From Escherichia phage AV126: DNA of 64,000 nucleotides. A program made the position numbers and the translations under genes. Positions 1-64,000 of this stretch are shown here, in pieces (positions within the stretch are counted from its first letter, which is position 1; every line of letters begins with the position of its first letter). The DNA lies in the sequence record OR352956.1; one strand, given 5' to 3'. The notes beneath the pieces were generated by a model. It saw nothing but the letters and a program-made list of their open reading frames with translations. It had not been told where the DNA came from and did not search any database.

Positions 1-1
1 G

Positions 2-1750
2 GAACACCGTTTTGTATTCTATAAGAAAAAGAAATCAAAGAAACATTTCGAGATTCTTGTAGGAGATCTTATTGCATTACAGCAAATAGGAAAACCCCTT
101 CAAGGTTATGTAGAAAATCCATTCGGTAAACGTGTTCCTTTTAACATACCTGGTAAAAAGAGCACTTACTTAAAAATACACGAGGTTATTTCAACAGATG
201 ATAAGAAATATTGTTTTGAGACTCCAAGCAGCTATATTGTCTTTAGACGTGGCGATCACTGCTTCGTTACTGGGAATAGCGGCAAGTCTCGTCTGCTATT
301 GCTGAAAGCTTTAAAATACGCCTACAAAGACCCTTTGTTTGGTGGAATACTTTTCCGTAAGAACACCACTGCTCACCGTAAACCAGGTGGTCTGTTTACA
401 GAAGCAAAACGTTTGTATCTTCCTTTACAACCGCACGTAAAAGAAAGTACAATGGATATCATTTTTGAAGCCACTGGTGGTGGAACCCTCAAATTTGACC
501 ATTTGGAAAATGATAATGTAACAGCAGAAACAAACCATCAGGGTACACAGTATTCAATGGTAGGTTTTGACGAGTTAACCCACTTCACGCAATATGAAAT
601 GCTATATCTTCTGGGACGTATGCGTTCAGAATCGGAAACAAGTTTCATGTTGTGCACATGTAACCCTGACGCAGATAGCTGGGTTTTGAATTGGGTGTTA
701 CCTTATCTTGATGAGGGTGGTTATCCTAGAGAAGATATGTGTGGTAAACAAAAATATTTCATCATTGTTAACGATGAACCTGTTTTTGCTGACACACCTG
801 AAGAACTGAAAGAAAAATATCCAGAAAACTGTTTCATGGAAAACCCTAATACAGGGGAGACAGTTGTTATTGAACCACAAACTTTCGTATTTATTGGTGG
901 GACAATATTTGATAACCCAGAACTGATTAGGCTTAACCCTAATTACTTAGCACAGCTTAAATCACAAACAGCAATTAAAAGAGCACAGCTTCTGGATGGT
1001 TGTTGGTTTGCACGTATCCAGAAAGAATCTTTCTTTCAACGTGAATGGTTACATAAAATATCTTATAAAGATGTTCCTAACAATCTTAAACTAATGCGAG
1101 CCTGGGATAAAGCTGTTTCAGTTCCTACAGAAACTTACCGTTATCCAGACTATACAACATCTGTCAAAATGGGTAAAGATCAAGACGGTAATATCTACAT
1201 CTTTGGTGACTATGACTATGACGCTGTGGATGAGAAAAGTAAAATTTTCGGAAGGTTTAGAAGACTACCTGGGGAAAGGGATAATCTGATTCTTAATCAA
1301 TGTAAGATTGACGGACCAGAAGTTACAGTAGTGCTTCCTAAAGACCCGTCTGGTGCTGGGACAATAGAATATACAGAGTCTGCAAAGAAACTTATTCTAG
1401 AAGGTTTTGTTGTTAAACCAGATGCTATGCCAGGTAACAAGAAAAAGCTTCAGCGTTTTATGCCTTTTAGTAGTGCGTGTCAAAATGGTTTTGTTTATAT
1501 TGTTGAAGATTCTTTCCCTAATGTGGAAACTCTAACCCACTTTTATAAAGAATTGGAATCTTTCAATGGTGAAAGATCTACAGCCACTATTAAAGATGAC
1601 ATTCCCGATGCTGCTGCTTCTTGTTTCAATACTCTGTCAAAAGAGAATACTTTCAAGGCAGTAGCTATCCCTGCAACAACAAATGCTCCTACAGGATACA
1701 GTAGAATGAACAGCGGATTTCACCAACCGTATAGTGTCCGTAAAAGATAA
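2..1750 (+). CDS. terminase large subunit (5'-truncated by window edge)
   Basis: Frame open from position 2 to TAA at 1748-1750; P-loop-like GNSGKS and Walker-B-like VGFDELTHF, Asp-rich C-terminal half; immediately upstream of portal gene. Confidence 0.65.
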   Translation, partial: EHRFVFYKKKKSKKHFEILVGDLIALQQIGKPLQGYVENPFGKRVPFNIPGKKSTYLKIHEVISTDDKKYCFETPSSYIVFRRGDHCFVTGNSGKSRLLLLKALKYAYKDPLFGGILFRKNTTAHRKPGGLFTEAKRLYLPLQPHVKESTMDIIFEATGGGTLKFDHLENDNVTAETNHQGTQYSMVGFDELTHFTQYEMLYLLGRMRSESETSFMLCTCNPDADSWVLNWVLPYLDEGGYPREDMCGKQKYFIIVNDEPVFADTPEELKEKYPENCFMENPNTGETVVIEPQTFVFIGGTIFDNPELIRLNPNYLAQLKSQTAIKRAQLLDGCWFARIQKESFFQREWLHKISYKDVPNNLKLMRAWDKAVSVPTETYRYPDYTTSVKMGKDQDGNIYIFGDYDYDAVDEKSKIFGRFRRLPGERDNLILNQCKIDGPEVTVVLPKDPSGAGTIEYTESAKKLILEGFVVKPDAMPGNKKKLQRFMPFSSACQNGFVYIVEDSFPNVETLTHFYKELESFNGERSTATIKDDIPDAAASCFNTLSKENTFKAVAIPATTNAPTGYSRMNSGFHQPYSVRKR

Positions 1751-1753
1751 TTG

Positions 1754-1782
1754 TTGACAAAAGTCACTTTAAAGTGTATTAT
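1754..1782 (+). promoter_or_regulatory. sigma70-like promoter, TTGACA-N17-TATTAT, upstream of portal gene
   Basis: Consensus -35 at 1754-1759, 17 nt spacer, -10 at 1777-1782; second TATAAT at 1804-1809; in terminase-portal intergenic gap. Confidence 0.5.
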
Positions 1783-1851
1783 AACTAGATAGGTGAGGTT
1801 GTATATAATACAGCCTTGCCTTAACGATTTTATACCTGACTGGAGGAACAA

Positions 1852-3417
1852 GTGTCAACAGGAAAAAGAACGTACACTAAAAAGTCAGAATACTGGGACA
1901 AAGGTGCTGCAAATAAAGCTGCTCTCTCTCCAACAAAAGAAGCAGAGAAAGAGAAAACGTTACTCCTGTCACCTGAAATAGGAACGATCGGATTAAACTC
2001 AATCAAAGCATTTACGAATTTCATGCAACCTTATGAGACTCGTTTCCCAGAATGTATTCGCACTTTTAAAGAGATGGGTGAAGACCCTGATGTAGCTACT
2101 GCTCTTGACGCTACATATATCTTTGTAGATAGAGCATTCTTTGATTTCAAGATAAAATACAATGTAAACTCGGCAAAGTCAAGAAAAGCTGCTAAGTTTA
2201 TTGATTACATGTTACGCAATATGCAAGCCCCTCTACGTCAATATGTTAGATCACTTTTGACATATAAGCAATATGGTTTTGCATTCGCAGAGAAAGTTTA
2301 TGAGTTGGATGAAGATCCTAAAAGTCCTTACTTTGGGTATTGGCGATTGACCAAACTGGCTTTTAGACCACAAGACACTCTTCACATGGCTCAACCTTTT
2401 ACATATTCGGCAGACGGACGTTCTATTCTATCTGTTAACCAGAATATCACCAATACGATGTTAGCTCCAGGTAATACAACTTTAGAAACTGGTATTAAAG
2501 AAATTCCTTTCAGTAAAGTTTTATTTGTTGGTAGCAACATTACAGAGAATAACCCACTAGGAGTTAGTCCGCTTTTAGCTGTATATCGTAGCTGGCGTGA
2601 AAAATCTCTTATTCAGGAATTTGAGGTTATTGGGGTATCTAAAGATTTAGGTGGTATGCCAGTTCTTAAGGTTCCAAGTGACATTCTAAACAGGGCATCT
2701 TTAGATCCTGCTGGGGATGAAGCACAATCTCTTCGAGTTCTCCAAGCCAACATCGCTAACCTGCACTCTGGTGAGCAAGCCTACATGGTATTGCCTTCAG
2801 ACGTTTATGAAGGCACAGTGATGCGTCAATACGATCTCGTATTCCAAGGTGTTGATGGCACGGGTAAACAGTTTGACACTCAAGCACTAATCAAACAACG
2901 CAAGCTAGATATTTATAACCGCTTTGGTGCGGGTGTGTTGATTATGGGTGATGGTGATGCAGGAAGTTTTGCGCTTTCTGACAACAAACAAACACTATTG
3001 TCTCATTTTATTGAGCGAGATGTAGATATTGTTGTAGAAGCTATAAACTCTCAACTGATCCCTCAAACACTACGACTAAACAATATCTTCCTTTCTGATG
3101 AAGATATGCCTAAGTTTGTCAGTGGTGAAATGGGTGATCCTGATATTGAAGTAAATGCTAAAGCTATTCAGCAGTTGGTAGCCTCTGGTGCAATACCTTT
3201 AACCCCAGAAGTTATTAACGAGTTCCTTGAAAAAATTGGTTTTGAATATCGTATCCCTGACGATATTGTTGCCAATAAAGAGAAATTCTTTGAATTCATG
3301 GATAACTATATGCCTGACAAAACTTCACGATCAGGAGATGGTTTAGCTACAGCGGGAACTGGAACGTCTGATACTGTTTCTGCTTTAGATCCTTCAGCAC
3401 AAAACCTGTCGAATTAA
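1852..3417 (+). CDS. portal protein
   Basis: GTG start with GGAGG SD 5 nt upstream; 521 aa; position after terminase and before protease/scaffold/capsid. Synteny and size only. Confidence 0.6.
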   Translation: MSTGKRTYTKKSEYWDKGAANKAALSPTKEAEKEKTLLLSPEIGTIGLNSIKAFTNFMQPYETRFPECIRTFKEMGEDPDVATALDATYIFVDRAFFDFKIKYNVNSAKSRKAAKFIDYMLRNMQAPLRQYVRSLLTYKQYGFAFAEKVYELDEDPKSPYFGYWRLTKLAFRPQDTLHMAQPFTYSADGRSILSVNQNITNTMLAPGNTTLETGIKEIPFSKVLFVGSNITENNPLGVSPLLAVYRSWREKSLIQEFEVIGVSKDLGGMPVLKVPSDILNRASLDPAGDEAQSLRVLQANIANLHSGEQAYMVLPSDVYEGTVMRQYDLVFQGVDGTGKQFDTQALIKQRKLDIYNRFGAGVLIMGDGDAGSFALSDNKQTLLSHFIERDVDIVVEAINSQLIPQTLRLNNIFLSDEDMPKFVSGEMGDPDIEVNAKAIQQLVASGAIPLTPEVINEFLEKIGFEYRIPDDIVANKEKFFEFMDNYMPDKTSRSGDGLATAGTGTSDTVSALDPSAQNLSN

Positions 3418-3444
3418 AAATATTTAATATTTTTTAATTTTCTA

Positions 3445-3473
3445 TTGACAAAACAACAAATATCCTGTAGACT
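3445..3473 (+). promoter_or_regulatory. sigma70-like promoter, TTGACA-N17-TAGACT, with upstream A/T tract
   Basis: -35 at 3445-3450, -10 at 3468-3473; AT-rich UP-like tract 3415-3443; between portal and protease genes. Confidence 0.4.
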
Positions 3474-3509
3474 AAGATTTATGGGATATCTGTTTTTAAG
3501 AGGTTTCAA

Positions 3510-3989
3510 ATGGAACTCAATAAAGATACACTGTGGGAACTCTTCAAAACCTTCGCTGGTTTTAAAGAGAATTCTGAATCCCAACAAGATTCTATACCAT
3601 CTCAAAAACCTGAAACTCTAGTCAAACAAAATAAATTTGATGAAGAAAAGATGCAGGTTATTGAGGTCTTGTATTGTCCACCTGAAGAAGACGATCTCCA
3701 CGGAGAGCGCATGTCTGATTTGGAAATCAGGAAGATGGTTGACAACTTCAATGAGAATATTACCAACATTAGTGGTAATCTTGGTCACATGAAGAACACC
3801 GATAAGTTTTCTCCAATTAAAGCTTGGGTAAATGAAGTCGATTGTTACATTGGTGACGAACTCGTTGTGGAAGGAACTCCCCTCGTTAAAATCCAATTCA
3901 ACGACCCTGAATTATATCAAGCTCGTAAAGACGGCGTTCTTAAAGGTTTGAGTATAGGCGCAATGGGCGTTAAAGTCAAGAAGGACTAA
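3510..3989 (+). CDS. putative prohead protease
   Basis: 159 aa between portal and scaffold; His in DLHGERM and Ser in GLSIGAMG resemble the HK97-type prohead protease His/Ser pair; synteny plus weak motif. Confidence 0.4.
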   Translation: MELNKDTLWELFKTFAGFKENSESQQDSIPSQKPETLVKQNKFDEEKMQVIEVLYCPPEEDDLHGERMSDLEIRKMVDNFNENITNISGNLGHMKNTDKFSPIKAWVNEVDCYIGDELVVEGTPLVKIQFNDPELYQARKDGVLKGLSIGAMGVKVKKD

Positions 3990-3991
3990 TC

Positions 3992-5107
3992 GTGGCAAAT
4001 ACATATTTAACTAACGTAGACTTTTCAGGAAAAGCTACGGAAGAGTCACTAGGTGCTCATATTGCTTACACTTTTGATTTTCAAGGTGGAGCGGCATCTG
4101 GTTATAATACCCCCCTTTTATTTAAGTCAGACGGATCTCCAGACATAACTTTTGAAAAGTTAGAAGCTCTCACTAAAATGGGAGAAGATGTTACAGAGTT
4201 ACGTAAAAGCTATATTCAACAAGTGATGGATCGCATCTCTGAAAAAGTGCGTGAAAAATTTGAAGCTGGTTGGGATTGGGTTTACGTTATTGATGCTGAC
4301 TTCGATGCGAACGTTGCAATTTTCTGTTCAGATAACGGTATGTTCTCTGTTGGCTTTAAAGTTGACGGACTGAATGTTGAAGTTGAAGAGGTTGCTAAAC
4401 CTGTTGTTCGTGTTACTGATTATCAAGTTGTTGATGGTGATGTAATGATCTCCATTGATTTCTTTGAGGACGTTTTAGACGATGCTTTGAGTAATCTCGT
4501 TAAGAGTTCCTTGAAACAAAGTCAAGTTAAAGATTATTTAGTGAAAGCTCACGCTAAAGCTAATACAAACTCTGTGGATGCAGAGGCTAACCCCGCAGGT
4601 GATAAATCTGCAAACACAACTGGAATCAATAAAGGAGAAACCCCTTTGGAAAATATCAACAAAGAAGAATTCCTGAAATCTGCTGAATTCCAAGAACTGA
4701 TGAAAGCACAGATCGCTGAAGCTGTAGAAAAAGCAGCCGCAGATGCACGTGCAGCCGCAGAACTTGAAGCACAGGAAAAAATTGCTAAGGCAGAACAGGA
4801 AGCAGAAGAACTTCGTAAAGCTGAACAAGCTCGTATCGAAGAAGAATATACAACTGTTGTTAAATCCTATTCTTTCGTAGAAGAAGACAAAGTTGAAGCT
4901 CTCGTTAAATATCTGGTAGACAATAAAGATATCGCTGAAACTATCGTCAAAGCATTCGAAAAAGCACGTGCAGAAGTGGACGCAGTTAAGAAAGAATTTG
5001 GAACAGAACGTGGTGTTGATGTGATCAATACTCAACCTGTAGCTAAATCTTCTTCTGAACTGATTAGTCAGAAAGCTGCTGAACTTAAAAAAGCCCAGAA
5101 ACAATAA
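3992..5107 (+). CDS. capsid scaffold protein
   Basis: GTG start; 371 aa, acidic, long Ala/Glu/Lys coiled-coil stretch (AEAVEKAAADARAAAELEAQEKIAKAEQEAEELRKAEQARIEEE); between protease and capsid genes. Confidence 0.55.
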   Translation: MANTYLTNVDFSGKATEESLGAHIAYTFDFQGGAASGYNTPLLFKSDGSPDITFEKLEALTKMGEDVTELRKSYIQQVMDRISEKVREKFEAGWDWVYVIDADFDANVAIFCSDNGMFSVGFKVDGLNVEVEEVAKPVVRVTDYQVVDGDVMISIDFFEDVLDDALSNLVKSSLKQSQVKDYLVKAHAKANTNSVDAEANPAGDKSANTTGINKGETPLENINKEEFLKSAEFQELMKAQIAEAVEKAAADARAAAELEAQEKIAKAEQEAEELRKAEQARIEEEYTTVVKSYSFVEEDKVEALVKYLVDNKDIAETIVKAFEKARAEVDAVKKEFGTERGVDVINTQPVAKSSSELISQKAAELKKAQKQ

Positions 5108-5126
5108 TCTTAGGAGATTAAATTAA

Positions 5127-5525
5127 ATGGCTAAAGGAATTACTTTATCTAACTCTCGCCAGGAATTCGGACACCTGGTTCTGGGTGGAGTGTTTAGCTC
5201 TGACCTTGGACACTGTGTACGTGAAGTTAACCTGGTTAAAACAGCAACCATGAAAATTGGTTCTATCCTGAAAGCTGACAACACTGAAGCTGCTAAAGCT
5301 GAAGCTGCCGATGCTGCTAAAGTTCTGATTTGGACTGATGCTCTGTTCGGTATTGACGATGTAGCAGTAGGTGACACTTTCACCGCAGTTGTTGGCGTAC
5401 GTGATCTTACTCTGAACCGCTTTGCAGTATACTACAAAGATGGCTCCCTGGTAGATGACGCTGGCGTAGCAGCACTGGAAACACATGATCTGAAACTGAC
5501 CGAAAAAGTCGTTTTCACTTCTTAA
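5127..5525 (+). CDS. putative head decoration protein
   Basis: 132 aa, AGGAG SD, codon-optimised, directly upstream of major capsid gene (lambda D-E-like arrangement). Confidence 0.4.
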   Translation: MAKGITLSNSRQEFGHLVLGGVFSSDLGHCVREVNLVKTATMKIGSILKADNTEAAKAEAADAAKVLIWTDALFGIDDVAVGDTFTAVVGVRDLTLNRFAVYYKDGSLVDDAGVAALETHDLKLTEKVVFTS

Positions 5526-5546
5526 TTTTAATAGGAGATTAATATA

Positions 5547-6548
5547 ATGCCAGCAGTAATTTTAGATCAGGTTGTAGATTTCAGCCCTATGATCGAACTT
5601 CAGGATTCCCCTGATACACTGATTGCCAGCCTGAATCTGTTCAGTGTTGACTATCATTCAACTACCGCTATTGAAATCGGTAAAGAAAAAGCTGAAGATG
5701 CTCTGATCTCCGCTCGTGAGCGTGGTGGTGAGCGTAACTTCCTGACCATGAAAAATCCAGAACTGAAAGCGTTCCGCATTCCGTTCTTCCCTCTGGATAA
5801 AAACATCAAAGCTCAAGATATTCAATCTTTCCGTAGCTTTGCAATGGCAGGAATCAATGACTCTCTGCGCACAGACGCTGAAGTTGTTAACCGCTATATG
5901 TCCCAGATTCTGCGTGACGTAGCAAAAACCAAAGAGAAAATCTTTGCAGAAGCAGTTATGGGTCGTGCCTATAACGGCGTAGGTGGTGCAGCTAACTCTG
6001 CATACAACTGGTATACTGAATGGGGTGCTACCCAGAAATCTGTTGCTGTAGACTTTGCTTCTACCACTGTTTCTCCAGCAGCCACTATCGAACAAGAAGC
6101 TCGTGCTTACATCATCGATACTAAACAAGATGGCTCTACCGCTACCCGTATCGTAGCTCTGTGTTCTCGTGAATTTTTCGCATCTCTGGTTAACTCCCCA
6201 TTTGTTCGCCAAGCTTATCAGTATTTCCAGGGAACTCCTAACCTTCTGCGTGACCGCCTTAGCGGTAACATGGATGTTCAGGTGTTCGAATGGAACGGTG
6301 TAACTTACATTGAAGATATCCACGGTAACATCCCTGCTGGTGAAGCATATGTTCTGCCTATGGGTATCGAAGGTATGTTCCAGGCGCACTACGCTCCTGC
6401 GGATACTCCAGAACTGGCTAACACCCAGGCTCGTGAACTGTATACCTTCATGATCAGCCAGCACCGCACTATTCAGCTTCAGTCTGAATTCTCGCTGCTC
6501 GCAGTTAACACCCGTCCAGAACTGGTAGTTAAACTGACTACGGCTTAA
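5547..6548 (+). CDS. major capsid protein
   Basis: 333 aa; AGGAG SD; strongest codon optimisation in window; followed by strong intrinsic terminator; lambda-E-like size and position. Confidence 0.7.
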   Translation: MPAVILDQVVDFSPMIELQDSPDTLIASLNLFSVDYHSTTAIEIGKEKAEDALISARERGGERNFLTMKNPELKAFRIPFFPLDKNIKAQDIQSFRSFAMAGINDSLRTDAEVVNRYMSQILRDVAKTKEKIFAEAVMGRAYNGVGGAANSAYNWYTEWGATQKSVAVDFASTTVSPAATIEQEARAYIIDTKQDGSTATRIVALCSREFFASLVNSPFVRQAYQYFQGTPNLLRDRLSGNMDVQVFEWNGVTYIEDIHGNIPAGEAYVLPMGIEGMFQAHYAPADTPELANTQARELYTFMISQHRTIQLQSEFSLLAVNTRPELVVKLTTA

Positions 6549-6568
6549 TAGAACTCTGTTAAGATTAG

Positions 6569-6602
6569 AGGCTCGTCCGTGATGGGCGAGCCTTTTCTGT
6601 TT
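6569..6602 (+). terminator. intrinsic terminator after capsid gene
   Basis: AGGCTCGTCC-gtgat-GGGCGAGCCT hairpin followed by TTTTCTGTTT. Confidence 0.7.
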
Positions 6603-6632
6603 ACAATAAGAGTTTACAACGAGGAGATTGAT

Positions 6633-6977
6633 ATGTCAAACCCAGAATTGAAACGTTACTTTAGTTATCACGAAATGATTCGTGATTTCGAATCGCTTTC
6701 ACCACTGATCGATGCTGATAAAACATTAGTATCTGCGCCACCAATGTCTTTCTATCTGAAAGATGGTCGTATTGCATTAGGTGGAAACTTCATTCACTTC
6801 CTCACGCGTTTGAGAGAAGAAACAGGTATTCTTGTGCATCCTTTTGCAAGTGAAGAACACATGGGTTACTATCTTGTAAGTTACGAAGACTATGCACCTG
6901 TAAAAATCAAAGAAGAAGTTTTAAAAGTAGAAGCGGTAGACACTCCAGCTAAAAAACGTTCCCTTCGTAAAAAATAA
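6633..6977 (+). CDS. hypothetical head-tail connector region protein
   Basis: ATG at 6633 with GAGGAG SD; ORF-track start 6579 lies inside the terminator hairpin and is rejected; 114 aa. Confidence 0.5.
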   Translation: MSNPELKRYFSYHEMIRDFESLSPLIDADKTLVSAPPMSFYLKDGRIALGGNFIHFLTRLREETGILVHPFASEEHMGYYLVSYEDYAPVKIKEEVLKVEAVDTPAKKRSLRKK

Positions 6978-6986
6978 GGTGGGCTT

Positions 6987-7535
6987 ATGCTGAATGCGGT
7001 AGAGTTGGCACCACTGATCCGAATTCTTGTTTATAACCCTTCTCAAGAAGTATTGCCAGATGCAATGCTGATTCAGATCATCCAGACTTGGATTGATATT
7101 ATAGGGAATGAAGATAAGGATAAGTGTGCAGTATTGTGGAACAGCTTGATTTCTGTTTTAGAGTATTTATGGAACAACGATGTTCTTAATAACAATACTC
7201 AAACAGGAGGAGCTATGTCCCGCAGAGAAAAGATGGGTGAAGTCGAAGTTGAAGTTAAATTTAACAACGGTCAAGTAACTTATAAGTCTCCGTGGGAAGA
7301 TATTTATCATAACTATTTAAATGGTCTTATGGTTATTCCTGGGTGCACGGCAGGACGAGGAGCAACCAGTAAAGTTCTTATTGGTGGTGTTGATGCTCGT
7401 GAGATTGATCGAGTAAACAGCGATCCTAACTCTGTAAATGGTCTTGGTAATGTTGCAAGTGTTGATCGTAATACACGCAACGTTAATTATTTGCGGAATT
7501 ATGGACCTGTTTCTTTTTATCGTAGGGACAAATAA
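6987..7535 (+). CDS. hypothetical head completion/connector protein
   Basis: 182 aa; AAGGTGGG SD; tandem with neighbours in head-tail joining region. Confidence 0.5.
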   Translation: MLNAVELAPLIRILVYNPSQEVLPDAMLIQIIQTWIDIIGNEDKDKCAVLWNSLISVLEYLWNNDVLNNNTQTGGAMSRREKMGEVEVEVKFNNGQVTYKSPWEDIYHNYLNGLMVIPGCTAGRGATSKVLIGGVDAREIDRVNSDPNSVNGLGNVASVDRNTRNVNYLRNYGPVSFYRRDK

Positions 7536-8023
7536 TGGAAAGTGAGATCTTACCAGGTGATGATACGGATTGGGAAACCATTATCAAAAAGATGATGGAC
7601 CTTGAACAAGTTCAAATCGAAGCTGGTTTTTTAACAAACAAAAGGCATCCTGAATCAGATCTCACTATTCCTGCAATAGCAGCTATTCAACAATATGGTA
7701 ATGAAACAAATAACATACCTGCTCGCCCTTTTATAACAGATGGTGCTGTTATCTCACAGAACAATATCGCTAAAAAGATGAAGCAGGTGTTTGCAAATTA
7801 CTTAATGAATAATGTCGGGTTAGCTGTTTTTGAGCCTATAGCGAGAGCCTCTAGAGAAGGAATAGCTCAAGCGATTGCAATGCAACGTTATCGTCCTTTA
7901 TCTCCTGTGACAATTAAGATACGACAAGATAAAGGCAACTATTCTAATCATATCTTAATAGATACGGCATACATGATAAATGCAATCGAAACAAAAATCA
8001 CAAAAAGCAAGTCTAAAAAATAA
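7535..8023 (+). CDS. hypothetical head-tail joining protein
   Basis: 162 aa; start overlaps upstream stop (TAATG coupling). Confidence 0.5.
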   Translation: MESEILPGDDTDWETIIKKMMDLEQVQIEAGFLTNKRHPESDLTIPAIAAIQQYGNETNNIPARPFITDGAVISQNNIAKKMKQVFANYLMNNVGLAVFEPIARASREGIAQAIAMQRYRPLSPVTIKIRQDKGNYSNHILIDTAYMINAIETKITKSKSKK

Positions 8024-8024
8024 C

Positions 8025-8053
8025 TTGCATAAACTTTGTTTTTGATGTATACT
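8025..8053 (+). promoter_or_regulatory. candidate sigma70-like promoter, TTGCAT-N17-TATACT
   Basis: -35 at 8025-8030, -10 at 8048-8053; -10 is close to the downstream SD, so the leader would be very short. Confidence 0.3.
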
Positions 8054-8068
8054 AAAAAGGAGATACAA

Positions 8069-8485
8069 GTGTTACTAGATCAATTTACTCTCCTTGATCT
8101 AACTGAATACCAAGGTCGTAGACGAGTCTACAAAGAGGCGGTTGGTTCAGTTATTGCTAACTTAGAAAGTAGTGTAGAATATGAACCATTTACTATTGAA
8201 GCGGCAAGCTTACAACCGATATCTGGTAAAACACTGAATGCACTACCTGAAGGTTACAGATCTAAGGCTCAATATAGTTTCTGGACTAAAACAGAAATGA
8301 AGGGGTTACAACAAGAAACAGAACAGTTATCAGATCAAATATTGATAGATGGTAAATGGTATTCTGTTTATTCCCTTAAAGATTGGACCAGAACATCTTT
8401 CTTAGGCCATCATCACTGTGTTGCAATATTAGACGATCAAAACAACTCCTGGTCTTATGGAACAGAAGGAGGAAACTTTGGCTAA
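8069..8485 (+). CDS. hypothetical structural protein
   Basis: GTG start 6 nt after AAGGAG SD (ORF-track TTG at 8036 has no SD); 138 aa. Confidence 0.5.
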   Translation: MLLDQFTLLDLTEYQGRRRVYKEAVGSVIANLESSVEYEPFTIEAASLQPISGKTLNALPEGYRSKAQYSFWTKTEMKGLQQETEQLSDQILIDGKWYSVYSLKDWTRTSFLGHHHCVAILDDQNNSWSYGTEGGNFG

Positions 8486-9116
8486 TATTTACCAACAAAT
8501 AGAAGCATACGAAAATGCCATCTACTTAAATATAGGTGGCTTCCTTCAAGAATTAGTGGGGTTGCCAGTCTATGTTATGGATAAGCCATTCATTAAACCG
8601 GATACTCCTTACCTAGCACTACGTATTATCACTTCCAGCGATTCTGGAGGTTGGTCTTACCGAAGCTCTATTCAAAATGATATGTATTCCTACGAGATGG
8701 ATAATACCTACGAGATTGAACTTGTAGCCTATCGTGGAAGACCTACCACTTTGATGAGCTATGTTCTGGCTGCTCTCCGTGGTGCAGAGGAATTAAAATA
8801 CAAACATCTCTATTCTAAAGGTCTTGGTTTTTTAGGAGCCTCTAATATAGCTCAAGCCAATACGATTGTAGACGGAGATAAGACTGAATTAAGAGCGCGT
8901 ATGGTTATGACGTTCAACACTCGTATGAGTATTGAAGATATTGCTACTACACCAATAGAAGCAATCAACATGCACATCCGTTCATTCAGAGATAGTTACA
9001 ATGATCCTATCCCTTTAGATTTAATTCTAAACAGGGTTTATGCAATTACTTTGGTTCCAGGCGAATACTCGTCAGTTAATCAAAATGGATCATTATTTAA
9101 CAACCCTACCGAATAA
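8478..9116 (+). CDS. hypothetical tail completion-type protein
   Basis: In-frame TTG at 8478 sits 6 nt after AAGGAGG SD (ATG at 8457 has no SD); overlaps upstream gene end; 212 aa; precedes sheath gene. Confidence 0.45.
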   Translation: MANIYQQIEAYENAIYLNIGGFLQELVGLPVYVMDKPFIKPDTPYLALRIITSSDSGGWSYRSSIQNDMYSYEMDNTYEIELVAYRGRPTTLMSYVLAALRGAEELKYKHLYSKGLGFLGASNIAQANTIVDGDKTELRARMVMTFNTRMSIEDIATTPIEAINMHIRSFRDSYNDPIPLDLILNRVYAITLVPGEYSSVNQNGSLFNNPTE

Positions 9117-9150
9117 ACTCATTGGAATTAAGTTTCTAACAGGAGCATAA

Positions 9151-10524
9151 ATGGCAACTTTTCGTGAAAAGGTAGCAACCGTAACTTTACTGTATGGTGC
9201 TACATCAATTCGTGAAACCCAGTTCGATATTCCTCTGATCCTTACAGGTCAGAACGTAACTGGCGAAGCGATTCAATATTACTCTTCTTCCGATGCACTT
9301 TTGGAAGCAGGTTATGGATTAAATGATCCAGCGTATATTATGGCAGTCAAACTGTTTAACGGTTTGTTCCCACCAGATCAAGTCATGGTTGGTAAGCGTG
9401 AAGTTACAAACTTTACTCTAACTCCAATCGTAGAAGATAGTGCAACTTACACAATTACCATCAAAAATGGTACCAAGAAAAAAGAATTTAAATTCATTGC
9501 TGATGACACTGCAACTGCACAAGAGATTGTAGTTGGTCTTACTGAAATGATCAATGCAGATCTTGTTTATGGCTCACTGTTTACAGTAGCTAACAACGGC
9601 GCTGCAATGACTTTCACTCCAGTAGAAGGTAAGTTTGGTTCTATTGACAGCACAGGTTTCACTCAAGAAACTGTCTATGCTAATGCTATTACGGAAGATA
9701 TTGCTGCTCTGCATGATATTGATAGTAGCTGGTTCTGGACCCTTTCAGATTCCCATGAAACAGAAGATGTTCTAGCTTTGGCTGCATGGGTAGAAGAGAA
9801 TGATAAAGTTTACTTCTTCTCTAGCTCTGAACCTGGAATTAAAACGAAAGCAGAAGACAACGTTCTGGAACGACTGAATGACCTCGGTTATAATAACACT
9901 TGCTTTGCATTGTGGATGACCGATGCAGATTCTGTATTCCCAGAAGCAGCAGTTGTTGGTGCTATCTGTTCTCGTCAACCTGGTTTAACTACCCTTCACG
10001 GTAAAACACTGGTAGGTGTAGAGATCGAGAAACTAGATCAGACTTCGGAAAACAATATTGTTCAACAGAACGGTAACATCTATCGTAAAGAGCATGGAAC
10101 TCTGTTCTATCGTGATGGATTGATGGTTAGCGGTTTCTTTGTTGACTATGTTGTTCATGCTTTGTGGTTTAAAGCTCGCACAGAAGAATCACTGTTTACA
10201 CTGTTTAAACAACAGTCTATGCTGGGTGGTGGTGTTCGTGCTACTTCAAACGGTCTAGCTTTGATTCGACAAGCTGTTCTGGCTAACCCGATCCAAGTAG
10301 GTATCCTCAACGGTTCCATCGCTAATGAAGTTGTTACTTCTGAAGAGACTGGTTTGCGTGTCGATCTGAAACCTATTGTTTATATTCCTTCTCGTGCCGA
10401 TATGACCGATGCGCAAATCAATGCTCGTCTGGTTGATGGGATGAAGATTGAATATGTTTACGCTGGCTTCTTCCATTACGTTAAAGTTCAGGTCAACGTC
10501 CTGACTAACCGTACTGCAAACTAA
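9151..10524 (+). CDS. tail sheath protein
   Basis: 457 aa immediately upstream of 159 aa tube-like gene and chaperone/tape-measure block; synteny and size. Confidence 0.55.
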   Translation: MATFREKVATVTLLYGATSIRETQFDIPLILTGQNVTGEAIQYYSSSDALLEAGYGLNDPAYIMAVKLFNGLFPPDQVMVGKREVTNFTLTPIVEDSATYTITIKNGTKKKEFKFIADDTATAQEIVVGLTEMINADLVYGSLFTVANNGAAMTFTPVEGKFGSIDSTGFTQETVYANAITEDIAALHDIDSSWFWTLSDSHETEDVLALAAWVEENDKVYFFSSSEPGIKTKAEDNVLERLNDLGYNNTCFALWMTDADSVFPEAAVVGAICSRQPGLTTLHGKTLVGVEIEKLDQTSENNIVQQNGNIYRKEHGTLFYRDGLMVSGFFVDYVVHALWFKARTEESLFTLFKQQSMLGGGVRATSNGLALIRQAVLANPIQVGILNGSIANEVVTSEETGLRVDLKPIVYIPSRADMTDAQINARLVDGMKIEYVYAGFFHYVKVQVNVLTNRTAN

Positions 10525-10527
10525 TAC

Positions 10528-10550
10528 GGCGGGGGTTAAGCCCCCGTTAT
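10528..10550 (+). terminator. hairpin after sheath gene (weak terminator/attenuator)
   Basis: CGGGGG-ttaag-CCCCCG stem-loop, poor U-tract (TTATCAAAATAAAG). Confidence 0.35.
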
Positions 10551-10570
10551 CAAAATAAAGAGGATCTATA

Positions 10571-11050
10571 ATGGATAAAATGCTTACTGGCGTAATGGCC
10601 TACGACCCATCTCAAGTTATCCTTTCATTAGGTGGTTGGGAACCGTGGGGTTTTGCGGCTGATACTAAAATCGTTATTGCTAAATCTAACGATATTATCA
10701 ACCCTTATTCAGGGACTGATGGGGACGTTTCATTAGCTTTGAGTCGTAACCGTTTGGGAACACTCACAATGTCTTTGCAACGCACATCTCCAGCTAACGA
10801 AGTACTTGCAACATATGCACAAACAATGTATTCTACTCGTCAAGTAGCATTCAGTGTTTACTTGGAAGACCCACGTGGCTATTACATTAGCACGATTGGA
10901 TGGATTCAAAGTCAGCCTGAAGATACTATTGGCGAAATGATTACAGAGAACCAATGGGTTATTGGTCTTAAAGATGCAAGCCTTCTGCGTAATGAAGTTG
11001 GTGTAGGTTTGAGCACCCTTAACTCAATCTCTGCTCTGACAATTCAATAA
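10571..11050 (+). CDS. tail tube protein
   Basis: 159 aa between sheath and chaperone/tape measure; GAGG SD; followed by strong terminator. Confidence 0.5.
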   Translation: MDKMLTGVMAYDPSQVILSLGGWEPWGFAADTKIVIAKSNDIINPYSGTDGDVSLALSRNRLGTLTMSLQRTSPANEVLATYAQTMYSTRQVAFSVYLEDPRGYYISTIGWIQSQPEDTIGEMITENQWVIGLKDASLLRNEVGVGLSTLNSISALTIQ

Positions 11051-11056
11051 TAAATA

Positions 11057-11078
11057 AAGGGCAGAAATGCCCTTTTTA
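11057..11078 (+). terminator. intrinsic terminator after tube gene
   Basis: AGGGCA-gaaa-TGCCCT hairpin followed by TTTTT. Confidence 0.7.
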
Positions 11079-11095
11079 TCATTAGAGAGGAAAAT

Positions 11096-11578
11096 ATGTC
11101 ACAAGAACAAGATAACACAATTCAAAAATATGCTCGACCAGAAGAAGTAGTTGAGATTCCGTTAGATGGAAACAGATCTGTTACTTTCCGTATTATGAAG
11201 TGGAGTCCATCTAAAGTGTTTGACAGGATTCCAGAATTGGGTAGTGTTCTGGTTGTTCCTATGACTATGTATAGCACAGCAACAATGTCCGCAGACGAAG
11301 ACCTTGAGTCACGTATTGCTATGGCACTGATCCAACTTTTTGCAGGTTTGGAAGAAAAGAATTTAACTGTCTTTTTGCGTAAAATTTTAGATGAGGTTTA
11401 TACTCAAGACGGTTATAACGTTGCAGAAAATTTTGATGAATTATTTATGGCTCACCCAGAACTAGTGTTAGATCTTACTGCTAAAGTTCTGGAGGTAAAC
11501 TACGGCCCTTTTTTCAAACGAGGTTTCGGAAAACTGTTCACACAGCTTCAGGCGATGACGAGTTTAGCAGCAAATTAA
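11096..11578 (+). CDS. tail assembly chaperone (short, zero-frame product)
   Basis: 160 aa between tube and tape measure; contains slippery heptamer T_TTT_TTC near its 3' end; -1 frame open across the overlap. Confidence 0.6.
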   Translation: MSQEQDNTIQKYARPEEVVEIPLDGNRSVTFRIMKWSPSKVFDRIPELGSVLVVPMTMYSTATMSADEDLESRIAMALIQLFAGLEEKNLTVFLRKILDEVYTQDGYNVAENFDELFMAHPELVLDLTAKVLEVNYGPFFKRGFGKLFTQLQAMTSLAAN

Positions 11579-11844
11579 CACCTGCGATTGAACATGCTAT
11601 CGACACAGCAACGAAAACCCTTACTTTGAAGTGGTATGAGGTTATTCTTTGCAAAGTCGTTAAAGATACCTCGGAAACACTGAAAACATTGGATAACTAC
11701 GGTGTAGATTATCTTTTAAAACTATATGAGTATTTAACATACGAAGAGTATGTTGAAGCCATGTATGTTAAAGACACTTCAATAAAGAGAAAACATCAAA
11801 ACCAGACAAATAAAATGTCAGATTTGTTTAAGAAACTTGTTTAA
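11096..11844 (+). CDS. tail assembly chaperone, predicted -1 frameshift fusion isoform
   Basis: Joining frame 2 (11096 to slip site) to frame 1 (to TAA at 11842-11844) gives about 249 aa; lambda G/GT-like arrangement upstream of tape measure. Confidence 0.5.
11509..11515 (+). other. -1 programmed ribosomal frameshift slippery site (T TTT TTC)
   Basis: XXXYYYZ heptamer in zero frame (codons TTT TTC); -1 frame is open and start-codon-free from 11485 through 11844. Confidence 0.55.
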
Positions 11845-11864
11845 TCCAACACGAGGAACATACT

Positions 11865-13853
11865 TTGTTAGAAATTAACGCCTCCAAAATTAGTAACGTG
11901 GTTACGTTTAAGGTGGACAAGAACAGTCTCAAGGAAGCAAAAGATGCCGTGTTGAGTGTTCAGAAGTTTGCAAATAAAATGCAACCCACTATGAACATGA
12001 CCAAGTTTAGACAACAAATGAAAGAGATTGAGCGTGAACTTAAGAAAGCTCAAACTCAAAGTCAAAAACCTATGCGAGCACCTACTCCCGCTGGAGCGGG
12101 TGCTCCTGTAGGCGGATCTGGCAGACCTAGAACTCCTAAAACCCCGCAAGGAAGAGAAGAAGAAAAAGCTCGTAAAGCTGCTGAACGCGAAGCTAAAGCA
12201 GCAGCACGTAGGGAAGACTTAGGTAATCTTCGTTTGCAGAACTTTAACTACAGAGCAAGAGCATTTAGTAAAGCCAGTCCTGGCGCTATGCAAGAAGCTA
12301 GAGACGTTATGGGTAAAGCTGTAGAGCAATACAAAAAGGGTGAAATAACTCTTCAACGTATGAACCAAGCTCTTGCTCACCAGTTGGATGCTTTACGCAG
12401 ATCTCATCGTGAAAAGAATGCTGAAATAGAAGACGAGGTTCGCGGTCGTCGCCGTATTCGTAGAGAGTTAGAAGCAGAAGCTAAAATGCGTATACGTATG
12501 CGAAATCGTGAACTTAGGGATATAGAACGAAATCGTAAGCGTGAATTAGCACAACAAAAACGTGATCGTGACCGTAGATATGGACAATTAAAAGAAGGTG
12601 CAGCAGGTCTTAATCCACGTATGATTGCATCCTCTTTGATAGGTGCTGGGCTGTTTGCAGGTGGTTCTGTAGTTGGTAACACGTTGATGAATACTAACGA
12701 AAGAATTAAACTTGTAAGCCGTGGTGCTGAAAACGTTCAGACAAACGCCAACGCTATTTTGGCAATGACAGCTTGGGGTGAACAGAACGGTGTAGACTCT
12801 GCAAATATTATTAAATCAATAGATAATATTAAAGACGTTCGTGAACGTCTTGGTAATACAGTTTTAGCTGCAAAGTGGAATGAGAAAGAAGGGAAGTGGA
12901 AAGGCGGTGATAATGGCATAACTGACATTATGAACTTGTTTGGATGGAATCCAGAACAGCTTAAACCTTTACAGAACGATCCTTTAGCTTTTATTCAGGC
13001 TACTGTTAATGAAGGTGAGCGTCGAGGTATGAACTCTGCTCAAATCGGGCGACTTCTTGAAAACCTTGGTGATGACCTTATGCACTACCAACGTATGTTT
13101 AGTAAAAACGGCGAAGGATATAATGAAGTATTGAAAATGCTTCAAAGAACAGGTGCAACATTAACTCAAGAACAAATAGATGCTTCTAAAGAGTTTACTC
13201 GTTTTGCTGCAACAGTTCAGCTTGTAGGTCAAGGTATGCAGAATCATTTCTTAGAGGGTTTTGTAAAAGCTTTACCTAAAGATGATTCTTGGTTGGATAA
13301 CGTTAAAGTGCTAGATCAGTTCGCCAAAGATTTAGGTGAAGAACTTGGTAAAACAACAGTTCAACTTGGTGGTTTTGCTAAAGAATTAGGAGATGGTTTC
13401 GGATCTTTTACCAATTGGCTTAAAGAAACATTCCCAGATACCTTCGGAGACAACACAGATCCTAATAAATCTTTGGCACAAAAAGCATACGAGGCAACGC
13501 AAAGTGGAGACAGCAATCCTGTAGCAGATTGGTTGTACAATTTAACAGGTATTGATACACAAGATATTGGTCGTATGTGGAGAGGAGAACAAACAAGGAC
13601 ACGTGCTTTTGGATTTGGTAATCCTCTTGAAGATTTACGTGAATCAGCCTATACACCTAACGTAAGTTTGGCTCGTAATCAACCTGTTGTTGAGAATACG
13701 GTAGCAATACCAAGTGATCTTATCAAAGTTACGATCAGCCCTTCTTCCGAGTTTGGAAATATTCTTGATGCAAGAATTCAAAATAGCGGAAATAGTATTT
13801 TCCAACGTTTGTCTCTTTCAACTCTAAGTGGACAATCTAACACTGGTGGTTAA
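11865..13853 (+). CDS. tail tape measure protein
   Basis: 662 aa; TTG start with GAGG SD; Arg/Lys/Glu coiled-coil N-half, Gly-rich hydrophobic segment (IASSLIGAGLFAGGSVVG); position after chaperone. Confidence 0.65.
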   Translation: MLEINASKISNVVTFKVDKNSLKEAKDAVLSVQKFANKMQPTMNMTKFRQQMKEIERELKKAQTQSQKPMRAPTPAGAGAPVGGSGRPRTPKTPQGREEEKARKAAEREAKAAARREDLGNLRLQNFNYRARAFSKASPGAMQEARDVMGKAVEQYKKGEITLQRMNQALAHQLDALRRSHREKNAEIEDEVRGRRRIRRELEAEAKMRIRMRNRELRDIERNRKRELAQQKRDRDRRYGQLKEGAAGLNPRMIASSLIGAGLFAGGSVVGNTLMNTNERIKLVSRGAENVQTNANAILAMTAWGEQNGVDSANIIKSIDNIKDVRERLGNTVLAAKWNEKEGKWKGGDNGITDIMNLFGWNPEQLKPLQNDPLAFIQATVNEGERRGMNSAQIGRLLENLGDDLMHYQRMFSKNGEGYNEVLKMLQRTGATLTQEQIDASKEFTRFAATVQLVGQGMQNHFLEGFVKALPKDDSWLDNVKVLDQFAKDLGEELGKTTVQLGGFAKELGDGFGSFTNWLKETFPDTFGDNTDPNKSLAQKAYEATQSGDSNPVADWLYNLTGIDTQDIGRMWRGEQTRTRAFGFGNPLEDLRESAYTPNVSLARNQPVVENTVAIPSDLIKVTISPSSEFGNILDARIQNSGNSIFQRLSLSTLSGQSNTGG

Positions 13854-13860
13854 TAAAATA

Positions 13861-13882
13861 CCTCGCTTCGGCGGGGTTTTTT
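13861..13882 (+). terminator. intrinsic terminator after tape measure gene (UUCG tetraloop)
   Basis: CCTCGC-TTCG-GCGGGG hairpin followed by TTTTTT. Confidence 0.75.
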
Positions 13883-13890
13883 CGTTTCCC

Positions 13891-13920
13891 TTGACACGAA
13901 GTTTCTATATGTGTTACAAT
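13891..13920 (+). promoter_or_regulatory. sigma70-like promoter, TTGACA-N18-TACAAT
   Basis: -35 at 13891-13896, -10 at 13915-13920, just after the terminator; followed by 5'-UTR hairpin GGAAGAT-cttgc-ATCTTCC (13931-13949). Confidence 0.5.
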
Positions 13921-13979
13921 AATCAATATGGGAAGATCTTGCATCTTCCTTTTGGCATTATCATTACTACGAGGTTATC

Positions 13980-14681
13980 ATGGCAGCAATGACTCCACAA
14001 CAGTCGGTGAGAGCCGTCTATAAGGCAGAACAGGAAATCAACTCTACCGAGAATAAAAATACCTCGGCATCTACTGTAAAGGGTGATAATGGTTTCTGCA
14101 TTTTAGCAAGTGTTTATAACAGTTCAAGTGATCAATACATTCAAAACTTTAAAGCAATTACTTTCGATTCAGTCCCTGAAATAGGTGTAACTCGTGAGGC
14201 AGATGTTACAAGTTTTCCAGTAGAATCAGGATCGGATGTAAGTGACCACGTTCAAATAAAAAACAACAGATTTAAACTTTCAGGTATAATTACCGAAACA
14301 CCAATTCGGCTTATGCGAGATCAATTATACAGTGCAGGTGTAAATGGAGCAAGGATTTCTCAAGCAATAGAATATCTAGACCAAATATTTGAGGCAAGAC
14401 AACCAATAGTTCTTTTGACAGAACACAGAACTTTTGAAAATGTTATCCTCAAAGGTTATTCGTATGATTATAAATCTGAATTTGCTATGCAATTTGATTT
14501 AGAGTTTGAACAAATCCGTCTCGTTTCTAAGGCCACTACTAACGCTATTGCTGTAAAAACAGCACCAAATAAGTCAACTGGTGGTGATGTGAAAGGTCAA
14601 GTTGCTTCGAATGGTCCTAAGTCAGATATTACAGTAAGAACTGCTGAAGCTACTAATACCCCAACAAACAACGGAGGTTAA
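13980..14681 (+). CDS. hypothetical tail/baseplate protein
   Basis: 233 aa, first gene after tape measure; GAGG SD. Confidence 0.5.
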   Translation: MAAMTPQQSVRAVYKAEQEINSTENKNTSASTVKGDNGFCILASVYNSSSDQYIQNFKAITFDSVPEIGVTREADVTSFPVESGSDVSDHVQIKNNRFKLSGIITETPIRLMRDQLYSAGVNGARISQAIEYLDQIFEARQPIVLLTEHRTFENVILKGYSYDYKSEFAMQFDLEFEQIRLVSKATTNAIAVKTAPNKSTGGDVKGQVASNGPKSDITVRTAEATNTPTNNGG

Positions 14682-14683
14682 TA

Positions 14684-15097
14684 GTGACAACTTATTCTAA
14701 AACAACAAGGTCTACAAGTAATGCAGGCTACAGTGCAGTTTATCTGGAGGACCATTCTACTTATTTTGCATGGTATCTGAAAACTGAAGAGTACCCTGAT
14801 CAAACATATACAGTTACATTGGATGGAGTTGATTATGACATTCGTTTAAGGTGGAACACTAGGGACGAGTCTTGGCAATGTCAGATAGGATTATCTGGAG
14901 ATGATCCAAGTATAAGTTTCAAAGTTACAAATGGTTTAGATCTTCTTAAACCTTATAAATATCTTGAAAGTGTGCCAGATGGTCAATTGTATATAGTAGA
15001 TACAGTTAAGATTAATGGTCGTCCTGGGTATACAACTACAGGTCGAGATAAACGTTTTGTATTGGTTTATATTGATAACAAACCTAATCAGGCGTAA
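14684..15097 (+). CDS. hypothetical baseplate protein
   Basis: GTG start after GGAGG SD; 137 aa. Confidence 0.45.
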   Translation: MTTYSKTTRSTSNAGYSAVYLEDHSTYFAWYLKTEEYPDQTYTVTLDGVDYDIRLRWNTRDESWQCQIGLSGDDPSISFKVTNGLDLLKPYKYLESVPDGQLYIVDTVKINGRPGYTTTGRDKRFVLVYIDNKPNQA

Positions 15098-15106
15098 GGA
15101 GATAAT

Positions 15107-16117
15107 ATGGCAGAAAGAGAGTATACAAAAGCTCCTGCCCCTAATTTAAACAGGGCATACAAATTATTAATTGGTTCTGCCACAAACACAATACAGAAGA
15201 GAACTAAGAACTCGGCATTTAAATCTACGGTAGATTTGGATACCAAGTTAGGGACAACAGAAAAATCCTCTTCTAATTTGTATTTGTTGCAAGACCATCA
15301 AATAACCTTCAGCATTAAGAAAGATAATAACAAAGATCCTAACCAAGCAGAGATTGTAGTTTATAACCTTTCGGATGATACTGTTAACTATATAAACCGT
15401 GGTATCCGAAATAACTTGGCTGTTGCTTTAGCGGTAGGATACGAAGGTGAAGAGTTGGTTATGGTCTTCAAAGGAACTATCCAGTGGGTTAGTGATACTT
15501 TTGACTCGGTAGACAGGAAAACCACTTTACACTGTTTGGATGGCGGTATTAACATTGCAGAAGCAAGAACAAGCCGCAGTTATCCAAAAGGAACTAAAAT
15601 CAAACGTGTTGTTACAGATTTGGTAAAGGATTTAGGAACTACAGAAGGTAATATACACGTAGATAATGATCAAACCTTATCTTCAGCAACAGCTATGTGT
15701 GGAAACACTTCACATTACCTAGAACATATTTGTAAAAGTATTGATCACAATGTGTCAATACAAGATGGATCTGTTTATGTCACTCCTCGTTCACAAATGT
15801 CTAGTGCACGTAGCGCCTATATTAGCCCTGAAACTGGTCTGATAGGAAGTCCAGAACCATTCCACAACGATATAAAACCTACTAAAAAAGTTACCAAGTC
15901 CTCTAAGAAGGCAAAGAAACCTACAGACGGTGTTAAATTCAAATGCCAAATGAATGGTGCAATATTACCAGAAAAAACAATCTGGTTAAAAAGCCGAGAT
16001 TATGATGGTCCATTTAAAGTTGTTTCTGTTTCTCACAATGGTGATAAAGAGGGTAAAGAGTGGGTTACTGAAGTGGAGTGTGTATCCGTGTCTGAAATAA
16101 TGACTAAGGAGAAATAA
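15107..16117 (+). CDS. putative baseplate hub protein
   Basis: 336 aa directly upstream of V-like spike and W-like genes (Mu gp44 / P2 gpD position). Confidence 0.35.
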   Translation: MAEREYTKAPAPNLNRAYKLLIGSATNTIQKRTKNSAFKSTVDLDTKLGTTEKSSSNLYLLQDHQITFSIKKDNNKDPNQAEIVVYNLSDDTVNYINRGIRNNLAVALAVGYEGEELVMVFKGTIQWVSDTFDSVDRKTTLHCLDGGINIAEARTSRSYPKGTKIKRVVTDLVKDLGTTEGNIHVDNDQTLSSATAMCGNTSHYLEHICKSIDHNVSIQDGSVYVTPRSQMSSARSAYISPETGLIGSPEPFHNDIKPTKKVTKSSKKAKKPTDGVKFKCQMNGAILPEKTIWLKSRDYDGPFKVVSVSHNGDKEGKEWVTEVECVSVSEIMTKEK

Positions 16118-16851
16118 TGGATGCATTGAATTTTGTCACAGCAATGCGTGGCTTAATGACAGAACAATTAGCAGAAGTCCATACAGCCTTGCCAGTCCGT
16201 GTGACTGGCGTTAATTATGGTGCTAAAACTGTCACTTTAGAATCTATTGTTAAAAACACACGATCTAGTGAAGATGAAATAGATTACCCTACTTTTGAAG
16301 ATGTTCCTTTTATGGTTAATGGCGGGGGGACAGGAAGAATCTCATTCCCTATTAAAGCTGGTGATTTAGGAACTGTTATATTTTCTGAAAGAGATCCTTC
16401 TAATGCACTGCAAACTAGTGGGGAAACCTCTTCATCATCCACTTTTATGCAGCCTTGTGGATTATACCCTATTTGTTTTATTCCCAAAATAGCTACAGGA
16501 ACAGATTCAACAGAAGCTGTAGATTCTGAAAAGGTAGTTATTTCTAATAACAAAAACACGTACGCTTCTTTCGACCCTACAGGTAATATTTCAATATGGA
16601 ATAGTCAAGGGATGAAAATAGATATTACTACCTCTGGTATTACTATTACAGATGGCACAGGGACTTTGGATCTAAAAGGTGGTAATTTAACTTTCAAAGG
16701 CGGCGTAGCAGATATTAATGGTCTTAAAATAGATCAGAACGGTTTGATGACAGATGGTAATGGCATCGGATTCCATACTCACACGCACACGGTTCGTAAC
16801 ATTCAGAGCGGTAGCTCAAGTGCCGAGTCCTTAAAACCAACAGGAGCCTAA
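16117..16851 (+). CDS. baseplate central spike protein (P2 gpV-like)
   Basis: PVRVTGVN and AGDLGTVIFSERD resemble the gpV OB-fold motif; C-terminal HTHTHT His cluster like metal-binding spike tips. Confidence 0.55.
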   Translation: MDALNFVTAMRGLMTEQLAEVHTALPVRVTGVNYGAKTVTLESIVKNTRSSEDEIDYPTFEDVPFMVNGGGTGRISFPIKAGDLGTVIFSERDPSNALQTSGETSSSSTFMQPCGLYPICFIPKIATGTDSTEAVDSEKVVISNNKNTYASFDPTGNISIWNSQGMKIDITTSGITITDGTGTLDLKGGNLTFKGGVADINGLKIDQNGLMTDGNGIGFHTHTHTVRNIQSGSSSAESLKPTGA

Positions 16852-16852
16852 C

Positions 16853-17479
16853 ATGGGAATCCCTTTTGACTTAAAGCTTGGACCAAACAACGACCTCATC
16901 ATGGACGATGGGGATTTGGTCCTCACCACAACCAGAACAGAAATTGCAGCACAAACTCTTGGGATAACTCTGAACACGTATCGTGGAGAGTGGTTTTTAA
17001 ATACTAACTTCGGTGTTCCTTACTTACAAGAGATTATTGGTGTTGCTAGAAAGAAAGATATTGTAGACAGAATATTTTTAGCGGAGATTGCCAAAAACGT
17101 TTACATAGATACAATAAACAGTTATAAATCTGCTTATGACATGGACCAACGTTATTACTCAATGACAGTTATGGTGACAGTTGGAGCAGATACAGTAACA
17201 TCCATATTCAATACTCAACCTTCTGAAGAGTTTATTTACCCTGAAGCTGGTGAAGATAATGCAGCGATCATTTGTGAAGCTTACAGTATTGTTGAGAATT
17301 CGAATAGACTTTATCGCTTTATCAACTTTGTTGGTTTGCCACGTGATACCTACTCTACTTGGTGGAATGAATGGTCTACAGAGTCAGCAGGGGAAAGAAT
17401 CATGGTTAACGAAAAAGGTGATGCATTAGCTACAAACAATAATTTCGGTATAACAGCTATGACAGGAGTAGAAGAATAA
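16853..17479 (+). CDS. baseplate wedge protein (gp25/gpW-like)
   Basis: N-terminal DLVLTTTRTEIAAQTLGITLNTYRGEWFLNTNFGVPY matches the characteristic gp25/gpW motif. Confidence 0.55.
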   Translation: MGIPFDLKLGPNNDLIMDDGDLVLTTTRTEIAAQTLGITLNTYRGEWFLNTNFGVPYLQEIIGVARKKDIVDRIFLAEIAKNVYIDTINSYKSAYDMDQRYYSMTVMVTVGADTVTSIFNTQPSEEFIYPEAGEDNAAIICEAYSIVENSNRLYRFINFVGLPRDTYSTWWNEWSTESAGERIMVNEKGDALATNNNFGITAMTGVEE

Positions 17480-17952
17480 TGGCAGATTTAACTACGATCA
17501 AAGTTTCTGATCTTACACAAACAACCTCTGTATCTGATACAGATTTCTTTGTAACAGATCAGGCTGGAATAACAAAGAAGACTTCTTTGAAAGTGCTGTT
17601 GAGTGGTGCAGGGGTAACTAGAAACCGTTTAAATGCACGGGGAACAGTAACTAGCACTTTGGCATTAGATATTAGTTCAGCAGAATATTTTTCGGCAACC
17701 TTATCTTCTGCAACGTGCACAATTAGTTTTACTAATATTCCAGTAGCAACGAATGCAGTTTTAAACTTTACTTTATCTTTGCGTCAAGGAAGTGGCGCAA
17801 ATAAAGTCGTATGGCCTTCTTCTGTAAAATGGAGTTTTGGTCGTTCCCCAGTTTTGAGTTATCGTCAAGGTGCAACAGACACTTTTGAGTTTATCAGTTA
17901 TGATAATGGTGCAACTTGGACAGGTAGCTTAGTTTTAGCAGGAGTTATTTAA
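17479..17952 (+). CDS. hypothetical baseplate/tail protein
   Basis: 157 aa, Ser/Thr-rich, start overlaps upstream stop. Confidence 0.45.
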   Translation: MADLTTIKVSDLTQTTSVSDTDFFVTDQAGITKKTSLKVLLSGAGVTRNRLNARGTVTSTLALDISSAEYFSATLSSATCTISFTNIPVATNAVLNFTLSLRQGSGANKVVWPSSVKWSFGRSPVLSYRQGATDTFEFISYDNGATWTGSLVLAGVI

Positions 17953-20828
17953 TGTCAAGAGTTAAGCACAATATTGACAACACGTTTCAGTTGATTGAAG
18001 GGTTGGTTCAGTTTCTGGAAAGAAATACTGGGCTTACTATAGATCCTACGGTTCAGCACTACATTATCAACCCACAAAACGTATTGGCGAACAACAGACA
18101 CTTTATTAACTGGACAGCGCAGGAAGGGCAACCAAACGGTGACGCTACTACCGAAGGTCAATCTGTGCTTATCACTGGTTTTGCTTATGCATATTTGGCT
18201 ACAGGGGATAAAAAATATCTTGAATCTGCCGAAAAGTATTGGCAAGCTTATATAGATGGCTTCTTCGGGGGCCAACCTATTCCTGATCCTCCGGCTAAAT
18301 ATCGTCCCAACTGGATCATCAATGGTAAAGAACCACGTTTAGCACATTACCCTCTCACAGACGATGGGTATCCTACGCACGGTGGGTTCAAAGGTAGCAT
18401 GATGACTTGGATTAACGGAAGAACTGTTATTCCTAAAGGTGCGCCACATTGGGGAGAATATTTAGATAAAGCTTGGTTTGCTTTCAATGGCAATCTTGGT
18501 TGGAACTCCGTTAACGCAACAGTTTATGCAATTAACCCAGACGGTTCAACCAACTGGAAAGAATATGGAGATCAGTGGGACGTTGAATGGATTATAGATC
18601 GTCTAGGACGTAAAGTTGATTGGGATGGTAACATTTTATCTACAGGTCACAGCTTTGCAGAATATGGAACAGTGCAACTTAAAAATGCTTCTGTGAACGG
18701 GGATTATAAATTCAACTATGCTACATGCAACCCTGTAGAACACGGTGGATATCTGCTTAAGCGTAATGAGATGTGGCATAACCGTCCTGTAAACGTTCCG
18801 GTAGAGTTAGGTTATCAAGATAATGCTTCCGATGCTGAAACGTGGTGGTGCGATGCAAACTACTTGATGTATCAGATCACAGGGGAGAGAAAATATTGGC
18901 TTTGCTGGCAATCTTCTTTATTGTTGTGTCAAGACTACTCAAACATTGATATGTTTGATAAATTCTTCCGTAGATCTACGACAGCGATAATTCCTTTTAC
19001 AGATGGTATATCTTATGATTACTCATATCCATCTACAGCAATACCTAAATACTCTCGTGACGAATTAGGCTACACAGTAATTCGCCAAGATGTTGCAGCC
19101 CAAACAACTCTAGAACAACAGGCAGTTTGGTTCAGAGTGGATCAGAATTCAAAACTGCGTATTGAGTTTCAAGGTGTAGATGATGCAGGGGAAGGTATTC
19201 TTTTCCGTCCAGAATTAGAATTAAGCAAGACTAAGAGTGAAACAGACACAGTGACATATCGTTGTGGCTTACCTCTTGGTGCAGCTAATATGACTAAGAT
19301 GGATATACCTTTATCTAGTTTTATGCGCACCGAACCTCCTGGAGGTGGTGTATATATTATTGCTGAACCTAGAATCATTGTTGACTGGGGAAGCAATACT
19401 GTGATACAATATAAATATGCAACTGGTATTGCTGGGACAAATAGTGATCAGATAGTTTCTGCTAATATGGATTCAGATGGTGGTTTTACTGTTGGGTTTT
19501 GGTTAACACCAACTAAAACAGCCAATTTAAAATCTATTACGTATCGTTCATACGCAGATGATTTTAACATCACTATTACGGATTCCGCAGGTTGGAGATG
19601 GTGGGCCATGTTAGAAAAAACAAATTCTACATGGGTTACTAAAGCTTTAAGTCCTGCTGATTTCAAATTAAGTACTTGGCAACCTAATCACGATGACACA
19701 GAGACAAAACCTTCGTCAATAAACCTGACTGCTATTGATCAGATCAATATTGCATTGGATTCTGAACCTGCAAATGGCTTGACGGGGGCAATCGATTTTT
19801 ATTGCGTTAACGATATCCCATCTTTGTATTCTTCAGCCACTGGTGATGATTACACAATGTATTTCAGGGTTACAGTTTCATCTGAAAATCCTTATACAGC
19901 AAAACTTGGAGATTGTACAATACTGGACTACAAACTTGACAGTTTGAATTATACTCCAGGAATCATTCCATTTTCTAATATTAGTGATCCTAACACAGCA
20001 TTATATGACGGTTGGCGCGGTATTCCTTACCCAGGTTATCAATACCCATCCTTATATTGTTTTAAAGGGAGAGATATTGATTGGGTTCGTATGAACAACA
20101 GTATAGACTTTTTATATGATTCACAAATGTGGTTTTATAATAAGTTTGCCCCTGTGATGCCTGGGCCAATGGCACAAGCTTATGTTTGGGATCGTTGGGA
20201 TGCTCATAAATACGGAAACAAGAATGAGTTCACAATGTATCATTGGAACGATAAAGCTTGGGATGGTTATGAAGCACGAGCATTCTTCTGTGCGTGTCAT
20301 ACAGTATACGAACTGAAACAACGAGGAGCAGAAGTTCCTGAAAAACTTTTAACAGTTTGTAAAAACTGGATCAACTATCTGAAGTGGTTCCAAGACAACA
20401 ACGAAGGAAGAACACCAACAATATTTTATCCCAATGGAGAAGTGGCAGCGCCTGTAGATGACTTTACAAGTCACATGTCTGCGCTCTTTATGGCAGGATG
20501 TGCTATAATGGGGATGGCTGGATATGATTCAGAAATTCCTAACATTAAAATAGTAGCAGACCGCTGTTTTGAACTTATTCAGGAAAATTATATTGTTCTT
20601 GGTCCTAATCATGTTATGAATGGCTGTTGGAGTTCCGCTCCTAGACCAGATAGTGATAACGGAGTCTTCTTTGGCTTCCACGCTGGAGAGTTGTTACGTG
20701 GTTTTGGGTTGTATGCTTTATACAAAAAACTTAATCCCCAAAATGCATTACCTGTTTTGGATTCGAGCAATATTCCTGCACTTACTGTTTTGACAATGGC
20801 AAACATTAGTGTGGACGTTACCGAGTAA
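17952..20828 (+). CDS. large tail-associated protein, possible glycan-hydrolase-like tailspike
   Basis: 958 aa, Trp/Tyr/Asn-rich; inserted between baseplate W-like and J-like genes; function inferred from position only. Confidence 0.3.
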   Translation: MSRVKHNIDNTFQLIEGLVQFLERNTGLTIDPTVQHYIINPQNVLANNRHFINWTAQEGQPNGDATTEGQSVLITGFAYAYLATGDKKYLESAEKYWQAYIDGFFGGQPIPDPPAKYRPNWIINGKEPRLAHYPLTDDGYPTHGGFKGSMMTWINGRTVIPKGAPHWGEYLDKAWFAFNGNLGWNSVNATVYAINPDGSTNWKEYGDQWDVEWIIDRLGRKVDWDGNILSTGHSFAEYGTVQLKNASVNGDYKFNYATCNPVEHGGYLLKRNEMWHNRPVNVPVELGYQDNASDAETWWCDANYLMYQITGERKYWLCWQSSLLLCQDYSNIDMFDKFFRRSTTAIIPFTDGISYDYSYPSTAIPKYSRDELGYTVIRQDVAAQTTLEQQAVWFRVDQNSKLRIEFQGVDDAGEGILFRPELELSKTKSETDTVTYRCGLPLGAANMTKMDIPLSSFMRTEPPGGGVYIIAEPRIIVDWGSNTVIQYKYATGIAGTNSDQIVSANMDSDGGFTVGFWLTPTKTANLKSITYRSYADDFNITITDSAGWRWWAMLEKTNSTWVTKALSPADFKLSTWQPNHDDTETKPSSINLTAIDQINIALDSEPANGLTGAIDFYCVNDIPSLYSSATGDDYTMYFRVTVSSENPYTAKLGDCTILDYKLDSLNYTPGIIPFSNISDPNTALYDGWRGIPYPGYQYPSLYCFKGRDIDWVRMNNSIDFLYDSQMWFYNKFAPVMPGPMAQAYVWDRWDAHKYGNKNEFTMYHWNDKAWDGYEARAFFCACHTVYELKQRGAEVPEKLLTVCKNWINYLKWFQDNNEGRTPTIFYPNGEVAAPVDDFTSHMSALFMAGCAIMGMAGYDSEIPNIKIVADRCFELIQENYIVLGPNHVMNGCWSSAPRPDSDNGVFFGFHAGELLRGFGLYALYKKLNPQNALPVLDSSNIPALTVLTMANISVDVTE

Positions 20829-20836
20829 GGGGTAAA

Positions 20837-22990
20837 ATGAAACAAGCTATATTTACTGTCACGCGAGACAAGAGAGTAAATGCGAGTTCATTTAACTACA
20901 CGACTGTTGATGGAACAGCAGTCGCTGGTAGAGATTATATTGCAAAATCGGGAACACTTGTGTTCCCTGATGATGCTGATTCTGCTACCATTGTGGTTGA
21001 AGTATTTGAACGACCAAAGAACTCAATAGATCTTAACTTCTCCCTCCAAGTTTCAGGGATTAGTCAAAATAACATGATGGTTGAAACGACCATCAATTGT
21101 ATTATAACTACGATCCAAGAAAATACTACTCCAATAACTTGGACTACAAAAGACGTTAAAATGTTCTCTCCTATGTATTGGACAATAGATTCTCAAGCAA
21201 CGGAAAGTTGTTCTATTGTATCTCATGGAGACTCTTTTACTGCAAGATTTGTAAACAGAACAACAGCAGGTTTGGCAGGGGTTATCTGGAGCACAGTTGA
21301 CAAATATGACCATAAAGGTGTTGGGTATTTACCCCACACAGATTTAAGTTCAGAGAAACTTTGGTTTAAAATGGAAATTAGTCAAAACATGCCAGGTTTT
21401 AAAGAAGAACCTTTGGTGCCAACTTTGACTGTAACTCTCTTGGATAAAAGTGTCCACTATGTTAGTTTAGGATTTTATGCTTCAGATATTTCAGAAGATG
21501 GTAAAACAGCTACAATCAAATTAGATTTTGGTAATATCTTTTCTGGTCCTAATAACGATATTCCTTTGGACATGAGTGCTGTAGATAATATTTTCTTCTC
21601 TTTGATTACAGCAAGGTATGAAGAAATAGAAGAGATTGTGCCTATTGATAGTCAAGAGGCTTGGTTTACTTTCACTCTCCTTGAACCTACTTCTGGTTAT
21701 AGCATCATGAAAGTCAGCAACCTTGTCCAGCCTGAACATGATATTCGTATGTGCACATCTTATGATGATATGTATAACCTGACTCCAGAGAGAGTTATTT
21801 ATAATACATATGCGCTAGGTTATCGTGGGATGATTAACCATTATAACGGAATGTCCCATTATTATGAGTTCTCATGGAATGGAACATCTTGGGCTTTAAA
21901 TAGATCTGTCTTCCTGAATCCTGCCACAGAAGCTTGGCTAAATAGTTTCCATTCTATAGCAAACGAGAAGGGCTACACAATAATGAACTCTTTAAGTTTT
22001 GAATTGATGAGCACAGTTTGTCCTGTAGAATGGGTCCAGCATGATTGGAACGATGCTCTTGCAGCAACAGGGTATGAACCTCCTAGTTATGTGTTGTCTC
22101 CAACTATTGACGAAGGTATGGAATATTTGCAAAATGTTATTAATAAAATAGCATCTATTTCGCAAGCTAATAATATTCCAGTTGTCATTCAAATTGGTGA
22201 GCCTTGGTGGTGGTATAATACAGCAAGTAAAATGCCTTGCATATATGATTACACTACCAAACTGGCATTCAACACAGAAACAGGTTTATTTGCACAAGAT
22301 GCAGGAACAATAGATAATTATAAAACAGGAACGCCGTTTGACGAATACTATGCATTTTTGTCTCGTAAACTAGGATTAAGAGTTACAAAGTTTGCAACAG
22401 ATACTAGAGCAACTTACCCAGGAGCCAAGGTAACATTGCTTCCGTTCTTGCCATCAATTATCGGCAACGGTTTGATGGAGTTTGTTAACTTCCCTAAAGA
22501 TTATTATATCCCAGAAAACTTCGACTTTTATTGTTCAGAATGTTATGACTGGTTGTTGGAAGGTAAGATGGAAAAATCTTTTGACGCTATCACAATACCT
22601 AATGAACAATTAGGTTTTAGTTATGATAAGATACATTATCTTGCAGGTTTTGTTCCAGATGCTACTCTTGCACCTTTGTATGGCTTTGATCCTAAATCAA
22701 ACTACCGCACATATCTTTGGAAGATGATTATAGGTAACATAGTGTTGAACGCCAATAAGTTTGACGGACTTACACAATATATATGGGCCTATCCTCAAAT
22801 AATGCATGATTCTATCACGGTAGTTAATTCTCAATCCCAAGTTTTCTATATGGGTAACGTGCCTTTGAACGTTTATTTACAGGATATCACTCTTAAACAG
22901 GTAAATGTTGAGATTGCCACCATAAGTGGAATTACATTAGCCACTAAATCTGGAGAAGATTTAGTAACAACACAAAAATTTTATATATAG
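20837..22990 (+). CDS. tail-associated protein with N-terminal Calx-beta-like domain
   Basis: N-terminus TVDGTAVAGRDYIAKSGTLVFPDDAD matches Calx-beta signature (DGTA..G.DY....GTL.F); 717 aa. Confidence 0.4.
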   Translation: MKQAIFTVTRDKRVNASSFNYTTVDGTAVAGRDYIAKSGTLVFPDDADSATIVVEVFERPKNSIDLNFSLQVSGISQNNMMVETTINCIITTIQENTTPITWTTKDVKMFSPMYWTIDSQATESCSIVSHGDSFTARFVNRTTAGLAGVIWSTVDKYDHKGVGYLPHTDLSSEKLWFKMEISQNMPGFKEEPLVPTLTVTLLDKSVHYVSLGFYASDISEDGKTATIKLDFGNIFSGPNNDIPLDMSAVDNIFFSLITARYEEIEEIVPIDSQEAWFTFTLLEPTSGYSIMKVSNLVQPEHDIRMCTSYDDMYNLTPERVIYNTYALGYRGMINHYNGMSHYYEFSWNGTSWALNRSVFLNPATEAWLNSFHSIANEKGYTIMNSLSFELMSTVCPVEWVQHDWNDALAATGYEPPSYVLSPTIDEGMEYLQNVINKIASISQANNIPVVIQIGEPWWWYNTASKMPCIYDYTTKLAFNTETGLFAQDAGTIDNYKTGTPFDEYYAFLSRKLGLRVTKFATDTRATYPGAKVTLLPFLPSIIGNGLMEFVNFPKDYYIPENFDFYCSECYDWLLEGKMEKSFDAITIPNEQLGFSYDKIHYLAGFVPDATLAPLYGFDPKSNYRTYLWKMIIGNIVLNANKFDGLTQYIWAYPQIMHDSITVVNSQSQVFYMGNVPLNVYLQDITLKQVNVEIATISGITLATKSGEDLVTTQKFYI

Positions 22991-22998
22991 GAGTAAAA

Positions 22999-25005
22999 AT
23001 GTCAACTACAATTACTAATTTACCCGAAACATCAAAAGTTAATGGTTCTGATTACCTGGTTTTAGACCAACCTGATAAGACTGTTAAAAGCACAGTTTCC
23101 AACTTTCTTAAAGTTGCTGGAATATACAAGCATTTCTCCTCTTTTTACGAGATGATTGCATCCACGGAGGAAGAGTTACCTGTAGATTCAGTATGCTCAA
23201 CCGGCGGCACAATGTGGGTTAGGTCTGCTACTCAGCCGGCATTAACATCCTTTACCCCTATAAGTGCGATTTGCGGAGATGATTTCGGCATAACCGCTGG
23301 AGGGTCTGTCCCTGGCCAGACCATATCTGATTTCCTAACTGTAGCTTACACATCTGGGTGCCGTGGGTACTTCAAGTCAGTCGGTGAAGTTACTGTAACC
23401 AGCAGTATAGAACTATTGTCGATTGATAAAAACTTAGTTGTTGATTGGTCTGGCATAAAGCTGTTCGGGGCCTCTGATGGGGTGGAAATGCACCTGTCAT
23501 CAACCGAGATTCAGTCTTCACTTCTTGCTGATATGGATCGTGGCTCTACAGTTGTGCGGGTGGCCGGGGCTGTAGAGGGTGATTTGATTTACATAGAGGA
23601 TAACGAGAAGTACGAGACTCAGTGGGGATTTAACTCCAGGGAGTTGTTTATTGCAGAGCGTGAGTCTGGTTCTGATATGAAAATTGATCGACCTTCCCTT
23701 TTCAGGCACTTGATCGCAAACAACGTTAAGGTGAACAGGTACAAACCAGTAAGGTTGATTTTCAACAACTTCAAGATGGAGCATTTCAATAACCGTGATA
23801 ACTCATCTTTTGTGAATGTAGGCTCCGTGTCATTCGGGACTTCATCTTCGTGGTTTCGCGGTTTTTATATGCCTGTTTTTTCTGGTGACGTGGAGACTAG
23901 CGGCGGTTCTTCATACTCATTGATAGCTTGCTACATGCCGAGGGTTGGTAATGTAGTTGCTAATAGGTGTCAATACCCTATTAGCCCAGCAGCAGGCACT
24001 TATGACACAGTTATTGAGAGCATCACAGCAACATTCTGCCGACATGCTGCCGCTCCAACAACTTGGTTCAATAAGTTTGAGGTTAAAAAGTGCTTCGGCT
24101 ACAACAACTTCGCCACGATGGACTCCCACGCGGGTTTTGATGCTAAATGGCGTAATGTGTTCGCAACGGAAGAACAAGACATGCCGAATATAAGATGCAT
24201 TGGTGGTGAGATTACCGATATCAATATAGTTGCCAGCTTAGGTACAACCCCTGCGGAAGACCCCCAGATAGGTCTCGTTACATTCACTGGTGATGCTTCT
24301 ATGTACAGAGATTGGATTGCCACTAATGTTACGCTCAATTATAAGAACCGAACCGATGATATTTTCGCATTACCATGGCAGGCTGATAATGTCTATTACG
24401 AAAATATTAACTGCATGGGGGGCTTTATTAGATGCGCAAACACAGCATCAAAAATAAAAACAGTAACATTAACAAACATCAATGCCAGCGTGAGACTGGT
24501 AGGTAACTGCGGAAATCTGAAAACATTAATAAACAACAGGGTAATTCCAGATGGTAGTTTCTACATGTATGAGAATGCACCGAACGCGAAGAGAACTACA
24601 TTATGGGAAGTTAACTGTGGGCATACTTCGGGGGCGTCTGCTAACAAAGTTTTAAAGATTTTTGATAACTATGGAACATCAGAATCACAAAACCTACTAG
24701 TAAAAGTTAAGTCGTGCTCTTCATATAATAACGGAGGATCCGTTGCTTATATTGAGAAGACGTACCTAGTAAATCATAAGCTCAGCGCGAACTCTTCCGC
24801 GTCGATATCAGGACCTGTGAATGAAACTCGCATAAACGGCGTGACAGATTCGGACATATCACTCAATGTAACATTAACTAATTCTGCGGGATACACACAG
24901 TCACCAGATATAAACGCGCATTTCTTTGAGCTAACTATAGCTACAGCCACAAGTAGACCGAATAACGTATTCGGTATAACTGTAGAGATATCAAAACTCA
25001 ATTGA
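22999..25005 (+). CDS. tailspike / receptor-binding protein (chimeric)
   Basis: 668 aa; AT-rich conserved-looking N-terminal anchor (MSTTITNLPETSKVNGSDYLVLDQ), then body with higher GC and different codon usage. Confidence 0.5.
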   Translation: MSTTITNLPETSKVNGSDYLVLDQPDKTVKSTVSNFLKVAGIYKHFSSFYEMIASTEEELPVDSVCSTGGTMWVRSATQPALTSFTPISAICGDDFGITAGGSVPGQTISDFLTVAYTSGCRGYFKSVGEVTVTSSIELLSIDKNLVVDWSGIKLFGASDGVEMHLSSTEIQSSLLADMDRGSTVVRVAGAVEGDLIYIEDNEKYETQWGFNSRELFIAERESGSDMKIDRPSLFRHLIANNVKVNRYKPVRLIFNNFKMEHFNNRDNSSFVNVGSVSFGTSSSWFRGFYMPVFSGDVETSGGSSYSLIACYMPRVGNVVANRCQYPISPAAGTYDTVIESITATFCRHAAAPTTWFNKFEVKKCFGYNNFATMDSHAGFDAKWRNVFATEEQDMPNIRCIGGEITDINIVASLGTTPAEDPQIGLVTFTGDASMYRDWIATNVTLNYKNRTDDIFALPWQADNVYYENINCMGGFIRCANTASKIKTVTLTNINASVRLVGNCGNLKTLINNRVIPDGSFYMYENAPNAKRTTLWEVNCGHTSGASANKVLKIFDNYGTSESQNLLVKVKSCSSYNNGGSVAYIEKTYLVNHKLSANSSASISGPVNETRINGVTDSDISLNVTLTNSAGYTQSPDINAHFFELTIATATSRPNNVFGITVEISKLN

Positions 25006-25026
25006 CACACCACAAATAAAAACTAG

Positions 25027-25042
25027 TCCTGCTTCGGCGGGG
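25027..25042 (+). terminator. UUCG-tetraloop hairpin after tailspike gene (no U-tract)
   Basis: CCTGC-TTCG-GCGGG, same motif family as terminator at 13861; followed by GTAATCATT. Confidence 0.3.
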
Positions 25043-25072
25043 TAATCATTGAGAATAACAATAGGAGTACAT

Positions 25073-25171
25073 ATGGAATCTCAACTCAGTCAACCTAAGC
25101 AGGTTATCAACGTCAAAGTGAACAAGCAGAGTATCGCTCATGATTTAAAAAGTAATGAGAACGCACTATGA
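25073..25171 (+). CDS. small hypothetical protein (32 aa)
   Basis: ATG 7 nt after AGGAG SD; stop overlaps next start (ATGA). Confidence 0.3.
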   Translation: MESQLSQPKQVINVKVNKQSIAHDLKSNENAL

Positions 25172-25410
25172 GAAAATTTTTAATAGGTATGTTCTGTACA
25201 TATCCTGATAATAAAGTCAGTTCTACTAAAGTCTGGAACGCTGTAGGCATGTCGGTTATGACAGGCATGTTTATCTTTTTAGGAATAGAAAAAGAAATTC
25301 CTGAATGGATGGGTTGGGCTTTTGTTTTCATGATAACCCCTTCTCGCCTCATGAAAAATCTTATTGATTTACGTTGGGGCAGATCACAATCTACCAAAGA
25401 GGATGACTAA
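25168..25410 (+). CDS. small membrane protein, holin-like topology
   Basis: 80 aa; two hydrophobic segments (VWNAVGMSVMTGMFIFLGI; WMGWAFVFMITP) and charged C-terminus (RWGRSQSTKEDD). Confidence 0.3.
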   Translation: MRKFLIGMFCTYPDNKVSSTKVWNAVGMSVMTGMFIFLGIEKEIPEWMGWAFVFMITPSRLMKNLIDLRWGRSQSTKEDD

Positions 25411-26897
25411 TGGACGAATATGGTTTGACAGATGCGGGATTTGTAATCCCGACTTTTGACGATGTTTTAAACAACTACATGACAGCAGTAAAAAACACAT
25501 TTGGTGCAGATGCAGCCACTTCGGAAGATACTGTGATCGGACAACTGTTTAGAATAATTGCATACACAGATTACACATTGTGGGAAGGTATGCAAGGGGT
25601 TTATAATACTCAAACACTGGATGGTGCAGAAGGTATTTATCTTGACGAAATCTTTTCTAAACGTGGTTTCTATCGAGCAGGGGCAGCAGCAAGTACAGGT
25701 TATGCATATGTTAAGAGTAATAACAAAGCAGCTTGGACTTATGAGCTAGGCACGGATATTTACTTCAACTCTGATAGTGATATGAACTACTATGTTAGCA
25801 CACCAACTATGTTGAATGCTAAGATTGCAGCTTATCAAATCTCTCGTGCTAATGCAACTGCTACAGGTGTTCCAAATATTACTTTTTATGCACAAAGTGC
25901 GGTAGACGGAGGACTAAACAGTAAAACACTTGCACCTGGTTCTTCTACATTTATAACAGATCTTGAAACTTTTATCAAGGCGAACTTAACAGAGGCTGAT
26001 CGTAGTCTTGTATTTTCTGATTCTGGTAACTTGTCAATTGGTTTTACTTCTTTAACCAGTGATACTCCAGTGGGATTAGTAACTCCTATCAAATTTTATG
26101 CTAGTGTTCCAGTTGGAACCAAATGGAGTGAAATTCCGGTAGTTGCAGCAGAGAAAGGATACAATCCGGTGGGTGTGGAGTCTATTACAGGGATATCTTC
26201 TACCTTTACAGGTTATCTTGATAGTGGTAACTTCTATTCGTTTTCTCCTGGTCGAGATGTTGAGACAGATGCAGAATTCCGCTCTCGTTTCAATGACAAC
26301 GTTGACGAAGCTAACGCAGGGACACGAGCAGCTATTGTGAAAGCTCTGTTACTTACAGATGGTGTTACTAAGGTGAAGATTTATGATAACCCTACGTTAC
26401 ATGATCAAGAACATGCTCCAGCTATGACTTTCCAGACTATAGTCTATGGAGGGAGTGCTGAAGAAGTTGCTGAAGTTATTTACAAAACTAAACCAATCAA
26501 CAGTTTGACACATGGAACAACTAATATAACTGTTACAACGGAAGACGGAGGACAAGAAATTATTCGTTTTTCTCCTGGTGCTTCTGCTACGTATTCCGTA
26601 AAACTTGTTTATCAAACTGTCAACGGAACAACTTTAAGTGGAACAGAAAAACAAAACATTGTAGAAGCTTTACAAAACCTGCAAGCTTACTTTGAATTAG
26701 GTTCTTCAGTAACGAACGATCAAATCAAAGGTGTTATTTATGCAGCACTTGCTTTTGGACGCTTGACTTCTCTTCGTGTTTATGTTAAACTTAATACTGA
26801 GGATGACAGTAAATATACAGAGAATAATATAGTTCCTGCTTATAATGTTGTCCCTTCTTTTGACCTTGATAACATTTCTTACGAGTATGGAGTGTAA
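25410..26897 (+). CDS. baseplate J-like protein
   Basis: 495 aa; LDGAEGIYLDEIFSKRGFYRAGAAASTGYAYV resembles the baseplate-J motif; followed by I-like gene and tail fibre. Confidence 0.45.
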   Translation: MDEYGLTDAGFVIPTFDDVLNNYMTAVKNTFGADAATSEDTVIGQLFRIIAYTDYTLWEGMQGVYNTQTLDGAEGIYLDEIFSKRGFYRAGAAASTGYAYVKSNNKAAWTYELGTDIYFNSDSDMNYYVSTPTMLNAKIAAYQISRANATATGVPNITFYAQSAVDGGLNSKTLAPGSSTFITDLETFIKANLTEADRSLVFSDSGNLSIGFTSLTSDTPVGLVTPIKFYASVPVGTKWSEIPVVAAEKGYNPVGVESITGISSTFTGYLDSGNFYSFSPGRDVETDAEFRSRFNDNVDEANAGTRAAIVKALLLTDGVTKVKIYDNPTLHDQEHAPAMTFQTIVYGGSAEEVAEVIYKTKPINSLTHGTTNITVTTEDGGQEIIRFSPGASATYSVKLVYQTVNGTTLSGTEKQNIVEALQNLQAYFELGSSVTNDQIKGVIYAALAFGRLTSLRVYVKLNTEDDSKYTENNIVPAYNVVPSFDLDNISYEYGV

Positions 26898-26899
26898 AA

Positions 26900-27529
26900 A
26901 TGGCAGTGAGTGTTGACCATGTAACAACTTGGGCCAGTATCAATGAAGACGTTAAAAACCTTCTGATTGAAGATTTTAAATCTTCTCCTAACATTGTCAA
27001 GCTCCTCTACATCGTATCCAGTGAAAAGCAAAAGATAGATCAGGCAATGATCTATCTTGCTAAACACCGCTTGATCTCCACAGCCACAGGCAAATACCTA
27101 GATATCTTAGGAGAAGAAATGGGGATCGAACGTAATGGCTCTGATGATGAAGAGTATAGAACAATATTAAAAATCAGGGCTTACCGCGTAGCCTCATCGG
27201 GGACTCGTGGTGACATAATTGATATCTTCGCCCGTTTCACAGGAACCGAGCGTGAAACGCTTAATACTTACGTAGGTTTGAATAAAACCTTTGATGTGTT
27301 TTTCTACAACCTGTGTCTTCAATCTGATCAAGCTTTAGAGCAGTTGCTAAGTGTTTTTCCTATTATTAGCAGCTACCGTCTTGGAGCAAAAGCAGGATCA
27401 GCTTTTGGTTTTAGTTCTTATTATGCTACCAAACCGCCTCATGGTATTGGTGGTTTAGGTTCCCTGTACATGGAATCTACTGGGGATGAAACAGGACGCA
27501 TGTGTACGCTTCTCAAGCAAATAGATTAA
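26900..27529 (+). CDS. putative baseplate/tail protein (P2 gpI-like position)
   Basis: 209 aa between J-like gene and tail fibre. Confidence 0.35.
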   Translation: MAVSVDHVTTWASINEDVKNLLIEDFKSSPNIVKLLYIVSSEKQKIDQAMIYLAKHRLISTATGKYLDILGEEMGIERNGSDDEEYRTILKIRAYRVASSGTRGDIIDIFARFTGTERETLNTYVGLNKTFDVFFYNLCLQSDQALEQLLSVFPIISSYRLGAKAGSAFGFSSYYATKPPHGIGGLGSLYMESTGDETGRMCTLLKQID

Positions 27530-27538
27530 GGAGTTTAA

Positions 27539-28600
27539 ATGGCGAAGCCAATATATTATCCTGACTGGGCTACACAAACTGTAACGCTCCCAGGAACTTT
27601 AAACACAAACAAAATTAGACCTAAAGAAACCATCCGCACAGTTGGTATGGATTATGGTCAAATCATGACTTGCGAAGAAATGAACTGGATTCTTAATAAT
27701 ATCGGTTTATGGATTCGTTATTTGGTGGATGACTTTATTCCAACTTTACCTAATACTTACTTGCCTTTAGTTGGAACTAAGATTACAATGGCAGGTGATG
27801 CTACTGGTGAGGCTACTTGGAACGGTGATAAAGAAGTTATTTTATCTATCCAAGTTCAAGATAACAGTCATAATCACTTATCGGCAAACATTACAGATGC
27901 TACTAGTTCAATAGTAACACCAAATGTGTTGGTAAAACGTGATGCAGGTGGTGCTATTTATGGTGGTGATGTTTATGTTAATGGTACTTCCACAACAGAT
28001 CCTGCAACCCTGTTTTTCAAGAACTTTGCAGGACAGACTAATGGTGAGATTTCTGCCGAATACCAAAGTGGAGGTCAGCTTTATATTTATCGTAGAAATC
28101 CTAGCACAGGTAGTGTAGCCGCAGGTGTTCGTTTATATGATGCAGGTTATGTTCTAATAGACAATCCAAGATCAAACAATGGACAAGACACTTCAAACGG
28201 AAATGCTTTAGTTCGCTTAGATTATCTGAATTCTCGTTTGACCTCTCTTCAGAACACATTGCAGACGAATATTAACACTGTTCAAAACAACTTGAATAAT
28301 GTTAACAACAACCTCTCTTCTCGTATAAACAATGTAGAAAGTAATCATCAAAGTCAGATTACAAATAACTACAACTATGCTAACGGAACCTTTGTAAGAG
28401 ATATTCGTTATACTAGCCAGGGTGTGTATTATCCGCCAGGGAACGAAGTTTCTTGGACTTATATCTGTTCTTCTGGTTATGTTCTTTCTGGTATTATTGT
28501 TCAGGAAACAGGTCGTAGTTCTGCGGATAACATTGGTGGGGTTTACTTCAAACGCCTCCAGCGCAACGTTAACGGAAACTGGTACGATATTGGAGGCTAA
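27539..28600 (+). CDS. tail fibre protein
   Basis: 353 aa; Asn/Gln/Thr-rich with coiled-coil (LDYLNSRLTSLQNTLQTNINTVQNNLNNVNNNLSSRINNVESN); directly upstream of tail fibre assembly gene. Confidence 0.55.
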   Translation: MAKPIYYPDWATQTVTLPGTLNTNKIRPKETIRTVGMDYGQIMTCEEMNWILNNIGLWIRYLVDDFIPTLPNTYLPLVGTKITMAGDATGEATWNGDKEVILSIQVQDNSHNHLSANITDATSSIVTPNVLVKRDAGGAIYGGDVYVNGTSTTDPATLFFKNFAGQTNGEISAEYQSGGQLYIYRRNPSTGSVAAGVRLYDAGYVLIDNPRSNNGQDTSNGNALVRLDYLNSRLTSLQNTLQTNINTVQNNLNNVNNNLSSRINNVESNHQSQITNNYNYANGTFVRDIRYTSQGVYYPPGNEVSWTYICSSGYVLSGIIVQETGRSSADNIGGVYFKRLQRNVNGNWYDIGG

Positions 28601-29146
28601 ATGATATTTACAAATTTTAAAAAGTATATTCCTGAAGATCCTGAACTAAAAGAATTGGTAGAAGCAGAGAACATTCTTTTCCTTCGTTGTGATCAAGGTT
28701 ACGATTGGTATGATTTACGTAGCACAGAATTCAATAACGATAAAATGAAAGTCGTTTTTGATGATCAAAATCGTATTGTGTTTTGGAATACTGATCCTAC
28801 ACTACTTTGCCCTGAAGATCTTTCTATAGCACAAGTAGACTTTAATATAGATACTTTTGAGGATATTAGGAACAAGGTTTTAGATTTAGAAACCTTAACT
28901 CTTAAGGATAAAGAGTATTCCCGTGAAGAGTTGATGACACAAACTAGTGCAAAGATTCGCTCTTTACAAGAAACAGCGGTAGCACTTATAACACCTTTAC
29001 AATATGCTAAAGATTTAGAAATGGCTACTGAAGATGAATTAGCTTATCTTAAAAATCTTCAAGTTTATGTGGTTAAACTAAACCGTGTTCCGCTTCAAAA
29101 AAACTATCCTTACGCTATAGATTGGCCTACATTACCGACGGAATAA
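28601..29146 (+). CDS. tail fibre assembly protein (Tfa-like chaperone)
   Basis: 181 aa; C-terminus (LQYAKDLEMATEDELAYLKNLQVYVVKLNRV...IDWPTLP) matches the conserved Tfa motif. Confidence 0.7.
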   Translation: MIFTNFKKYIPEDPELKELVEAENILFLRCDQGYDWYDLRSTEFNNDKMKVVFDDQNRIVFWNTDPTLLCPEDLSIAQVDFNIDTFEDIRNKVLDLETLTLKDKEYSREELMTQTSAKIRSLQETAVALITPLQYAKDLEMATEDELAYLKNLQVYVVKLNRVPLQKNYPYAIDWPTLPTE

Positions 29147-29155
29147 GGGATCACT

Positions 29156-29491
29156 ATGGAATTTCAAGAAGCATGGGGACTTGCAAAGGATGCAATCATC
29201 CCTTTAATCGGAGTCATCTGGTTCTTTTTCAAACAAAAAATGGATAAATTCGGCTCTGATCTTGAGGAAATGGAGGAGAAAAGTCGAGAGCTAGAGAAGA
29301 AGTTGGTCTTTGTTGAATCAACTTATGCAACTAAAGCCGAACTTACCCAGATGCTAAATCAAATTAACTCTACATTAATGGCAAATAATAACACTCTTGA
29401 GCAAAAGATTGAAAAGATTATGGACCTCAAGAATGCTACTATTCAAATGATGCTAGATGACATAGTTAAACGTACACAGAATAAGGGGTAA
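29156..29491 (+). CDS. membrane-anchored coiled-coil protein (holin- or spanin-like topology)
   Basis: 111 aa; single N-terminal TM (AIIPLIGVIWFFF) then coiled coil; GGGATCAC SD. Confidence 0.3.
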   Translation: MEFQEAWGLAKDAIIPLIGVIWFFFKQKMDKFGSDLEEMEEKSRELEKKLVFVESTYATKAELTQMLNQINSTLMANNNTLEQKIEKIMDLKNATIQMMLDDIVKRTQNKG

Positions 29492-29494
29492 TTA

Positions 29495-32400
29495 ATGGCA
29501 ACATTCCCAACATATCCAGCAACGTCTCTTGAACAGGGCGTAGATCTGGTTATTTTCTCGTCTAACCAACTCCATGATGTTATTAATGGAAGTGCTACAG
29601 AGAGTATTGAAACAGAATCAGGGTTGATACCAACCCTGAGAAAAGCCCTTGTTGACAACTTTTTCTTTAAAAGTCCATTAGATTGGGCGCAAGGCACAAA
29701 CGAAACAGTTTTTAACCAACTTCGTTATTTCCAGAACGGAGTGTTGAGTGGTTATTACTATGCGCCTAATGCTACGCTGGTAAACCCAATTCCTATGCAA
29801 GGGACTCCAGTAGGAGATAACAACTGGGTATTGTGGGGACTGAAGACAGAACAACTAGCAACAGAAGTCACCCCTTGGGTATATTCTGGTGCAACTGGTT
29901 ATGAAACAGTAATCAGTCCTCCCTACATCTTTGATAGTGCTATTGTTACAATCAATGGTGTTATTCAGGTTCTGGGAGAAGCTTTCCGCATAGAAGATAG
30001 TAAAATCATTTTATCTGAACCTTTGGGACATGATCCTGCAACAGGACTGCCAAACAAGCTTTTTGCCTATATTGGTAAAATCGTAGCTTCCGCAGATACA
30101 GATCCTAACTTAGAAAACCGTCTTGTCAGTTTAGAAACAAAAACTGAAGAACTGACAGAAAGCATGGATAAAGTACCTTTACAAACTATTGCTCGTAAAT
30201 ACGGTTTGTTGGATGACGAAGTAGCTTACGCAACAGCGGGTCAATCATTAACAGGGATTAAAGCTCTGTATGATCCGGTAGCACAATCTTCCTACACATT
30301 GCCTCCTAACATCACAGGGACTTTAACATCTTTGTCTGTTTCTGGAGTAATGACTTATTCTGGCGGATCTGTAGATCTTTCTGCATTAGCTGTTGAACGT
30401 GGACAGTTTGTTCATTTGCCTACAAGCTTTGGTAATAATGTAACTCTGACAGCTAAAAATCAGACGATTGGGCGTGGCGCTGGTCGCTATCGTTGGGCGG
30501 GAAGTTTACCAAAAAGTATTTTAGCTTCTGATACATTGGAAACAAGTGGTGGATTAGGTCCAAATGCATGGGTTCTAACTAATACAGAAGGACTGTTAAC
30601 CCCTCGTGGTGGAACATACAACGATTTATTCGATGTTGTCCACTTGTCAGAATTTGCTAACAATACAACTACATATACCACACCAGAAGCAGCTTTCCAG
30701 GCGGCACTGTTAGCAGCAAAAGCTTCGAAAAGTAAGATTCTCGACGCTTACGGTTGCGATATGACTTTCACGACAAGCTCTTTTGATATTCAAGATATCA
30801 CTTTGCGTGGGGGTGTGTTCCGTGGTCAACGCGACTATCGTGTGCAAAATGCTACAGTAGAAGGCACAACTTTCCGTAACTCTCGTGTTATGTATTGGGG
30901 TGGTGCTGTGCGCATGTTCGATTGTTTGTGGGACGGTGCTCCTCGCGCAGGTCAAGTTGGTAGCTTGGTATTCCAAGGCAACCCAATATCAGGTACTTTT
31001 GAAATTGATAATTGTACTTTTAAAAATGGGTTATATGGCATCCTTCAACAAGGAACAGGGGAACCAGTAACACGCGGTGTCTTCCGTAACCTTACCTTCA
31101 TGGACATGCAAGGTGATGCAATAGAACTGAACGTCATCAATAAACATTATGATGATGGTTGTGTGATTGAGAATATTTACCTGTCTAATATCGATGGGAC
31201 TAACGCTCCTATTCCTCTGTCCAACTGGGGTATCGGTATTGGTGTAGCTGGTAAAGGACCATATGGTTACGGAATCCCTGATGATCAATATTGCAAGAAT
31301 ATTACAATTCGTAACGTTTTTGCAAAACGTTGTCGTCAGATTGTCCACGTAGAAGTTGGCCGTAATATTTCTATCGAAAACATTCATGGCGATCCAGATC
31401 AAACTGTATCTGTTGGGACAGGTTTGGCAACTGGCGCAGTTGTAATGTATGGAAGTAAAGATTTTACGATTGATGGTGTTTACGGAGAGCCTAAAACAGA
31501 CGGTAGCACACTTGCAAGTAATATCCGTATGATTTATTTGGAGTGGGGAACTAACGCAGTTCTGGACGAAGAGGGCAATCCGGTAGTTCCGGCACAGGGC
31601 AGACCTTCAAACCCATGCTTTAACTATTCTGTTCGTAACATTCACACCAAAACTGGGCGTGTTTTTGCAGGAGTTTCCGCTGGGCCAGGTTATGAAAACA
31701 GAGTCAGCTTTGAGAATATCCGTTGTGCTGCGTTGCAGTTGTTCGGTGTAGCTTCTTGGCTTTCAATGTCTAACATCACCTGTAATATCTTTGATTGTGT
31801 TGGTCAACCTGAATCTGGTCCAGGGACATTTTATGATGGATTCTTCCGTAGAGAAAAATCTGTTCTTGAGATGGTTAACGTAAACTGTTACCCAGATGGC
31901 AAGACTATGGTTACTGGTCGTCCACAGTGGAGCCGTTGCCGTTACTCTGATATTCATCGTGTCAACTGTAATGTTGAAGCTAATATGTATACCAATATCG
32001 CAGGTGGTATTGGAGCTATTGTAGGGACAACTGGCAAAGTTTATTACTTAGAGCCTAACCCTAGCCGAAACATTGATGGGATGCATTTCCCAACAGGGAA
32101 GGAGTTTGACAAAGGGGATATGATAGTCAAAGCGGATAATACGTTCTTCCTTGTAACAACAAGTGGGGCATACATTCCAGATATCCCAGCTTTCGGTATT
32201 CGAGCTACACAGGCAGGAGATACCTTCCTGACACAGAACTTGACTCCTAACGGGACAGCAACAAACGCTTCTTGGTTGTATCACTATCCTCTGTCAGCAG
32301 GAACACGTATCCGTATTCCTGGTGCTGGTGTAGGTGGAGCAGATTTGGACACAGTTATTACTCGTGCACCTTATCAAGATAATGATACGTGGACTAACCC

Positions 32401-32548
32401 AGTTAAAATAGACATTGCAGATCCAATTGTAACGCCTACGAGTGCTGGAGTTAGAATCAAAACCATACCTAACGATTCTAGTAATGTTTCTGTAGGTAAT
32501 ACTGCGGTTATTCGCCCAACACCAGTGGTAGATGTGCCAACAACCTAA
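29495..32548 (+). CDS. tailspike protein with right-handed beta-helix (pectate-lyase-like) domain
   Basis: 1017 aa; central region with periodic Asn/Ile/Val/Gly repeats typical of parallel beta-helix (NITIRNVF, ISIENIHGD, VFRNLTFMDMQGDAIELNV). Confidence 0.5.
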   Translation: MATFPTYPATSLEQGVDLVIFSSNQLHDVINGSATESIETESGLIPTLRKALVDNFFFKSPLDWAQGTNETVFNQLRYFQNGVLSGYYYAPNATLVNPIPMQGTPVGDNNWVLWGLKTEQLATEVTPWVYSGATGYETVISPPYIFDSAIVTINGVIQVLGEAFRIEDSKIILSEPLGHDPATGLPNKLFAYIGKIVASADTDPNLENRLVSLETKTEELTESMDKVPLQTIARKYGLLDDEVAYATAGQSLTGIKALYDPVAQSSYTLPPNITGTLTSLSVSGVMTYSGGSVDLSALAVERGQFVHLPTSFGNNVTLTAKNQTIGRGAGRYRWAGSLPKSILASDTLETSGGLGPNAWVLTNTEGLLTPRGGTYNDLFDVVHLSEFANNTTTYTTPEAAFQAALLAAKASKSKILDAYGCDMTFTTSSFDIQDITLRGGVFRGQRDYRVQNATVEGTTFRNSRVMYWGGAVRMFDCLWDGAPRAGQVGSLVFQGNPISGTFEIDNCTFKNGLYGILQQGTGEPVTRGVFRNLTFMDMQGDAIELNVINKHYDDGCVIENIYLSNIDGTNAPIPLSNWGIGIGVAGKGPYGYGIPDDQYCKNITIRNVFAKRCRQIVHVEVGRNISIENIHGDPDQTVSVGTGLATGAVVMYGSKDFTIDGVYGEPKTDGSTLASNIRMIYLEWGTNAVLDEEGNPVVPAQGRPSNPCFNYSVRNIHTKTGRVFAGVSAGPGYENRVSFENIRCAALQLFGVASWLSMSNITCNIFDCVGQPESGPGTFYDGFFRREKSVLEMVNVNCYPDGKTMVTGRPQWSRCRYSDIHRVNCNVEANMYTNIAGGIGAIVGTTGKVYYLEPNPSRNIDGMHFPTGKEFDKGDMIVKADNTFFLVTTSGAYIPDIPAFGIRATQAGDTFLTQNLTPNGTATNASWLYHYPLSAGTRIRIPGAGVGGADLDTVITRAPYQDNDTWTNPVKIDIADPIVTPTSAGVRIKTIPNDSSNVSVGNTAVIRPTPVVDVPTT

Positions 32549-32557
32549 TGGAAATAG

Positions 32558-32585
32558 AGAGGGGGGATTCCCCCCTCTTCTTCCA
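32558..32585 (+). terminator. hairpin terminator after tailspike gene
   Basis: AGAGGGGGG-att-CCCCCCTCT 9 bp stem followed by TCTTCC. Confidence 0.5.
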
Positions 32586-32614
32586 ATAGAATGGTCTAAT
32601 AATAGGAGAGATAA

Positions 32615-34639
32615 ATGAATTTAACAAGACCTAATAGTGCGATAGCCGATCTGGTAGAAGCTACTTATCGAAAACGTCGCAGTTTTGAGGCAGGTTTTAC
32701 ATTACGTAATTCCCGTGAAGTTTTGCTGTTAGCGGCAGAAGGGAATTATTACCAATGGAAAGGAACTTTTCCTAAAGTAGTTCCAGCAAACTCTACGCCA
32801 GCCACCACAGGCGGTATTTCTTCCCTTGCATGGCAAAGTGTTGGGACCGCTGATGATATAGCAATTATCAATGCCAAGTTTACGGCAATGCAGCAACAGA
32901 TTGATGATCTGTCGGAAACAATACCTGAAGCTGGTAAATCGGCTTATCAGATCGCACTTGATAATGGTTTTGTTGGAACAGAAGCACAATGGCTTGCTTC
33001 TTTGAAAGGGGATACTGGTGCTCAACTTAATATTAAAGGATCGTTAGCAAGCACTAGTGAACTACCATCTACAGGTAACGTTGCAGGGGATGGTTATATC
33101 GTAGGCGATGTGATTTACGCTTGGGACGGTTCTGTTTGGAAACTTATTTCTTCTCTTGGACCAGAAGGGAAATCAGCTTACGAGGTATGGTTGGCAGATG
33201 GTAATACAGGATCTGTTTATGACTTTCTTGCCTCTATAAAAGGTGATAAAGGAGACGTTGGTCCTACAGGTCCACAGGGTGCACCTGGTGTCAACGCTAA
33301 TGGTTTTGATTACCGTGGAGATTTGCCTTCTACAAGTAACTTACCACAACCTAACTCTGAAAACGTAAGCCAAGCTTATTCTATTAATGGTAATCTTTAT
33401 GTCTCTAATGGGACAGCTTGGGTCAACATGGGTAATATTGTTGGTCCTCAAGGTCCACAAGGTGAGGCAGGTAAAGACGGTCTAGATGGAACAGATGGAG
33501 ACGAAGGGAAATCTGCATATCAAAGTTGGCTGGACGCTGGTAATGAAGGGACAGAAGTAGATTTTATTGCCTCGCTTAAAGGTCCAAAAGGAGACAAGGG
33601 AGAGCAAGGAGAACGAGGACCACAAGGCGAATTAGGTCCACAAGGACCAGTGGGTGCAACAGGATCAGGTTTAGAGATTATCGGGGTTCTGAACAGCGAA
33701 GCTGAACTTCCTCCGACTGGAGAAGTAGGTGACGCATATAAAATTAATAATGATTTGTATGTTTGGGTTCAAGATGCTACGGAATGGATGAATGTTGGTA
33801 GTCTTGGAGGAACATCAATTACAGCTAAAGGTCATGTTCCGAACAGTGAAGCTCTACCTGTTTACAATAACTATGGTGATGCCTACTTAACTGAAGACAC
33901 TAGTAATCTTTACATCTATACCTACGATCAAGACACCAATTCCGCATCTTTTGTTGACATGGGAAGTATTAAAGGCGACAAAGGTGAAAAAGGGGATAAA
34001 GGAGATAAGGGTGATCCTGGAACAAACGGAACCAACGGTACTGATGGGACCAACGGTAAGGACGGCGCACAGTGGTTTGTAGCAACAACTAATCCAGTCG
34101 CAGGAGACGGTGTTATCAATGATTACGCCTTCAATACTACCACTGGAGCAGTGTTTAAGAAAACAGATTCTTCTACGTGGACACTTATAGGAACTCTTCC
34201 TAGTATACCAGAAGCCCCTCAAGACGGCTTGACGTATGGTCGTTCTGATGGAAACTGGATCGAAATATCAGGATCAGATCCTACGGAAGCTATAACACCA
34301 ACTAGAGTTACAGCAGGTTTCATGGAACTTGAAACAACTACTACCAACTCTGGAGCATCTTGGACTCCTTCTGGAACTTCCAATATGTATGTTGTTACAG
34401 TAACTGACGCTCTGACAGTTGGAGCATGGCCTGGTGTCACTGGCTCTACAAAACCTAAAGCGTTTTCAGCAATGATTTATTTGATTCAAGATACAACGGG
34501 ACACACGGTTACACTAGATGCGTCTTATGGAGCACTAAATGATACAGAAATAGCAACTACTGCTAACGCAGTAACAATTTTGCAATTAACGTATCCTGGT
34601 GTGGGTGATATCGTGGACATGGTTGTTGTAACACGATAA
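32615..34639 (+). CDS. collagen-like repeat tail fibre protein
   Basis: 674 aa; four Gly-X-Y blocks alternating with repeated GKSAYQ...SLKG modules; own terminators on both sides. Confidence 0.65.
   Translation: MNLTRPNSAIADLVEATYRKRRSFEAGFTLRNSREVLLLAAEGNYYQWKGTFPKVVPANSTPATTGGISSLAWQSVGTADDIAIINAKFTAMQQQIDDLSETIPEAGKSAYQIALDNGFVGTEAQWLASLKGDTGAQLNIKGSLASTSELPSTGNVAGDGYIVGDVIYAWDGSVWKLISSLGPEGKSAYEVWLADGNTGSVYDFLASIKGDKGDVGPTGPQGAPGVNANGFDYRGDLPSTSNLPQPNSENVSQAYSINGNLYVSNGTAWVNMGNIVGPQGPQGEAGKDGLDGTDGDEGKSAYQSWLDAGNEGTEVDFIASLKGPKGDKGEQGERGPQGELGPQGPVGATGSGLEIIGVLNSEAELPPTGEVGDAYKINNDLYVWVQDATEWMNVGSLGGTSITAKGHVPNSEALPVYNNYGDAYLTEDTSNLYIYTYDQDTNSASFVDMGSIKGDKGEKGDKGDKGDPGTNGTNGTDGTNGKDGAQWFVATTNPVAGDGVINDYAFNTTTGAVFKKTDSSTWTLIGTLPSIPEAPQDGLTYGRSDGNWIEISGSDPTEAITPTRVTAGFMELETTTTNSGASWTPSGTSNMYVVTVTDALTVGAWPGVTGSTKPKAFSAMIYLIQDTTGHTVTLDASYGALNDTEIATTANAVTILQLTYPGVGDIVDMVVVTR
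33242..34066 (+). repeat. interrupted collagen-like Gly-X-Y triplet repeats (coding)
   Basis: Blocks at about 33242-33292, 33443-33511, 33581-33670, 33974-34066. Confidence 0.8.
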
Positions 34640-34642
34640 CAG

Positions 34643-34669
34643 AAGCCCCGAAAGGGGCTTTCTTTTTAT
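34643..34669 (+). terminator. intrinsic terminator after collagen-like gene
   Basis: AAGCCCC-gaaa-GGGGCTT hairpin followed by TCTTTTTAT. Confidence 0.75.
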
Positions 34670-34680
34670 GGAGGGTTTAA

Positions 34681-37353
34681 ATGTTTCCAATTCCAATATT
34701 TACTATTATGACCAGCACTGGTGTCGTTCCTCTGCCAGCAGGTATTGTTAAAAAAGTAATCACTTTAGATTACCCAGATAATGCTGGTAATTCTAATAGC
34801 AGTTTAGCAATTTTGCTTAATGATGGCAGATTGTTTACTCAAGGCGCAAACCTTTTTGGTGAGATTGCAGATGGAACTCGTAGTGCACGATTCAATAATT
34901 TCCACTTAGCTTCTACTGTAGTAGCGGATGTGTTTACCGCAGATCGTTGTTTTGTTATTAAAACTAACAGTGGGGGATGGCAATATTCAGGATTGACAGC
35001 AGGGTTAGTAGGATCTATAGCAGCAGGTGGGACGGATGCATGTGTAACTACTTGGACCAGCTTTCCATCTGTAATAACAGGGACTATCTCTTTAGCCAAT
35101 CTTAAAGAGGTTAAGGGAGGATATAACAACACTCTCTGGTTAATGAATAGTGGTGTTCTTTATGGATCGGGTCAAAACACAGTAGGCAGTTTAGGTGCAA
35201 GTACTACTAACGAAGTTTCTACTCCTCGTCAGATAACAAGTGCAGCAGTTGCTTTTGATGCAGGTTACAACCAATGCTCTTATGTCAACAATGTGGGAAC
35301 CTTGCGTGTTTGTGGAGCCAGCAAAGGTTTAGCAGGTAACAATAACACAACAAAAGCTTTTGTAAATGCTACGATATCCACTACTGAAACAGTGTATGTC
35401 AAAGATTACATCAATACCGTTTCCCAGACAATAGTTGTAGGAGATACCTCCGGCGGCACGGGTACAGTAAACTACTTATATGTTAGGTCTAATACAGAAA
35501 CAACCTACACTAAACTGGATACCTTTGCAGCAGGTTTCTCAACATGGAAGTTTCCACCAAGCCGCCACTCTTTTTTCGTTGGGATCAATAATTCCTTGTG
35601 GGCTATTGGTAAGAACTACACTGCAAACTTAGGTTTGGGGTATGATTCTGCGAGCGGAGATCCACTTCAAGTGGGAAAACCAGTTAAACCTGAAGGAGTG
35701 GGTTCCTGGGATATAAACAAGCTCACAAGCGTTCATACGCTGAATATGGATGTTACTAACCAATTAGGTTATCAAGGAACCTTTTTCGTTTATAATGGAG
35801 ATATGTATTATTCCGGTATTTGGAAAGATGGGAAAGCCTCGTATCTGTTCAATAGTGGTCTAAACTATAATAAATTCACACCAATAGCAAGCTCCGTGAT
35901 TACGGGTGATATTCTGGCAACTGGCTTAACTACAGATTCTTTAGGAATTTGTATTGTAGGTGGAACTAAACAGTTGACACATTCTGTTAGCCCAGAAGGA
36001 GGTAAACTTTTCAATATTAAATACACTTCTTCTGCCCCTGCAAACATGACAATATCATCTACTGGTTTAATGACTTTCCATGCAGAAGGTGGTTTTGATG
36101 CAGGTATGACAGCCTTAAACGCTGAAGGAACAACTTTATCAGATACCTCTGGAGGATATGCTTCAACATTGAGTGTTTACACCCCTAGCTTATCTGCGAT
36201 GGATGTAGGAACAACACAAACAATGGTAGCAGAAATAACGCCAACAGGAGCAGCAAGCTTACCTGGTATGGTTGTTGAGTATACAACTACAGATCCTAAT
36301 GTTGCTACAGTAGATCCTACAACTGGTGTAATAACTGGTGTTGGTGATGGTGGTTGTAGAATTGGTTGCACAGCTACGTATCAAGGTGTTGTTACCGCTT
36401 CTGATAGTTCTTATTTAACGGTGAACGCTGTTGCGGGAAAGGAGTTAGCTCCATCTCCGAGTAGTAGTCTAACGGTTCTAAACGGATATTTCAACCACTC
36501 GGCAGATGGGGCAATTACGTTCCCAATTTTATCGGGTACTGTCACACCAGCTAACTTTGTAGTTAAGGTGGATGACGTTGTAATACCTTCAAATAAAGTA
36601 ATATTTAGAAATAAAGCTTTCTCTACAGTGGATAGTTATCCAGCAGGAGAATATAGACTGGCTATTGAATTTGCAAGTGCTTCAGTAGTGAATAGTGTTG
36701 ATGTGTCTATGGAAGCAAATCCAGATCTTTTAGAATTATGGGGCGGCAACAGAATTGGTTATTCTACAAGCCCAGCCTCACAATTCTTAAAAGGTTGTGC
36801 TAACTTAAGACGAATAACTTCTGATTGTTTTAGTAACACATCTTACACCGGAACATCTATAAGTGGTATCTTCTCTGGCTGTACAAGTTTGACAGCTATC
36901 CCTGAAGGATTATTCAGTGATGCTTTATTTCCTTCAATGACAACAATGTCAAGCACGTTTGAAGGTTGTACATCTTTAACATCTATTCCTTCAGATTTAT
37001 TTAAGAATCTATCAAAAGTTACAAGATATTCTTACACCTTTAAAGATTGCACCTCTCTTGCAGAAGTTCCAGCAGGAATGTTTGATAATATTCCAACGAA
37101 AGTGACCTCTTTAACAGCTACATTCCAAGGTTGTTTAGGACTTACAGATTTTAATAAGATCTTTAATGACAACCCAGGGTTAACTGTTTGTGGTAAACGT
37201 GGAGCATTATCTTCTTTCTTTAGTGGATGCACAAATCTTACAGGAACAGGAACAACATTAACAAATACATTAGGCGGAGTAGCTAATAGTTACCTATTCA
37301 GGTATTGCACAAAACTTTCGGATTATAACAACATTCCTTCCGGTTATAAATAA
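34681..37353 (+). CDS. adhesin-like tail fibre protein with RCC1-like, Ig-like and BspA-type LRR repeats
   Basis: 890 aa; GGAGGG SD; N-terminal beta-propeller-like repeats, Ig-like segment (VATVDPTTGVITGVGDGG), C-terminal F.GCTSLT..P repeats. Confidence 0.55.
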   Translation: MFPIPIFTIMTSTGVVPLPAGIVKKVITLDYPDNAGNSNSSLAILLNDGRLFTQGANLFGEIADGTRSARFNNFHLASTVVADVFTADRCFVIKTNSGGWQYSGLTAGLVGSIAAGGTDACVTTWTSFPSVITGTISLANLKEVKGGYNNTLWLMNSGVLYGSGQNTVGSLGASTTNEVSTPRQITSAAVAFDAGYNQCSYVNNVGTLRVCGASKGLAGNNNTTKAFVNATISTTETVYVKDYINTVSQTIVVGDTSGGTGTVNYLYVRSNTETTYTKLDTFAAGFSTWKFPPSRHSFFVGINNSLWAIGKNYTANLGLGYDSASGDPLQVGKPVKPEGVGSWDINKLTSVHTLNMDVTNQLGYQGTFFVYNGDMYYSGIWKDGKASYLFNSGLNYNKFTPIASSVITGDILATGLTTDSLGICIVGGTKQLTHSVSPEGGKLFNIKYTSSAPANMTISSTGLMTFHAEGGFDAGMTALNAEGTTLSDTSGGYASTLSVYTPSLSAMDVGTTQTMVAEITPTGAASLPGMVVEYTTTDPNVATVDPTTGVITGVGDGGCRIGCTATYQGVVTASDSSYLTVNAVAGKELAPSPSSSLTVLNGYFNHSADGAITFPILSGTVTPANFVVKVDDVVIPSNKVIFRNKAFSTVDSYPAGEYRLAIEFASASVVNSVDVSMEANPDLLELWGGNRIGYSTSPASQFLKGCANLRRITSDCFSNTSYTGTSISGIFSGCTSLTAIPEGLFSDALFPSMTTMSSTFEGCTSLTSIPSDLFKNLSKVTRYSYTFKDCTSLAEVPAGMFDNIPTKVTSLTATFQGCLGLTDFNKIFNDNPGLTVCGKRGALSSFFSGCTNLTGTGTTLTNTLGGVANSYLFRYCTKLSDYNNIPSGYK
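36781..37340 (+). repeat. BspA-type leucine-rich repeats (coding, about six copies)
   Basis: Repeated FSGCTSLTAIP / FEGCTSLTSIP / FKDCTSLAEVP / FQGCLGLTDF / FSGCTNLTG / FRYCTKLSD units. Confidence 0.6.
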
Positions 37354-37355
37354 GA

Positions 37356-37385
37356 AAAGGAGCCATTTGGCTCCTTTCTTTTATA
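37356..37385. terminator. bidirectional terminator between convergent modules
   Basis: AAAGGAGCC-attt-GGCTCCTTT hairpin with T-rich flanks on both strands; between + strand stop (37353) and - strand ssb stop (37410). Confidence 0.7.
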
Positions 37386-37409
37386 AAAACTCTTTATAAA
37401 TCAATAAGA

Positions 37410-38297
37410 TCAGAACGGAATATCATCATCGAAGTCCATCGGAGGTTCTTCTTGATTACTTGGAGTTGGTTCTGGTTGTGGTTCAGGCTTTTTAACTTCT
37501 TTCTTCTCTTCTTTCTTAGGTTGTTCTGCGGAACCACGAATGGCAGCAGCAACTTTATCAGACAGAGCTAGAACTTTACGAGCAGAATCAATCAGATCTT
37601 CTACAGATACAGTCTTAATGGTATGGTCTTTACAAGCATTGAGGATAGCGTGACCAACAGATGCCCCAAGATCATAATCATTAATATCAACGCCACGAGA
37701 TTCAGCAATTTCAGATTTCAGCGTGACAGTTGCAGATTGAACAACCCCAGCGATATCGAAAGCATCGCCTTTAACACCATTACGAATCAGTTCCAGTGCA
37801 CCATTTACTGCGTGACCAGTTTCCAGACCTACAGTATCACGTTTTTTATAGGACTGTTTAGGAGCAGCATCGTTGGAACCTTTATTGCCAGAAGATTTGT
37901 TAGACTTCTGAACACCATCGGTAGACAATACTGTAATACGAGATTTTTTAGTATTGTAGTAAGTTTTACCGCCTTTATTATCAACGCGATCAATATCAAT
38001 ACTTACTTCTACACCTTTTTCAATAGTGATCCAGTTATCACCTTCTTTAACTTGCAGGTTTTCATAACCTTCTTTCAGTTCAATGTCACCAAGAGAAATC
38101 CAAACACCTTTCTCATCTGGTTTAGCACCTTTCTCTTTCAGAACAAGAGAAGCTCGGTGAGTTGAAACAATCGTTTTTCCTTCCCAATGAAAAGTTTTAG
38201 GTTCAGCGAATTTATCCAGTTTAACGTAGTCTACGATACCAGTTGCATAAGTTACGGTTTTGCCTTTACGATCAGTTTCAGTATTAATTACGGACAT
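37410..38297 (-). CDS. ssb: single-stranded DNA-binding protein
   Basis: 295 aa; AGAGGAG SD; Gly/Asn-rich linker and acidic tail ending MDFDDDIPF, identical to the E. coli SSB C-terminal tip. Confidence 0.85.
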   Translation of the reverse strand: MSVINTETDRKGKTVTYATGIVDYVKLDKFAEPKTFHWEGKTIVSTHRASLVLKEKGAKPDEKGVWISLGDIELKEGYENLQVKEGDNWITIEKGVEVSIDIDRVDNKGGKTYYNTKKSRITVLSTDGVQKSNKSSGNKGSNDAAPKQSYKKRDTVGLETGHAVNGALELIRNGVKGDAFDIAGVVQSATVTLKSEIAESRGVDINDYDLGASVGHAILNACKDHTIKTVSVEDLIDSARKVLALSDKVAAAIRGSAEQPKKEEKKEVKKPEPQPEPTPSNQEEPPMDFDDDIPF

Positions 38298-38313
38298 TAT
38301 TATCTCCTCTACA

Positions 38314-38706
38314 TTACATTAATTTTGCACAGAAAGAGCGGAGTCTTTCCATATCATCTTGCTCTAACAGGTATTTACCTTTACCTATTCCAACTCCAAT
38401 TTCACCATTAGGAAAATGAACTATTTGCACTGGGAAACCTCCGAGTTTAATTGTGGCAGCTTTGCCTTCTTCGTCTATAACGTTTCGGATTGTATCTTGC
38501 AGTGAAATGAATTCTTTGTTTGTAACAGTGGTTTCAATTATTTCAGATGTTTCAACACGAGCAGTTAGCTTCTTGTTTCCACCTTGAATAACCAAAATTT
38601 GAAAATAAAAAGAGTTGTCAAGACCTACAACATTTTTCTCAACTAGTGTTAAACTGGTATAATTTCCATAAACAGTTTCAACAGCTATCTTAGAACGTTC
38701 AGTCAT
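38314..38706 (-). CDS. hypothetical protein
   Basis: 130 aa, tandem with ssb. Confidence 0.5.
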   Translation of the reverse strand: MTERSKIAVETVYGNYTSLTLVEKNVVGLDNSFYFQILVIQGGNKKLTARVETSEIIETTVTNKEFISLQDTIRNVIDEEGKAATIKLGGFPVQIVHFPNGEIGVGIGKGKYLLEQDDMERLRSFCAKLM

Positions 38707-38751
38707 TGAATGCTATCCTATCATAAAATGTTTAATATTGTCAAGCTTTAA

Positions 38752-39348
38752 TTACCAAGGAATATCATCTTCTTCTTCCGATTTGGTATCTACTTGAGGC
38801 GGACGTGGAACATTAACCTCTTTAACAAAGCGAAGATATGGGAAACGCGTAGCGATTTTAATAACATGTTTGGCATCTTCTCTAACATCTTTGTGCAAGA
38901 AGCAGATCCCTGTTTCCAAAGTTGTTTCAAAATCTTTAGAGTAATAACAATCCTTTCCATCAAATGCAGCCTGGCAGATGGACAGATCAAACTCATTCAG
39001 AAAGGTTGTCATTACATTTGGGTCCATAATCATAAGGTTGCAAAGCTGACCATCACGTTCAAATTCAAAAACGTGTTTAAGACCAGTAACACCCTCGTAG
39101 TTATCCGAAGCCTCTTTGTTTCCTAGTTTACGAATATTAGTTCCCATCAAAGCAGATGCAATCAAGTCTTGTATTTGCTCTTCTGATCGATGTGCAGGAA
39201 GAGACGTGTAAAAATCCAGATCACGTCCAGCAATATCAAGAATACGCCAATCACGAACAGCACCGCCAGCCAAGACAGAATTAGGATCAGCGATCTTTAA
39301 TACGGTAAGAATTTCTTTGGCAATATTGATTTGTTTTGATTTAGTCAT
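38752..39348 (-). CDS. nucleotidyltransferase, CCA-adding/poly(A) polymerase head-domain-like, with SSB-tip-like C-terminus
   Basis: LAGGAVRDWRILDIAGRDLDFY matches the GG.VRD....D.D signature; only 198 aa; ends SEEEDDIPW. Confidence 0.5.
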   Translation of the reverse strand: MTKSKQINIAKEILTVLKIADPNSVLAGGAVRDWRILDIAGRDLDFYTSLPAHRSEEQIQDLIASALMGTNIRKLGNKEASDNYEGVTGLKHVFEFERDGQLCNLMIMDPNVMTTFLNEFDLSICQAAFDGKDCYYSKDFETTLETGICFLHKDVREDAKHVIKIATRFPYLRFVKEVNVPRPPQVDTKSEEEDDIPW

Positions 39349-39559
39349 TGATACGCTCCACAGTTACTTTAACAATATCGTCCATATTAATCTCATCTCC
39401 CAAGACTTCAATAACACCTTCCTCATAAAGTCGAGCACATTCTTCCCATACTTCTGCTTCCGTCATTCCACCTTCAATCTTATTTGCAAGACCTTTAATA
39501 ACATCTTCATTTTGTTCATCAATAAGAATTGAAACATTAAAGCTCACTAGTTTACGCAT
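39341..39559 (-). CDS. hypothetical protein
   Basis: 72 aa acidic ORF, tandem with neighbours. Confidence 0.45.
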   Translation of the reverse strand: MRKLVSFNVSILIDEQNEDVIKGLANKIEGGMTEAEVWEECARLYEEGVIEVLGDEINMDDIVKVTVERIND

Positions 39560-39569
39560 TGTTTTCTCC

Positions 39570-39737
39570 TTATACCTCTAAATGGAAAGTTTCTTTAGAT
39601 ACAAAATCGTATCCACCTTTTTCAAGCCAGTCATTGTAAACCTCATCGGCTTGAGACTCTATCATAAAATACCGAGTGGTAACTTCGTCTCCGACAATAC
39701 GCACAATTTTATAGCAAATCATGATACCATTTCCCAT
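39570..39737 (-). CDS. small hypothetical protein (55 aa)
   Basis: Below ORF-track cut-off; fills gap; MGNGIMICYKIVRIVGDEV... Confidence 0.35.
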   Translation of the reverse strand: MGNGIMICYKIVRIVGDEVTTRYFMIESQADEVYNDWLEKGGYDFVSKETFHLEV

Positions 39738-39928
39738 TAATCTTCCTCCAGATCAATTTCATTATAGCAATGTATGCAGTAGCCATCGTTGTGCATATGC
39801 TGTTCATAAGACATATCTTTACCACAAGACCAACAACGAATATCACCATCGTCCCATTCACGTTCTTCTTCGCCTTCAAATGCATCTGGTAGGTAAGGCA
39901 TACCAAGACAATGTAAATCGTAATGCAT
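39737..39928 (-). CDS. small zinc-ribbon protein
   Basis: 63 aa from ATG at 39928 (AGGAGGAG SD); CWSCG...CIHCY cysteine pairs; longer ORF-track start 40033 overlaps polymerase gene and is rejected. Confidence 0.5.
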   Translation of the reverse strand: MHYDLHCLGMPYLPDAFEGEEEREWDDGDIRCWSCGKDMSYEQHMHNDGYCIHCYNEIDLEED

Positions 39929-39941
39929 ATCTCCTCCTATA

Positions 39942-39959
39942 AAGGGGCAGAAGCCCCTT
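39942..39959 (-). other. RNA hairpin between polymerase and downstream gene
   Basis: AAGGGGC-ttct-GCCCCTT on - strand; followed by SD rather than U-tract. Confidence 0.3.
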
Positions 39960-39977
39960 ATAAAACAATATGTTAGA

Positions 39978-42900
39978 TCAATGACAGGATGCCCAGGAAT
40001 TACCCACGTCATATCCGGCAGTAAGCTGAACATTAAGATTGTAAAATTCTCCAGCCTTAGTAACAGCTAAAGCAGCAAGTTCACCTGCCCGACTATAGGC
40101 TGTAAACCATCCACCTTTGGGAGATTCATGAATGTTAGCCCAAATTTGCCCTGTCTCTTTTTCCTTATTATGCTTCCATTCTTCAACTTTAGCAAGGCAT
40201 TCTTTATCAATTTTCTTTTGTTCTTCAGGATCGTCTACTTTCTTCCAACCTAATGATTCAGGTGAAAACCATTTAAATTCTACAAGGCTACGAGAAACTT
40301 CAAGCTGGGCTTCATCGTGATATGCAATCATTTGTTGCACGAAGTCTTTATTCTTCCAGTCATCTTTAAAGAAGTCAACACTTAGCCCTTCTTCTTCGAT
40401 CATGTCGTCATAAATAACCATTGCACGTTTAGCACAGATAACCCCACCACTTTGGAACAGAGAGTTAAGAATCGCGTGAGCAGAACGAGTAGGAACCTTA
40501 CGACCGTCAATACCCAAAACATACTGTTTACCAGTCTTAACCCAGAAATCGTTTAAACGTTCTTTAAGACGCGCCAGTGGGAATGCAGCTTCCCAGAAAG
40601 CATCGAACACCAGTTGCCCTGTGTATTTATCGCTACCAATTGTTTTAGCAACCTTGTCTGCTTGAGCGCCGTACGTGCAGTTACCTGTCAACGTGATAAA
40701 ACCATTCTGACGCATAACAAAAGATTCATTCTTGGTTGAGATACAGAATACATCTGTTACTCGTGAAAAAGCTTTTGTCAACCTCTGTCCTGAAATAGTT
40801 TGTCCGTTATTGATTGCCAACGTTAACATGCCATCTTTTTGAACAGAACCATACGCAATATTACCTGTCATATTGATAGCCAAAGAAACAGCGTCGCTAA
40901 TCTTACCTTTCTTTTGACGGATAACAAGACTGCCGTTTGGACGCTTATGACCATCTGCCATCCAGAATGCCTCTAAGAATGCTTCCAACACAGCTTGACC
41001 TTGATTAGCAATTAATGTAGACCAGTCCACTTCGTGCTTATTTTGACCCACTTCAACGCCACATTTAGTCAAAAATTCCCTAAACTGACTCTTATTAGGA
41101 CGTAATGAATGCATCGTTCCAGATACATACTCGTCAAATGTGAAGATATCTCCCACAGCCTCACGTGCTTCTTCTAAGAATTTTTTCTCATCTTGATCTA
41201 CCGTGACTGTAATACCCATTACTTTATTTCTGGCTTTGCTAGACCACTTATAGTAGCCATCCGAAAGAAGCCAGCCTAAGAAACGACCTTCTTCCACTGT
41301 TAGAGTAGACACCACACCAGATCGCCCTGCTGCAATTATGTTTGACTCCGAGTTTAAATCCTCTGTAGATCTACGCTCCACTTGCATATACTTAACATTG
41401 TTACCATCTGATCGCATAGTTTTTCTCTGTGCGTTAATCCACATATGATCGTTAGTAACTTCTACTTTGAACCACTTGTTACCGAGAGAGACAACTTCTG
41501 CATCGTTATAGTCCCACAGCTTAAGAATAGGGGTATATTCGTAAAGAGCGGTGTGAGTATTATAAGATAAAACTTCATCCCCTACAAAAAGATCTTTACG
41601 TTTCTTCCAACCCGTTCTTGTTAACACTTCCGTATTATCTACAGGTACACAACCGTATTTAACGCTCTTAGCAGGACCACGTTCAAACTTACGTCCAATA
41701 ATATCAGTAATATGTTTTGCCATCATAGTATGCACATCGTTTGGTTTTTCTAACAGAAGTGCATTACAGTAAGCATGATCAGGATTATCATATCTCCACG
41801 TATAATGCGACTCAATCTTCGCCTCTAATGAATCAAAGTCATAACCAATCTGGAAGTATTTAGGAACCTCTACACCAAACAGGTTACGCATCTGCCATCC
41901 AAACAAAGAGGTAACACGAGGAATATTGGCTACAGACCTATGCTTCATACGAGAGGTTGCTGCATCGCATGTAGCCGCTGGCGTAGGTATACGTCCATCT
42001 GCACGAACTGCTGCCAAGAAACCTTTGTTGTATTCTTGATCTTCTTCGTCTTCTTCCCAATCAGCACCGCCACCTAAAATAGAGTTCCTACGATGCTTAT
42101 ACGTTAAGTATTCTACAATCTGTGTAGCATAAGGAAACTTCTCACCCAAAGCTTGCAGGTTAGGACAAATTTCTTTTTCCTGACCTTTGGTAAAACATGG
42201 GTTAGTCAATACTTTAAGACCGCGACCTTTACCTTTTGCTATACGCTCTTGAATCTTCCTTTCCAAGGTTTCCGGTGTGCACTCCAGATGATCACAACGG
42301 TCCTGACAAAAATTAGAAGATAGAGTTTGCTCAACGTAAGCTCGAATACCTTTCTGAAGTTCTTCCTCACTCTTTTTAATCTTGGTGCCAGATTTAAGAG
42401 TCAAATCTTTATCTTTATATTCCGATGGTACCCAACCTAATCCTACAAGCCAGTTTTTAATATGGGTTGTATCGTTTAATGTTGCAGGGATGTGAGGATC
42501 ACATAAAGGCTCATCTGCTGCAACTGGCAGTTTCCACTCTTTCCCCAACATAACTAACCACCAATCTCCATCCCTCTCTTCCAAATGACCATCATGTTTC
42601 TTAGCAAAATTGATCATATGGTTAGTTGGCTCTAAGTTCTTTTTAATTTGCAACTTAGGTGGAATAAAAGCCTTAAGATAGCCTTTTGTTGCTGGTTTAG
42701 GTGGCAAAATAGGCTCAACGAGTAAACGAAGACGCTCCATTTCTGCATCCAAAAAAGCAAGGTTCTCTTCTGCTTGCTTCATGTTAAAAGCAAACCCACG
42801 GTGTTCCTGGCGCGTGATAATGTCTGCTACACGTTGTTCAAGTTCAAATGGACCTTCCCATTTATCATAATCCCCCCATTCTTCCATGAGGTAATTATAT

Positions 42901-43547
42901 ACACTTGTGTTGGCTTTGTTATCATAGATACAGTAATAAAGCATATCCGCAGCAAAAGTCTTAAATCGATCTTCTTCTGGAATCTCTTTACGGAAATCTA
43001 TTTTTACATCCCCACCTGCCTTTCGAGAAAGTGCTGCCAAACTATGTCCTGATTTGCCCTCAATCTTTCGATCTGGGTTTAACACTTTACTCAAAATCAA
43101 GGAGTCAATAAGTTTTACCTTATTTTTGCCCCACGTATTATATTTAACACTGTAATCTAATCCATAAAACAGTTTTGTAGCCAACCAGTCGTAGTTGATA
43201 CCGTTGTGAGCCACAGCCATTTCAACCAGATATTCAGGCTTGTCTTTAAAATAACCTTCATGATTAATAAAGTCTGGGAAATCTTTTAGTTGAAAATGCG
43301 TGTAATCTTGCGCCACATACTCTTTAAGAACATATGTGTATTTACCATCTGACTCTTCATAAGGACGCCCATCAAAGATGTATTTAGGGCCATCGTGGAA
43401 AGCTACTATTTCTCCTGTTTCATGGTTCTCTAAGACAATACAGTGCATTTGAAATGTGTCTTTGAGACGATAAGGACTAGCTAAATAATCAATAGTGTCA
43501 TTATTCAACAATCCGTTTGCTTCAATATCCCATGTAAACTTACTCAC
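39978..43547 (-). CDS. family A DNA polymerase with 3'-5' exonuclease domain, interrupted by an intein
   Basis: 1189 aa; exo motif WDIEANGL; motif A-like DFDSLEAK; motif B split (RGPAKSVKYG / CTYGAQADKVA) by 324 aa insert. Confidence 0.85.
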   Translation of the reverse strand: MSKFTWDIEANGLLNNDTIDYLASPYRLKDTFQMHCIVLENHETGEIVAFHDGPKYIFDGRPYEESDGKYTYVLKEYVAQDYTHFQLKDFPDFINHEGYFKDKPEYLVEMAVAHNGINYDWLATKLFYGLDYSVKYNTWGKNKVKLIDSLILSKVLNPDRKIEGKSGHSLAALSRKAGGDVKIDFRKEIPEEDRFKTFAADMLYYCIYDNKANTSVYNYLMEEWGDYDKWEGPFELEQRVADIITRQEHRGFAFNMKQAEENLAFLDAEMERLRLLVEPILPPKPATKGYLKAFIPPKLQIKKNLEPTNHMINFAKKHDGHLEERDGDWWLVMLGKEWKLPVAADEPLCDPHIPATLNDTTHIKNWLVGLGWVPSEYKDKDLTLKSGTKIKKSEEELQKGIRAYVEQTLSSNFCQDRCDHLECTPETLERKIQERIAKGKGRGLKVLTNPCFTKGQEKEICPNLQALGEKFPYATQIVEYLTYKHRRNSILGGGADWEEDEEDQEYNKGFLAAVRADGRIPTPAATCDAATSRMKHRSVANIPRVTSLFGWQMRNLFGVEVPKYFQIGYDFDSLEAKIESHYTWRYDNPDHAYCNALLLEKPNDVHTMMAKHITDIIGRKFERGPAKSVKYGCVPVDNTEVLTRTGWKKRKDLFVGDEVLSYNTHTALYEYTPILKLWDYNDAEVVSLGNKWFKVEVTNDHMWINAQRKTMRSDGNNVKYMQVERRSTEDLNSESNIIAAGRSGVVSTLTVEEGRFLGWLLSDGYYKWSSKARNKVMGITVTVDQDEKKFLEEAREAVGDIFTFDEYVSGTMHSLRPNKSQFREFLTKCGVEVGQNKHEVDWSTLIANQGQAVLEAFLEAFWMADGHKRPNGSLVIRQKKGKISDAVSLAINMTGNIAYGSVQKDGMLTLAINNGQTISGQRLTKAFSRVTDVFCISTKNESFVMRQNGFITLTGNCTYGAQADKVAKTIGSDKYTGQLVFDAFWEAAFPLARLKERLNDFWVKTGKQYVLGIDGRKVPTRSAHAILNSLFQSGGVICAKRAMVIYDDMIEEEGLSVDFFKDDWKNKDFVQQMIAYHDEAQLEVSRSLVEFKWFSPESLGWKKVDDPEEQKKIDKECLAKVEEWKHNKEKETGQIWANIHESPKGGWFTAYSRAGELAALAVTKAGEFYNLNVQLTAGYDVGNSWASCH
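40680..41651 (-). mobile_element. intein with double-LAGLIDADG-type homing endonuclease in polymerase motif B
   Basis: Insert begins CVPVDNTEVLTRTGW, has TNDHMWI block B-like motif and FLGWLLSDGYY / FLEAFWMADGHK, ends FITLTGN before Cys +1; in frame, 972 nt. Confidence 0.7.
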
Positions 43548-44341
43548 TATTCCTCCTTTCTAATGTTCTCCAGAACCCACTGAAGTTCTTTTAAACTTAA
43601 ACTTCTTACTCCCGCAGTTTTACTAGCTTCAGTTTTAAGTAACGGGTAAGCCTCAATGATACGTGTTTTAAGATCAGAAGTCAAGGCTTTTAAAAAATAG
43701 GTAGATGCTTCAGATAAAGAATCTTCTTCTGTTAGCACTTTACCTGCGCTTGCTCCGGCTCTCCTAACGGCTATGTCGTAGTCTTTGCTGTTACCTAATA
43801 CGAACAGTCGATTCTCTCCTAAAACAACGGGAGAACGCTTCTGGCTGCGTTTAATCCATATCTGGAATACACAAGGAACATCCCAAGGTTCTCCATGAAG
43901 AATAAAAGATCCTTTGGGACACTCTTCTTCGTGAAGAAGATGCATATAAGGATTTAGTTTGTGTGCAAAAAAGATTTTTTGAAATGTGCGAGGCAAGATA
44001 AAACAAATACCACCTTCGTTATCCAACATTTCAGCACAATGGTTAAAGAACTTAATGGCAAGACTAGCATTTTTTCCAAATGGAGGATTACCGACAAAAG
44101 CAGTTACACTACCAACAGACTCAACAGATTGAGCTAAAAAATCTGCCTCAATACAATCTTCAAACTTAGGGTCAATATCAAAAGAAGTTATGTTTTTAAA
44201 ACAAGAAGAGAAAGCTCCTTCTCCCGCAGATGGTTCTACGTAGTTAGCTTCCTCTCCAAAAATTTCTTTGATCTTATCACATAAGAACCCCGCATAAGCG
44301 GGGTTAGTGTAATATTGATCAAGTGTGTTCAACTTGCTCAA
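43547..44341 (-). CDS. N6-adenine DNA methyltransferase (gamma-class motif order)
   Basis: 264 aa; SAM motif VEPSAGEGAF then catalytic NPPF (FVGNPPFGK); no adjacent restriction endonuclease. Confidence 0.75.
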   Translation of the reverse strand: MSKLNTLDQYYTNPAYAGFLCDKIKEIFGEEANYVEPSAGEGAFSSCFKNITSFDIDPKFEDCIEADFLAQSVESVGSVTAFVGNPPFGKNASLAIKFFNHCAEMLDNEGGICFILPRTFQKIFFAHKLNPYMHLLHEEECPKGSFILHGEPWDVPCVFQIWIKRSQKRSPVVLGENRLFVLGNSKDYDIAVRRAGASAGKVLTEEDSLSEASTYFLKALTSDLKTRIIEAYPLLKTEASKTAGVRSLSLKELQWVLENIRKEE

Positions 44342-44350
44342 TAGTCCTCC

Positions 44351-44782
44351 TTAGTTGTTAGCGAACTCAATAGTGAGGTCAACTTTACCATCATCAGAAA
44401 TAACCATGTTTTTGGTATTTTTAAAGATGATATCTACTTTACCTTCGCTTACACGACAGAATGCAACACCATCTGCAACTTTATCAATATAATATTTGTA
44501 AGAAAGAATACCCACTTTACTACGACCAGCACCTTTTGTGAAAGAAGGGCTTACATCGAAACGGAAACCTTTAGAAGAAACAACACGGTAAGAACGTCCA
44601 GTTGGGATATGTTCAATAACAGAGACATTGTTCTCAACAACTTTTACAGCAAACTCTTCAGGATGATCCTCAACAATCATGTGTGGGATGGCAAATGCCA
44701 ACGCTTGTTTGTGTTTAATAACACCAGCACCCAGAGCACCAGCAGCTTTAACTTTTGCATTCAGATCGATTGTCATACGCAT
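44351..44782 (-). CDS. hypothetical protein
   Basis: 143 aa; AGAGGAG SD; own promoter. Confidence 0.5.
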   Translation of the reverse strand: MRMTIDLNAKVKAAGALGAGVIKHKQALAFAIPHMIVEDHPEEFAVKVVENNVSVIEHIPTGRSYRVVSSKGFRFDVSPSFTKGAGRSKVGILSYKYYIDKVADGVAFCRVSEGKVDIIFKNTKNMVISDDGKVDLTIEFANN

Positions 44783-44815
44783 TTTTACTTCTCCTCTTGT
44801 TTGGTTGATGAGACA

Positions 44816-44844
44816 AGTATAAGTCCCTTCCGTAAAGTTGTCAA
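44816..44844 (-). promoter_or_regulatory. sigma70-like promoter (- strand), TTGACA-N17-TATACT
   Basis: -35 at 44844-44839, -10 at 44821-44816 (- strand); downstream of terminator. Confidence 0.5.
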
Positions 44845-44847
44845 CAG

Positions 44848-44876
44848 GTATTTTTAATAAAAGGGCCGAAGCCCTT
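44848..44876 (-). terminator. intrinsic terminator after primase-helicase gene
   Basis: On - strand AAGGGC-UUCG-GCCCUU followed by UUAUUAAAAAU; overlaps stop codon. Confidence 0.6.
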
Positions 44877-46653
44877 AATAGTTGCTATCCGTAGGCAAAT
44901 TAGCAGGATTGTTGAAATACTGCTCTTTGTCATGCAGAGTTGCAGTTCTAATGTCATAGTAAAACTGCCCTGCCGGACCAGTTTCCGAGAACTCACGGTT
45001 TTTTAGGATAAAGCAATGAGTCGTATTGCGTTCTACAGGGTCTTCAGCGGCTTTATCTCGTTCCAAAGCCAAGGTAATACCAGCACCTTTAGCCAAGAAA
45101 CTACTACCCATTGCATCGTCCTCTGTTAAGTGTTCATTGCCACCATTAGCCGACTTCTTAACGTGTGAGATGACGATAATGGTTATAGCATACTCTTTCA
45201 TGATGCGCTTCAACCATGTTGCTAACTCTTCCTGGGCTTGAACATCCATACCAGAAAGCAAATCAGAATAAGGGTCGATAACAAGAATTGTTACTCCAAA
45301 ATAGATGATCATCTCCAAAACTTTTTCTTTGATAGACTCCACATCTGCTCCACGATCATCACACACATAAAAACGTGGTGATCCATCTTCTCTTTCGTAA
45401 AAATCTAGGATTTTTTCTTTATTCTCTTCCAAGATTTGAAATTTCTCTTCCGGTGTTTTCCTGTGTAGAGGAATATGCAGGAACGAGGACAACAGGTTAC
45501 GAGAATATTTCTTATAAGTTGCTTCCAAGGACAGAATACCTAGGGTATGTTCTGGGTGCGCAACAATAATATGTTTGGTGATCTCGTTCACCATCAAAGT
45601 TTTACCGATACTGGTCTTTGCCAGGATAACTGTAATCTCTTCCTCTACTAAACCACCACCCAGCATATTTGCAGCAACACGCATAAAAGGAGGCAAGGTA
45701 ATCATCTTGGATTCCAAGCATTCTAATGCAGCTTCATACAAGACATTAGAAGCATAAACACCTGCTGGGGTGTATAGACGAGCACTCCAAAAAGCTTTTA
45801 CGAAATCTTTTGCACGACCTTCTTCCAGATACTGATTGGCATCCTTAAGATCCATCTGCATACGGTAGACTTTGTTACGAGGCAGCACCTTAACAATATT
45901 TTCAAATGCCTCGTTACCTGCTTTGTCGTTATCCATGCAAACAATAATCTTCTTAAATTTTTCAAAGAAAGGATATTGTGCCTGAACTTGTTTATACATA
46001 CTGGTTTCACCAGTTGTGCCACTTACTACGGCTGGAAGCTCATATTTACTGTCCAAGTTTTCAGATAGCATTTGATAAGCTGCCAGAGCATCGTGTTCAC
46101 CACCTGTAATTACAACAGTATGAGAACGATCTGCAAAACGAATTTGTCCAAAAAGATCTACATCTTTACCTACTTGACCAATAGGTTTACTGAAATCTTT
46201 AGGATGAATACGACGCTTAAAACCAACCAATTCTTTACCGATGGTAGTTGGATATAAACAACTTTCTACTACCATCTGATCTCCTTCCTGACGGTATTCA
46301 TAACGAACACCATAGAAAGATGAAACTTTTTCTTTAATGCCTCGATAACCACGTGGGTTGGTTGATGTTTCTTGAACAATTTTACGATGAATCTGTTTAT
46401 TAAATTCCGAACCCACAATCTCCTCCTCTTCTTCTAAAACTTCACCATTTTCTCGTAACCATTCTACGCTAGGAATAGTGTATTCACACGCAAAGCACTT
46501 AGCACCTTTATGCTCTCCATTAGAATCTAATCCATAAACCATCAGGTTATTACGAGAGCGATCCTTGCCATTTTTCATGCAGCGCGGACAACCTGTATGT
46601 CCTTCCTTGCTAAGATCAACATCAAATCCATATTTAGTTATAATGTGCGACAC
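44875..46653 (-). CDS. bifunctional DNA primase-helicase (T7 gp4-like)
   Basis: 592 aa; N-terminal Zn-binding (CPRC...CFAC), TOPRIM acidic cluster (CMDNDKAG), C-terminal P-loop (AKTSIGKT) and Walker-B-like (ILVIDPYSD). Confidence 0.8.
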   Translation of the reverse strand: MSHIITKYGFDVDLSKEGHTGCPRCMKNGKDRSRNNLMVYGLDSNGEHKGAKCFACEYTIPSVEWLRENGEVLEEEEEIVGSEFNKQIHRKIVQETSTNPRGYRGIKEKVSSFYGVRYEYRQEGDQMVVESCLYPTTIGKELVGFKRRIHPKDFSKPIGQVGKDVDLFGQIRFADRSHTVVITGGEHDALAAYQMLSENLDSKYELPAVVSGTTGETSMYKQVQAQYPFFEKFKKIIVCMDNDKAGNEAFENIVKVLPRNKVYRMQMDLKDANQYLEEGRAKDFVKAFWSARLYTPAGVYASNVLYEAALECLESKMITLPPFMRVAANMLGGGLVEEEITVILAKTSIGKTLMVNEITKHIIVAHPEHTLGILSLEATYKKYSRNLLSSFLHIPLHRKTPEEKFQILEENKEKILDFYEREDGSPRFYVCDDRGADVESIKEKVLEMIIYFGVTILVIDPYSDLLSGMDVQAQEELATWLKRIMKEYAITIIVISHVKKSANGGNEHLTEDDAMGSSFLAKGAGITLALERDKAAEDPVERNTTHCFILKNREFSETGPAGQFYYDIRTATLHDKEQYFNNPANLPTDSNY

Positions 46654-46665
46654 TTTGTTCTCCTG

Positions 46666-46944
46666 TTAAAATGGTTCGTTAGTCTCCATCATATATTCTG
46701 CTTCTAGTTCTTCCATGTGCTTTCTAAATTGGAAAGCAATTTCTGCTACAGTTACATTTAAATCTTTTTCAAAAACTTCTGTAGATCCTTCATAAAAACG
46801 AATACCGTCAATTAAAAGCCCTCCGTGGTAATCCCAATCGCTTTCACGAGAAAGTGGATTAGGTTCTTCATAATAGTAATCCACCTCCACGACCAAGGCT
46901 TTCCCGTTACGAGCGGTGTATTCAAAATCAAAAGTGTTAATCAT
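46666..46944 (-). CDS. hypothetical acidic protein
   Basis: 92 aa, Glu/Asp/Tyr-rich. Confidence 0.45.
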   Translation of the reverse strand: MINTFDFEYTARNGKALVVEVDYYYEEPNPLSRESDWDYHGGLLIDGIRFYEGSTEVFEKDLNVTVAEIAFQFRKHMEELEAEYMMETNEPF

Positions 46945-47888
46945 TATAACTCCTCAAATAAAAGCCTACGACGCTCATTCAACACATCAATGTGATAATG
47001 AGTCCTGACATACTTAGCTAATGCTAATCCTTTCTCCATGCAAACATCGGGAGCACTTAATAAGTATTCCGTAATATCTTTCCACTCGGAAGGTGTTTCA
47101 GCAAAGAATAACAAATCTTTAAACTCTTGTGTATGATAATTCTCACGAGGAGAGCAGATTAAAGGTAAACCCTTAGCACCTGCCTCAAGAATTTTAAGAT
47201 TGCTTTTTGCATTATTAAACACGTTATCGATCAATGGTGCAAGACTGATTTGATGACCATCGTAAGATTCCATGTAGTTGGCATATGGTCTTACACCTTC
47301 ATAAACACAAGTTGGTGCTACATTTTCCCTGATTAAAGACCATTCACGACTACTTAAAACTTCAGAATCCCTACGAAAACCACATATTGTAAGATCTTTA
47401 CCAAAATCGGGCAAGATAGCCAAATCTTGTTTATGTGTTTCACTTCCAGCCCAGACTAATGGAGTTTTGGAGTAGCGATCACGGGTCAACACAAATTGAC
47501 CTTCATCGTAAGGAAGTCCATTAGGGATTATGTGCACATTATCATTGTATTGTGAAAGTTCAACTTGCAAGGCAGGTGTCGTAGTTGTAACAAGATCACT
47601 GTGCTCTAAAAACCATTTTAAATGTTCACGAATACCTGATTCAAAAATACCTTCTAACATGTGTCCTTTTGGAATAACTAAAGAGTCATCCAAATCCATA
47701 ACCATTTTAAAGCCTAGGTTTTTAAGGGCTAAAAAGCCCTCTTTACCTTTTGTTGGCACTCCGTTAAAAACGAAAACGTTGTGTTTAGGTTGTGAAGAGA
47801 ACTGCCTTGAGTAAGGCAGCACTACCCTATGGAAATCGCAGACACTATAATTGATTCCGTTACGATTGTCAAGAATTATTTGTCCCAT
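46944..47888 (-). CDS. glycosyltransferase, GT-B fold (paralog 1)
   Basis: 314 aa; C-terminal SNLKILEAGAKGLPLICS resembles GT1/GT4 motif; paralog of 47896-48843. Confidence 0.55.
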   Translation of the reverse strand: MGQIILDNRNGINYSVCDFHRVVLPYSRQFSSQPKHNVFVFNGVPTKGKEGFLALKNLGFKMVMDLDDSLVIPKGHMLEGIFESGIREHLKWFLEHSDLVTTTTPALQVELSQYNDNVHIIPNGLPYDEGQFVLTRDRYSKTPLVWAGSETHKQDLAILPDFGKDLTICGFRRDSEVLSSREWSLIRENVAPTCVYEGVRPYANYMESYDGHQISLAPLIDNVFNNAKSNLKILEAGAKGLPLICSPRENYHTQEFKDLLFFAETPSEWKDITEYLLSAPDVCMEKGLALAKYVRTHYHIDVLNERRRLLFEEL

Positions 47889-47895
47889 ACTTCAC

Positions 47896-48843
47896 CTACA
47901 AACTTTCAATAACCTGGCGTCGCAACTCGTTTGCATCTGCCAGATTATAATGTGTTCGAACATGTTCAGCCAAGAACAAGCCACGATCTTCCCGATAATT
48001 TGGATTGCGAAGAAGCTTAACAATTTCGTAATGCCATTCTGCTTTATTCTCTGCGTAAGCAACAGCGCGAGCATCTACAGGGTTAAAATAAGGTAATACC
48101 TTAGAACAAACAATTGGAATACCTTTTGCTCCAGCTTCCAGGATTTTGAGATTGCTTTTACAATTATTAAAATCATTATCTACCAAAGGAGCTATAGCAA
48201 TAGCATGACTTTCGTAAACACTCATGTAATTATCTAAATCTTTTACAGCGGCTTTATATTTGGCATTTGGTAAATTTCTGCGAATCTTAATCCACTCTTG
48301 TCCCGTGATGCTTTGTGATGCTTCATATCCCGCAATAGTAAGAAGTTCATCATCGAAAGTATTAGAGACTAGTCGTAAGTCTGGTTCGTGACTAGCACCG
48401 CCAGCCCATACAACAGGGGTACCGGATGAACGATCATTTGACAAAGTGAATTGTCCGCTATCAAAAGGAAGTGCATTTCGGATCACAACAACATTCCTAT
48501 TTAAGTGACGGATCTTATATGCCAAATATTCCGTAGTCACAATAACCACATCAGCAAGCTTAACCATAGCTACAATAGCATGAGTGTTTGACTCGTATAG
48601 ACTTGCTAAATAATGTTCTGGATTAAGTTGGTAAAAATCATCTAAGTCTACAACAACCTTAACACCTTGACGTTTCAAAGATAAAACGTATTCTGCACCT
48701 TTAGAGTGGATACGGTTAAACACAACAACATCTTTCTTAGGTTGAATATTATTGTTGTTAAATGGTATAACAATACGATGATAGTCACAACCGCTGTGAG
48801 GTTTTGCATCAATTTTTAGTTTAGACCATTTTTTATTTGACAT
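47896..48843 (-). CDS. glycosyltransferase, GT-B fold (paralog 2)
   Basis: 315 aa; same N-terminal (CDYHRIVIPF) and C-terminal (SNLKILEAGAKGIPIVCS) motifs as neighbour. Confidence 0.55.
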   Translation of the reverse strand: MSNKKWSKLKIDAKPHSGCDYHRIVIPFNNNNIQPKKDVVVFNRIHSKGAEYVLSLKRQGVKVVVDLDDFYQLNPEHYLASLYESNTHAIVAMVKLADVVIVTTEYLAYKIRHLNRNVVVIRNALPFDSGQFTLSNDRSSGTPVVWAGGASHEPDLRLVSNTFDDELLTIAGYEASQSITGQEWIKIRRNLPNAKYKAAVKDLDNYMSVYESHAIAIAPLVDNDFNNCKSNLKILEAGAKGIPIVCSKVLPYFNPVDARAVAYAENKAEWHYEIVKLLRNPNYREDRGLFLAEHVRTHYNLADANELRRQVIESL

Positions 48844-49516
48844 GTGCTAGTGCCTCCTCATAGGAAATTCGGATTTTCCCATTTTTAATATCCTCTAAAG
48901 ATGCTTTATATTCTTCCCAGTTAATCCCAATAGCAGCCTCTTTCTCTTCTTTTGTCAGGTTAGCAAAAGGCATAGGATTGTTTCCAAAAACATCGTCTGG
49001 GTGGATATAAGCCATGATACGAAGTGGACAAGGTGTTGCCTGAATACCATGATTCAAACCAGCAGCTTGCAAACGGTGTCCCCATTCAGCATCTTCAAAA
49101 CCATAACCGTGAGTGTAAGGACGGAAATAACCCATCTTCTCAACAACGGAACGAGAATACATTGCAAATTGACACATTGCAAGTTCCCAGAGAATAACTT
49201 CTCCTTTGCTTCCAACAACTTTATCTTTGAAATACTCCGGCATACCAAAGAAATCCCATCCTCCAGAGACAGCTTGATCTACAAAGTATGTTTCCCATCC
49301 CTCCATGACTGGGTAGCAATCATCGTCAAAAATAAACCAATAATCATAACCTTCTTCATAAAACTGGTGCATAAGTTCATTCCTGGCATAAGCTACACCT
49401 TTACGATCTGGATCGTTGAATACTCGAAAATCTGCACGTGGATCTGTTACAAGGTAGTCTTTAAGTGGACGGACACCTACAGTGATAACACCCACTCCGA
49501 TTTTAATATTTTCCAT
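48833..49516 (-). CDS. glycosyltransferase, GT-A-like (DxD)
   Basis: 227 aa; YARNELM and WFIFDDDCYP acidic DxD-type motif. Confidence 0.5.
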   Translation of the reverse strand: MENIKIGVGVITVGVRPLKDYLVTDPRADFRVFNDPDRKGVAYARNELMHQFYEEGYDYWFIFDDDCYPVMEGWETYFVDQAVSGGWDFFGMPEYFKDKVVGSKGEVILWELAMCQFAMYSRSVVEKMGYFRPYTHGYGFEDAEWGHRLQAAGLNHGIQATPCPLRIMAYIHPDDVFGNNPMPFANLTKEEKEAAIGINWEEYKASLEDIKNGKIRISYEEALAHVK

Positions 49517-49524
49517 TTTCTCTC

Positions 49525-50088
49525 CTAAATAGTTTTACTGTGATCGTGACAGTGTAATAAATGATGTATAGACCGTTGAGGATTTGTTTGACCTAATCTG
49601 TAAATGTGAAACAGATACATTCCCCGCATCAATCCTAACCTCTTTCCTTTTTCATGTAAAGTGCGAGAGAAAATTAAGTCGAATTGGATAGATTTTTCTT
49701 CGAAAGGAATTTCGTTCCACAACGATTTTCTAAAAAGCAAAAAGAAACCTGCCAGAGGTGTTCCGAAAGGAACTTCTTCAACACTCACTTTATGATATTC
49801 TCTTGCAATCTTAGCATATTCTATATGGTTTAGAATATCTGGATCATCGTTAATTTGGTTAGAGAAAAGCTGATAACCACTACCTAACCTGTTACAAGTT
49901 GCACCTATTACATCAAAAGGTGGGTTTGAAATAACAAGCTCTTCAAGCATAGATGGTTGATCAGGCAGGAGGAACATTGTATCGGTATCTCTTAAGCACA
50001 CCCAACTATCATCTGGAAGAACGGCAATAGCTTCATTGATAGCCTTGCCGATATTTCCTGTCAGATAGGGAGTAATATAATAAATCAT
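49525..50088 (-). CDS. putative GT-A-like glycosyltransferase
   Basis: 187 aa; CLRDTDTMF DxD-like motif; tandem with other glycosyltransferases. Confidence 0.35.
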   Translation of the reverse strand: MIYYITPYLTGNIGKAINEAIAVLPDDSWVCLRDTDTMFLLPDQPSMLEELVISNPPFDVIGATCNRLGSGYQLFSNQINDDPDILNHIEYAKIAREYHKVSVEEVPFGTPLAGFFLLFRKSLWNEIPFEEKSIQFDLIFSRTLHEKGKRLGLMRGMYLFHIYRLGQTNPQRSIHHLLHCHDHSKTI

Positions 50089-50104
50089 TCTCCCCTCCGT
50101 TATA

Positions 50105-50296
50105 TTAACTGTCAGCTACAATCCCACGTTTAATCATTTCTTGTTGGATTTGGATGACACGATCTCGTGCTTCCATATATTCTTTAAAAGATTCTTGGAG
50201 ATGGTCACGAGCTACATCCCGTAGTTTAATCAGTTTGTCGTTTGTCACTTCTTGAAGAGAGATTTCGCCAGTTTCATTGGTCCCAAGCGTTTTCAT
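50105..50296 (-). CDS. hypothetical protein
   Basis: 63 aa. Confidence 0.4.
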   Translation of the reverse strand: MKTLGTNETGEISLQEVTNDKLIKLRDVARDHLQESFKEYMEARDRVIQIQQEMIKRGIVADS

Positions 50297-50552
50297 TTAC
50301 AACCTCCTTAATAGCTACTGCACAGTTCTTACAAATACATTGACCTTTGTTCTTAGAAATTTCAATGTAAGGTTCATTTTCGTTTTCTCTGCGTCGTGAA
50401 TCGTATATTACAGTATTGAAGCAGACAACGCAAATGTTTTTAATAACGACATATTTTTGCACTTTTTGCTTAGTGCGAAAATTGACTTCAATGACTTCTC
50501 CCATCAGTGAATCTCCCCTAAAATGTTGTTTTGAGACATTACTGCGGAGCAT
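50274..50552 (-). CDS. small Cys-rich (zinc-ribbon-like) protein
   Basis: 92 aa; CVVC...CICKNC. Confidence 0.4.
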   Translation of the reverse strand: MLRSNVSKQHFRGDSLMGEVIEVNFRTKQKVQKYVVIKNICVVCFNTVIYDSRRRENENEPYIEISKNKGQCICKNCAVAIKEVVNENAWDQ

Positions 50553-50788
50553 TCTACAGCATCATGAGTCCTTGCAAAACGCTCCCACAGCACAGCATCT
50601 ACTTTAAGAACCATACAAGGATAAATACTGTCGTTGATCATATCAATGCTATATTTATCTACATCCTTTTCATCTTCCATAAACAAAGTAGCGTATGCTT
50701 CCAAATGTTTACGGGTGTAGTATACGTCCTCTTCGGTAAGACCGACAACCAGGTAACTTGCTACAACAACAGTATTATCTTCTTGCAT
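50504..50788 (-). CDS. hypothetical protein
   Basis: 94 aa from ATG at 50788 (GGGGAG SD); ORF-track start 50851 overlaps upstream gene. Confidence 0.4.
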   Translation of the reverse strand: MQEDNTVVVASYLVVGLTEEDVYYTRKHLEAYATLFMEDEKDVDKYSIDMINDSIYPCMVLKVDAVLWERFARTHDAVECSAVMSQNNILGEIH

Positions 50789-50789
50789 T

Positions 50790-51311
50790 TTAACTCCCCT
50801 TTGGTAGATAGAAACCATGCACTTTATCTCGATAAACAAGACGCATATCACGCTCCCAGTGTGTCCTTATATTCCGTTTCTTGAAGTATAGAGCACCTTT
50901 AGTAACATCTAAAACAGACCGCAATTCAGGAAAATGTTTCTCTAAATAAAGTAAACGTTCCGCTATTGCTTTTGCTTCCTGCCACTTATCTTTTTCTGTT
51001 ACGTTAAAAGTTTTCGCATATGAGAATTGCCCTTTCTGGAACAAGACTCCTCTGACTGTGTTAGGGAAGTATGTATCATTTCTTCTGTTGATTACTACAT
51101 TCCCAACGGCATTCATTCCTTTTTTACCCAGACCTCGACCTTCTGCGTAAATTGCACAAGCTAATAGAATTTTATCATTATATTGCTTTGTACATTTGTG
51201 AACTACTTTAGCAGTTTTTACGTTTGCAGCTTCGGCTTTCGCCACAACAGGTGTAAATGTAAAAGCAGTTAAGGATAGTAACGCAACTGTTACAAAGTTT
51301 TTTATCAGCAA
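50790..51311 (-). CDS. secreted cell wall hydrolase, SleB/CwlJ family (putative signal-peptide endolysin)
   Basis: 173 aa; TTG start after AAAGGAGG SD; signal peptide (MLIKNFVTVALLSLTAFTFTPVVAKA); VGNVVINRRNDTYFPNTVRGVLFQKGQFS matches family core. Confidence 0.7.
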   Translation of the reverse strand: MLIKNFVTVALLSLTAFTFTPVVAKAEAANVKTAKVVHKCTKQYNDKILLACAIYAEGRGLGKKGMNAVGNVVINRRNDTYFPNTVRGVLFQKGQFSYAKTFNVTEKDKWQEAKAIAERLLYLEKHFPELRSVLDVTKGALYFKKRNIRTHWERDMRLVYRDKVHGFYLPKGS

Positions 51312-51343
51312 ATTTTGCCTCCTTTTTAAGTTAACGAACTTCT

Positions 51344-51372
51344 AGTATAACACGATAGAGGCTTTATTGCAA
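51344..51372 (-). promoter_or_regulatory. sigma70-like promoter (- strand), TTGCAA-N17-TATACT
   Basis: -35 at 51372-51367, -10 at 51349-51344; directly after G-rich hairpin 51373-51392. Confidence 0.45.
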
Positions 51373-51392
51373 GAGGGGGATTTCTCCCCCTC
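51373..51392 (-). other. G/C-rich hairpin between TerD-like gene and hydrolase promoter
   Basis: GAGGGGGA-tttc-TCCCCCTC 8 bp stem; no U-tract; similar to palindrome at 32558-32578. Confidence 0.4.
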
Positions 51393-51410
51393 AAAATCAT
51401 TTGTTAATTA

Positions 51411-52013
51411 TTATGGACATTCATACCATTCTTTTTTACCACCGAAGGCCATCACCACATCGCAAATATCCAGACCAGCTTTACCTACACCATATGCTTT
51501 CAGTTTCCATTCCCCATCTTCACGAACCAAGGAAGCCACGTGGCAGATTGTGTTGCCAGCTACTTCAGGAGCTAGGAAGTCAAAATCCAGAATTTCCACA
51601 TTGCGCTCGGAGTCGAAGATTTTAAGCATACCTTCAGAAGCATGACCAAAACGTTTCAGACCTGTATCATCATCAATGGTCAGAACAAAGGCAATCTCTT
51701 GTGCATCAGGAGAGATTTTAGCCAGAGTAATATCAATCTGCTCCATGCTGCCAGTCCCATCACGAACATCGTCACCAGCGAAGGTAGAACGTTCAGGATC
51801 AAACTTGTTAGCATAGCAAACCAGATGACGTGCAGACAGCATTTCAGGATTGCCAGCGGCATTGTGACGACAAACCAGTGCACTTACATCCAGATCCAGT
51901 TTAGAATCAGATTTCCAAGAGAATTCCAGGCGCAGTTCTTTCAGAGCCGGAGCAACTTTCTTCAGGGAAATTTTTTCGCTAGAGCCTTTTTTCAGGGAAA
52001 TTTTATCATTCAT
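51411..52013 (-). CDS. terD: TerD-domain protein
   Basis: 200 aa; N-terminal duplicated motif MNDKISLKKGSSEKISLKK parallels the start of bacterial TerD; GDDVRDGTGS resembles TerD Ca-binding motif. Confidence 0.75.
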   Translation of the reverse strand: MNDKISLKKGSSEKISLKKVAPALKELRLEFSWKSDSKLDLDVSALVCRHNAAGNPEMLSARHLVCYANKFDPERSTFAGDDVRDGTGSMEQIDITLAKISPDAQEIAFVLTIDDDTGLKRFGHASEGMLKIFDSERNVEILDFDFLAPEVAGNTICHVASLVREDGEWKLKAYGVGKAGLDICDVVMAFGGKKEWYECP

Positions 52014-52028
52014 CTTTTGTCTCCTCTA

Positions 52029-52298
52029 TTATTTAAGTGTAATACCAGTTACAGTCAATTCTACTTCCAAAAGCTTAGATGTGTTTTGGATTGCTACTAA
52101 TTGTGCATGATGGTTTAGTTCTACAGCAGAATAATCATTTTCCCCATCATCTACTTTTAAATAAACAATAACTTCACTAAGGTCTAAACCATTTTCGTCA
52201 AATGCATTTTCATAGACGAAAGTATCTCCTACATCCAAATCTTTAATGGTAAGGCATCGTTTATTTACTTTTTGCTCATCAATTTCGAAGTTTAACAC
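52029..52298 (-). CDS. small hypothetical protein (paralog B of 53320-53598)
   Basis: 89 aa; shares DL.VGDTF.Y..A.DE.GLD and C-terminal VELTVTGITLK with paralog A. Confidence 0.5.
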   Translation of the reverse strand: MLNFEIDEQKVNKRCLTIKDLDVGDTFVYENAFDENGLDLSEVIVYLKVDDGENDYSAVELNHHAQLVAIQNTSKLLEVELTVTGITLK

Positions 52299-52527
52299 TT
52301 CTTCCTCCTAATGTTATCTCCGGTTTGTATATACGAAGAATTATAGCATTTTCATTTTCTTTGTCAACCCATTCTTCATAATCGGGCCATACATGAATCT
52401 CTACTCTACTTACAATATTTTCCATCCGCACAGTCCCAATGAAATATTCTTTGAGACTGCGCATAATGAAAGCTTCTCTCTCGCGCCAATAATTTTCTAC
52501 GACTTGAGAGGCAAGCTCGTCGATCAT
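52279..52527 (-). CDS. hypothetical protein
   Basis: 82 aa; start overlaps vWA gene stop. Confidence 0.4.
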   Translation of the reverse strand: MIDELASQVVENYWREREAFIMRSLKEYFIGTVRMENIVSRVEIHVWPDYEEWVDKENENAIILRIYKPEITLGGRSVKLRN

Positions 52528-53318
52528 TTTTTAGCACCTACCTTAACAACCCACTCTCCGAACTCTTCAGATAAGAGTTTGTCATAAAGCTCTGAATCTG
52601 TCAAGTCTAAATCTTTAATGCCAATAAAACCAACATTGTCATAAGCATTTGCCAGTTCTTTCAGGAAGCTGAACTTCTCATTACCAACGCCAACCATGAA
52701 CCAATAGATAGGCTTATTCTTATTCTCTTCAATAAGACGACGAACAGCACTAGGATCACCATTCTCACCATCTGTCTGGAAGAATACAACACCAGGAGTA
52801 ACGTCAGCACCTGGTTCAGATACAGCTACAACTTTTTCACGCTCTACAGATACTGTTTCAGTTTTACCCAGCAGACGATTAAAGAAGCCTTTCTTTGGAG
52901 CCTCCTCTTGTACCACTTGTTTAGTGGTAACATATTTGGTAACAGTGCCAAAATACTCATCGTAGATATCTGCCATTACAGGGGCGTAATTTGTTCCACC
53001 TCCGATACGAACATTACGCATACATTTACCAACATAGTCATCGTAAACGTCTGCTGTTGCTGGAGTAAGCTCTTGAGAACTCGTATTGAAGGCCCACATG
53101 TCAATTTGTTCATTATCGTCGAACAGCATACCAAAAGGAAGCAGTTTGCCTACAAAATCACTCACTACCCCACGAGTATATAGACCATGCATACTACCAG
53201 AAATATCTAGAGCACATGCTACACGAAGAACAATCTTACCTTCATTCAGGTTCTTATTCTTTTTCAGAGAGAAAGCAAGGTTTTCTTGACGTTTTTTCAG
53301 GCTGATTTTCTCGGACAT
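52524..53318 (-). CDS. von Willebrand factor A domain protein (TerY-like)
   Basis: 264 aa; MIDAS motif DISGSM; N-terminus MSEKISLKK shares the EKISLKK motif with the TerD-like protein. Confidence 0.7.
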   Translation of the reverse strand: MSEKISLKKRQENLAFSLKKNKNLNEGKIVLRVACALDISGSMHGLYTRGVVSDFVGKLLPFGMLFDDNEQIDMWAFNTSSQELTPATADVYDDYVGKCMRNVRIGGGTNYAPVMADIYDEYFGTVTKYVTTKQVVQEEAPKKGFFNRLLGKTETVSVEREKVVAVSEPGADVTPGVVFFQTDGENGDPSAVRRLIEENKNKPIYWFMVGVGNEKFSFLKELANAYDNVGFIGIKDLDLTDSELYDKLLSEEFGEWVVKVGAKK

Positions 53319-53319
53319 A

Positions 53320-53598
53320 TTATTTCTCCTTCTTAAGTGTAATATTGGTAACTTCTAAATCTACTTCCACCATATTTGTATCTGGTGGGATGCAATGAGT
53401 ATAGCCTCGTTGTGCTAGTGATCCATTAATACAGATCGCACTGTTTGTGGAATTTTTAATGAACACCAAGTTACGGTAGGTATCCAACCCTGCGTCTTCA
53501 TAGGCATCATAATACATGAATGTGTCCCCTATGCCAAGGTCTTCGAAAGCAATAGGTAAATCCTGACACTTTTCTTCTTGAATATTGAATCTAAACAC
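53320..53598 (-). CDS. small hypothetical protein (paralog A of 52029-52298)
   Basis: GTG at 53598 after GAGGAGG SD gives 92 aa aligning end-to-end with paralog B; ORF-track start 53664 overlaps upstream gene. Confidence 0.45.
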   Translation of the reverse strand: MFRFNIQEEKCQDLPIAFEDLGIGDTFMYYDAYEDAGLDTYRNLVFIKNSTNSAICINGSLAQRGYTHCIPPDTNMVEVDLEVTNITLKKEK

Positions 53599-54154
53599 GC
53601 ATACCTCCTCTACCAATTTTGAAGCCCAAATCGTAAGCTTCCTTAGTGATCTTTTGTAACTCACTTATAGGAAGTGTTACAAGAGGATCATCTTCTTCAA
53701 TTTCCATCTTGTCATCTTCTGTTTCAATGAGAGTATTATGCACTTTGTGATAAGGGTTGTCAACACGTTTAAACTTATTCTTTTCTGTGCTGAAAAAACA
53801 ATCTGGATCTTCTTCACCATCACCCCAACCTTGGTTAGGATCTCCGTCAGATTGTTCTGTAGGGATTTCACCTGTAAAATACTCTTCCAGCACCATAGCG
53901 ATACCGTCCCTTGGATTCGAGGAATGCATTAAATCACAAACCTTACCCCAATCCATAGCCCATTCGAACCGTTCACGAACGCCATTTTCATTCTCCTTTC
54001 CAGAGAAAACACAACCATAACTATCATAGTTGCCATACATCTCTTCAATAACAACACCATCCTTCAAAAGAAAGAGATAGCAAGGTGATCCGTCGAAAGA
54101 AGTAGAAAGGGCAGCTTTGCCCGATTCCTTACACAAAAAGCTAAAACAACCCAT
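53591..54154 (-). CDS. hypothetical protein
   Basis: 187 aa, Cys-containing N-terminus, acidic C-terminal half. Confidence 0.45.
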   Translation of the reverse strand: MGCFSFLCKESGKAALSTSFDGSPCYLFLLKDGVVIEEMYGNYDSYGCVFSGKENENGVRERFEWAMDWGKVCDLMHSSNPRDGIAMVLEEYFTGEIPTEQSDGDPNQGWGDGEEDPDCFFSTEKNKFKRVDNPYHKVHNTLIETEDDKMEIEEDDPLVTLPISELQKITKEAYDLGFKIGRGGMRV

Positions 54155-54351
54155 TACAAACCCTCCTTCAGATTATCAAGAGCTACAGTGGTTTCACAAA
54201 ATTCTCCATATGCTTTATGATGTTCTAGAAAAGCTTCAGGTCCACCCCAATCATTATCGTGTGTATTCCAACCATCAATAAAAGCATCTTCAATGATTGT
54301 GATCAGTTCCTGTCGAGTCAACGTAATGGTATCAGGTTTTGGATTATGCAT
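54154..54351 (-). CDS. hypothetical protein
   Basis: 65 aa; start overlaps upstream stop. Confidence 0.4.
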   Translation of the reverse strand: MHNPKPDTITLTRQELITIIEDAFIDGWNTHDNDWGGPEAFLEHHKAYGEFCETTVALDNLKEGL

Positions 54352-54517
54352 CTTCTTTCTCCTCTAAAATATGAAACCCATAGCTACAATAGTCCTGAAA
54401 GGTTTCGTGTGCAAGATCTTCTATATCCTCTTGAGACATATCATCTTCAATTTCGATATCCACAACCTCATTGCATCCACACCAAGCAGTTTCAATATTC
54501 ACTCGTAAAGTTTTCAT
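54344..54517 (-). CDS. small hypothetical acidic protein (57 aa)
   Basis: Below ORF-track cut-off; ATGA overlap with upstream gene; MKTLRVNIETAWCGCNEVVD... Confidence 0.3.
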   Translation of the reverse strand: MKTLRVNIETAWCGCNEVVDIEIEDDMSQEDIEDLAHETFQDYCSYGFHILEEKEDA

Positions 54518-54720
54518 TCTTCTTCCTCATTAAATTCCACATCAGAAATAACTTTAAATCTACCAAAGTTACGACAACCTTCATAGATATATCCATCACG
54601 ACAAGCTGCAAAAATATCTGGAGTTTGTAGCTGGGTCATTGGGGCAAAGCGTTTCTCTTCGTCATAACGAACACCTATTTCTCCAGCTTGTTCGTCAAGC
54701 ATGTATACACGGATTCTCAT
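54514..54720 (-). CDS. hypothetical protein
   Basis: 68 aa; ends EEEE; coupled to neighbours. Confidence 0.4.
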   Translation of the reverse strand: MRIRVYMLDEQAGEIGVRYDEEKRFAPMTQLQTPDIFAACRDGYIYEGCRNFGRFKVISDVEFNEEEE

Positions 54721-55829
54721 TTACCCAACCCCTTCTTAACAGCGTCAACCATCCCATCTTCGAGAGATTGAACTTCATTGATGTAATCAACACGGGCAGC
54801 ACGGGCTTCCGTATTGATGCGGTTAGTTTCTTCCAACATTTTAACCAAGTTTTCCTGATCGTGACGCAGAGTTTCAATATCCAACACTTGACGGTTAGCC
54901 AGTGCTGCTGCTTCGATCTGATTCTGTGTGGCAAGATCGCTACCCAGTTTAATTGCCAGGTTAAATTCATCAAGAACGTTATTCTGTGTCTCTGCGGCTT
55001 TCATTTGACGTAAGCTTTCAATATACATTGAGAAGTTAGCAGAGTAAGCAGGAATAACATTATTTACTATGTTACGCGCAGATCGCATTAAGCTTGCAGA
55101 AACTTTTTGCATACCTTGCACACGTGGTCCCATTTGGACACACAGTAGGCGCAATGCTTTTAAATCCGCAATACGAATCTCCAGAAGATCCAAGGTATCT
55201 CGGATCGCTTGTCGCTGTTCTACCGCATCTTCTGGAAGAGCAGCCAAAGCTTGTTCTTCTTTTTCATAGGTCGCTGTTAGAAGCTGCATATCTCGGTTCA
55301 AACTTGCAGCATATTGTCCAATAGCTTGATGTAGCTTTTCAAGGTATACCAAAGAATCTTCTTCTTTGCGAATATCCATTTGAAGGTTCTTTACCAACTC
55401 TTCAATACGGTTATTAACATTATCAAACTCCCCAAACAGGTCTTCTTTCATACCCATAACTTTTTTAATGAGTTTAGTAATACCCTTGCTTTGTTTAATA
55501 GAGTTTGGATCAAGTTGTTTTGCCTGTTTAATCAAAGCTGTGAGTCGTTCACTCATCTGATCGCCTTGATTACTACGTTGATGTTTTAATACCTCAGCAT
55601 TCAAGGAACGCAAGGTTGTTCCTGCCTCTGCCCCAATCTCTTCGATCTCTTGTCGGGTCATAGAAGGCAAAACTGGAACTTCTTGCGGTGCCGCTGGTGC
55701 ATAAACAGGACTGGCATCTAACACGCTTGGAGCGAATACAGATTTACTTGCATCTGTTGTTGCAGCGAATACACTCATTTCAGACTTCTTCTGACCACCA
55801 GTAGCTGCTTTTAAAAATGGACTTGTCAT
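54717..55829 (-). CDS. TelA-like helical protein
   Basis: 370 aa, Ala/Pro-rich N-terminus then long helical/coiled-coil body; assignment by size, composition and Ter context only. Confidence 0.35.
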   Translation of the reverse strand: MTSPFLKAATGGQKKSEMSVFAATTDASKSVFAPSVLDASPVYAPAAPQEVPVLPSMTRQEIEEIGAEAGTTLRSLNAEVLKHQRSNQGDQMSERLTALIKQAKQLDPNSIKQSKGITKLIKKVMGMKEDLFGEFDNVNNRIEELVKNLQMDIRKEEDSLVYLEKLHQAIGQYAASLNRDMQLLTATYEKEEQALAALPEDAVEQRQAIRDTLDLLEIRIADLKALRLLCVQMGPRVQGMQKVSASLMRSARNIVNNVIPAYSANFSMYIESLRQMKAAETQNNVLDEFNLAIKLGSDLATQNQIEAAALANRQVLDIETLRHDQENLVKMLEETNRINTEARAARVDYINEVQSLEDGMVDAVKKGLGK

Positions 55830-56416
55830 TCTTCATTCTCCTCTTCTGCATCTCTTATATATGGTGAAACACCGTACTCTTTAGCTACTTTAACCCAATC
55901 ATCCCATTTATATAACCATAATTTTCCTTCAGTTCCTTCTTTATCTGATTTCAACCACATGTTAGGTTGCTTGCCTGGGTACATGCGATTAGGTTTACGA
56001 TTATAACCTCTAACACATCTTGTCGCAAACCTATCTACCAGAACAAGAACATATTTATATTCGTGGTTCAACGGCTCTTTGGAAGTGGCTTTAGGATTAG
56101 CCCCTAATTCTGCTGCCAGTTTTTGCCAATGAGCACCGTGCCTACTAAACTTACCCATACAACCATCAATAGCATGAGCAATTTCGTGCTTCATTGTATC
56201 CACGATCATATCTCTTGTGGAGTTCTTATGCAAGTGCCAATTTACAACAACAATTTTATCTCGGTAGTTGCACCAACCGAAAGAGTTATTCACTTTGTTT
56301 CTAACACAAGCTTTATATCCTGCTTCACGTAACATGTTGTAGTAAACAGGAAAATCTTCTTTTATTTCCTGCATCACTTCCCACCACAAGAGTTGCAAGT
56401 CTCTCTCGGTATGCAT
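55826..56416 (-). CDS. putative zinc metallopeptidase (SprT-like HExxH)
   Basis: 196 aa; MKHEIAHAIDGCMGKFSRHGAHW has HExxH plus downstream His. Confidence 0.4.
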   Translation of the reverse strand: MHTERDLQLLWWEVMQEIKEDFPVYYNMLREAGYKACVRNKVNNSFGWCNYRDKIVVVNWHLHKNSTRDMIVDTMKHEIAHAIDGCMGKFSRHGAHWQKLAAELGANPKATSKEPLNHEYKYVLVLVDRFATRCVRGYNRKPNRMYPGKQPNMWLKSDKEGTEGKLWLYKWDDWVKVAKEYGVSPYIRDAEEENEE

Positions 56417-56419
56417 AAC

Positions 56420-57013
56420 TTACACCTTAAAAGCGAAATGCGTGGTCGTGGCTTCAAAATCAGGGCCAGATAAACTTGCACTGAAATCTGAAATATTTGT
56501 AATTAAAAAGCTTTTATGCATACCTAACACAGCCACGCTTTCAATATCTTCTACTAACATTTCAATCATGTTAGAAACATGGCTGAACGTATAGTTTTGT
56601 TTTTTGATGGTGTAGAAAGAAAGACTCCCACCTGCTGTATAAGATACCTCTTCAAAATCTTTAATCGTATATTGTGTGCCATCAGTAAAGAAAATGGTAG
56701 CTTTATTAGTAGCACGTTTCTTGTTTTTTGGTCCTTTTTTACGTTTACTGCGAGTAGGCAAACCGTTTGGAAATACCGTAGCTACAAATTCTTCAGGAGA
56801 AACCTCCTTACCGAAATCATAACCGTAAGAAACAGCGTCTATAAACTCGTCGTCTTCATTTTTAAAATAATGAAAATAGGGCCAATTTGAGAGATTATCG
56901 AGCATCTTATGCTCATCCACAGCAGAGAACGTATCCCTCAAAGCACGTGTGATTTGCAAAGCATTAGGCAAACTTTTAACACCTGTAATGGAAGTACGAA
57001 TAGAAATTGTCAT
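56420..57013 (-). CDS. hypothetical protein with basic patch
   Basis: 197 aa; TRSKRKKGPKNKKRATNK. Confidence 0.45.
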   Translation of the reverse strand: MTISIRTSITGVKSLPNALQITRALRDTFSAVDEHKMLDNLSNWPYFHYFKNEDDEFIDAVSYGYDFGKEVSPEEFVATVFPNGLPTRSKRKKGPKNKKRATNKATIFFTDGTQYTIKDFEEVSYTAGGSLSFYTIKKQNYTFSHVSNMIEMLVEDIESVAVLGMHKSFLITNISDFSASLSGPDFEATTTHFAFKV

Positions 57014-57027
57014 TGTTTTTCTCCTTA

Positions 57028-57465
57028 TTAACGTCGCTTGCTACGAGATGAACTCTTTTTACTTAAAGGGCTATTGTAAGATTTACGAGTTGTATAGCTA
57101 CTATTTGTTTTAAAAGTTTGTCTCGGCTTTTCATAAGTTTTTATCTCTTGTTTAGGCTTACCATAAAAATTAGTTTTCGGCTTAGGTGTATTATAATGCT
57201 TATTAATAATCGTTCTGTTATCGTTATAATCTCCACTGCTACGATTACTACCGCCACTCATCATATGCCCTAACAACATACCTGTAGCAAACTCACCAAC
57301 ACCGCTACTACTAGAACCGCCACCATTGTTGATAATAGTTGTATCTCCGTCAGATCCTTGTTGAGCGTATTGTTGAGGAGGTTGTTGGTATTGTGCAGGA
57401 TTTGTTTCATCCTCGCAAGCTGTTAAAAAGATACAACCAATTAAAATCAGGGCTAGTTTTTTCAT
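57028..57465 (-). CDS. putative lipoprotein
   Basis: Start MKKLALILIGCIFLTAC: signal peptide with lipobox LTAC; Gln/Gly/Ser-rich then basic C-terminus; ORF-track N-terminal extension rejected. Confidence 0.55.
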   Translation of the reverse strand: MKKLALILIGCIFLTACEDETNPAQYQQPPQQYAQQGSDGDTTIINNGGGSSSSGVGEFATGMLLGHMMSGGSNRSSGDYNDNRTIINKHYNTPKPKTNFYGKPKQEIKTYEKPRQTFKTNSSYTTRKSYNSPLSKKSSSRSKRR

Positions 57466-57652
57466 ATTTGCTTTCCTCGTTTTGGCTATTAATACATCTG
57501 TGTTTGAAATCTCCAGAGAAGCAATAAAGTTGCTCTCCATCTCGGTATAAACTCACTTTACTGCCGTTGATTACGCTTGTCAATACAAAAATTACAACAA
57601 ACAACCCTATTGCAAAACAGATATTTTCAAACACAACCAACAAGTATTTCAT
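57407..57652 (-). CDS. small membrane protein
   Basis: 81 aa; N-terminal TM (ICFAIGLFVVIFVLTSVI); 3' end overlaps lipoprotein start in another frame, so one of the two starts may be wrong. Confidence 0.35.
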   Translation of the reverse strand: MKYLLVVFENICFAIGLFVVIFVLTSVINGSKVSLYRDGEQLYCFSGDFKHRCINSQNEESKYEKTSPDFNWLYLFNSLRG

Positions 57653-57999
57653 TTTAAAAATACCTCATCATCAGTTTCATTATCCCAGAAGAACAAATCC
57701 CAACCATTTGGATCGTTCCATTTGGCTGCTGGAGAAGTCCATATTTGTTCGATATCAATATTCAAAACTTCACCGTTTCGTTTTGAAACAGCTTTAGTTA
57801 ATTCCCAACGAGATACAGGCTCTACTTCTCCTGAACCACTTCCACAACAAGCTACAACATTAGGAGGCAAATTAATTGGATCTTTGGTCACAATCATAAC
57901 GCTTACCCCAGGGTAAACTTTTGAAAGATAGTCTGAAATGTAATCCACATCACCAGATAAATCCCAAACAAGTTCTTGAATTTCATCAAAATTATTCAT
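57649..57999 (-). CDS. hypothetical protein
   Basis: 116 aa acidic/Trp-rich; AGGAG SD. Confidence 0.45.
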   Translation of the reverse strand: MNNFDEIQELVWDLSGDVDYISDYLSKVYPGVSVMIVTKDPINLPPNVVACCGSGSGEVEPVSRWELTKAVSKRNGEVLNIDIEQIWTSPAAKWNDPNGWDLFFWDNETDDEVFLK

Positions 58000-58041
58000 A
58001 AGTCTCTCCTATAAAATAGCCTCCCGAAGGAGGCTCATCTA

Positions 58042-59016
58042 TTAAACAGCAGCTTCTTCTTTTTCAGGGAAGATAAAGCTTGCAATAACACCAAGAGCTA
58101 ATGTGCCTAGAACAATCATCAGACTTACGTTAGGGGAAATATCATGCGGGAGGAATGACCATTTGGCATGAAGTGTTTCACCGAACGGGTGATACATAAG
58201 TTTAGCACCAACAAACACCAGAACCACAGCAACAGCTTTCTCTAAGTGAACCAGATATTTCACAGCTACACTTAACACAAAGAAAAGTGCACGTAAACCA
58301 AGAACAGCCATCAGCATTGCAGAATAAACTAGCAGAGGTTCTTGTGTCACCCCGATCACAGCCGGAACTGAATCAAAAGAGAAGACAATATCTGTAAGCT
58401 CAATAACAAACACACAAAGAAGAGCAGGAGTTGCATATTTAATACCATTCTTAATGGTAATGAACTTTTCACCATCCAGTGCATTGTGCACAGGCAGAAC
58501 TTTACCTACTAAACGAACAGCCCAATGCTTAGAGTAATCAATATCCTCTTCTTCGTCACCACCTTTGATGATAGCCACGGCAGACCAGGCTACAATCAAA
58601 CCGAACAACACTTGGACCGACCAATGAAGGTTAAACAAAGCGGTGCCTGCTGCAACAAAAATACCTCGGAAGACAATGGCTCCTGCAATCCCCCAAAGTA
58701 AAATCTTATGTTGGAGATGTGTGCTCTTAATTCCAAAGCTTGCAAAAATTGCCATGAACACCATCAGGTTATCTACAGAAAGACTCTTTTCCAACACATA
58801 ACCACTTAGGAAAAGCGCGGCAAACTCTTTACCATGTTCTACCCAAATGAATGCGTAATATCCTAAAGCTAAAGCAATCCAAAAAACAGACCAAAGCAAA
58901 GCAGATTTAATTCCAATTTCTTTATTCTCTTTATGACCAAAGAAATCGATACCAATAGACAATGCCAAAATACCAACTAAAACAACTACATCAATAATTG
59001 GGAAACCGAGTTGCAT
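58042..59016 (-). CDS. terC: TerC-family integral membrane protein
   Basis: 324 aa, multiple TM segments; EKSLSVDNLMVF and FSFDSVPAVIGVT match the two TerC signature repeats. Confidence 0.75.
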   Translation of the reverse strand: MQLGFPIIDVVVLVGILALSIGIDFFGHKENKEIGIKSALLWSVFWIALALGYYAFIWVEHGKEFAALFLSGYVLEKSLSVDNLMVFMAIFASFGIKSTHLQHKILLWGIAGAIVFRGIFVAAGTALFNLHWSVQVLFGLIVAWSAVAIIKGGDEEEDIDYSKHWAVRLVGKVLPVHNALDGEKFITIKNGIKYATPALLCVFVIELTDIVFSFDSVPAVIGVTQEPLLVYSAMLMAVLGLRALFFVLSVAVKYLVHLEKAVAVVLVFVGAKLMYHPFGETLHAKWSFLPHDISPNVSLMIVLGTLALGVIASFIFPEKEEAAV

Positions 59017-59033
59017 TCTTTTCTCCTCTCTTT

Positions 59034-59052
59034 GCGGGGAACTATTCCCCGC
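59034..59052 (-). other. RNA hairpin in TerC 5' leader
   Basis: GCGGGGA-actat-TCCCCGC immediately upstream of the TerC SD. Confidence 0.35.
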
Positions 59053-59064
59053 TTCATGTGATAT

Positions 59065-59092
59065 ATCTTACTCTTTTTAAGAACTATGTCAA
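59065..59092 (-). promoter_or_regulatory. candidate sigma70-like promoter (- strand), TTGACA-N16-TAAGAT
   Basis: -35 at 59092-59087, -10 at 59070-59065; upstream of TerC. Confidence 0.35.
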
Positions 59093-59095
59093 CAC

Positions 59096-59317
59096 TTATT
59101 TTGTTGAATGAGAGGAAAAGATTCCTCGTAATACAGCCAGAATAAACGAAACACAAACCACGGTCCAGAAGGTTACTGGGACAGTGATATCTGCATGACC
59201 CATAACTTCAGCAACATAGTTGTAAGCCAGCAACAGTAACCAAGCTGGAATCAAACTAAGCATAAAAGCAATAACAAAAAAGCTTACCACTGCAACAATA
59301 CCTGCAAAAACACCCAT
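59096..59317 (-). CDS. small membrane protein
   Basis: 73 aa, two hydrophobic helices. Confidence 0.45.
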   Translation of the reverse strand: MGVFAGIVAVVSFFVIAFMLSLIPAWLLLLAYNYVAEVMGHADITVPVTFWTVVCVSFILAVLRGIFSSHSTK

Positions 59318-59329
59318 ACTAATCTCCTC

Positions 59330-59815
59330 TTAAAGTTTATAAATAGTCACATCGTGACCAGCTTTTACTAAAGTTTCTTTGATCATGACTTCAATGATAG
59401 CCCAATTACCTCCAGCATGACCTGCACCTATCATAGGTAGACCAATCTTATGTGCTGGCTGATCTCCTTTATCGTAATTGTGTAAGTCCATTGCCATAGC
59501 TGCAAGAGCATCATACAGCGCATCATAATCTAGTTGACGACCTTTACTATTGTATCCATAACGATACTGTCCATAAAGGTTGTATACCATAGGGTTAGGA
59601 TAATCTTCTGGTTCCCCTAAACTAAAAGAACCAAGCTTTTTCTGGTTTCCTGCTCCTGTAGCTAAATCTGCTTCGTATGCATATGGAAACGCATATTTTA
59701 TTTGTGGGGCAATGCCTGCCCCCATATTACACATACAGTTGCAACAATGAGCAATAACAGTTACTTCACCTGCTTTAGCGGCATCAATAAGATTACCTGT
59801 TTTCATTTTAAGCAT
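59330..59815 (-). CDS. macro-like domain protein (ADP-ribose binding/processing fold)
   Basis: ATG at 59815 after AGGAG SD; VTVIAHCCNCMCNMGAGIAPQI and KIGLPMIGAGHAGGNW align with macro motifs but with substitutions; 161 aa. Confidence 0.45.
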   Translation of the reverse strand: MLKMKTGNLIDAAKAGEVTVIAHCCNCMCNMGAGIAPQIKYAFPYAYEADLATGAGNQKKLGSFSLGEPEDYPNPMVYNLYGQYRYGYNSKGRQLDYDALYDALAAMAMDLHNYDKGDQPAHKIGLPMIGAGHAGGNWAIIEVMIKETLVKAGHDVTIYKL

Positions 59816-59828
59816 TTTTAGCTCCTTA

Positions 59829-60656
59829 TTACAGAATGTGTTGTTTTGTGTAACGATCCAAGAATTCAAAGTTTTCAGCATACTTTGCAATCCGATTGTA
59901 GCCTTCAGCTAAACAGCCGAAGAAAAGTTGTTCCACATAGTAGTGTGGCAATTGGCTAAGAATGATTTTGAAGTCTTCATGATTTTGGCCCATAAGATAC
60001 TTAATAGGACGAACAAGGCACTGTGCATCACGTTCTTCATTAATCATTTTAACAAACGCTTCTGGTGTATTAATGTAGTTAAAATTCAGTTTAGCTTCAG
60101 TATCTGCTTGATTACCTTCGTATTTTGCAAAATACAAGAAGTAAACATCATTTTTAACTTGATTTTCATCAAGAATCTCAATCAGTTTGTCTTCATGCGT
60201 TCCGGTGATATTTACATCATCAATGAACACCAACTTCTTATCACCCCAGAATTCTTTGTTGCAGTAGAATGTATCCCCATCAATAAGTTTCTTACGACTA
60301 GCTTTATCCAAGAAGCCATAATCGTTAATATAACTAACTTTACGATGAATAATATCCAGTTCTGCTGAACGACCTTGATCATATTGTGCTTGCAACATAT
60401 TAAAGTAATTAATAAAATGATCTGTCATCATTGTTGCAGCATTATGCACATGGTTATAAGGAGAAGGAATGATAACAAATTGTTCCCCAATATGTTTCAT
60501 TGCCACTTGAGCAAAAAACTGAAGTGCCAATTCTTTACCCATACGACGCGCAGCTTGGTTACTGCCAAATTTCAATTTTGAATAATCTTTGATATCAAAA
60601 GTAGCAGTTTCCAGGTCATCAAATTTATTTGCAAAAATTTGAGTTTGATTACGCAT
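59829..60656 (-). CDS. phosphoribosyltransferase-like protein (type I PRTase fold)
   Basis: 275 aa; KLVFIDDVNITGTH resembles PRPP-binding motif; does not resemble Prs. Confidence 0.45.
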   Translation of the reverse strand: MRNQTQIFANKFDDLETATFDIKDYSKLKFGSNQAARRMGKELALQFFAQVAMKHIGEQFVIIPSPYNHVHNAATMMTDHFINYFNMLQAQYDQGRSAELDIIHRKVSYINDYGFLDKASRKKLIDGDTFYCNKEFWGDKKLVFIDDVNITGTHEDKLIEILDENQVKNDVYFLYFAKYEGNQADTEAKLNFNYINTPEAFVKMINEERDAQCLVRPIKYLMGQNHEDFKIILSQLPHYYVEQLFFGCLAEGYNRIAKYAENFEFLDRYTKQHIL

Positions 60657-61326
60657 TTACAATTTCTCCTCTTTTAAGTTTCTCTAGTAAGTCGTTAGGG
60701 TTCTTAATATGACAGAAGTTAATCCCTATGTCAACACATTTTCCATCAAATTCTTCGCTGTCCCCAACATGTAAAATCTCTTCAGCCTTCAAAGGAATGC
60801 TTGAATATGTGGCGGTCCTAACAAAGAATCTAGGATCTGGTTTACACAACAGATGTTCGTCTGAAAAATGCATAAATTCAAAACAATTCCAACTGTCAAA
60901 CATACAAGCACGACGCAAAATATCCCCAGATATAAAATTAGTATTGCTTTTAATACTAAGATCATATTTACCAGACAAGTATAGCAAACAAACTGGCAAA
61001 TCTAAAGCAATATGTGGAGGAAATTTAAGAAACCATTGCTCACACTCAAAACGCATTTGTGCAGATTCTACAGGGGTTAAACCTATCTTTCTTCCCAACA
61101 TATTCCATGCATATGCTACACCTTCTGCACACCCATTTAGTGCAGCATTATCCATAATTTCTTTGGCATCTTTATAGGCTTCTTTTGCGGCACGTTCAGA
61201 CATTCTACCATATGTGGCAATAGTGTGCGTACGTGCATCTGCATAGTTTTGATTGGCAGAAATAAGAGTATTCCATACATCAAAAGAGATATGTTTTATT
61301 GTCATATTAGGCCCACCATGCATCAA
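60649..61326 (-). CDS. HAD-superfamily hydrolase-like protein (atypical motif I)
   Basis: 225 aa; motif I FDVWNTL (DxW, not DxD), motif III-like LLCKPDPRFF, motif IV-like HVGDSEEFD. Confidence 0.45.
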   Translation of the reverse strand: MMHGGPNMTIKHISFDVWNTLISANQNYADARTHTIATYGRMSERAAKEAYKDAKEIMDNAALNGCAEGVAYAWNMLGRKIGLTPVESAQMRFECEQWFLKFPPHIALDLPVCLLYLSGKYDLSIKSNTNFISGDILRRACMFDSWNCFEFMHFSDEHLLCKPDPRFFVRTATYSSIPLKAEEILHVGDSEEFDGKCVDIGINFCHIKNPNDLLEKLKRGEIVNA

Positions 61327-61912
61327 GATTTAAGTTACTATCTACCACAACTTGTTCTATGTGGTAGCCTTTTATCTGTATCCCACTGTTTAAGAGCATA
61401 TCATATGCTTCATTGAAACGCAACTTATCTTCTGCGGAATATAAGCGAGCATTATAAAATCGGTAATCAATTTCTTCAACATTAGAAGAAATACGGAAGA
61501 AGTTTGTTTCTACTTCAGGATCACTTGCTGAAGTCTTAATGTGAACTTCTCCATAATTTTCTTTACTTAGATCCATGAAAAGAACACAGGCAACATGTTT
61601 AAACATTCGTTCCAGTTTGTAACGAACAACATTGAAACCTGCATTCTCAAGTTTCTCTACACATTGCAACATTAACGTAGTGTCGAGATCGCTTTGATAC
61701 TTTGTTAACATACGATCACGTTGAGACTTTGTATCCCGATGTAAATCAATTGTTGTGCATTTGGCACCAATGATCTTAGCTGCTTTCATCAACTCTTCAG
61801 AACTAACGTTAGATAAAGTAAGATGAAAATGGGCTTTCCACACTTTTTTAGCAGGAATGCCAAAAGATTTATCCCCGCTATTTGGCATGTTAACTACTAC
61901 ACTATGTTGCAT
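61307..61912 (-). CDS. hypothetical protein
   Basis: 201 aa; single HLTL motif only. Confidence 0.45.
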   Translation of the reverse strand: MQHSVVVNMPNSGDKSFGIPAKKVWKAHFHLTLSNVSSEELMKAAKIIGAKCTTIDLHRDTKSQRDRMLTKYQSDLDTTLMLQCVEKLENAGFNVVRYKLERMFKHVACVLFMDLSKENYGEVHIKTSASDPEVETNFFRISSNVEEIDYRFYNARLYSAEDKLRFNEAYDMLLNSGIQIKGYHIEQVVVDSNLNLDAWWA

Positions 61913-61927
61913 TACTTATCTCCTCAC

Positions 61928-62152
61928 TTAAAATGGAAGTCTTTGAAGTTCATCTCCTCCGATATCAAGTAATTTAGCAACATCTCGATCAGAAAGCAAC
62001 TCTTTTCTTTGTAAAATATCTACAAGGGTTGCAAGAATATCCTTAACGTCCCGATCACTGTTCTTCAAAAGTTCTCCTGCCGTCCCTACCCTATCTCCTA
62101 CAGCAAAATATGTAACCATAAAACCTCCTAAGTTAATCTGATTGCCAACCAC
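61928..62152 (-). CDS. hypothetical protein
   Basis: 74 aa; overlaps nrdG 3' end. Confidence 0.35.
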   Translation of the reverse strand: MVGNQINLGGFMVTYFAVGDRVGTAGELLKNSDRDVKDILATLVDILQRKELLSDRDVAKLLDIGGDELQRLPF

Positions 62153-62603
62153 TTGCCGTTTTGGTCCATAATCTTTGATTATCTGACCCTCTGAAAGGTT
62201 TTGTAGTTGGATTGTTTATTTCATACTTTCCGTCTACAATAATGTCAACAAGATTTTTAATATACAAAGGCACTTCCTCAAAAGTATATCCTGTATACAC
62301 CATTATATCTTTGCTTGACCCATAAACGTCTCTAACCTTTTCTATAAGGTTTTTAACATTGTAAATATTCTGCGGATCTAATGGCTCTCCTCCTAAAATT
62401 GTTAAACCTTTTACAAACGGTCTTGACAAATCTTTTAAAACTTGCTCTACATTTTCGTGAGTGAACGGTTTCCCATAAGAATAAGACCAGGCTTTTTGGT
62501 TAAAACAGCCACGACAACCGTGGCTACAACCACTAACCCAGAGGGAGCACCTAACTCCCTCACCATTAATAAGATCTACAGGTTCATATCCTGCAAAATT
62601 CAA
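62133..62603 (-). CDS. nrdG: anaerobic ribonucleotide reductase activating protein (radical SAM)
   Basis: 156 aa; CxxxCxxC cluster (GCSHGCRGC); immediately downstream of nrdD, start overlaps its stop. Confidence 0.85.
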   Translation of the reverse strand: MNFAGYEPVDLINGEGVRCSLWVSGCSHGCRGCFNQKAWSYSYGKPFTHENVEQVLKDLSRPFVKGLTILGGEPLDPQNIYNVKNLIEKVRDVYGSSKDIMVYTGYTFEEVPLYIKNLVDIIVDGKYEINNPTTKPFRGSDNQRLWTKTASGWQSD

Positions 62604-64000
62604 AGATGTTTCTCCCTTTGCAAAACTTCCTGCATTTTACCTTTGTTGTAAGGCCGTGAATTAGGGGCAGAAAGATACCCTGATACACGTCTAACTACAG
62701 AAATAGTTTCTTCTTCATGGTTGCCACAATCAGGACACTCAAACCCTTTAGCCGTTGCCTTAAATTCTCCATGAAAACCACACTTAAAGCATTGATCCAC
62801 GGGCTGATTAATACCAAAATAGTGAATATGTTCATAAGCGTAGTCTACTAAAGTCTCCAAAGCTTCTAAGTTATTCTTTAAGTTTGGTGTTTCGACATAA
62901 CTTATGTTACCACCATTGCTAATCTGTGCAAAACCTGCTTCATAATCCCATTTTTCAAAAGGATTTGTTACCAACCAAACAGGTTGATGAAAAGAGTTAG
63001 TAAGATAGTCTCTTTCTACCAAACCTGGGTATTTTTCATTTAAAGCTGTTGCAAACTTATAGCACAAAGATTCTGCTGGAGTTCCATAGAGACTAAACGC
63101 CAGGTTAGATCGTTCTTTAAACACAGCACACACATCTTTCATATGTTGCAGAATGTTTTTACCAAGTTCCTTTTTATCTTTTTCTTCTGGATAAAGGATT
63201 TCCAAAGCTTCGGCAAGACCTACATAACCAATACTAATAGAAGCATAACCACCTTCAAACAAAACACCAATTTCATCATTGGCATTTAAACGCGCTAAAG
63301 CCCCTTCCATGAAAAGAATAGGGTTTTCAGATGCTTTGGTATGTCTGATACGGTTTACACGTAGCATGTGAGCATCGTAGGCTATCTCCATATGTTTATT
63401 AAGAAGATCGGTGAAAGATTCTCCTTTACTTCTCGCTTCCGCAGCAATCAGTGGCAAATTGATAGAAACTACTCCAAGGTTGAATCGTCCATCATATTTT
63501 TCTCCTTGTTCGGTGGCATAGTACGACAAAAAGGAACGACAACCCATACTCGTAACAGTACCATCTGCTGATCCCGTAACTTCTTTGTTCAAAGGAACAG
63601 AAATAAAGTCTGGATAAATACGATCAGCACAACATGCCAAAGCTTGTTGCTTAAGGTCATAGTTAGGATCACTAGGTTTCATGTTAACACCTTCTTGTAA
63701 AAAGAAAATAACTTTAGGGAATACAGGCGTTACATGATCTTTGCCTAGACCATTACTATGCACTTTAAGATAGTTAGCTGTGATCATTCTGCCAAAAACA
63801 GAGGTATCCAGACCCATACTGATTGTAATAAAAGGAGATTGTCCATTTACACTCATTAAAGTATTAACCTGATACAAGAGAGTTTGCATAGCATCATATA
63901 CATCTTGTTCGGTCATTTCCAGGGCTTCTTTCCTTGCATAACAGCCGTAGCGACGTTTGGTTATCTCCATGTTTTTAAGGAAACTAGCTTCAACATAAGG
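62600..64000 (-). CDS. nrdD: anaerobic ribonucleoside-triphosphate reductase (class III), N-terminus beyond window
   Basis: Frame open to window edge; C-terminal Zn-ribbon cysteines (CFKCGFHGEF...CPDCGN) and glycyl-radical motif RVSGYL. Confidence 0.85.
   Translation of the reverse strand, partial: PYVEASFLKNMEITKRRYGCYARKEALEMTEQDVYDAMQTLLYQVNTLMSVNGQSPFITISMGLDTSVFGRMITANYLKVHSNGLGKDHVTPVFPKVIFFLQEGVNMKPSDPNYDLKQQALACCADRIYPDFISVPLNKEVTGSADGTVTSMGCRSFLSYYATEQGEKYDGRFNLGVVSINLPLIAAEARSKGESFTDLLNKHMEIAYDAHMLRVNRIRHTKASENPILFMEGALARLNANDEIGVLFEGGYASISIGYVGLAEALEILYPEEKDKKELGKNILQHMKDVCAVFKERSNLAFSLYGTPAESLCYKFATALNEKYPGLVERDYLTNSFHQPVWLVTNPFEKWDYEAGFAQISNGGNISYVETPNLKNNLEALETLVDYAYEHIHYFGINQPVDQCFKCGFHGEFKATAKGFECPDCGNHEEETISVVRRVSGYLSAPNSRPYNKGKMQEVLQREKHL

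Follow-up and report, generated by a model that had tools for sequence, protein, structure and literature searches.

A mobile, phage-specific glycosyltransferase module in a Phapecoctavirus and its possible role in virion glycosylation

The three families of glycosyltransferase (GT) genes that are clustered in Escherichia phage AV126 (the GT4, GT3, and GT-B families) form a mobile, phage-specific module, and this is the new result of our analysis. In the window, the whole 64,000-nucleotide stretch that was analysed (OR352956.1), the cluster occupies positions 46944–50088 of the minus strand and consists of four co-directional GT genes, two of them paralogous GT-B genes and two of them mutually unrelated GT-A genes with a DxD motif. 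Our best explanation, held tentatively and with somewhat less than even confidence, is that the enzymes assemble a probably rhamnose-containing glycan stepwise on virion proteins.

All genes of the cassette are read from the minus strand. Its first gene, GT4 (49525–50088), encodes a compact GT-A glycosyltransferase of 187 aa and is followed by GT3 (48833–49516; GT-A, GT2-like, 227 aa), GT2 (47896–48843; GT-B, 315 aa), and GT1 (46944–47888; GT-B, 314 aa). These genes already carried a glycosyltransferase label in RefSeq and in the 2012 phi92 record. The source phage is a phAPEC8-like Phapecoctavirus. Two minus-strand ORFs mark the edges of the cassette, which was inserted between genes homologous to PVP-SE1 gp006 and gp008: upstream a 63-aa ORF (50105–50296; phrog_5932), and downstream a 92-aa ORF (46666–46944; phrog_4240), whose start overlaps the stop of GT1 in the sequence. 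According to notes in the phi92 record, they are orthologs of phi92 gp167/PVP-SE1 gp006 and phi92 gp162/PVP-SE1 gp008, respectively. The first-pass annotation had attached importance to the position beside replication genes. The location is right, since the cassette here lies outside the structural block and within the minus-strand replication and host-interaction block, but the position looks incidental: it is that of an insertion, and elsewhere the cassette is found with head and terminase genes. A consensus scan identified a candidate sigma-70 promoter, by pattern match only, at 52340–52367 on the minus strand (TTGACA, 16 nt, TG, TATAAT; 12/12 consensus), and the unit headed by it extends over TerD, the lysin, and the GT genes. 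Its place downstream of this perfect sigma-70-type candidate suggests that the cassette is expressed in the early or middle phase and not late; this, like the position outside the structural block, speaks against a role in virion glycosylation. GT1, GT3, and GT4 are acidic proteins. The maximum Kyte–Doolittle hydropathy in a 19-residue window was 0.76–1.65, and thus no transmembrane segment was found in any of the four proteins.

That all four proteins are GTs, two of GT-B and two of GT-A type, had been proposed in the first-pass annotation and is confirmed. GT1 and GT2 share 41% identity (E = 1e-77). GT2 matched phrog_7162 (E = 1e-148) and stayed below the Pfam cut-offs for Glyco_trans_1_4 (22.8 against 27 bits) and Glyco_trans_1_2 (20.4 against 25 bits); GT1 barely reached the cut-off for Glyco_trans_1_2 (25.2 against 25 bits). 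PF13524 or PF13692 is present in the precomputed annotations of many GT-B homologs, and the notes of the phi92 record give a GT-B/TreT-like fold. Identity to homologs was 42–79% for GT2 and 32–41% for GT1. Judged by sequence, GT2 is the ancestral-like copy, nearest to the single-copy homologs of other phages, and GT1 its diverged tandem paralog. Paired tandem GT-B matches occurred only in loci L017–L024 and L096, and the duplication is limited to Stephanstirmvirinae-like loci. The GT-B family keeps 40 invariant columns, among them a KSNLKxLEAG motif, and every family-invariant residue is still present in GT1. From the tandem duplication the first-pass annotation had also suggested sequential sugar addition, and a multi-enzyme set working in sequence is indeed plausible.

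Both GT3 and GT4 have a single Rossmann-like GT-A fold and a conserved DxD metal/nucleotide-binding motif. In GT3, D64-D65-D66 was invariant in 18 sequences, as were N46 and E141-D142, and R45 was near-invariant. In GT4, D34-x-D36 was near-invariant (conservation of D34 and D36 was 90% or higher among 25 sequences), and N66-R67 and H161 were invariant. Fold searches returned generic GT-A matches that did not identify the acceptor, and sequence searches of PDB chains with GT1, GT3, and GT4 gave nothing meaningful. Distant phage relatives of GT3 were found only in mycobacteriophages, where 356 records contain such a GT (Rita gp101 and Myrna gp234 among them). GT3 aligned with the N-terminal GT-A domain of Rita gp101 over 182 aa (25% identity, E = 1e-13), and no significant match to gp101 or gp103 of Rita was obtained for GT1, GT2, or GT4. 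Among the four, only GT3 is homologous to mycobacteriophage GTs.

The module was confirmed in at least 561 stretches of IMG/VR, versus 20 loci in the genomes of 185,579 species, and several of these 20 cellular loci are prophages. GT-B relatives of at least 37% identity directly abut a GT3-like gene and often a GT4-like gene too, and the gene order is shuffled among loci (GT4-GT3-GTB, GT3-GTB-GT4, and GTB-GT3). We counted the Pfam families around the module in 45 dereplicated loci outside Stephanstirmvirinae. Within 7 kb downstream the commonest were Terminase_6N (13), Terminase_6C (12), the GT2 family (6), Terminase_3 (4), and tape measure (4), with portals and capsids also among them, and upstream families included Phage_portal (6), TerL_nuclease (5), Phage_capsid (4), and Peptidase_S78 (4). 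Locus L045, for example, has the order TerL, portal, prohead protease, HK97-type capsid, GT3-like, GT-B, GT4-like, tail tube, and tape measure, and in unrelated phages and prophages the module sometimes directly follows the major capsid gene. In HK97-like prophages of Enterobacter and Serratia the order is lysin, GT4-like, (epimerase/dehydratase), GT3-like, GT-B, HNH, TerS, TerL, and capsid. A lysin gene precedes the cassette both in these prophages and in the source phage. Phages that infect hosts as far apart as Pseudomonas and Chitinophaga carry the module within their clusters of head genes, and small temperate phages that lack genes for nucleotide metabolism have the cassette too. More distant relatives occur in Cellulophaga phage phi12:1, where a GT4-like domain and a Methyltransf_24 gene lie between portal/MuF and protease/capsid, and in Streptomyces phage Zuko (UDP-Glc dehydrogenase, GT, terminase). 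Since the mobile cassette adjoins capsid and packaging genes in these genomes, sugar-coating of virion proteins is likelier than DNA modification. Unrelated accessory genes are often inserted just upstream of terminase, and therefore the neighbourhood is suggestive rather than proof.

Together with the cassette, these phages inherit the full set of genes for dTDP-L-rhamnose synthesis. The first-pass annotation had proposed looking for sugar-nucleotide genes in the rest of the genome, and they were found outside the window: in a 98%-identical relative, RmlA, RmlB, RmlC, and RmlD all score above the NCBIfam equivalog cut-offs. At 60% identity or more, RmlC was found in 129 phage records and the GTs in 130–131, but this co-occurrence is confined to one clade and thus is not independent evidence. 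We infer the donor, the acceptor, and the order of action as follows. GT4, GT3, and the duplicated GT-B pair (GT2 and GT1) would be a phage glycan-assembly module of soluble cytoplasmic enzymes, which would add sugars in turn during lytic growth to build a short oligosaccharide, with the additional GT-B copy providing one further step or linkage. At least one donor would probably be dTDP-L-rhamnose made by the phage RmlABCD. By analogy with the glycan coat reported for Che8/Rita-type mycobacteriophages, the likeliest acceptor would be virion structural proteins (capsid, decoration, or tail). No obvious Ser/Thr-rich C-terminal tails were seen on the capsid, decoration, sheath, and tube proteins in the window; their absence is uninformative for glycan attachment to the capsid or tail tube. 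With still less confidence, we consider it possible that the trio, present in hundreds of viral contigs, is a widespread and unrecognised virion-glycosylation module of phages with Gram-negative hosts, and that phAPEC8- and phi92-type phages coat their capsid or tail by means of phage-made dTDP-L-rhamnose.

A role in host surface glycans was the second option of the first-pass annotation. The same soluble enzymes and phage-made dTDP-rhamnose might instead remodel undecaprenyl-linked intermediates of LPS, O-antigen, ECA, or capsule at the cytoplasmic face, so that receptor glycans are altered or blocked, leading to superinfection exclusion or to fewer progeny lost on cell debris. Folds of the Glyco_trans_1_2/1_4 and GT2-like types are characteristic of enzymes that make polysaccharides, and the cassette follows a lysin gene here and in prophages; the lysis–terminase junction is a known site of surface-modifying accessory genes in temperate phages. 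RmlC and RmlD would draw on dTDP-4-keto-6-deoxyglucose, which is also a precursor of the ECA sugar Fuc4NAc. Infection by relatives of these phages requires ECA and the LPS core (PMC8594841). However, all four proteins lack membrane segments, and the 25 most frequent Pfam families of each flank of the surveyed loci include no flippase, polymerase, or initiating transferase. Receptor masking specific to a host also fails to explain a module that is spread over phages of hosts as different as Pseudomonas, Chitinophaga, Cellulophaga, and Streptomyces. We regard envelope remodelling as a real rival, but as less likely than virion glycosylation. Its classical form, seroconversion of lysogens, was rejected in view of the lack of membrane proteins and the presence of the same cassette in strictly virulent phages, which argues against lysogenic conversion. 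Even less probable is that the module glycosylates a non-virion protein of the host or phage, a small molecule, or a lipid during infection. The fold data leave the acceptor unrestricted, and a diverged relative of the GT-B genes is conserved in synteny with an intimin/invasin-type adhesin and a 555–571-aa ORF in Burkholderia dolosa and Trinickia, which hints at protein-associated roles of the family outside phages. No specific candidate emerged, however, and virion morphogenesis genes are the dominant association of the module.

Glycosylation of phage DNA bases, for example with rhamnose, for restriction evasion was suggested in the first-pass annotation and had also been floated for these GTs by Olsen et al. 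2020 (stated in PMC7552041). Several observations appear to agree with it. Like a-gt and b-gt of T4, the cassette has replication genes as neighbours, and the rml genes share a block with genes of nucleotide metabolism (RNR, a nucleotide kinase, and ThyX-like and MazG-like genes). GT3 weakly matches Pfam TAGT (TET-associated glycosyltransferase, PF20691) and phrog_842, ‘beta-glucosyl-HMC-alpha-glucosyltransferase’, and of the TAGT pattern R...DDD...EDY/F it conserves R45, D64–D66, and E141-D142. But the residue after E141-D142 is A/T/S/I/V, and the motif is generic to GT2-like enzymes. The TAGT match covers only 37 residues (32–68) and scores 19.4 bits against a gathering cut-off of 27.5, and TAGT proteins rank 30th and 49th among the viral structural matches of GT3.

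The precursors of such hypermodification are also missing. The reconstructed genome (the window together with L002 and L003) was found to contain no ThyA/gp42-type hydroxymethylase, hydroxylase, alpha- or beta-GT homolog, or annotated dioxygenase. The dUMP/dCMP hydroxymethylase that the first-pass annotation had proposed to look for was thus not found. The sole thymidylate-synthase-like gene is of the ThyX type, and the 332-aa ‘thymidylate synthase’ was accordingly rejected as a hydroxymethylase (ThyX/Thy1). The best tblastn match of T4 gp42 in the reconstructed genome had an E of 1.7. T4 a-gt and b-gt had no significant blastp match among GT1–GT4 (best E = 0.063 over 28 residues), and their tblastn matches in the same genome had E = 0.72 or worse. 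According to the Pyle et al. preprint, TAGT genes occur together with genes for a 5mYOX/TET or ThyS-type enzyme; no such partner was found near the cassette.

Phage phenotypes point in the same direction. The phi92-like phages with the same four genes and rml are ‘exceptionally susceptible’ to RM systems (PMC8594841), and two cassette-bearing phi92-like phages, PATM and Pau, are sensitive to BREX by ~7 orders of magnitude and not to BrxU (PMC8565348). These reports concern cassette-bearing phages of a sister genus and not the source phage itself. A 2026 Durham paper on DNA modification covers BrxU-sensitive Straboviridae only and no phi92-like phages, a 2026 paper on 5-hydroxycytosine and the Pyle preprint mention neither these phages nor rhamnose, and the BME3 and LuPh7 papers contain no relevant experiments. 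The cassettes of small temperate phages without nucleotide-metabolism genes and the acidity of GT1, GT3, and GT4 also speak against DNA as the acceptor. The proposal was not borne out, and we consider it very improbable. This corrects the speculation in the literature, and the very probable lack of an anti-restriction modification accounts for the high restriction sensitivity of these large phages.

Phapecoctavirus and phi92-like phages have been isolated repeatedly and are proposed for therapy and biocontrol. If virion glycosylation is the true function, a phage-built glycan on the particle would matter for neutralisation by antibodies, for pharmacokinetics, and for host range, and a glycan coat could influence immune recognition, stability, and adsorption. 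Virion glycosylation would then be extended beyond actinobacteriophages. The compact three-family module can be used to search for glycosylated phages in metagenomes.

Among known systems, the T-even DNA GTs (T4 alpha-GT and beta-GT; T2/T6, TAGT) are similar in that they are phage GTs encoded among replication genes, and GT3 resembles them in its generic GT-A fold and its R, DDD, and ED motifs. They differ in that GT1–GT4 have no sequence homology to T4 a-gt and b-gt and GT3 matches TAGT below threshold. The hydroxymethylase, hydroxylase, and 5mYOX partner of T-even/TET systems were not found in the source phage, and its cassette-bearing relatives are RM- and BREX-sensitive. In gtrABC-type O-antigen modification, phage GTs likewise alter a glycan relevant to adsorption. 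Gtr proteins are integral membrane proteins expressed in lysogens, whereas the cassette proteins have no transmembrane segments and occur in strictly virulent phages. Capsid glycosylation in Chlorovirus PBCV-1 (A064R/A64R and other viral GTs) belongs to a eukaryotic virus; the likeness is at the fold level only (8% identity), and the enzyme architecture is unlike that of the cassette.

The virion-glycosylation genes of mycobacteriophages (Che8/Rita Cluster F, Corndog, and Myrna) were reportedly described by Freeman et al. in 2023. GT1/GT2 and GT4 lack significant matches to Rita gp101 and gp103, and the source phage differs in its Gram-negative host, in having the cassette in a replication block, and in its co-inherited dTDP-rhamnose pathway. 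The capsids of Che8 and Rita are reported to be glycosylated (PMC11256854; PMC12619734); for Stephanstirmvirinae phages virion glycosylation is a prediction from gene content. Both systems have several soluble phage GTs in an operon, and GT3 shares homology with the GT-A domain at the N terminus of Rita gp101. In relatives of the source phage the module likewise adjoins virion genes, sometimes with a methyltransferase.

Four co-directional open reading frames on the minus strand fill positions 46944-50088. In order of transcription, they are GT4 (49525-50088, 187 aa), GT3 (48833-49516, 227 aa), GT2 (47896-48843, 315 aa), and GT1 (46944-47888, 314 aa). Since each gene has its own Shine-Dalgarno sequence, the junctions are 7-8 nt gaps or an 11-nt overlap, and no minus-strand terminator-like site was found within the cluster, the four genes form one translationally coupled unit. 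The GT1 stop also overlaps the start of the following ORF. The unit lies within a long minus-strand block in the order TerD, SleB-type lysin, small ORFs, glycosyltransferases, primase-helicase, methyltransferase, and DNA polymerase. Sixty-four Phapecoctavirus genomes (phAPEC8-like, Stephanstirmvirinae, about 150 kb) match the region at 98-99% identity. In their RefSeq versions the genes carry the label 'glycosyltransferase (x4)', and GT folds were noted for the orthologs gp163-166 in the phi92 record of 2012; as an annotation, the cluster is not new.

The first-pass annotation described two paralogous GT-B-like genes and two GT-A-like genes with DxD motifs, and this description was borne out by paralogy, phrog and Pfam matches, motifs, and models. 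The paralogs GT1 and GT2 (41% identity, E=1e-77) match phrog_7162 (E about 1e-145), and they score near or below threshold against the Pfam GT-B C-terminal families Glyco_trans_1_2/1_4. Both are probably active because each retains all 40 invariant residues of the family (40/40). In profile searches over 99 fetched loci, a duplicated tandem GT-B was found in Stephanstirmvirinae-like loci only; judged from sequence, the ancestral-like member of the pair is GT2, GT1 having diverged. GT3 matches phrog_2456 and GT4 matches phrog_14179, with no detectable sequence similarity between the two. AlphaFold2 models of these GT-A enzymes, made from homolog alignments, were confident (pLDDT values of 88.8 and 90.9), and catalytic-type motifs are conserved (R45/N46, D64-D66, and E141-D142 in GT3; D34-x-D36 in GT4). 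GT1, GT3, and GT4 are acidic, and none of the four proteins has a membrane segment.

A perfect sigma-70 consensus promoter candidate with an extended -10 (TTGACA, 16 nt, TG, TATAAT; 12/12) is located at 52340-52367 (minus strand), upstream of the transcription unit of an 89-aa ORF, TerD, the lysin, and the GTs; the total promoter-like count of the region is not in excess of the shuffled expectation. The cassette is outside the structural block of AV126, and its position downstream of this candidate speaks against classical late expression. The annotated endolysin (50790-51311, minus strand), just upstream of the cassette, is a SleB/Hydrolase_2-type cell-wall hydrolase with a hydrophobic signal-peptide-like N-terminus (MLIKNFVTVALLSLTAFTFTPVVAKAEA), and the lysin-then-GT order also occurs in Enterobacter and Serratia prophages. 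Although virulent, the phage has a Ter-type stress cluster on the minus strand (51411-52013, 52524-53318, and further upstream). Its members are a TerD-domain protein (Pfam E=3e-28), a vWA-TerF-like protein (E=3e-37), and, as seen in relatives, the product of a TelA-like 'tellurite resistance' gene. The family-A DNA polymerase ORF (39978-43547, minus strand, 1189 aa) contains an intein-like insertion of 324 aa at residues 633-956, bordered by KSVKYG/CVPVDNTEV...ITLTGN/CTYGAQADK. The polymerase of vB_Ec-G1, a 98%-identical relative, has KSVKYGITYGAQADK at this site but is still 1110 aa long, and thus there is extra sequence elsewhere in the protein. Between the primase-helicase and the polymerase (43547-44341, minus strand), a 264-aa methyltransferase-like protein has a strong phrog_5172 match and a weak Pfam Eco57I match (16.7 bits against a cut-off of 25.3 bits). 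Relatives encode several more DNA methyltransferases; related phages are nonetheless RM-sensitive.

Glycosylation of DNA bases, one of the functions proposed in the first-pass annotation, did not find support. The routes to glycosylated pyrimidines found in the literature start with a ThyA-family hydroxymethylase/hydroxylase or 5mYOX/TET (PMC13326640; Pyle et al. preprint), and Olsen et al. also speculated on rhamnosylation of hydroxymethylated bases (PMC7552041). We looked for a dUMP/dCMP hydroxymethylase in a genome reconstructed from the window and two comparison loci (L002, and L003 from vB_Ec-G1). It contained nothing resembling T4 gp42 (best tblastn E=1.7) and no homolog of alpha-GT or beta-GT, and its sole 'thymidylate synthase' is ThyX-type. 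The latter (L003 21315-22313, outside the window) is a divergent 332-aa ThyX/Thy1 homolog that clears the Pfam cut-off yet scores far under that of NCBIfam thyX, with a match to residues 22-176 only; it adjoins an NT5C-like nucleotidase, a small nucleotide kinase, and a MazG-like pyrophosphohydrolase. GT3 scored 19.4 bits against the profile of TET-associated glycosyltransferases (TAGT; cut-off 27.5 bits) over 37 residues, and TAGT proteins ranked only 30th and 49th among its viral structural matches. The phi92-like BASEL phages encode the same four GTs (66-75% identity) and rml genes (RmlC shown for JohannJBalmer). Phi92-like phages and their relatives are 'exceptionally susceptible' to RM, their putative dTDP glycosylation machinery notwithstanding (Maffei et al., PMC8594841). 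BREX restricts the Durham phages PATM and Pau about 10^7-fold, and the two are outside the BrxU-sensitive set (PMC8565348); BrxU cleaves DNA with C5-cytosine modifications (PMC8565348; PMC13390438). vB_Eco_PATM has GT4 and RmlC, and we take 'Pau', from its name, to be the phage deposited as 'Paula'. These restriction data come from relatives rather than Phapecoctavirus itself, and rare or sequence-specific modifications may occur, but DNA glycosylation by the GTs is highly improbable.

Sugar-nucleotide genes, which the first-pass annotation had suggested seeking elsewhere in the genome, are present in vB_Ec-G1. There, RmlA, RmlB, RmlC, and RmlD, all above NCBIfam equivalog cut-offs (4/4), are encoded side by side some 75 kb away from the cassette. 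With a minimum of 60% identity, RmlC was found in 129 phage records, GT-B in 130, and GT4 in 131, with the same kind of Stephanstirmvirinae phages among the matches listed. Since RmlABCD is present and co-occurs with the GTs, dTDP-L-rhamnose is a likely donor; the co-occurrence is confined to one clade. Such a donor could also serve remodeling of the host envelope (LPS, ECA, or capsule). This idea is attractive in that relatives of these phages need ECA and the LPS core (PMC8594841), and that RmlC/D would compete for the compound from which the ECA sugar Fuc4NAc is made. However, envelope remodeling explains neither the absence of any membrane component nor the place of the module among the head genes of phages that infect unrelated hosts, and we consider it unlikely.

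GT2 homologs labelled as bacterial proteins were found within prophages. An HK97-like prophage of Enterobacter huaxiensis has the order Q antiterminator, lysin, GT4-like (44% identity), NAD-dependent sugar epimerase/dehydratase, GT3-like (38%), GT-B (46%), HNH, TerS, TerL, protease-capsid, and portal. A Serratia prophage likewise has the GT4-like, GT3-like, GT-B trio, then HNH, TerS, and TerL, and in a Pseudomonas silvicola prophage and E217-like phages a GT3-like gene and GT-B are followed by terminase, portal, scaffold, cement, and capsid genes. Pattern scans confirmed at least 561 relatives in IMG/VR and found only 20 loci in a genome set with one entry per species (185,579 species). In profile searches over the 99 fetched loci, relatives at 37% identity or more nearly all have GT-B abutting a GT3-like gene, often with a GT4-like gene, in varying order. 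This conserved linkage despite shuffled gene order indicates that the trio is a functional module. In three Stephanstirmvirinae-like IMG/VR loci (L020-L022), GT4 abuts two GT-B genes and a GT3-like gene was not detected, and thus the composition varies even inside the lineage. Because the flanks of the phi92 cassette match PVP-SE1 gp006 and gp008, the cassette is an insertion relative to rV5-like phages; its closeness to replication genes looks fortuitous.

In Burkholderia dolosa (locus L007, 7205-8440) and Trinickia symbiotica (locus L009, 10001-11026), a GT-B homolog that has diverged (41-45% identical to GT2) has two conserved syntenic partners, an inverse autotransporter of the intimin/invasin type (IAT_beta, Big_1, Invasin_D3) and an ORF of 555-571 aa that carries no annotation. 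This non-phage context may reflect adhesin glycosylation. It hints at some other protein or a small molecule as the acceptor, which is quite doubtful for the phage cassette.

The neighborhood survey (same-strand ORFs of at least 200 aa within 7 kb) covered 45 loci that are not from Stephanstirmvirinae, after dereplication at a GT-B identity of 75%. Downstream of the module were Terminase_6N (13), Terminase_6C (12), GT2 (6), Terminase_3 (4), and tape measure (4), as well as portals, major capsids, and FkbM/Methyltransf_24 methyltransferases; upstream were Phage_portal (6), TerL_nuclease (5), Phage_capsid (4), Peptidase_S78 (4), and replication proteins. Two architectures recurred, at the early-gene/terminase boundary and inside the head module. 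In L045, a locus checked gene by gene, the order is TerL, portal, prohead protease, HK97-type capsid, GT3-like, GT-B, GT4-like, tail tube, and tape measure. Very distant relatives follow the same pattern. In Streptomyces phage Zuko, a homolog of GT-B (E=4e-21) and a UDP-glucose dehydrogenase come before the terminase. Cellulophaga phi12:1 gp40 has a C-terminal GT4-like domain (E=4e-32) and adjoins a Methyltransf_24 gene, the pair lying between portal/MuF and protease/capsid. Sites near terminase also gather unrelated accessory genes. In the Pseudomonas silvicola prophage (L004 8871-9302), a 143-aa Ser/Thr/Ala-rich Big_2 Ig-like protein is encoded just upstream of the GT3-like and GT-B pair, before terminase, and is conceivably a decoration-type acceptor.

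We tentatively favor a soluble glycan-assembly line, with a virion structural protein as the best-supported acceptor. Two different GT-A enzymes and one GT-B (two here) would add sugars stepwise, rhamnose from the phage's own pathway would be a probable component, and virion structural proteins would receive the glycan. The GT folds do not reveal the acceptor, and no obvious acceptor tails were seen on the virion proteins in the window.

That the cluster encodes GTs had been annotated before, and its function has so far been speculated on only as DNA modification. New here are the evidence against that speculation, the finding that three GT families make up a mobile module specific to phages, the systematic way in which this module accompanies morphogenesis genes, and a sequence link to GTs of the Che8/Rita mycobacteriophage group with reportedly glycosylated capsids. 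The cassette belongs with phage-encoded glycosylation modules, probably those of the virion-glycosylating type. The distant phage relatives of GT3 are 356 mycobacteriophage records only, including Rita gp101 (E=1e-13) and Myrna gp234. Glycans have been reported on capsid proteins of Che8 and Rita, and, for mycobacteriophages, at the C-terminal ends of capsid and tail-tube subunits (PMC11256854; PMC12619734). GT3 of AV126 is thus related in sequence to gp101 of Rita, a phage whose capsid, like that of Che8, is reported to be glycosylated.

Follow-up and report, generated by a model that had tools for sequence, protein, structure and literature searches.

A SleB-like cell wall hydrolase with a predicted Sec signal peptide in Escherichia phage AV126 may be an accessory muralytic enzyme rather than the principal endolysin

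Within the 64,000-nucleotide stretch of its DNA analyzed here (sequence record OR352956.1; hereafter the window), Escherichia phage AV126 encodes a SleB-like cell wall hydrolase that we read, with a probability of roughly 55%, as a throttled, Sec-exported accessory muralytic enzyme and not as the sole or principal endolysin. This reading builds on an open reading frame with a muralytic domain and an invariant glutamate, the features of a signal peptide, a promoter that is conserved among relatives, the operon in which the gene lies, and the coexistence of the gene with other lysis genes in close relatives. The protein would be exported, cleaved, and enzymatically active, and its translation would be silenced on a part of the transcripts. 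The initial annotation had taken it for the likely endolysin, which we do not uphold, since relatives that are 97–98.5% identical to the window encode a lysozyme of the T4 gene e type that lacks a signal peptide; as the SleB-like protein is then presumably not the only muralytic enzyme of the phage, it should not be called the endolysin by default.

The gene lies on the minus strand, and the coordinates first given for it are exact, with a product of 173 aa, a TTG start, and AGGAGGC 5 nt upstream of it. The coding sequence and its catalytic part are as follows.

50790–51311, minus strand: SleB-like coding sequence, 173 aa, a muralytic enzyme of the Hydrolase_2 type (ORF list, Pfam, PHROG, and identical annotated genes).
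51309–51311 and 50790–50792, minus strand: TTG start codon and TAA stop codon of the SleB-like coding sequence.
50808–51128, minus strand: Hydrolase_2 catalytic domain (residues 62–168 by Pfam; the conserved core begins at about residue 45).
51141–51143, minus strand: Glu57 codon; this glutamate, in the motif AIYAEGRG, is the putative catalytic one (homologue alignment, with the codon read from the sequence).

The initial assignment to the SleB/CwlJ-type hydrolases agrees with all three kinds of comparison: residues 62–168 match the Pfam model Hydrolase_2 (PF07486) over profile positions 3–100 of 100 (e value 1.9e-17; score 64.1 bits, gathering cut-off 27), the protein falls in the PHROG "endolysin" family phrog_938, and the family profile matches the SleB catalytic domains 4F55 and 4FET with an e value of about 1e-9. 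In being a phage-encoded protein with a peptidoglycan-degrading domain according to Pfam and PHROG, it has one of the features of the endolysin class. Glu57 occurs without exception in the 18 homologues, and its partner in the alignment to SleB 4F55/4FET is the glutamate of the YGESRGE motif, which we take to be the catalytic residue. The AF2 model, which was built on a shallow alignment of 18 sequences, has a mean pLDDT of 68.7 (80–93 in the core and poor at the C-terminus); the top three, and only meaningful, Foldseek matches to this model are SleB 4F55/4FET with a probability of 1.00, but they are weak (e value 0.044 and TM-score 0.37–0.49). Judged by its sequence, the protein would not be a true SleB orthologue, as it scores 51.7 bits against the cut-off of 236.5 of the NCBIfam SleB equivalog model TIGR02869, with only residues 37–117 matched, and the Pfam scan found no PG_binding domain in it. 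With SleB/CwlJ of Bacillus it has in common the catalytic domain and the glutamate of the Y-x-E-(A/S/G)-R-G motif, whereas Bacillus SleB has an N-terminal PG_binding_1 domain and a YpeB partner, both of which the phage protein lacks, and the E. coli host, unlike Bacillus spores, has no muramic-delta-lactam cortex. Two cysteines beside the active site, Cys40 and Cys52, are invariant in the SleB-like homologues but absent from SleB. The predicted mature protein is basic (pI of about 9.9) with a mass of about 17 kDa, and by analogy with SleB the enzyme is probably a lytic transglycosylase.

The window derives from a phage of the Phapecoctavirus (phAPEC8-like) type and is 97–98.5% identical to about 64 E. 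coli phages in GenBank. The SleB-like gene is real and was annotated before: GenBank holds copies that are 100% identical, for example NC_052661.1 ("endolysin"), and within Phapecoctavirus the gene is labeled endolysin, cell wall hydrolase, or SleB. Orthologues include the "cell wall hydrolase SleB" of phAPEC8, Phi92_gp170, ORF2 ("SleB") of rV5, CB7_83 of a Pectobacterium phage, and CR3_087 of a Cronobacter phage, and those of the rV5- and phAPEC8-like phages resemble the AV126 protein in family, size, N-terminal signal peptide, and early or replication-associated genome position. The initial word search found only 18 close relatives, whereas an exhaustive profile search gave a family of 17,196 representatives; in phages the SleB-like family is present in 1094 phage records (rV5-, phAPEC8-, T5-, and PAK_P1-like).

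Export is predicted from the N-terminal segment.

51228–51311, minus strand: predicted Sec signal peptide, residues 1–28 (rule-based analysis and 18-homologue alignment).

The N-terminus, which reads MLIKNFVTVALLSLTAFTFTPVVAKAEA up to the predicted cleavage site and ANVK after it, has one Lys (K4) in the n-region, followed by a hydrophobic core of 19 residues, FVTVALLSLTAFTFTPVVA, with a rule-based mean Kyte-Doolittle value of 1.9 and a composition that includes four Thr, one Ser, three Ala, and no Gly. Pro21, at position -8, is invariant across the 18 homologues, and a small-x-small motif (AEA in this phage) stands ahead of ANVK in 18 of 18 family members. By rule-based analysis only, the segment has the tripartite organization of a signal peptide, with a basic n-region, a hydrophobic core, and small residues at -3 and -1; together with the literature, these features sustain the clear Sec signal peptide that had been proposed, as a prediction. 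A classical Sec signal peptide would take the protein to the E. coli periplasm and, as this type of signal implies, would do so independently of a holin. Signal peptidase I would then cleave it, most likely after Ala28, between AEA and AN, with an alternative site between AKA and EA after residue 26. Equivalent signal peptides are present in the rV5, Seunavirus, and T5-like homologues, and the N-terminus is hydrophobic in 130 of the 150 nearest family representatives. For CB7_83 a signal peptide has been predicted, and expression of the protein was toxic in E. coli, a result given as data not shown (PMC7344957). We set aside as unreliable the claim of "no signal peptides" in PMC10698182 (the same paper asserts at least 99% identity to the T4 and lambda enzymes), and an endolysin with a "cleavable signal peptide" described in bioRxiv is an unrelated SAR lysozyme and not relevant here.

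Upstream of the coding sequence, four elements may govern its expression.

51317–51323, minus strand: Shine-Dalgarno sequence (SD) AGGAGGC, 5 nt before the TTG codon (sequence; invariant in 11 distinct relatives).
51344–51372, minus strand: sigma-70-type promoter TTGCAA-17-TATACT with a TGn extension (consensus scan and conservation); -35 element TTGCAA at 51367–51372, -10 element TATACT at 51344–51349, spacer of 17 nt.
51357–51362, minus strand: pyrimidine block GCCTCT in the promoter spacer, a candidate anti-SD (complementary to the Shine-Dalgarno sequence; relatives and RNAfold).
51373–51392, minus strand: G/C hairpin GAGGGGGA-GAAA-TCCCCCTC in the interval that separates the promoter from the TerD-like gene (sequence and fold).

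That the gene has its own promoter, as first suggested, is supported by the conservation of the site at 51372–51344 down to 56% protein identity: in relatives of 56–76% protein identity the -35 element is invariant and the -10 element keeps TAnnnT, and the flanking bases vary. The promoter occupies one of the few non-coding gaps in the window, and transcription would start near 51337. Neither sigma-70-like sites (54 found, 46 expected) nor the T4 late motif TATAAATA (7 found, 5.1 expected) are enriched in the window, and because sigma-70-like promoters also precede structural genes, the timing of SleB-like expression is not readable from the promoter type. The TTG start is kept in all 11 Stephanstirmvirinae-type sequences and in Seunavirus, and rV5 has GTG. 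The stem of the hairpin at 51373–51392 is kept in relatives with altered bases; as it has no U-tract, it is only a weak terminator or RNA-end structure. Whereas the gene of the Stephanstirmvirinae has its own promoter behind this hairpin, in the Vequintavirinae it lies immediately behind an intrinsic terminator and has no promoter; in rV5 and Seunavirus it directly follows the terminator and adjoins rIIA, which comes after it.

The GCCTCT block could make the ribosome-binding site inaccessible in RNA that reads through from upstream. At the same position of the spacer, relatives have GCCTCT, CCTCCCTCC, or GCTCCTCC, and for 10 of the 11 sequences the minimum-energy structure from RNAfold has the block paired with AGGAGG. 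Per-sequence folding and spacer-shuffle controls on the 11 related sequences gave moderate support only: the unpaired probability of the SD is 0.00–0.18 in read-through RNA (9 of 11 sequences) versus 0.30–0.63 in promoter-initiated RNA, and the predicted masking is weak in PsgM04F and L023. Two-sided covariation is impossible in this helix because the SD is invariant, and pair counting was dropped for this reason and because two of the sequences had their SD misaligned by MAFFT. Since RNA initiated at the gene's own promoter would begin downstream of the block, the masking helix is possible only in read-through RNA; it would silence such transcripts and leave only the promoter-initiated ones to be translated, following the logic of T4 gene e. 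For that gene, McPheeters et al. reportedly described in 1986 that the ribosome-binding site is masked in read-through transcripts made early, and that RNA started at promoters within the hairpin is translated. The likeness consists in an SD-complementary sequence upstream of the gene's own transcription start, which is predicted here, whereas the promoter is a T4 late promoter in gene e and sigma-70-like in the SleB-like gene. The weak TTG start and the upstream hairpin would keep the amount of protein deliberately low.

The SleB-like gene is the first of an operon of tightly packed genes that also comprises four glycosyltransferases and a primase/helicase, an arrangement that argues against a classical late lysis gene.

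50504–50788, minus strand: downstream gene of 94 aa, phrog_16257 (unknown function), with no transmembrane (TM) segment.
44856–44874, minus strand: intrinsic terminator GGGCTTCGGCCC followed by TTTTATT, after the primase/helicase gene (sequence and fold).

The ATG of the 94-aa gene begins one base past the SleB-like stop codon, and the two genes are therefore probably translationally coupled. The transcription unit begun at the SleB-like promoter likely ends at the terminator at 44856–44874, and on the minus strand from 50790 to 44875 there is only one weak terminator-like site, a 5-pair stem at 45773–45758 inside the primase/helicase gene. No membrane protein is encoded beside the SleB-like gene, as the initial annotation had said of a holin: none of the three small ORFs downstream encodes a TM segment, and their PHROGs have no assigned function. 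In Certrevirus, by contrast, a two-TM holin candidate lies downstream (PMC7344957). A cluster of TerC, TelA, vWA-TerF, and TerD flanks the gene upstream and the four glycosyltransferases flank it downstream, and with TerD-like, small soluble, glycosyltransferase, and primase/helicase proteins encoded around it, the gene has no place in a lysis cassette or among late genes. The PAK_P3 homologue, gp151, was transcribed at both sampled time points (log2 fold change of 0.62, not significant; PMC4933390).

Within the 64-kb window the SleB-like protein is, as claimed initially, the only recognizable muralytic enzyme (10 other proteins, of the tail and baseplate, were scanned and contain no muralytic Pfam domain), but this does not extend to the whole phage, as all genomes 97–98.5% identical to the window carry a T4-lysozyme homologue outside the window region. 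This homologue matches T4 lysozyme over residues 3–161 (e value of about 1e-48) and has no signal peptide; it is at least 99% identical in the four genomes that match the window best and in 60 records of the genus, and at least 95% identical in 64. The motifs of the putative E-D-T triad, presumably catalytic in T4 lysozyme, are present in it when read by eye. An overlapping i-spanin/o-spanin pair is encoded beside the terminase in relatives, just beyond the left edge of the window; measured from the SleB-like gene of the relative tuntematon, the distance is about 50 kb to the spanins and about 77 kb to the T4-like lysozyme. We infer that AV126-type phages possess both the spanins and the lysozyme, the latter being assigned to AV126 itself through its relatives because the gene lies outside the window.

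The lysis genes of T4 are dispersed, and those of the phAPEC8-like relatives are dispersed likewise. In the search for a holin we collected every small ORF of tuntematon that has TM segments and scanned nine of these, together with the T4-like lysozyme, against PHROGs; the matches of all nine are to families without known function or to a generic "membrane protein" family, no holin was recognized among them, and lysis control may yet prove unconventional, as first suggested. Of the holin and spanin partners to be sought elsewhere, spanins are thus present in the relatives and a holin was not recognized. The relatives have a T4-type lysozyme and spanins away from the SleB-like gene but not one lysis cassette, which goes part of the way toward the canonical cassette whose presence elsewhere would count against the initial annotation. 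The putative cytoplasmic T4-like lysozyme may lack a recognized holin route to the wall. Small two-TM proteins exist in the genome, one of them at 59096–59317 of the window. A SleB-like enzyme accompanied by a different main endolysin has been reported for Certrevirus (PMC7344957), Septuagintavirus (PMC11370258), BME3/PVP-SE1 (PMC12210895), and Phapecoctavirus (PMC10793346), and also for PaP1, in which the other enzyme was shown to degrade peptidoglycan (PMC3652863). In the phapecoctavirus SKA64 the Hydrolase_2 protein was named the only endolysin (PMC10282059); the SKA64 record does contain the T4-like lysozyme, which is mislabeled.

Were the SleB-like protein the principal endolysin, it would be exported by Sec without a holin, lysis would be timed by something other than a holin, and the T4-like lysozyme would be redundant or otherwise employed. 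RefSeq and PHROGs label the protein "endolysin," PMC10282059 treats it as the sole one of SKA64, and no holin has been recognized in the genome; moreover, it is the muralytic gene common to all rV5- and phAPEC8-like genera, with the other enzyme swapped between genera (PMC7344957, PMC11370258), and expression of its CB7 counterpart proved toxic to E. coli (PMC7344957). We nevertheless hold this to be unlikely in view of the conservation of a full-length T4-e-type lysozyme in 60 records at 99% identity or more, co-transcription with primase/helicase and glycosyltransferase genes and not with late or lysis genes, expression signals that are tuned down (the TTG start), and the peptidoglycan degradation by the other enzyme in PaP1 (PMC3652863). 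A peptidoglycan remodeling or recycling factor with no role in lysis, serving for example in wall-precursor release, cell enlargement, or envelope change against superinfection, would suit a gene that sits between the Ter cluster and four glycosyltransferases, or beside rIIA in rV5 and Seunavirus, and that is expressed together with replication genes; in the PAK_P3 study, the accumulation of precursors of the cell wall was proposed to be due to gp151, acting as an auxiliary metabolic gene (PMC4933390). The promoter and hairpin, however, set the SleB-like gene apart from the Ter genes, and we give this explanation still less credence. The toxicity of the CB7 homologue (PMC7344957) indicates a capacity for wall damage only and does not separate a non-lytic from an accessory lytic role.

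The N-terminal segment could also be a SAR domain, in which case the enzyme would be membrane-tethered and inactive until freed by pinholin depolarization, as are P1 Lyz and phage 21 R, with which it has in common the predicted Sec-dependent and holin-independent delivery to the periplasm of a Gram-negative host. Consistent with this are the only moderately hydrophobic core with its Thr, Ser, and Ala residues, the unusually good conservation of the core sequence, the N-terminal TM anchor of the PAK_P2 homologue, which looks uncleavable, the two invariant cysteines beside the active site, and the small two-TM proteins. SAR domains, however, are uncleaved, typically Gly/Ala-rich, and abut the catalytic domain, whereas the core here has no Gly and is followed in 18 of 18 homologues by a helix-breaking Pro at -8 and a small-x-small (here AxA) site, with a linker of about 20 residues between core and catalytic domain; in addition, no pinholin is adjacent, and the nine small TM-containing proteins match no holin PHROG. 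We regard a SAR domain as the least probable of these explanations and very unlikely; work on T4 RI indicates that calls between signal peptide and SAR domain require experiments (PMC8385771).

As a throttled accessory enzyme, the SleB-like protein would be placed in the periplasm in advance, where it would nick or turn over the sacculus during infection and speed wall breakdown once wall synthesis and membrane energization stop. On our best reading, this accessory type is conserved across rV5-, phAPEC8-, T5-, and PAK_P1-like phages, each of which has another endolysin. T5-group phages have a separate endolysin gene besides the cell wall hydrolase. The T5-like "putative cell wall hydrolase" and, in Pakpunavirus, PAK_P3 gp151 and PaP1 g029 are likewise envelope-targeted Hydrolase_2 proteins accompanied by a separate endolysin (for PaP1, PMC3652863), but the identity is only 31–38%, their genes start with ATG, and in PAK_P2 a TM anchor at the N-terminus takes the place of a cleavable signal. 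Sec-exported endolysins with cleavable signal peptides are a known concept. Lys44, the endolysin of Oenococcus phage fOg44, acts in a Gram-positive host and is encoded in a lysis cassette with a holin, whereas AV126 infects E. coli, is expected to have a further lysozyme located in the cytoplasm, and has its SleB-like gene outside a lysis cassette. As far as the citation in PMC10282059 conveys, Lys44 is a muralytic enzyme with a true signal peptide and holin-independent export.

Phages of the phAPEC8 type have been widely put forward as therapeutic agents against E. coli, and the label "endolysin" in them sits on the predicted exported SleB-like protein, with the T4-type lysozyme often mislabeled as "baseplate hub + tail lysozyme," "tyrosine 2,3-aminomutase," or "hypothetical"; in one paper or more, only a single endolysin is inferred. 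Concepts of lysis would be unchanged unless the accessory role proves to be other than lysis. More speculatively, and with a low probability, the SleB-like protein might be no ordinary endolysin, and many virulent phages of Gram-negative bacteria might possess a throttled periplasmic peptidoglycan remodeler that acts before lysis, gated in the Stephanstirmvirinae by a spacer anti-SD in the manner of T4 gene e. Two questions follow: for what reason a Hydrolase_2 enzyme, predicted to be exported by Sec, has been retained next to a conventional endolysin in at least four lineages of large virulent phages, and by what means the cell withstands a periplasmic SleB-like enzyme until lysis. Simple, testable handles on these questions are the weak but conserved start codon, the hairpin or terminator upstream of the gene, and a ribosome-binding site that may be masked.

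The SleB-like ORF runs from a TTG start codon to a TAA stop, and a perfect AGGAGGC precedes the start by 5 nt:

50790-51311, minus strand: SleB-like ORF of 173 codons, filling the interval exactly

Hydrolase_2 (SleB/CwlJ 'cell wall hydrolase') covers residues 62-168 (Pfam; 64.1 bits vs a cut-off of 27, E=1.9e-17), the protein maps to phrog_938 ('endolysin') in PHROGs, and a profile built from 18 homologues finds the SleB catalytic-domain structures 4F55 and 4FET (E about 1e-9), which bears out the family named in the initial annotation. In this comparison the invariant Glu57 (AIYAEGRG) is aligned to the Glu in YGESRGE of SleB, which we take to be the catalytic residue. An AlphaFold2 model built from a shallow alignment is good in the core alone (mean pLDDT 68.7), and its only sensible structural neighbours are 4F55 and 4FET (probability 1.00 but E=0.044). 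The protein has no peptidoglycan-binding domain. On sequence grounds it has a SleB catalytic domain yet is no SleB orthologue, because it scores 51.7 bits against the NCBI SleB equivalog model, below the cut-off of 236.5.

The 10 kb round the gene are 97-98.5% identical over their full length to 64 Phapecoctavirus GenBank records (phAPEC8-like E. coli myoviruses of 150 kb, in the Stephanstirmvirinae), in which the gene is labelled 'endolysin', 'putative cell wall hydrolase' or 'sleB'. Because 100% identical proteins exist and are annotated, the gene is already known; databases or the literature likewise already contain its annotation, a homologue's signal peptide and the occurrence of two lytic enzymes side by side. 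Elsewhere in the window, the polymerase ORF (39978-43547, minus strand; 1189 aa vs 865) has an in-frame insertion of ~975 bp (40677-41651) that is absent from the close relative tuntematon. The insert begins with Cys (…KYG/CVPVDNTEVLT…), ends …LTGN/C and has two LAGLIDADG-like motifs (LGWLLSDGYY and FWMADGH); it resembles an intein carrying a homing endonuclease, and Pfam does not recognise it.

The N-terminus of the SleB-like protein, MLIKNFVTVALLSLTAFTFTPVVAKAEA/ANVK, has one basic residue and a 19-residue hydrophobic core (mean Kyte-Doolittle 1.9), with a proline close to the core's end (Pro21) that is invariant in the family alignment of 18 sequences. Two small-x-small motifs follow the core (AKA following residue 26 and AEA following residue 28). 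The stretch from core to ANVK is variable among homologues (VVAKAEA, VYAG-VA, GVAQAKA, VTAYAVA and ENSEA), and a small-x-small motif immediately N-terminal to (A/V/K)NVK is found in 18/18 sequences. This kept motif and Pro21 form the pattern expected of a signal peptidase I site, and cleavage is predicted; the arrangement is like that of the E. coli PhoA signal peptide, which ends …LLFTPVTKA/R. Homologues have signal-peptide-like N-termini as well:

rV5: VKIKIFAIILSAFLSLPVVA/AP
a Seunavirus: LKIKALLLATACAFSLTTTPVLA/KE
a T5-like phage: MKAALLLIAALTYSFNSHA/TY

The PAK_P2 homologue has an N-terminal membrane anchor in place of the signal peptide. An exhaustive profile search yielded 17,196 family members (E<=0.001), and 130 of the 150 nearest representatives have a hydrophobic N-terminus. 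The homologue CB7_83, with a reported signal peptide, was toxic when expressed in E. coli (data not shown there; Buttimer et al., PMC7344957). For phages almost identical to the window 'no signal peptides' were detected (PMC10698182), a claim to which we give little weight because other sequence statements in that source are not credible. The Sec signal peptide of the initial annotation thus has typical features by sequence rules, kept across 18 homologues, and holin-independent export is its natural, predicted reading.

The SleB-like protein is probably the sole muralytic enzyme within the window, where no muralytic Pfam domain was found in 10 tail/baseplate proteins. We read the whole annotation of tuntematon, on which blastn places the window at about 34.4-97.6 kb, in reverse orientation. 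Two sets of lysis genes lie outside that range:

24983-25483 (tuntematon): gp234, T4-type lysozyme, 166 aa, Pfam Phage_lysozyme
upstream of the large terminase: i-spanin, 130 aa, N-terminal TM helix and coiled coil
ORF overlapping the i-spanin: o-spanin, lipoprotein signal LALPLMMTGC

Tuntematon gp234 has no hydrophobic N-terminus and aligns to T4 lysozyme over residues 3-161 (E about 1e-48); its translation, read by eye, contains VDEGL, YQDHLG and WTVGIG, presumably the motifs holding the Glu-Asp-Thr catalytic triad of T4 lysozyme. A copy of the gene is found in 60 records at >=99% identity and in 64 at >=95%, including the four best window matches and SKA64. Its labels in phapecoctaviruses are inconsistent ('baseplate hub + tail lysozyme', 'tyrosine 2,3-aminomutase', 'chain A' and 'hypothetical'; OM362897.1 30692-31192 and others), which is why some papers count a single endolysin; the SKA64 copy is mislabelled 'tyrosine 2,3-aminomutase', in agreement with a weak NCBIfam match (E=0.0047). 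The best PDB match of the tuntematon lysozyme is 7RGR, 'Artificial protein L056' (E=3e-72, identical over about the first 70 residues), a designed protein evidently taken from this natural family of sequences.

Some 0.6-1 kb past the window's left edge, the spanin pair directly precedes the large terminase; it is conserved in 64 records. As in T4, whose lysis genes are dispersed in the genome, those of the phapecoctavirus relatives are dispersed rather than missing. Spanins occupy the same position in CB7, rV5 and PVP-SE1 (PMC7344957). Of the partners that the initial annotation proposed to look for elsewhere, the spanins were located in relatives and a holin was not found: none of nine small TM proteins tested matches a holin family, and other authors too name candidates only (PMC12210895, PMC7344957). 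A 73-aa two-TM protein (59096-59317, minus strand; phrog_16065, unknown function) just upstream of TerC is arranged like a class II holin; phapecoctaviruses encode several small membrane proteins of this kind, none matching a known holin family. An 80-aa membrane protein (25168-25410, plus strand; tuntematon equivalent gp136, phrog_1322 'membrane protein') lies amid the baseplate/tail-fibre module. The claim of an only recognisable muralytic enzyme therefore probably stands for the window and fails for the genome, since relatives carry a gp234-type lysozyme outside the window range; the further conclusion that this is 'the' endolysin, with unconventional lysis, came from the rest of the genome not being in view.

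Directly upstream of the SleB-like gene is a Ter-type stress cluster (51411-59016, minus strand), separated from it by 99 bp:

58042-59016, minus strand: TerC
54717-55829, minus strand: TelA
52524-53318, minus strand: vWA-TerF-like
51411-52013, minus strand: TerD
51373-51392, minus strand: G/C hairpin without U-tract, first element in the gap
next in the gap: promoter TTGCAA, 17-nt spacer ending TGT, TATACT
after TATACT: leader of about 20 nt, AGGAGGC, TTG start
44856-44874 (downstream of the SleB-like gene): clear terminator after primase/helicase

A ~161-aa protein nearby (59330-59815, minus strand) has a weak Macro (ADP-ribose-binding) match just under the Pfam cut-off (E=3e-4). Consensus promoter matches are not enriched in the region. 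The site sits in one of its few non-coding gaps, and eleven distinct relatives, with protein identities as low as 56%, retain the promoter parts amid varying adjacent bases; both points support the previously proposed promoter. The next gene begins one base past the SleB-like stop codon, and because genes are packed up to the terminator, the promoter serves an operon (three small ORFs, four glycosyltransferases, a small ORF at 46666-46944 and primase/helicase), not a lysis unit. The TTG start is retained in 11/11 relatives; rV5 has GTG and a Seunavirus TTG, and in these Vequintavirinae (rV5, 2446-2995; Seunavirus, 1440-3489) the gene lies directly behind an intrinsic terminator with no promoter between. 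Because of these starts and this arrangement, low expression looks selected for. In rV5, rIIA directly follows the SleB-like gene; in the Seunavirus a 57-aa two-TM ORF resembling the CB7_82 holin candidate (PMC7344957) intervenes. In the more distant IMG/VR contigs L017-L022 (SleB-like proteins 52-54% identical), a terminator hairpin and then TTTGCTTTA…TAGAAT, resembling a T4 MotA-box middle promoter, replace the TTGCAA promoter, and AGGAGGC-N4-TTG is retained.

The promoter spacer of every relative contains a pyrimidine block complementary to the Shine-Dalgarno sequence (SD), GCCTCT here and CCTCCCTCC or GCTCCTCC elsewhere, and flanking spacer positions vary. Because it is upstream of the predicted transcription start, the block would be present only in read-through RNA from the Ter genes. 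RNA folding pairs it with AGGAGG in the minimum-energy structure of 10/11 sequences and gives the SD a probability of being unpaired of 0.00-0.18 in read-through RNA (9/11 sequences) vs 0.30-0.63 in promoter-initiated RNA; spacer-shuffled controls gave means of 0.22-0.55. Comparison of related sequences, among which the SD is invariant, thus suggests a possible translational gate: the block would mask the SD in read-through RNA, and promoter-initiated RNA would leave it freer. The same logic is known for T4 gene e. As far as literature searches show, neither the conserved TTG start nor the anti-SD candidate within the spacer has been described.

T5-like phages, whose endolysin and holin are well known, carry a Hydrolase_2 gene bearing a signal peptide, and a relative of the SleB-like protein occurs in 1094 phage records. 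Similar pairs are reported for Phapecoctavirus ('two lytic proteins', Phage_lysozyme and Hydrolase_2; PMC10793346), Septuagintavirus (SleB-like protein with an M15C peptidase; PMC11370258), CB7 (SleB-like protein with a T5-like peptidase; PMC7344957) and PaP1 (cell wall hydrolase g029 and characterised endolysin g072; PMC3652863).

We favour, at a probability of roughly 0.55, an accessory, Sec-exported, cleaved periplasmic muralytic enzyme at low dose. That it is the principal endolysin is unlikely alongside a T4-type lysozyme in the relatives. A purely non-lytic remodelling role is doubtful; in its favour, the PAK_P3 study put forward the homologue gp151 as an auxiliary gene accounting for wall-precursor accumulation, its transcript being found at both sampled time points (log2 fold change 0.62, not significant; PMC4933390). 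An uncleaved SAR-type enzyme is improbable, a small-x-small motif being kept throughout the alignment. The 'main' endolysin swaps between genera while the exported SleB-like enzyme is retained, which argues for a separate, conserved role. As an accessory, the enzyme would weaken or turn over the wall, aiding the T4-type lysozyme and spanins.

Follow-up and report, generated by a model that had tools for sequence, protein, structure and literature searches.

A duplicated family of small acidic phage proteins encoded beside the vWA-TerF-like and TerD genes of a Ter module

Introduction

Why does a phage carry two similar genes of roughly 90 codons, one directly upstream of a vWA gene and the other directly upstream of a TerD gene, and why do the vWA and TerD proteins start alike? 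The question arises in a 64,000-nt stretch of Escherichia phage AV126 (OR352956.1; this whole stretch is hereafter the window), where an earlier note read the arrangement as a duplicated two-gene unit whose second member diverged into vWA and TerD, possibly with a common recognition tag at their N-termini. Bacteria, plasmids and large phages widely carry Ter clusters and, to our knowledge, next to nothing has been established on the assembly of their components. The bacterial Ter system, which is said to be the source of phage-encoded Ter modules, was reportedly defined by Anantharaman, Iyer and Aravind in 2012 by the co-location of TerC, TerD, TelA, TerF-type vWA proteins and nucleotide-derivative enzymes (PRTase, phosphatase). 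According to the available portions of two published accounts, Ter modules with TerC, TelA, TerD, TerF-type vWA and PRTase/HAD occur in jumbo and related phages (Iyer et al. 2021, PMC7824862), a Ter module has likewise been described in Klebsiella phage phiKp34 (PMC8386662), and a role in membrane-proximal stress response or superinfection exclusion has been suggested for such modules (PMC7824862, PMC8386662).

Results

Two paralogous small genes in a phage Ter cluster

The window comes from a phAPEC8-like coliphage (Phapecoctavirus). Pfam matches to PRTase_3, TerC, TelA, vWA-TerF-like and TerD proteins are co-located in 51.4-60.7 kb and identify a Ter system (Table 1). The two small genes, here named S_B and S_A, lie together with vWA and TerD inside the known phage Ter cluster of PRTase, Macro, TerC, TelA, vWA and TerD. 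PADLOC models matched 0/7 of the Ter-module proteins, and in phAPEC8 phosphatase and hydrolase genes are annotated just past the Ter genes.

Table 1. Features of the Ter locus in the window.
Feature	Coordinates	Strand	Remarks
TerD-domain protein, 200 aa	51411..52013	-	PF02342 E=3.2e-28, residues 5-179
TerD N-terminus KISLKKGSSEKISLKK, residues 4-19	51957..52004	-	canonical first segment of TerD domain
S_A, 89 aa, paralog, GTG start	52029..52298	-	phrog_11278; directly upstream of TerD, the family's common slot
82-aa ORF, phrog_22387	52279..52527	-	E=5.8e-57; between vWA and S_A; contains the perfect promoter-like site
Perfect sigma-70 consensus, TTGACA-16-TGcTATAAT	52340..52367	-	41 nt upstream of S_A start; 12/12, extended -10
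vWA-TerF-like protein, 264 aa	52524..53318	-	PF10138 E=2.8e-37; MIDAS DxSGS at residues 38-42
vWA N-terminal pre-domain segment KISLKKRQENLAFSLKK, residues 4-20	53259..53309	-	two h-x-L-x-K units
S_B, 92 aa, small acidic protein, GTG start	53320..53598	-	phrog_11278; directly upstream of vWA gene
187-aa conserved hypothetical protein, phrog_14928	53591..54154	-	stop overlaps S_B start by 8 nt
Near-consensus promoter-like site, TTGACA-17-CATAAT	53735..53763	-	about 140 nt upstream of S_B, within 187-aa gene; 11/12
TelA	54717..55829	-	PF05816 E=1.7e-33; Ter cluster context
TerC membrane protein	58042..59016	-	PF03741 E=3e-40; context
Macro domain, weak	59330-59890	-	PF01661 E=4e-4, under gathering score; nucleotide-derivative arm
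PRTase_3	59829-60656	-	PF15610 E=1.5e-41; nucleotide-derivative arm of Ter cluster (context)

Both small ORFs lie on the minus strand where the earlier note had placed them, each immediately ahead of its partner, with S_B ending 1 nt before the vWA start and S_A 15 nt before the TerD start. A Shine-Dalgarno sequence (SD) GAGGAGG stands 4 nt before GTG 53598 of S_B and an SD AGGAGG before GTG 52298 of S_A; the homologs all begin with M(F/L)xF at the GTG 53598 point, and phAPEC8 is annotated with the same 279-nt and 270-nt genes. If read from 53664, S_B would be longer (114 aa), but this start is unsupported because the SD, the homolog starts and the phAPEC8 gene calls favour GTG 53598.

The proposed paralogy of the two ORFs holds: BLASTP aligns S_A with S_B end to end at 31/93 identities (33%, E=8e-15), the alignment contains the common motifs DL.(I/V)GDTF.Y and VE(V)(D/E)L.VT.ITLK, and both proteins match phrog_11278 (PHROGs v4, unknown function) over their full length (S_B, E=1.6e-49, 1-92 of 92; S_A, E=3.2e-44, 1-89 of 92). 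They were the only ORFs matched when an S-family HMM was run reciprocally on the window, and no further S members were found elsewhere in its 64 kb. The genes of phrog_11278 are hypothetical proteins in about 126 phage records, and the entry is annotated with neither a function nor a context; the present analysis adds that S_A and S_B are paralogs, that the family is constantly linked to vWA/TerD and that it has further, metagenomic members. Sequence searches with S gave no match in Pfam, PADLOC or PDB (best PDB chain E=0.2, sequence profile), and no characterised relative was found. The idea that S is a fragment of TerD or vWA was rejected (hhalign probability 0.1-0.2%).

Both small genes are under purifying selection. 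By dN/dS, S evolves faster than its neighbours, with values of 0.17-0.24 for S_B (vs phi92 and PsgM04F) and 0.07-0.15 for vWA and TerD. All S members are acidic (20/20, pI 4.3-5.3; S_B 4.4, S_A 4.3), with net charges of -2 to -11, and the N-terminal segments of vWA and TerD carry +5. In the best AF2 model, that of S_B, the protein forms an SH3-like barrel at moderate confidence (pLDDT 81), and the fold of S is probably an SH3-like small beta-barrel.

The S family is confined to phages and to the vicinity of vWA and TerD

Searched exhaustively with an HMM, 1.84 billion representatives yielded only about 15 credible relatives of S, all of them small (87-93 aa). Giant proteins of 1,000-5,700 aa with Ig-like repeats of unrelated families (He_PIG, Big_9, cadherin-like, HYR, DUF11), matched in this search via 3-13 short stretches each, were rejected as homologs; their matches were judged to be summed short "GDTF.Y..D..G"-like beta-strand matches. 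The divergent members P0085 and P0100 found no match by tblastn among isolated phages, and a related-locus search with the divergent subgroup returned no relatives. A borderline profile match links S to phrog_7832 (E=3e-4), and the BFVD fold matches of S (E 7e-4 to 0.1) are small proteins from a wide range of other phages, for the most part podoviruses and jumbo phages; by these matches S may be a generic small phage barrel that is not tied to Ter.

The usual gene layout is vWA-S-TerD (L009, L012, L015 and L074, with the partial contigs L008 and L011 consistent), the more divergent S members sitting in the slot of S_A. The layout is vWA-S-S-TerD in L013 and L014, S-vWA-82aa-S-TerD in the window, phAPEC8, PsgM04F and L010/L070, and S-vWA-TerD in phi92, Klebsiella phage 05F01, L073 and L078. 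From these layouts we derive the context rule that S adjoins vWA-TerF-like and/or TerD in every context examined; in about 11 contexts, with identities down to 22-30%, no S was found away from them. All 51 bacterial loci examined lack S, as do the close relatives L071 (vWA 69% identical) and L075-L082 and the Caulobacter jumbo phages. Many phages, and also bacteria, have the vWA-TerD pair without any small gene, and in L005 and L006 an unrelated 110/116-aa family fills the same two slots. The S family is phage-only, and S is dispensable for the Ter module.

The small gene alone was duplicated, and the duplication is old

Orthologs of S_B are present in phi92, 05F01, PsgM04F and L010, and those of S_A in PsgM04F and L010. 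Across genera, identities are 56-64% between S_B proteins and 44-45% between S_A proteins, vs 32-36% between S_A and S_B. Because cross-genus orthologs are more alike than same-genome paralogs, the duplication predates the phage genus split; judged by sequence, S_A and S_B are old copies, and the small gene alone was duplicated. Duplication of S has occurred at least twice independently, in the window lineage and in L013/L014. For the window lineage, its direction was judged from an NJ tree with about 87 columns: the usual slot between vWA and TerD, where S_A sits, would probably be ancestral, and a duplicate would have moved upstream of vWA to become S_B before the Phapecoctavirus / PsgM04F-like split. 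The phi92-like phages would later have lost S_A and the 82-aa ORF jointly. The 82-aa ORF and the 187-aa protein were considered as parts of a larger duplicated block and rejected, neither having a paralog in the window.

The 82-aa ORF, which the earlier note omitted, overlaps the vWA stop with its start (ATGA). It occurs only in genomes with both S copies (orthologs in phAPEC8 and PsgM04F; the layout also in L010/L070) and is absent in phi92 and 05F01. Orthologs of the 187-aa protein lie upstream of S_B in phAPEC8, phi92 and PsgM04F. The perfect sigma-70 match ahead of S_A is the sole one in the window, with 0.08 expected, and is conserved at the corresponding position in phAPEC8, PsgM04F and L010 despite diverged flanks; the phi92 vWA-TerD spacer contains TTGACT-17-TAAAAT. 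The near-consensus pattern upstream of S_B recurs in phAPEC8, phi92, PsgM04F and L010, and its conservation is ambiguous because it lies inside conserved coding sequence. These putative promoters before S_A-TerD and S_B-vWA are consensus matches only. Given the tight spacing (1 to 15 nt), the strong SDs and the sigma-70-like sites upstream of each pair, each copy would be expressed jointly with the gene that follows it, namely vWA for S_B and TerD for S_A.

vWA and TerD are unrelated proteins

Descent of both partners from a single gene, as the earlier note had it, is contradicted by their domains. The vWA protein scores 129.2 bits against PF10138 (gathering cutoff 29.4), and 31 homologs all keep residues D38, S40, G41 and S42 of its MIDAS, D38-I-S40-G-S42. 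Its AF2 model (pLDDT 91) confirms the vWA fold, with the BON1 copine, integrin I domains and the RGLG vWA as the top Foldseek matches in PDB. TerD, a beta-sandwich, scores 98.9 bits against PF02342 (gathering cutoff 25.3) and aligns to the solved TerD structures 2KXT/2KXV (E=1.5e-15; residues 5-183 on 3-180 of 2KXT) and 3IBZ. In a profile-profile comparison of the two (hhalign), just the first 22 columns align, at a probability of 21%. Both families are widespread in bacteria. Because vWA and TerD are unrelated and their pair occurs without S, the vWA-TerD array was already in place when the small gene was duplicated in it.

The shared N-terminus is intrinsic to both families and co-varies within genomes

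The common start of the two proteins is real (vWA MSEKISLKK, TerD MNDKISLKK), and neither KISLKK nor a double h-x-L-x-K occurs elsewhere among the 57,218 six-frame ORF residues of the window. In vWA the segment lies outside the Pfam model, which begins at residue 31; each of 31 homologs, bacterial ones included, has K9 and K20, and nearly all have L7 and L18; the segment also occurs in bacterial stand-alone proteins and in the linker of a TerD-vWA fusion. As for a TerD-like beta-hairpin at this place, the AF2 monomer has residues 7-20 as an alpha-helix (pLDDT 94), and the Pfam TerD model does not score the segment. In TerD the N-terminus is part of the Pfam match, which begins at residue 5, and its counterpart in 2KXT is VSLSKGG--NVSLSK. 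By these alignments the KISLKK start is not phage-specific, being the canonical TerD N-terminus in one protein and a conserved pre-domain segment common to all vWA-TerF-like proteins in the other.

Within genomes, the vWA and TerD N-termini co-vary at the protein level, not at the DNA level: 0/50,000 permutations reached the observed score, and codons at identical residues are identical in 66/122 cases, with 62 expected. The co-variation also holds in phages without S. Ser codons are AGC/AGT in vWA and TCC/TCA in TerD; with these codons different and codon sharing near expectation, gene conversion was rejected as the source of the shared N-terminus. In the few bacterial loci examined, the two N-termini look similar by eye. 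Of the suggested common recognition tag there remains a real motif that co-evolves between vWA and TerD in each genome; it is ancient and family-intrinsic, and its co-evolution is not tied to S because it is present where the small proteins are absent.

Discussion

We consider it somewhat probable that S_A and S_B are anciently duplicated, phage-only acidic proteins, probably SH3-like, that serve as an optional, positionally fixed accessory of vWA/TerD in the Ter module. A module carrying the vWA-TerF-like/TerD pair is found in some large virulent phages. S would be a binding protein rather than an enzyme, serving the vWA/TerD assembly as a small adaptor, chaperone or regulator. The KISLKK start stands apart from this, being intrinsic to both families and independent of S.

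The adjacency of S to vWA/TerD can also simply reflect permissive insertion slots. S_A and S_B would then be 'moron'-type genes (e.g. host-takeover or anti-defence genes) that reside in the Ter module and are functionally unlinked to vWA/TerD, a possibility that we regard as unlikely, though one to be taken seriously. The early regions of phages often encode small acidic proteins, and the dispensability and patchy distribution of S, its faster evolution, the unrelated small family in the same slots and the weak resemblance, by fold and profile, to small proteins of other phages (chiefly podoviruses and jumbo phages) would all fit. Against this, S was never found away from vWA/TerD even at the lowest identities, no member was found elsewhere in the window or in another context, and in both independent duplications the two copies stayed near the vWA-TerD pair.

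Short peptides or strands are common ligands of SH3-like barrels, and an acidic S might bind the basic h-x-L-x-K segment of the protein encoded downstream, S_B that of vWA and S_A that of TerD, as a dedicated chaperone or assembly regulator. Charge complementarity, one S copy per tagged partner in the window and the conservation and co-evolution of the tag are consistent with this pairing. We nevertheless think it improbable, since co-variation and conservation of the tag are equally strong in S-less phages and bacteria, one S would have to serve two tagged proteins in most S-bearing phages, and the tag barely varies among S-bearing lineages. Quite unlikely, too, is a coupling in which the h-x-L-x-K units would be a docking or arm-exchange element between vWA and TerD, with the acidic S capping or chaperoning the basic arm, one paralog per partner. 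The vWA arm would in that case occupy the site of TerD's own N-terminal segment, on the TerD core or on a shared partner (e.g. TelA or TerC), which would explain why the arms stay alike within a genome. Finally, the earlier note's duplicated unit of small gene plus partner can draw on the parallel layout of S_B-vWA and S_A-TerD, the (E/D)KISLKK start of both partners and the sigma-70-like site upstream of each pair, and is very hard to credit given the different Pfam families and folds of vWA and TerD, with their 22 alignable N-terminal columns, and a vWA-TerD pair that, occurring with no S, one S or tandem S, predates it.

As a positionally fixed accessory, S is a candidate extra Ter component that is phage-only and has its sole known address beside vWA/TerD, and the two 90-aa proteins offer a cheap handle for pull-downs on the phage Ter module. 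The co-evolving segment common to two unrelated Ter proteins is a testable hint of a contact between TerD and TerF-type vWA proteins or of a common partner. If neither lead holds, what is left is a hypothetical gene whose duplication is lineage-specific, in a phage Ter cluster that had been described before.

With regard to fold, the model of S resembles SH3-like small beta-barrels such as the ribosomal L2 C-terminal domain, KOW, Tudor, FeoA and EF-P domain I, with which S shares only 3-19% sequence identity; the likeness, drawn from a moderate-confidence model, is at the fold level only, and no function is transferable. The window shares the core genes PRTase_3, TerC, TelA, vWA-TerF-like and TerD with published phage Ter modules, and its order TelA...vWA...TerD is that of many phage contigs. 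The available portions of the descriptions in PMC7824862 and PMC8386662 mention neither a small gene for a putatively SH3-like protein beside vWA/TerD, as present in the window, nor the vWA/TerD N-terminal co-variation seen here. S itself is limited to a subset of phages; the bacterial Ter loci examined lack it. A close parallel to the vWA protein of the window is TerF of bacterial ter operons, a fusion of TerD with a vWA-TerF-like domain of the same Pfam family, PF10138, and in the TerD-vWA fusions P0062 and P0064 the h-x-L-x-K units lie in the linker ahead of the vWA domain, as they do at the start of the phage vWA. Unlike TerF, the phage vWA stands alone, with TerD encoded separately, and a beta-arm of roughly 45 residues (125-169) is inserted in it.

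A small protein family attached to a phage Ter module

Our results best support a model whereby S, the family of the two small proteins S_A and S_B encoded upstream of TerD and vWA, respectively, is a phage-specific, optional and repeatedly duplicated accessory protein of the vWA-TerD pair in a known phage Ter module. Pfam searches place a Ter-type cluster on the minus strand of the window, with an endolysin gene after TerD. The stretch from 51.0 to 56.5 kb matches phAPEC8-like phages of E. coli (Phapecoctavirus, Stephanstirmvirinae) at 96.6-98.6% identity, and the ORFs of the S/vWA/TerD region are gene calls in phAPEC8. At about 36000-38000, near 37 kb, positive GC skew gives way to negative, and the ORFs examined at about 45-60 kb are on the minus strand only, a pattern consistent with a change of transcription direction. 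Phage phi92 has an additional 200-aa gene, gp171 (L002:6788-7390), in the TerD-endolysin interval, which is absent from the window, and in contig L005 the matching position holds a 207-aa gene; a TerD-like identity for phi92 gp171 was rejected (19% identity, poor alignment).

Features of the Ter cluster in the window
Feature	Coordinates	Strand	Details
PRTase_3	59829-60656	-	Pfam E=1.5e-41
Macro-like, weak	59330-59890	-	Pfam E=4e-4, below gathering score
TerC	58042-59016	-	Pfam E=3e-40
TelA	54717-55829	-	Pfam E=1.7e-33
Putative promoter before S_B	53735-53763		11/12 consensus
S_B	53320-53598	-	92 aa, GTG start
vWA-TerF-like	52524-53318	-	PF10138, E=2.8e-37
vWA beta-arm (AF2 model)	52812-52946		residues 125-169
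82-aa ORF	52279-52527
Putative promoter before S_A	52340-52367	-	TTGACA-N16-TATAAT, extended -10 TG (TGcTATAAT)
S_A	52029-52298	-	89 aa, GTG start
TerD	51411-52013	-	PF02342, E=3.2e-28

The small ORFs had been described in an earlier note as paralogs just upstream of vWA and TerD. This observation is correct and chance is ruled out: S_A and S_B align end to end (33% identity, E=8e-15), both are full-length phrog_11278 members, and the gaps are 1 nt (S_B to vWA) and 15 nt (S_A to TerD). Every gene of the tightly spaced array has a strong Shine-Dalgarno sequence; the overlaps are 8 nt between S_B and the 187-aa gene ahead of it, ATGA between vWA and the 82-aa ORF, and 20 nt between that ORF and S_A. 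We assign the S_B start to the GTG at 53598 because a GAGGAGG Shine-Dalgarno sequence lies upstream and all homologs start there with M(F/L)xF. A family HMM search of the 64-kb window returned no third copy. At genus-level distances, S_B has a dN/dS of 0.17-0.24, which shows purifying selection, and S_A diverges faster (dN 0.52 vs PsgM04F); dN/dS of vWA and TerD is 0.07-0.15.

Putative promoters suggest that S_B-vWA and S_A-TerD are each headed as a pair. The perfect sigma-70 consensus inside the 82-aa ORF, 41 nt before S_A, is the sole perfect match in the 64-kb window versus 0.08 expected by chance, and it is kept in phAPEC8, PsgM04F and contig L010 although nearby sequence diverges; the examined part of the phAPEC8 record has no promoter annotation at this site. 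In phi92, which is without S_A, TTGACT-17-TAAAAT lies in the vWA-TerD spacer. The site before S_B is conserved, but within coding sequence.

Distribution and duplication of S

Among isolated phages, tblastn detects S in 126 records, of which essentially all are Stephanstirmvirinae; the vWA-TerF-like protein is in 205 records, among them Caulobacter, Brevundimonas, Rhizobium, Pseudomonas and Bacillus phages. Two larger searches, one word-indexed over 5.8 billion proteins and the other an exhaustive HMM scan of 1.84 billion representatives, added only about 15 divergent relatives of 87-93 aa. Small beta-rich profiles call for caution: with the 92-column S profile, giant Ig-repeat adhesins (P0073, P0074, P0079 and others) scored E-values as low as 3e-19, whose apparent significance is an artefact of many short repeat matches being summed.

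The order is S-vWA-82aa-S-TerD in the window, phAPEC8, PsgM04F and L010/L070; S-vWA-TerD in phi92, Klebsiella phage 05F01, L073 and L078; and vWA-S-TerD in L009, L012, L015 and L074, with the partial contigs L008 and L011 consistent. The uncultured phage L013 has tandem S genes between vWA and TerD (1180-1452 and 1462-1725), as does L014 (vWA-S-S-TerD); in these phages the family duplicated a second time, independently. S_B orthologs are 56-64% and S_A orthologs 44-45% identical across genera, versus 32-36% for S_A and S_B in the same genome; the duplication in the window is therefore older than the Phapecoctavirus/PsgM04F-like split. The ancestral slot was probably between vWA and TerD, because S is there in most single-copy lineages. 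As polarized by a short NJ tree, S_B would be a relocated duplicate, and phi92-like phages would have lost S_A and the 82-aa ORF jointly.

Three records labeled as Campylobacter jejuni phages, MG065650 (B15), MG065639 (A150) and MG065656 (C3), carry S (94.6% or 62% identity to the window) and vWA (66.5%) as in E. coli Phapecoctavirus and Justusliebigvirus records, and their host labels look doubtful. L018 (JAEZZU010000159.1, 'MAG: Proteobacteria bacterium') has a vWA 98% identical to that of the window, both S copies and TerD; these genes mark it as a piece of a Phapecoctavirus genome that was mis-binned into a bacterial MAG.

The main rival to an accessory role takes S to be a small gene that sits in a permissive slot and has no functional relation to vWA and TerD. 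S is dispensable, because it is missing from the syntenic TelA...vWA...TerD...endolysin phage loci L005-L007, L071 and L075-L084, from Caulobacter phage CcrPW and from each of the 51 bacterial loci that the vWA profile retrieved. Both S positions are also used by an unrelated 110/116-aa family (IYENVPE...VV(T/S)GF; L005:4653-4985, L006:5744-6094); one phage has it ahead of vWA, the other in the vWA-TerD interval. In the contigs of all members looked up, S was never seen apart from the vWA/TerD pair. As an accessory of that pair, S would work by binding or as an adaptor, a mechanism that we infer from the genomic context, from the protein's size and charge, and from a tentative fold. All 20 of 20 members are acidic (pI 4.3-5.3); Pfam, PADLOC and PDB sequence searches gave no match. 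The AF2 fold is tentative (11-sequence alignment; best model pLDDT 81, remaining four 40-64) and gives no basis for assigning a function to S; in BFVD it matches the paralog from phAPEC8 and small phage proteins that are uncharacterised. Profile comparison excludes S as a piece of TerD or vWA.

Two unrelated proteins with a co-varying N-terminus

The proposal that a duplicated two-gene unit diverged into vWA versus TerD fails. vWA has a classical MIDAS-bearing fold (AF2 pLDDT 91; best PDB neighbours copine BON1, integrin I domains and RGLG; D38/S40/G41/S42 invariant in 31 homologs), TerD aligns with the solved beta-sandwich structures 2KXT and 3IBZ, and profile-profile alignment of the two is confined to columns 1-22 (probability 21%; 50% identity; E=0.0011, calculated for the single comparison). 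Moreover, the vWA-TerD pair is far older and more widespread than S. In the AF2 model, the vWA domain has an insertion, a long two-stranded beta-arm, with the motif KGFFxxLLGK close to the tip of the arm; G144, F145 and G151 of this motif are near-invariant in 31 homologs, and the arm could be a loop contacting membrane or partner.

The common start (vWA MSEKISLKK, TerD MNDKISLKK) is real, and no other protein of the window has it. The TerD segment KISLKKGSSEKISLKK is the canonical domain start inside the Pfam match, aligns with VSLSKGG--NVSLSK of 2KXT and is part of the domain aligning with beta-sandwich structures. In vWA, the h-x-L-x-K segment precedes the Pfam model, which begins at residue 31, and is among the best-conserved parts of the family (K9 and K20 invariant, L7 and L18 near-invariant in 31 homologs); residues 7-20 are modelled as a helix (AF2 pLDDT 94). 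In Firmicutes (LISLSKTATISLDKKGL) and Actinobacteria (LLDLTKRAAVSLEKRGL), too, such units stand ahead of the vWA core; they also occur in TerD-vWA fusion linkers, in some cases in three copies. Of the suggested common recognition tag, the motif common to vWA and TerD stands, but it is thus neither a phage-specific tag nor tied to S.

First h-x-L-x-K unit of vWA and TerD from the same genome
Source	vWA	TerD
Window	KISLKK	KISLKK
L012, L075, L079	KVSLKK	KVSLKK
L007	KLNLQK	KLNLEK
L013	KLSLKK	KLALKK
CcrPW (L016)	VINLAK	TINLSK
L019	AINLQK	AINLEK
L089	ALSLQK	ALNLKK
L083	NLSLEK	ALTLEK
L117	DFDLAK	DFDLSK

The first unit co-varies between vWA and TerD of the same genome, L118 being a further such locus. 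Pairings were shuffled among 17 conservatively chosen lineages, whose kinship implies fewer than 17 independent events; the distinct matched states that are visible number five or six at the minimum. The observed similarity was 168 versus a shuffled mean of 85, and 0 of the 50,000 shuffles attained it; p was 2e-5 with the DFDL case removed. Gene conversion was rejected as the source: codons at identical residues agree at 66 of 122 positions versus 62 expected from gene-wide usage, and serine is AGC/AGT in vWA and TCC/TCA in TerD. The absence of excess codon identity therefore indicates co-evolution at the protein level. This co-variation is independent of S and points to a common docking function of the N-terminal units; it is the most interesting by-product of the analysis and is open to direct testing.

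Overall, the observation in the earlier note holds and its evolutionary interpretation, as regards vWA and TerD, does not. Phage Ter modules of such composition are already known (PMC7824862, PMC8386662), and they have been proposed to act in superinfection or stress resistance.
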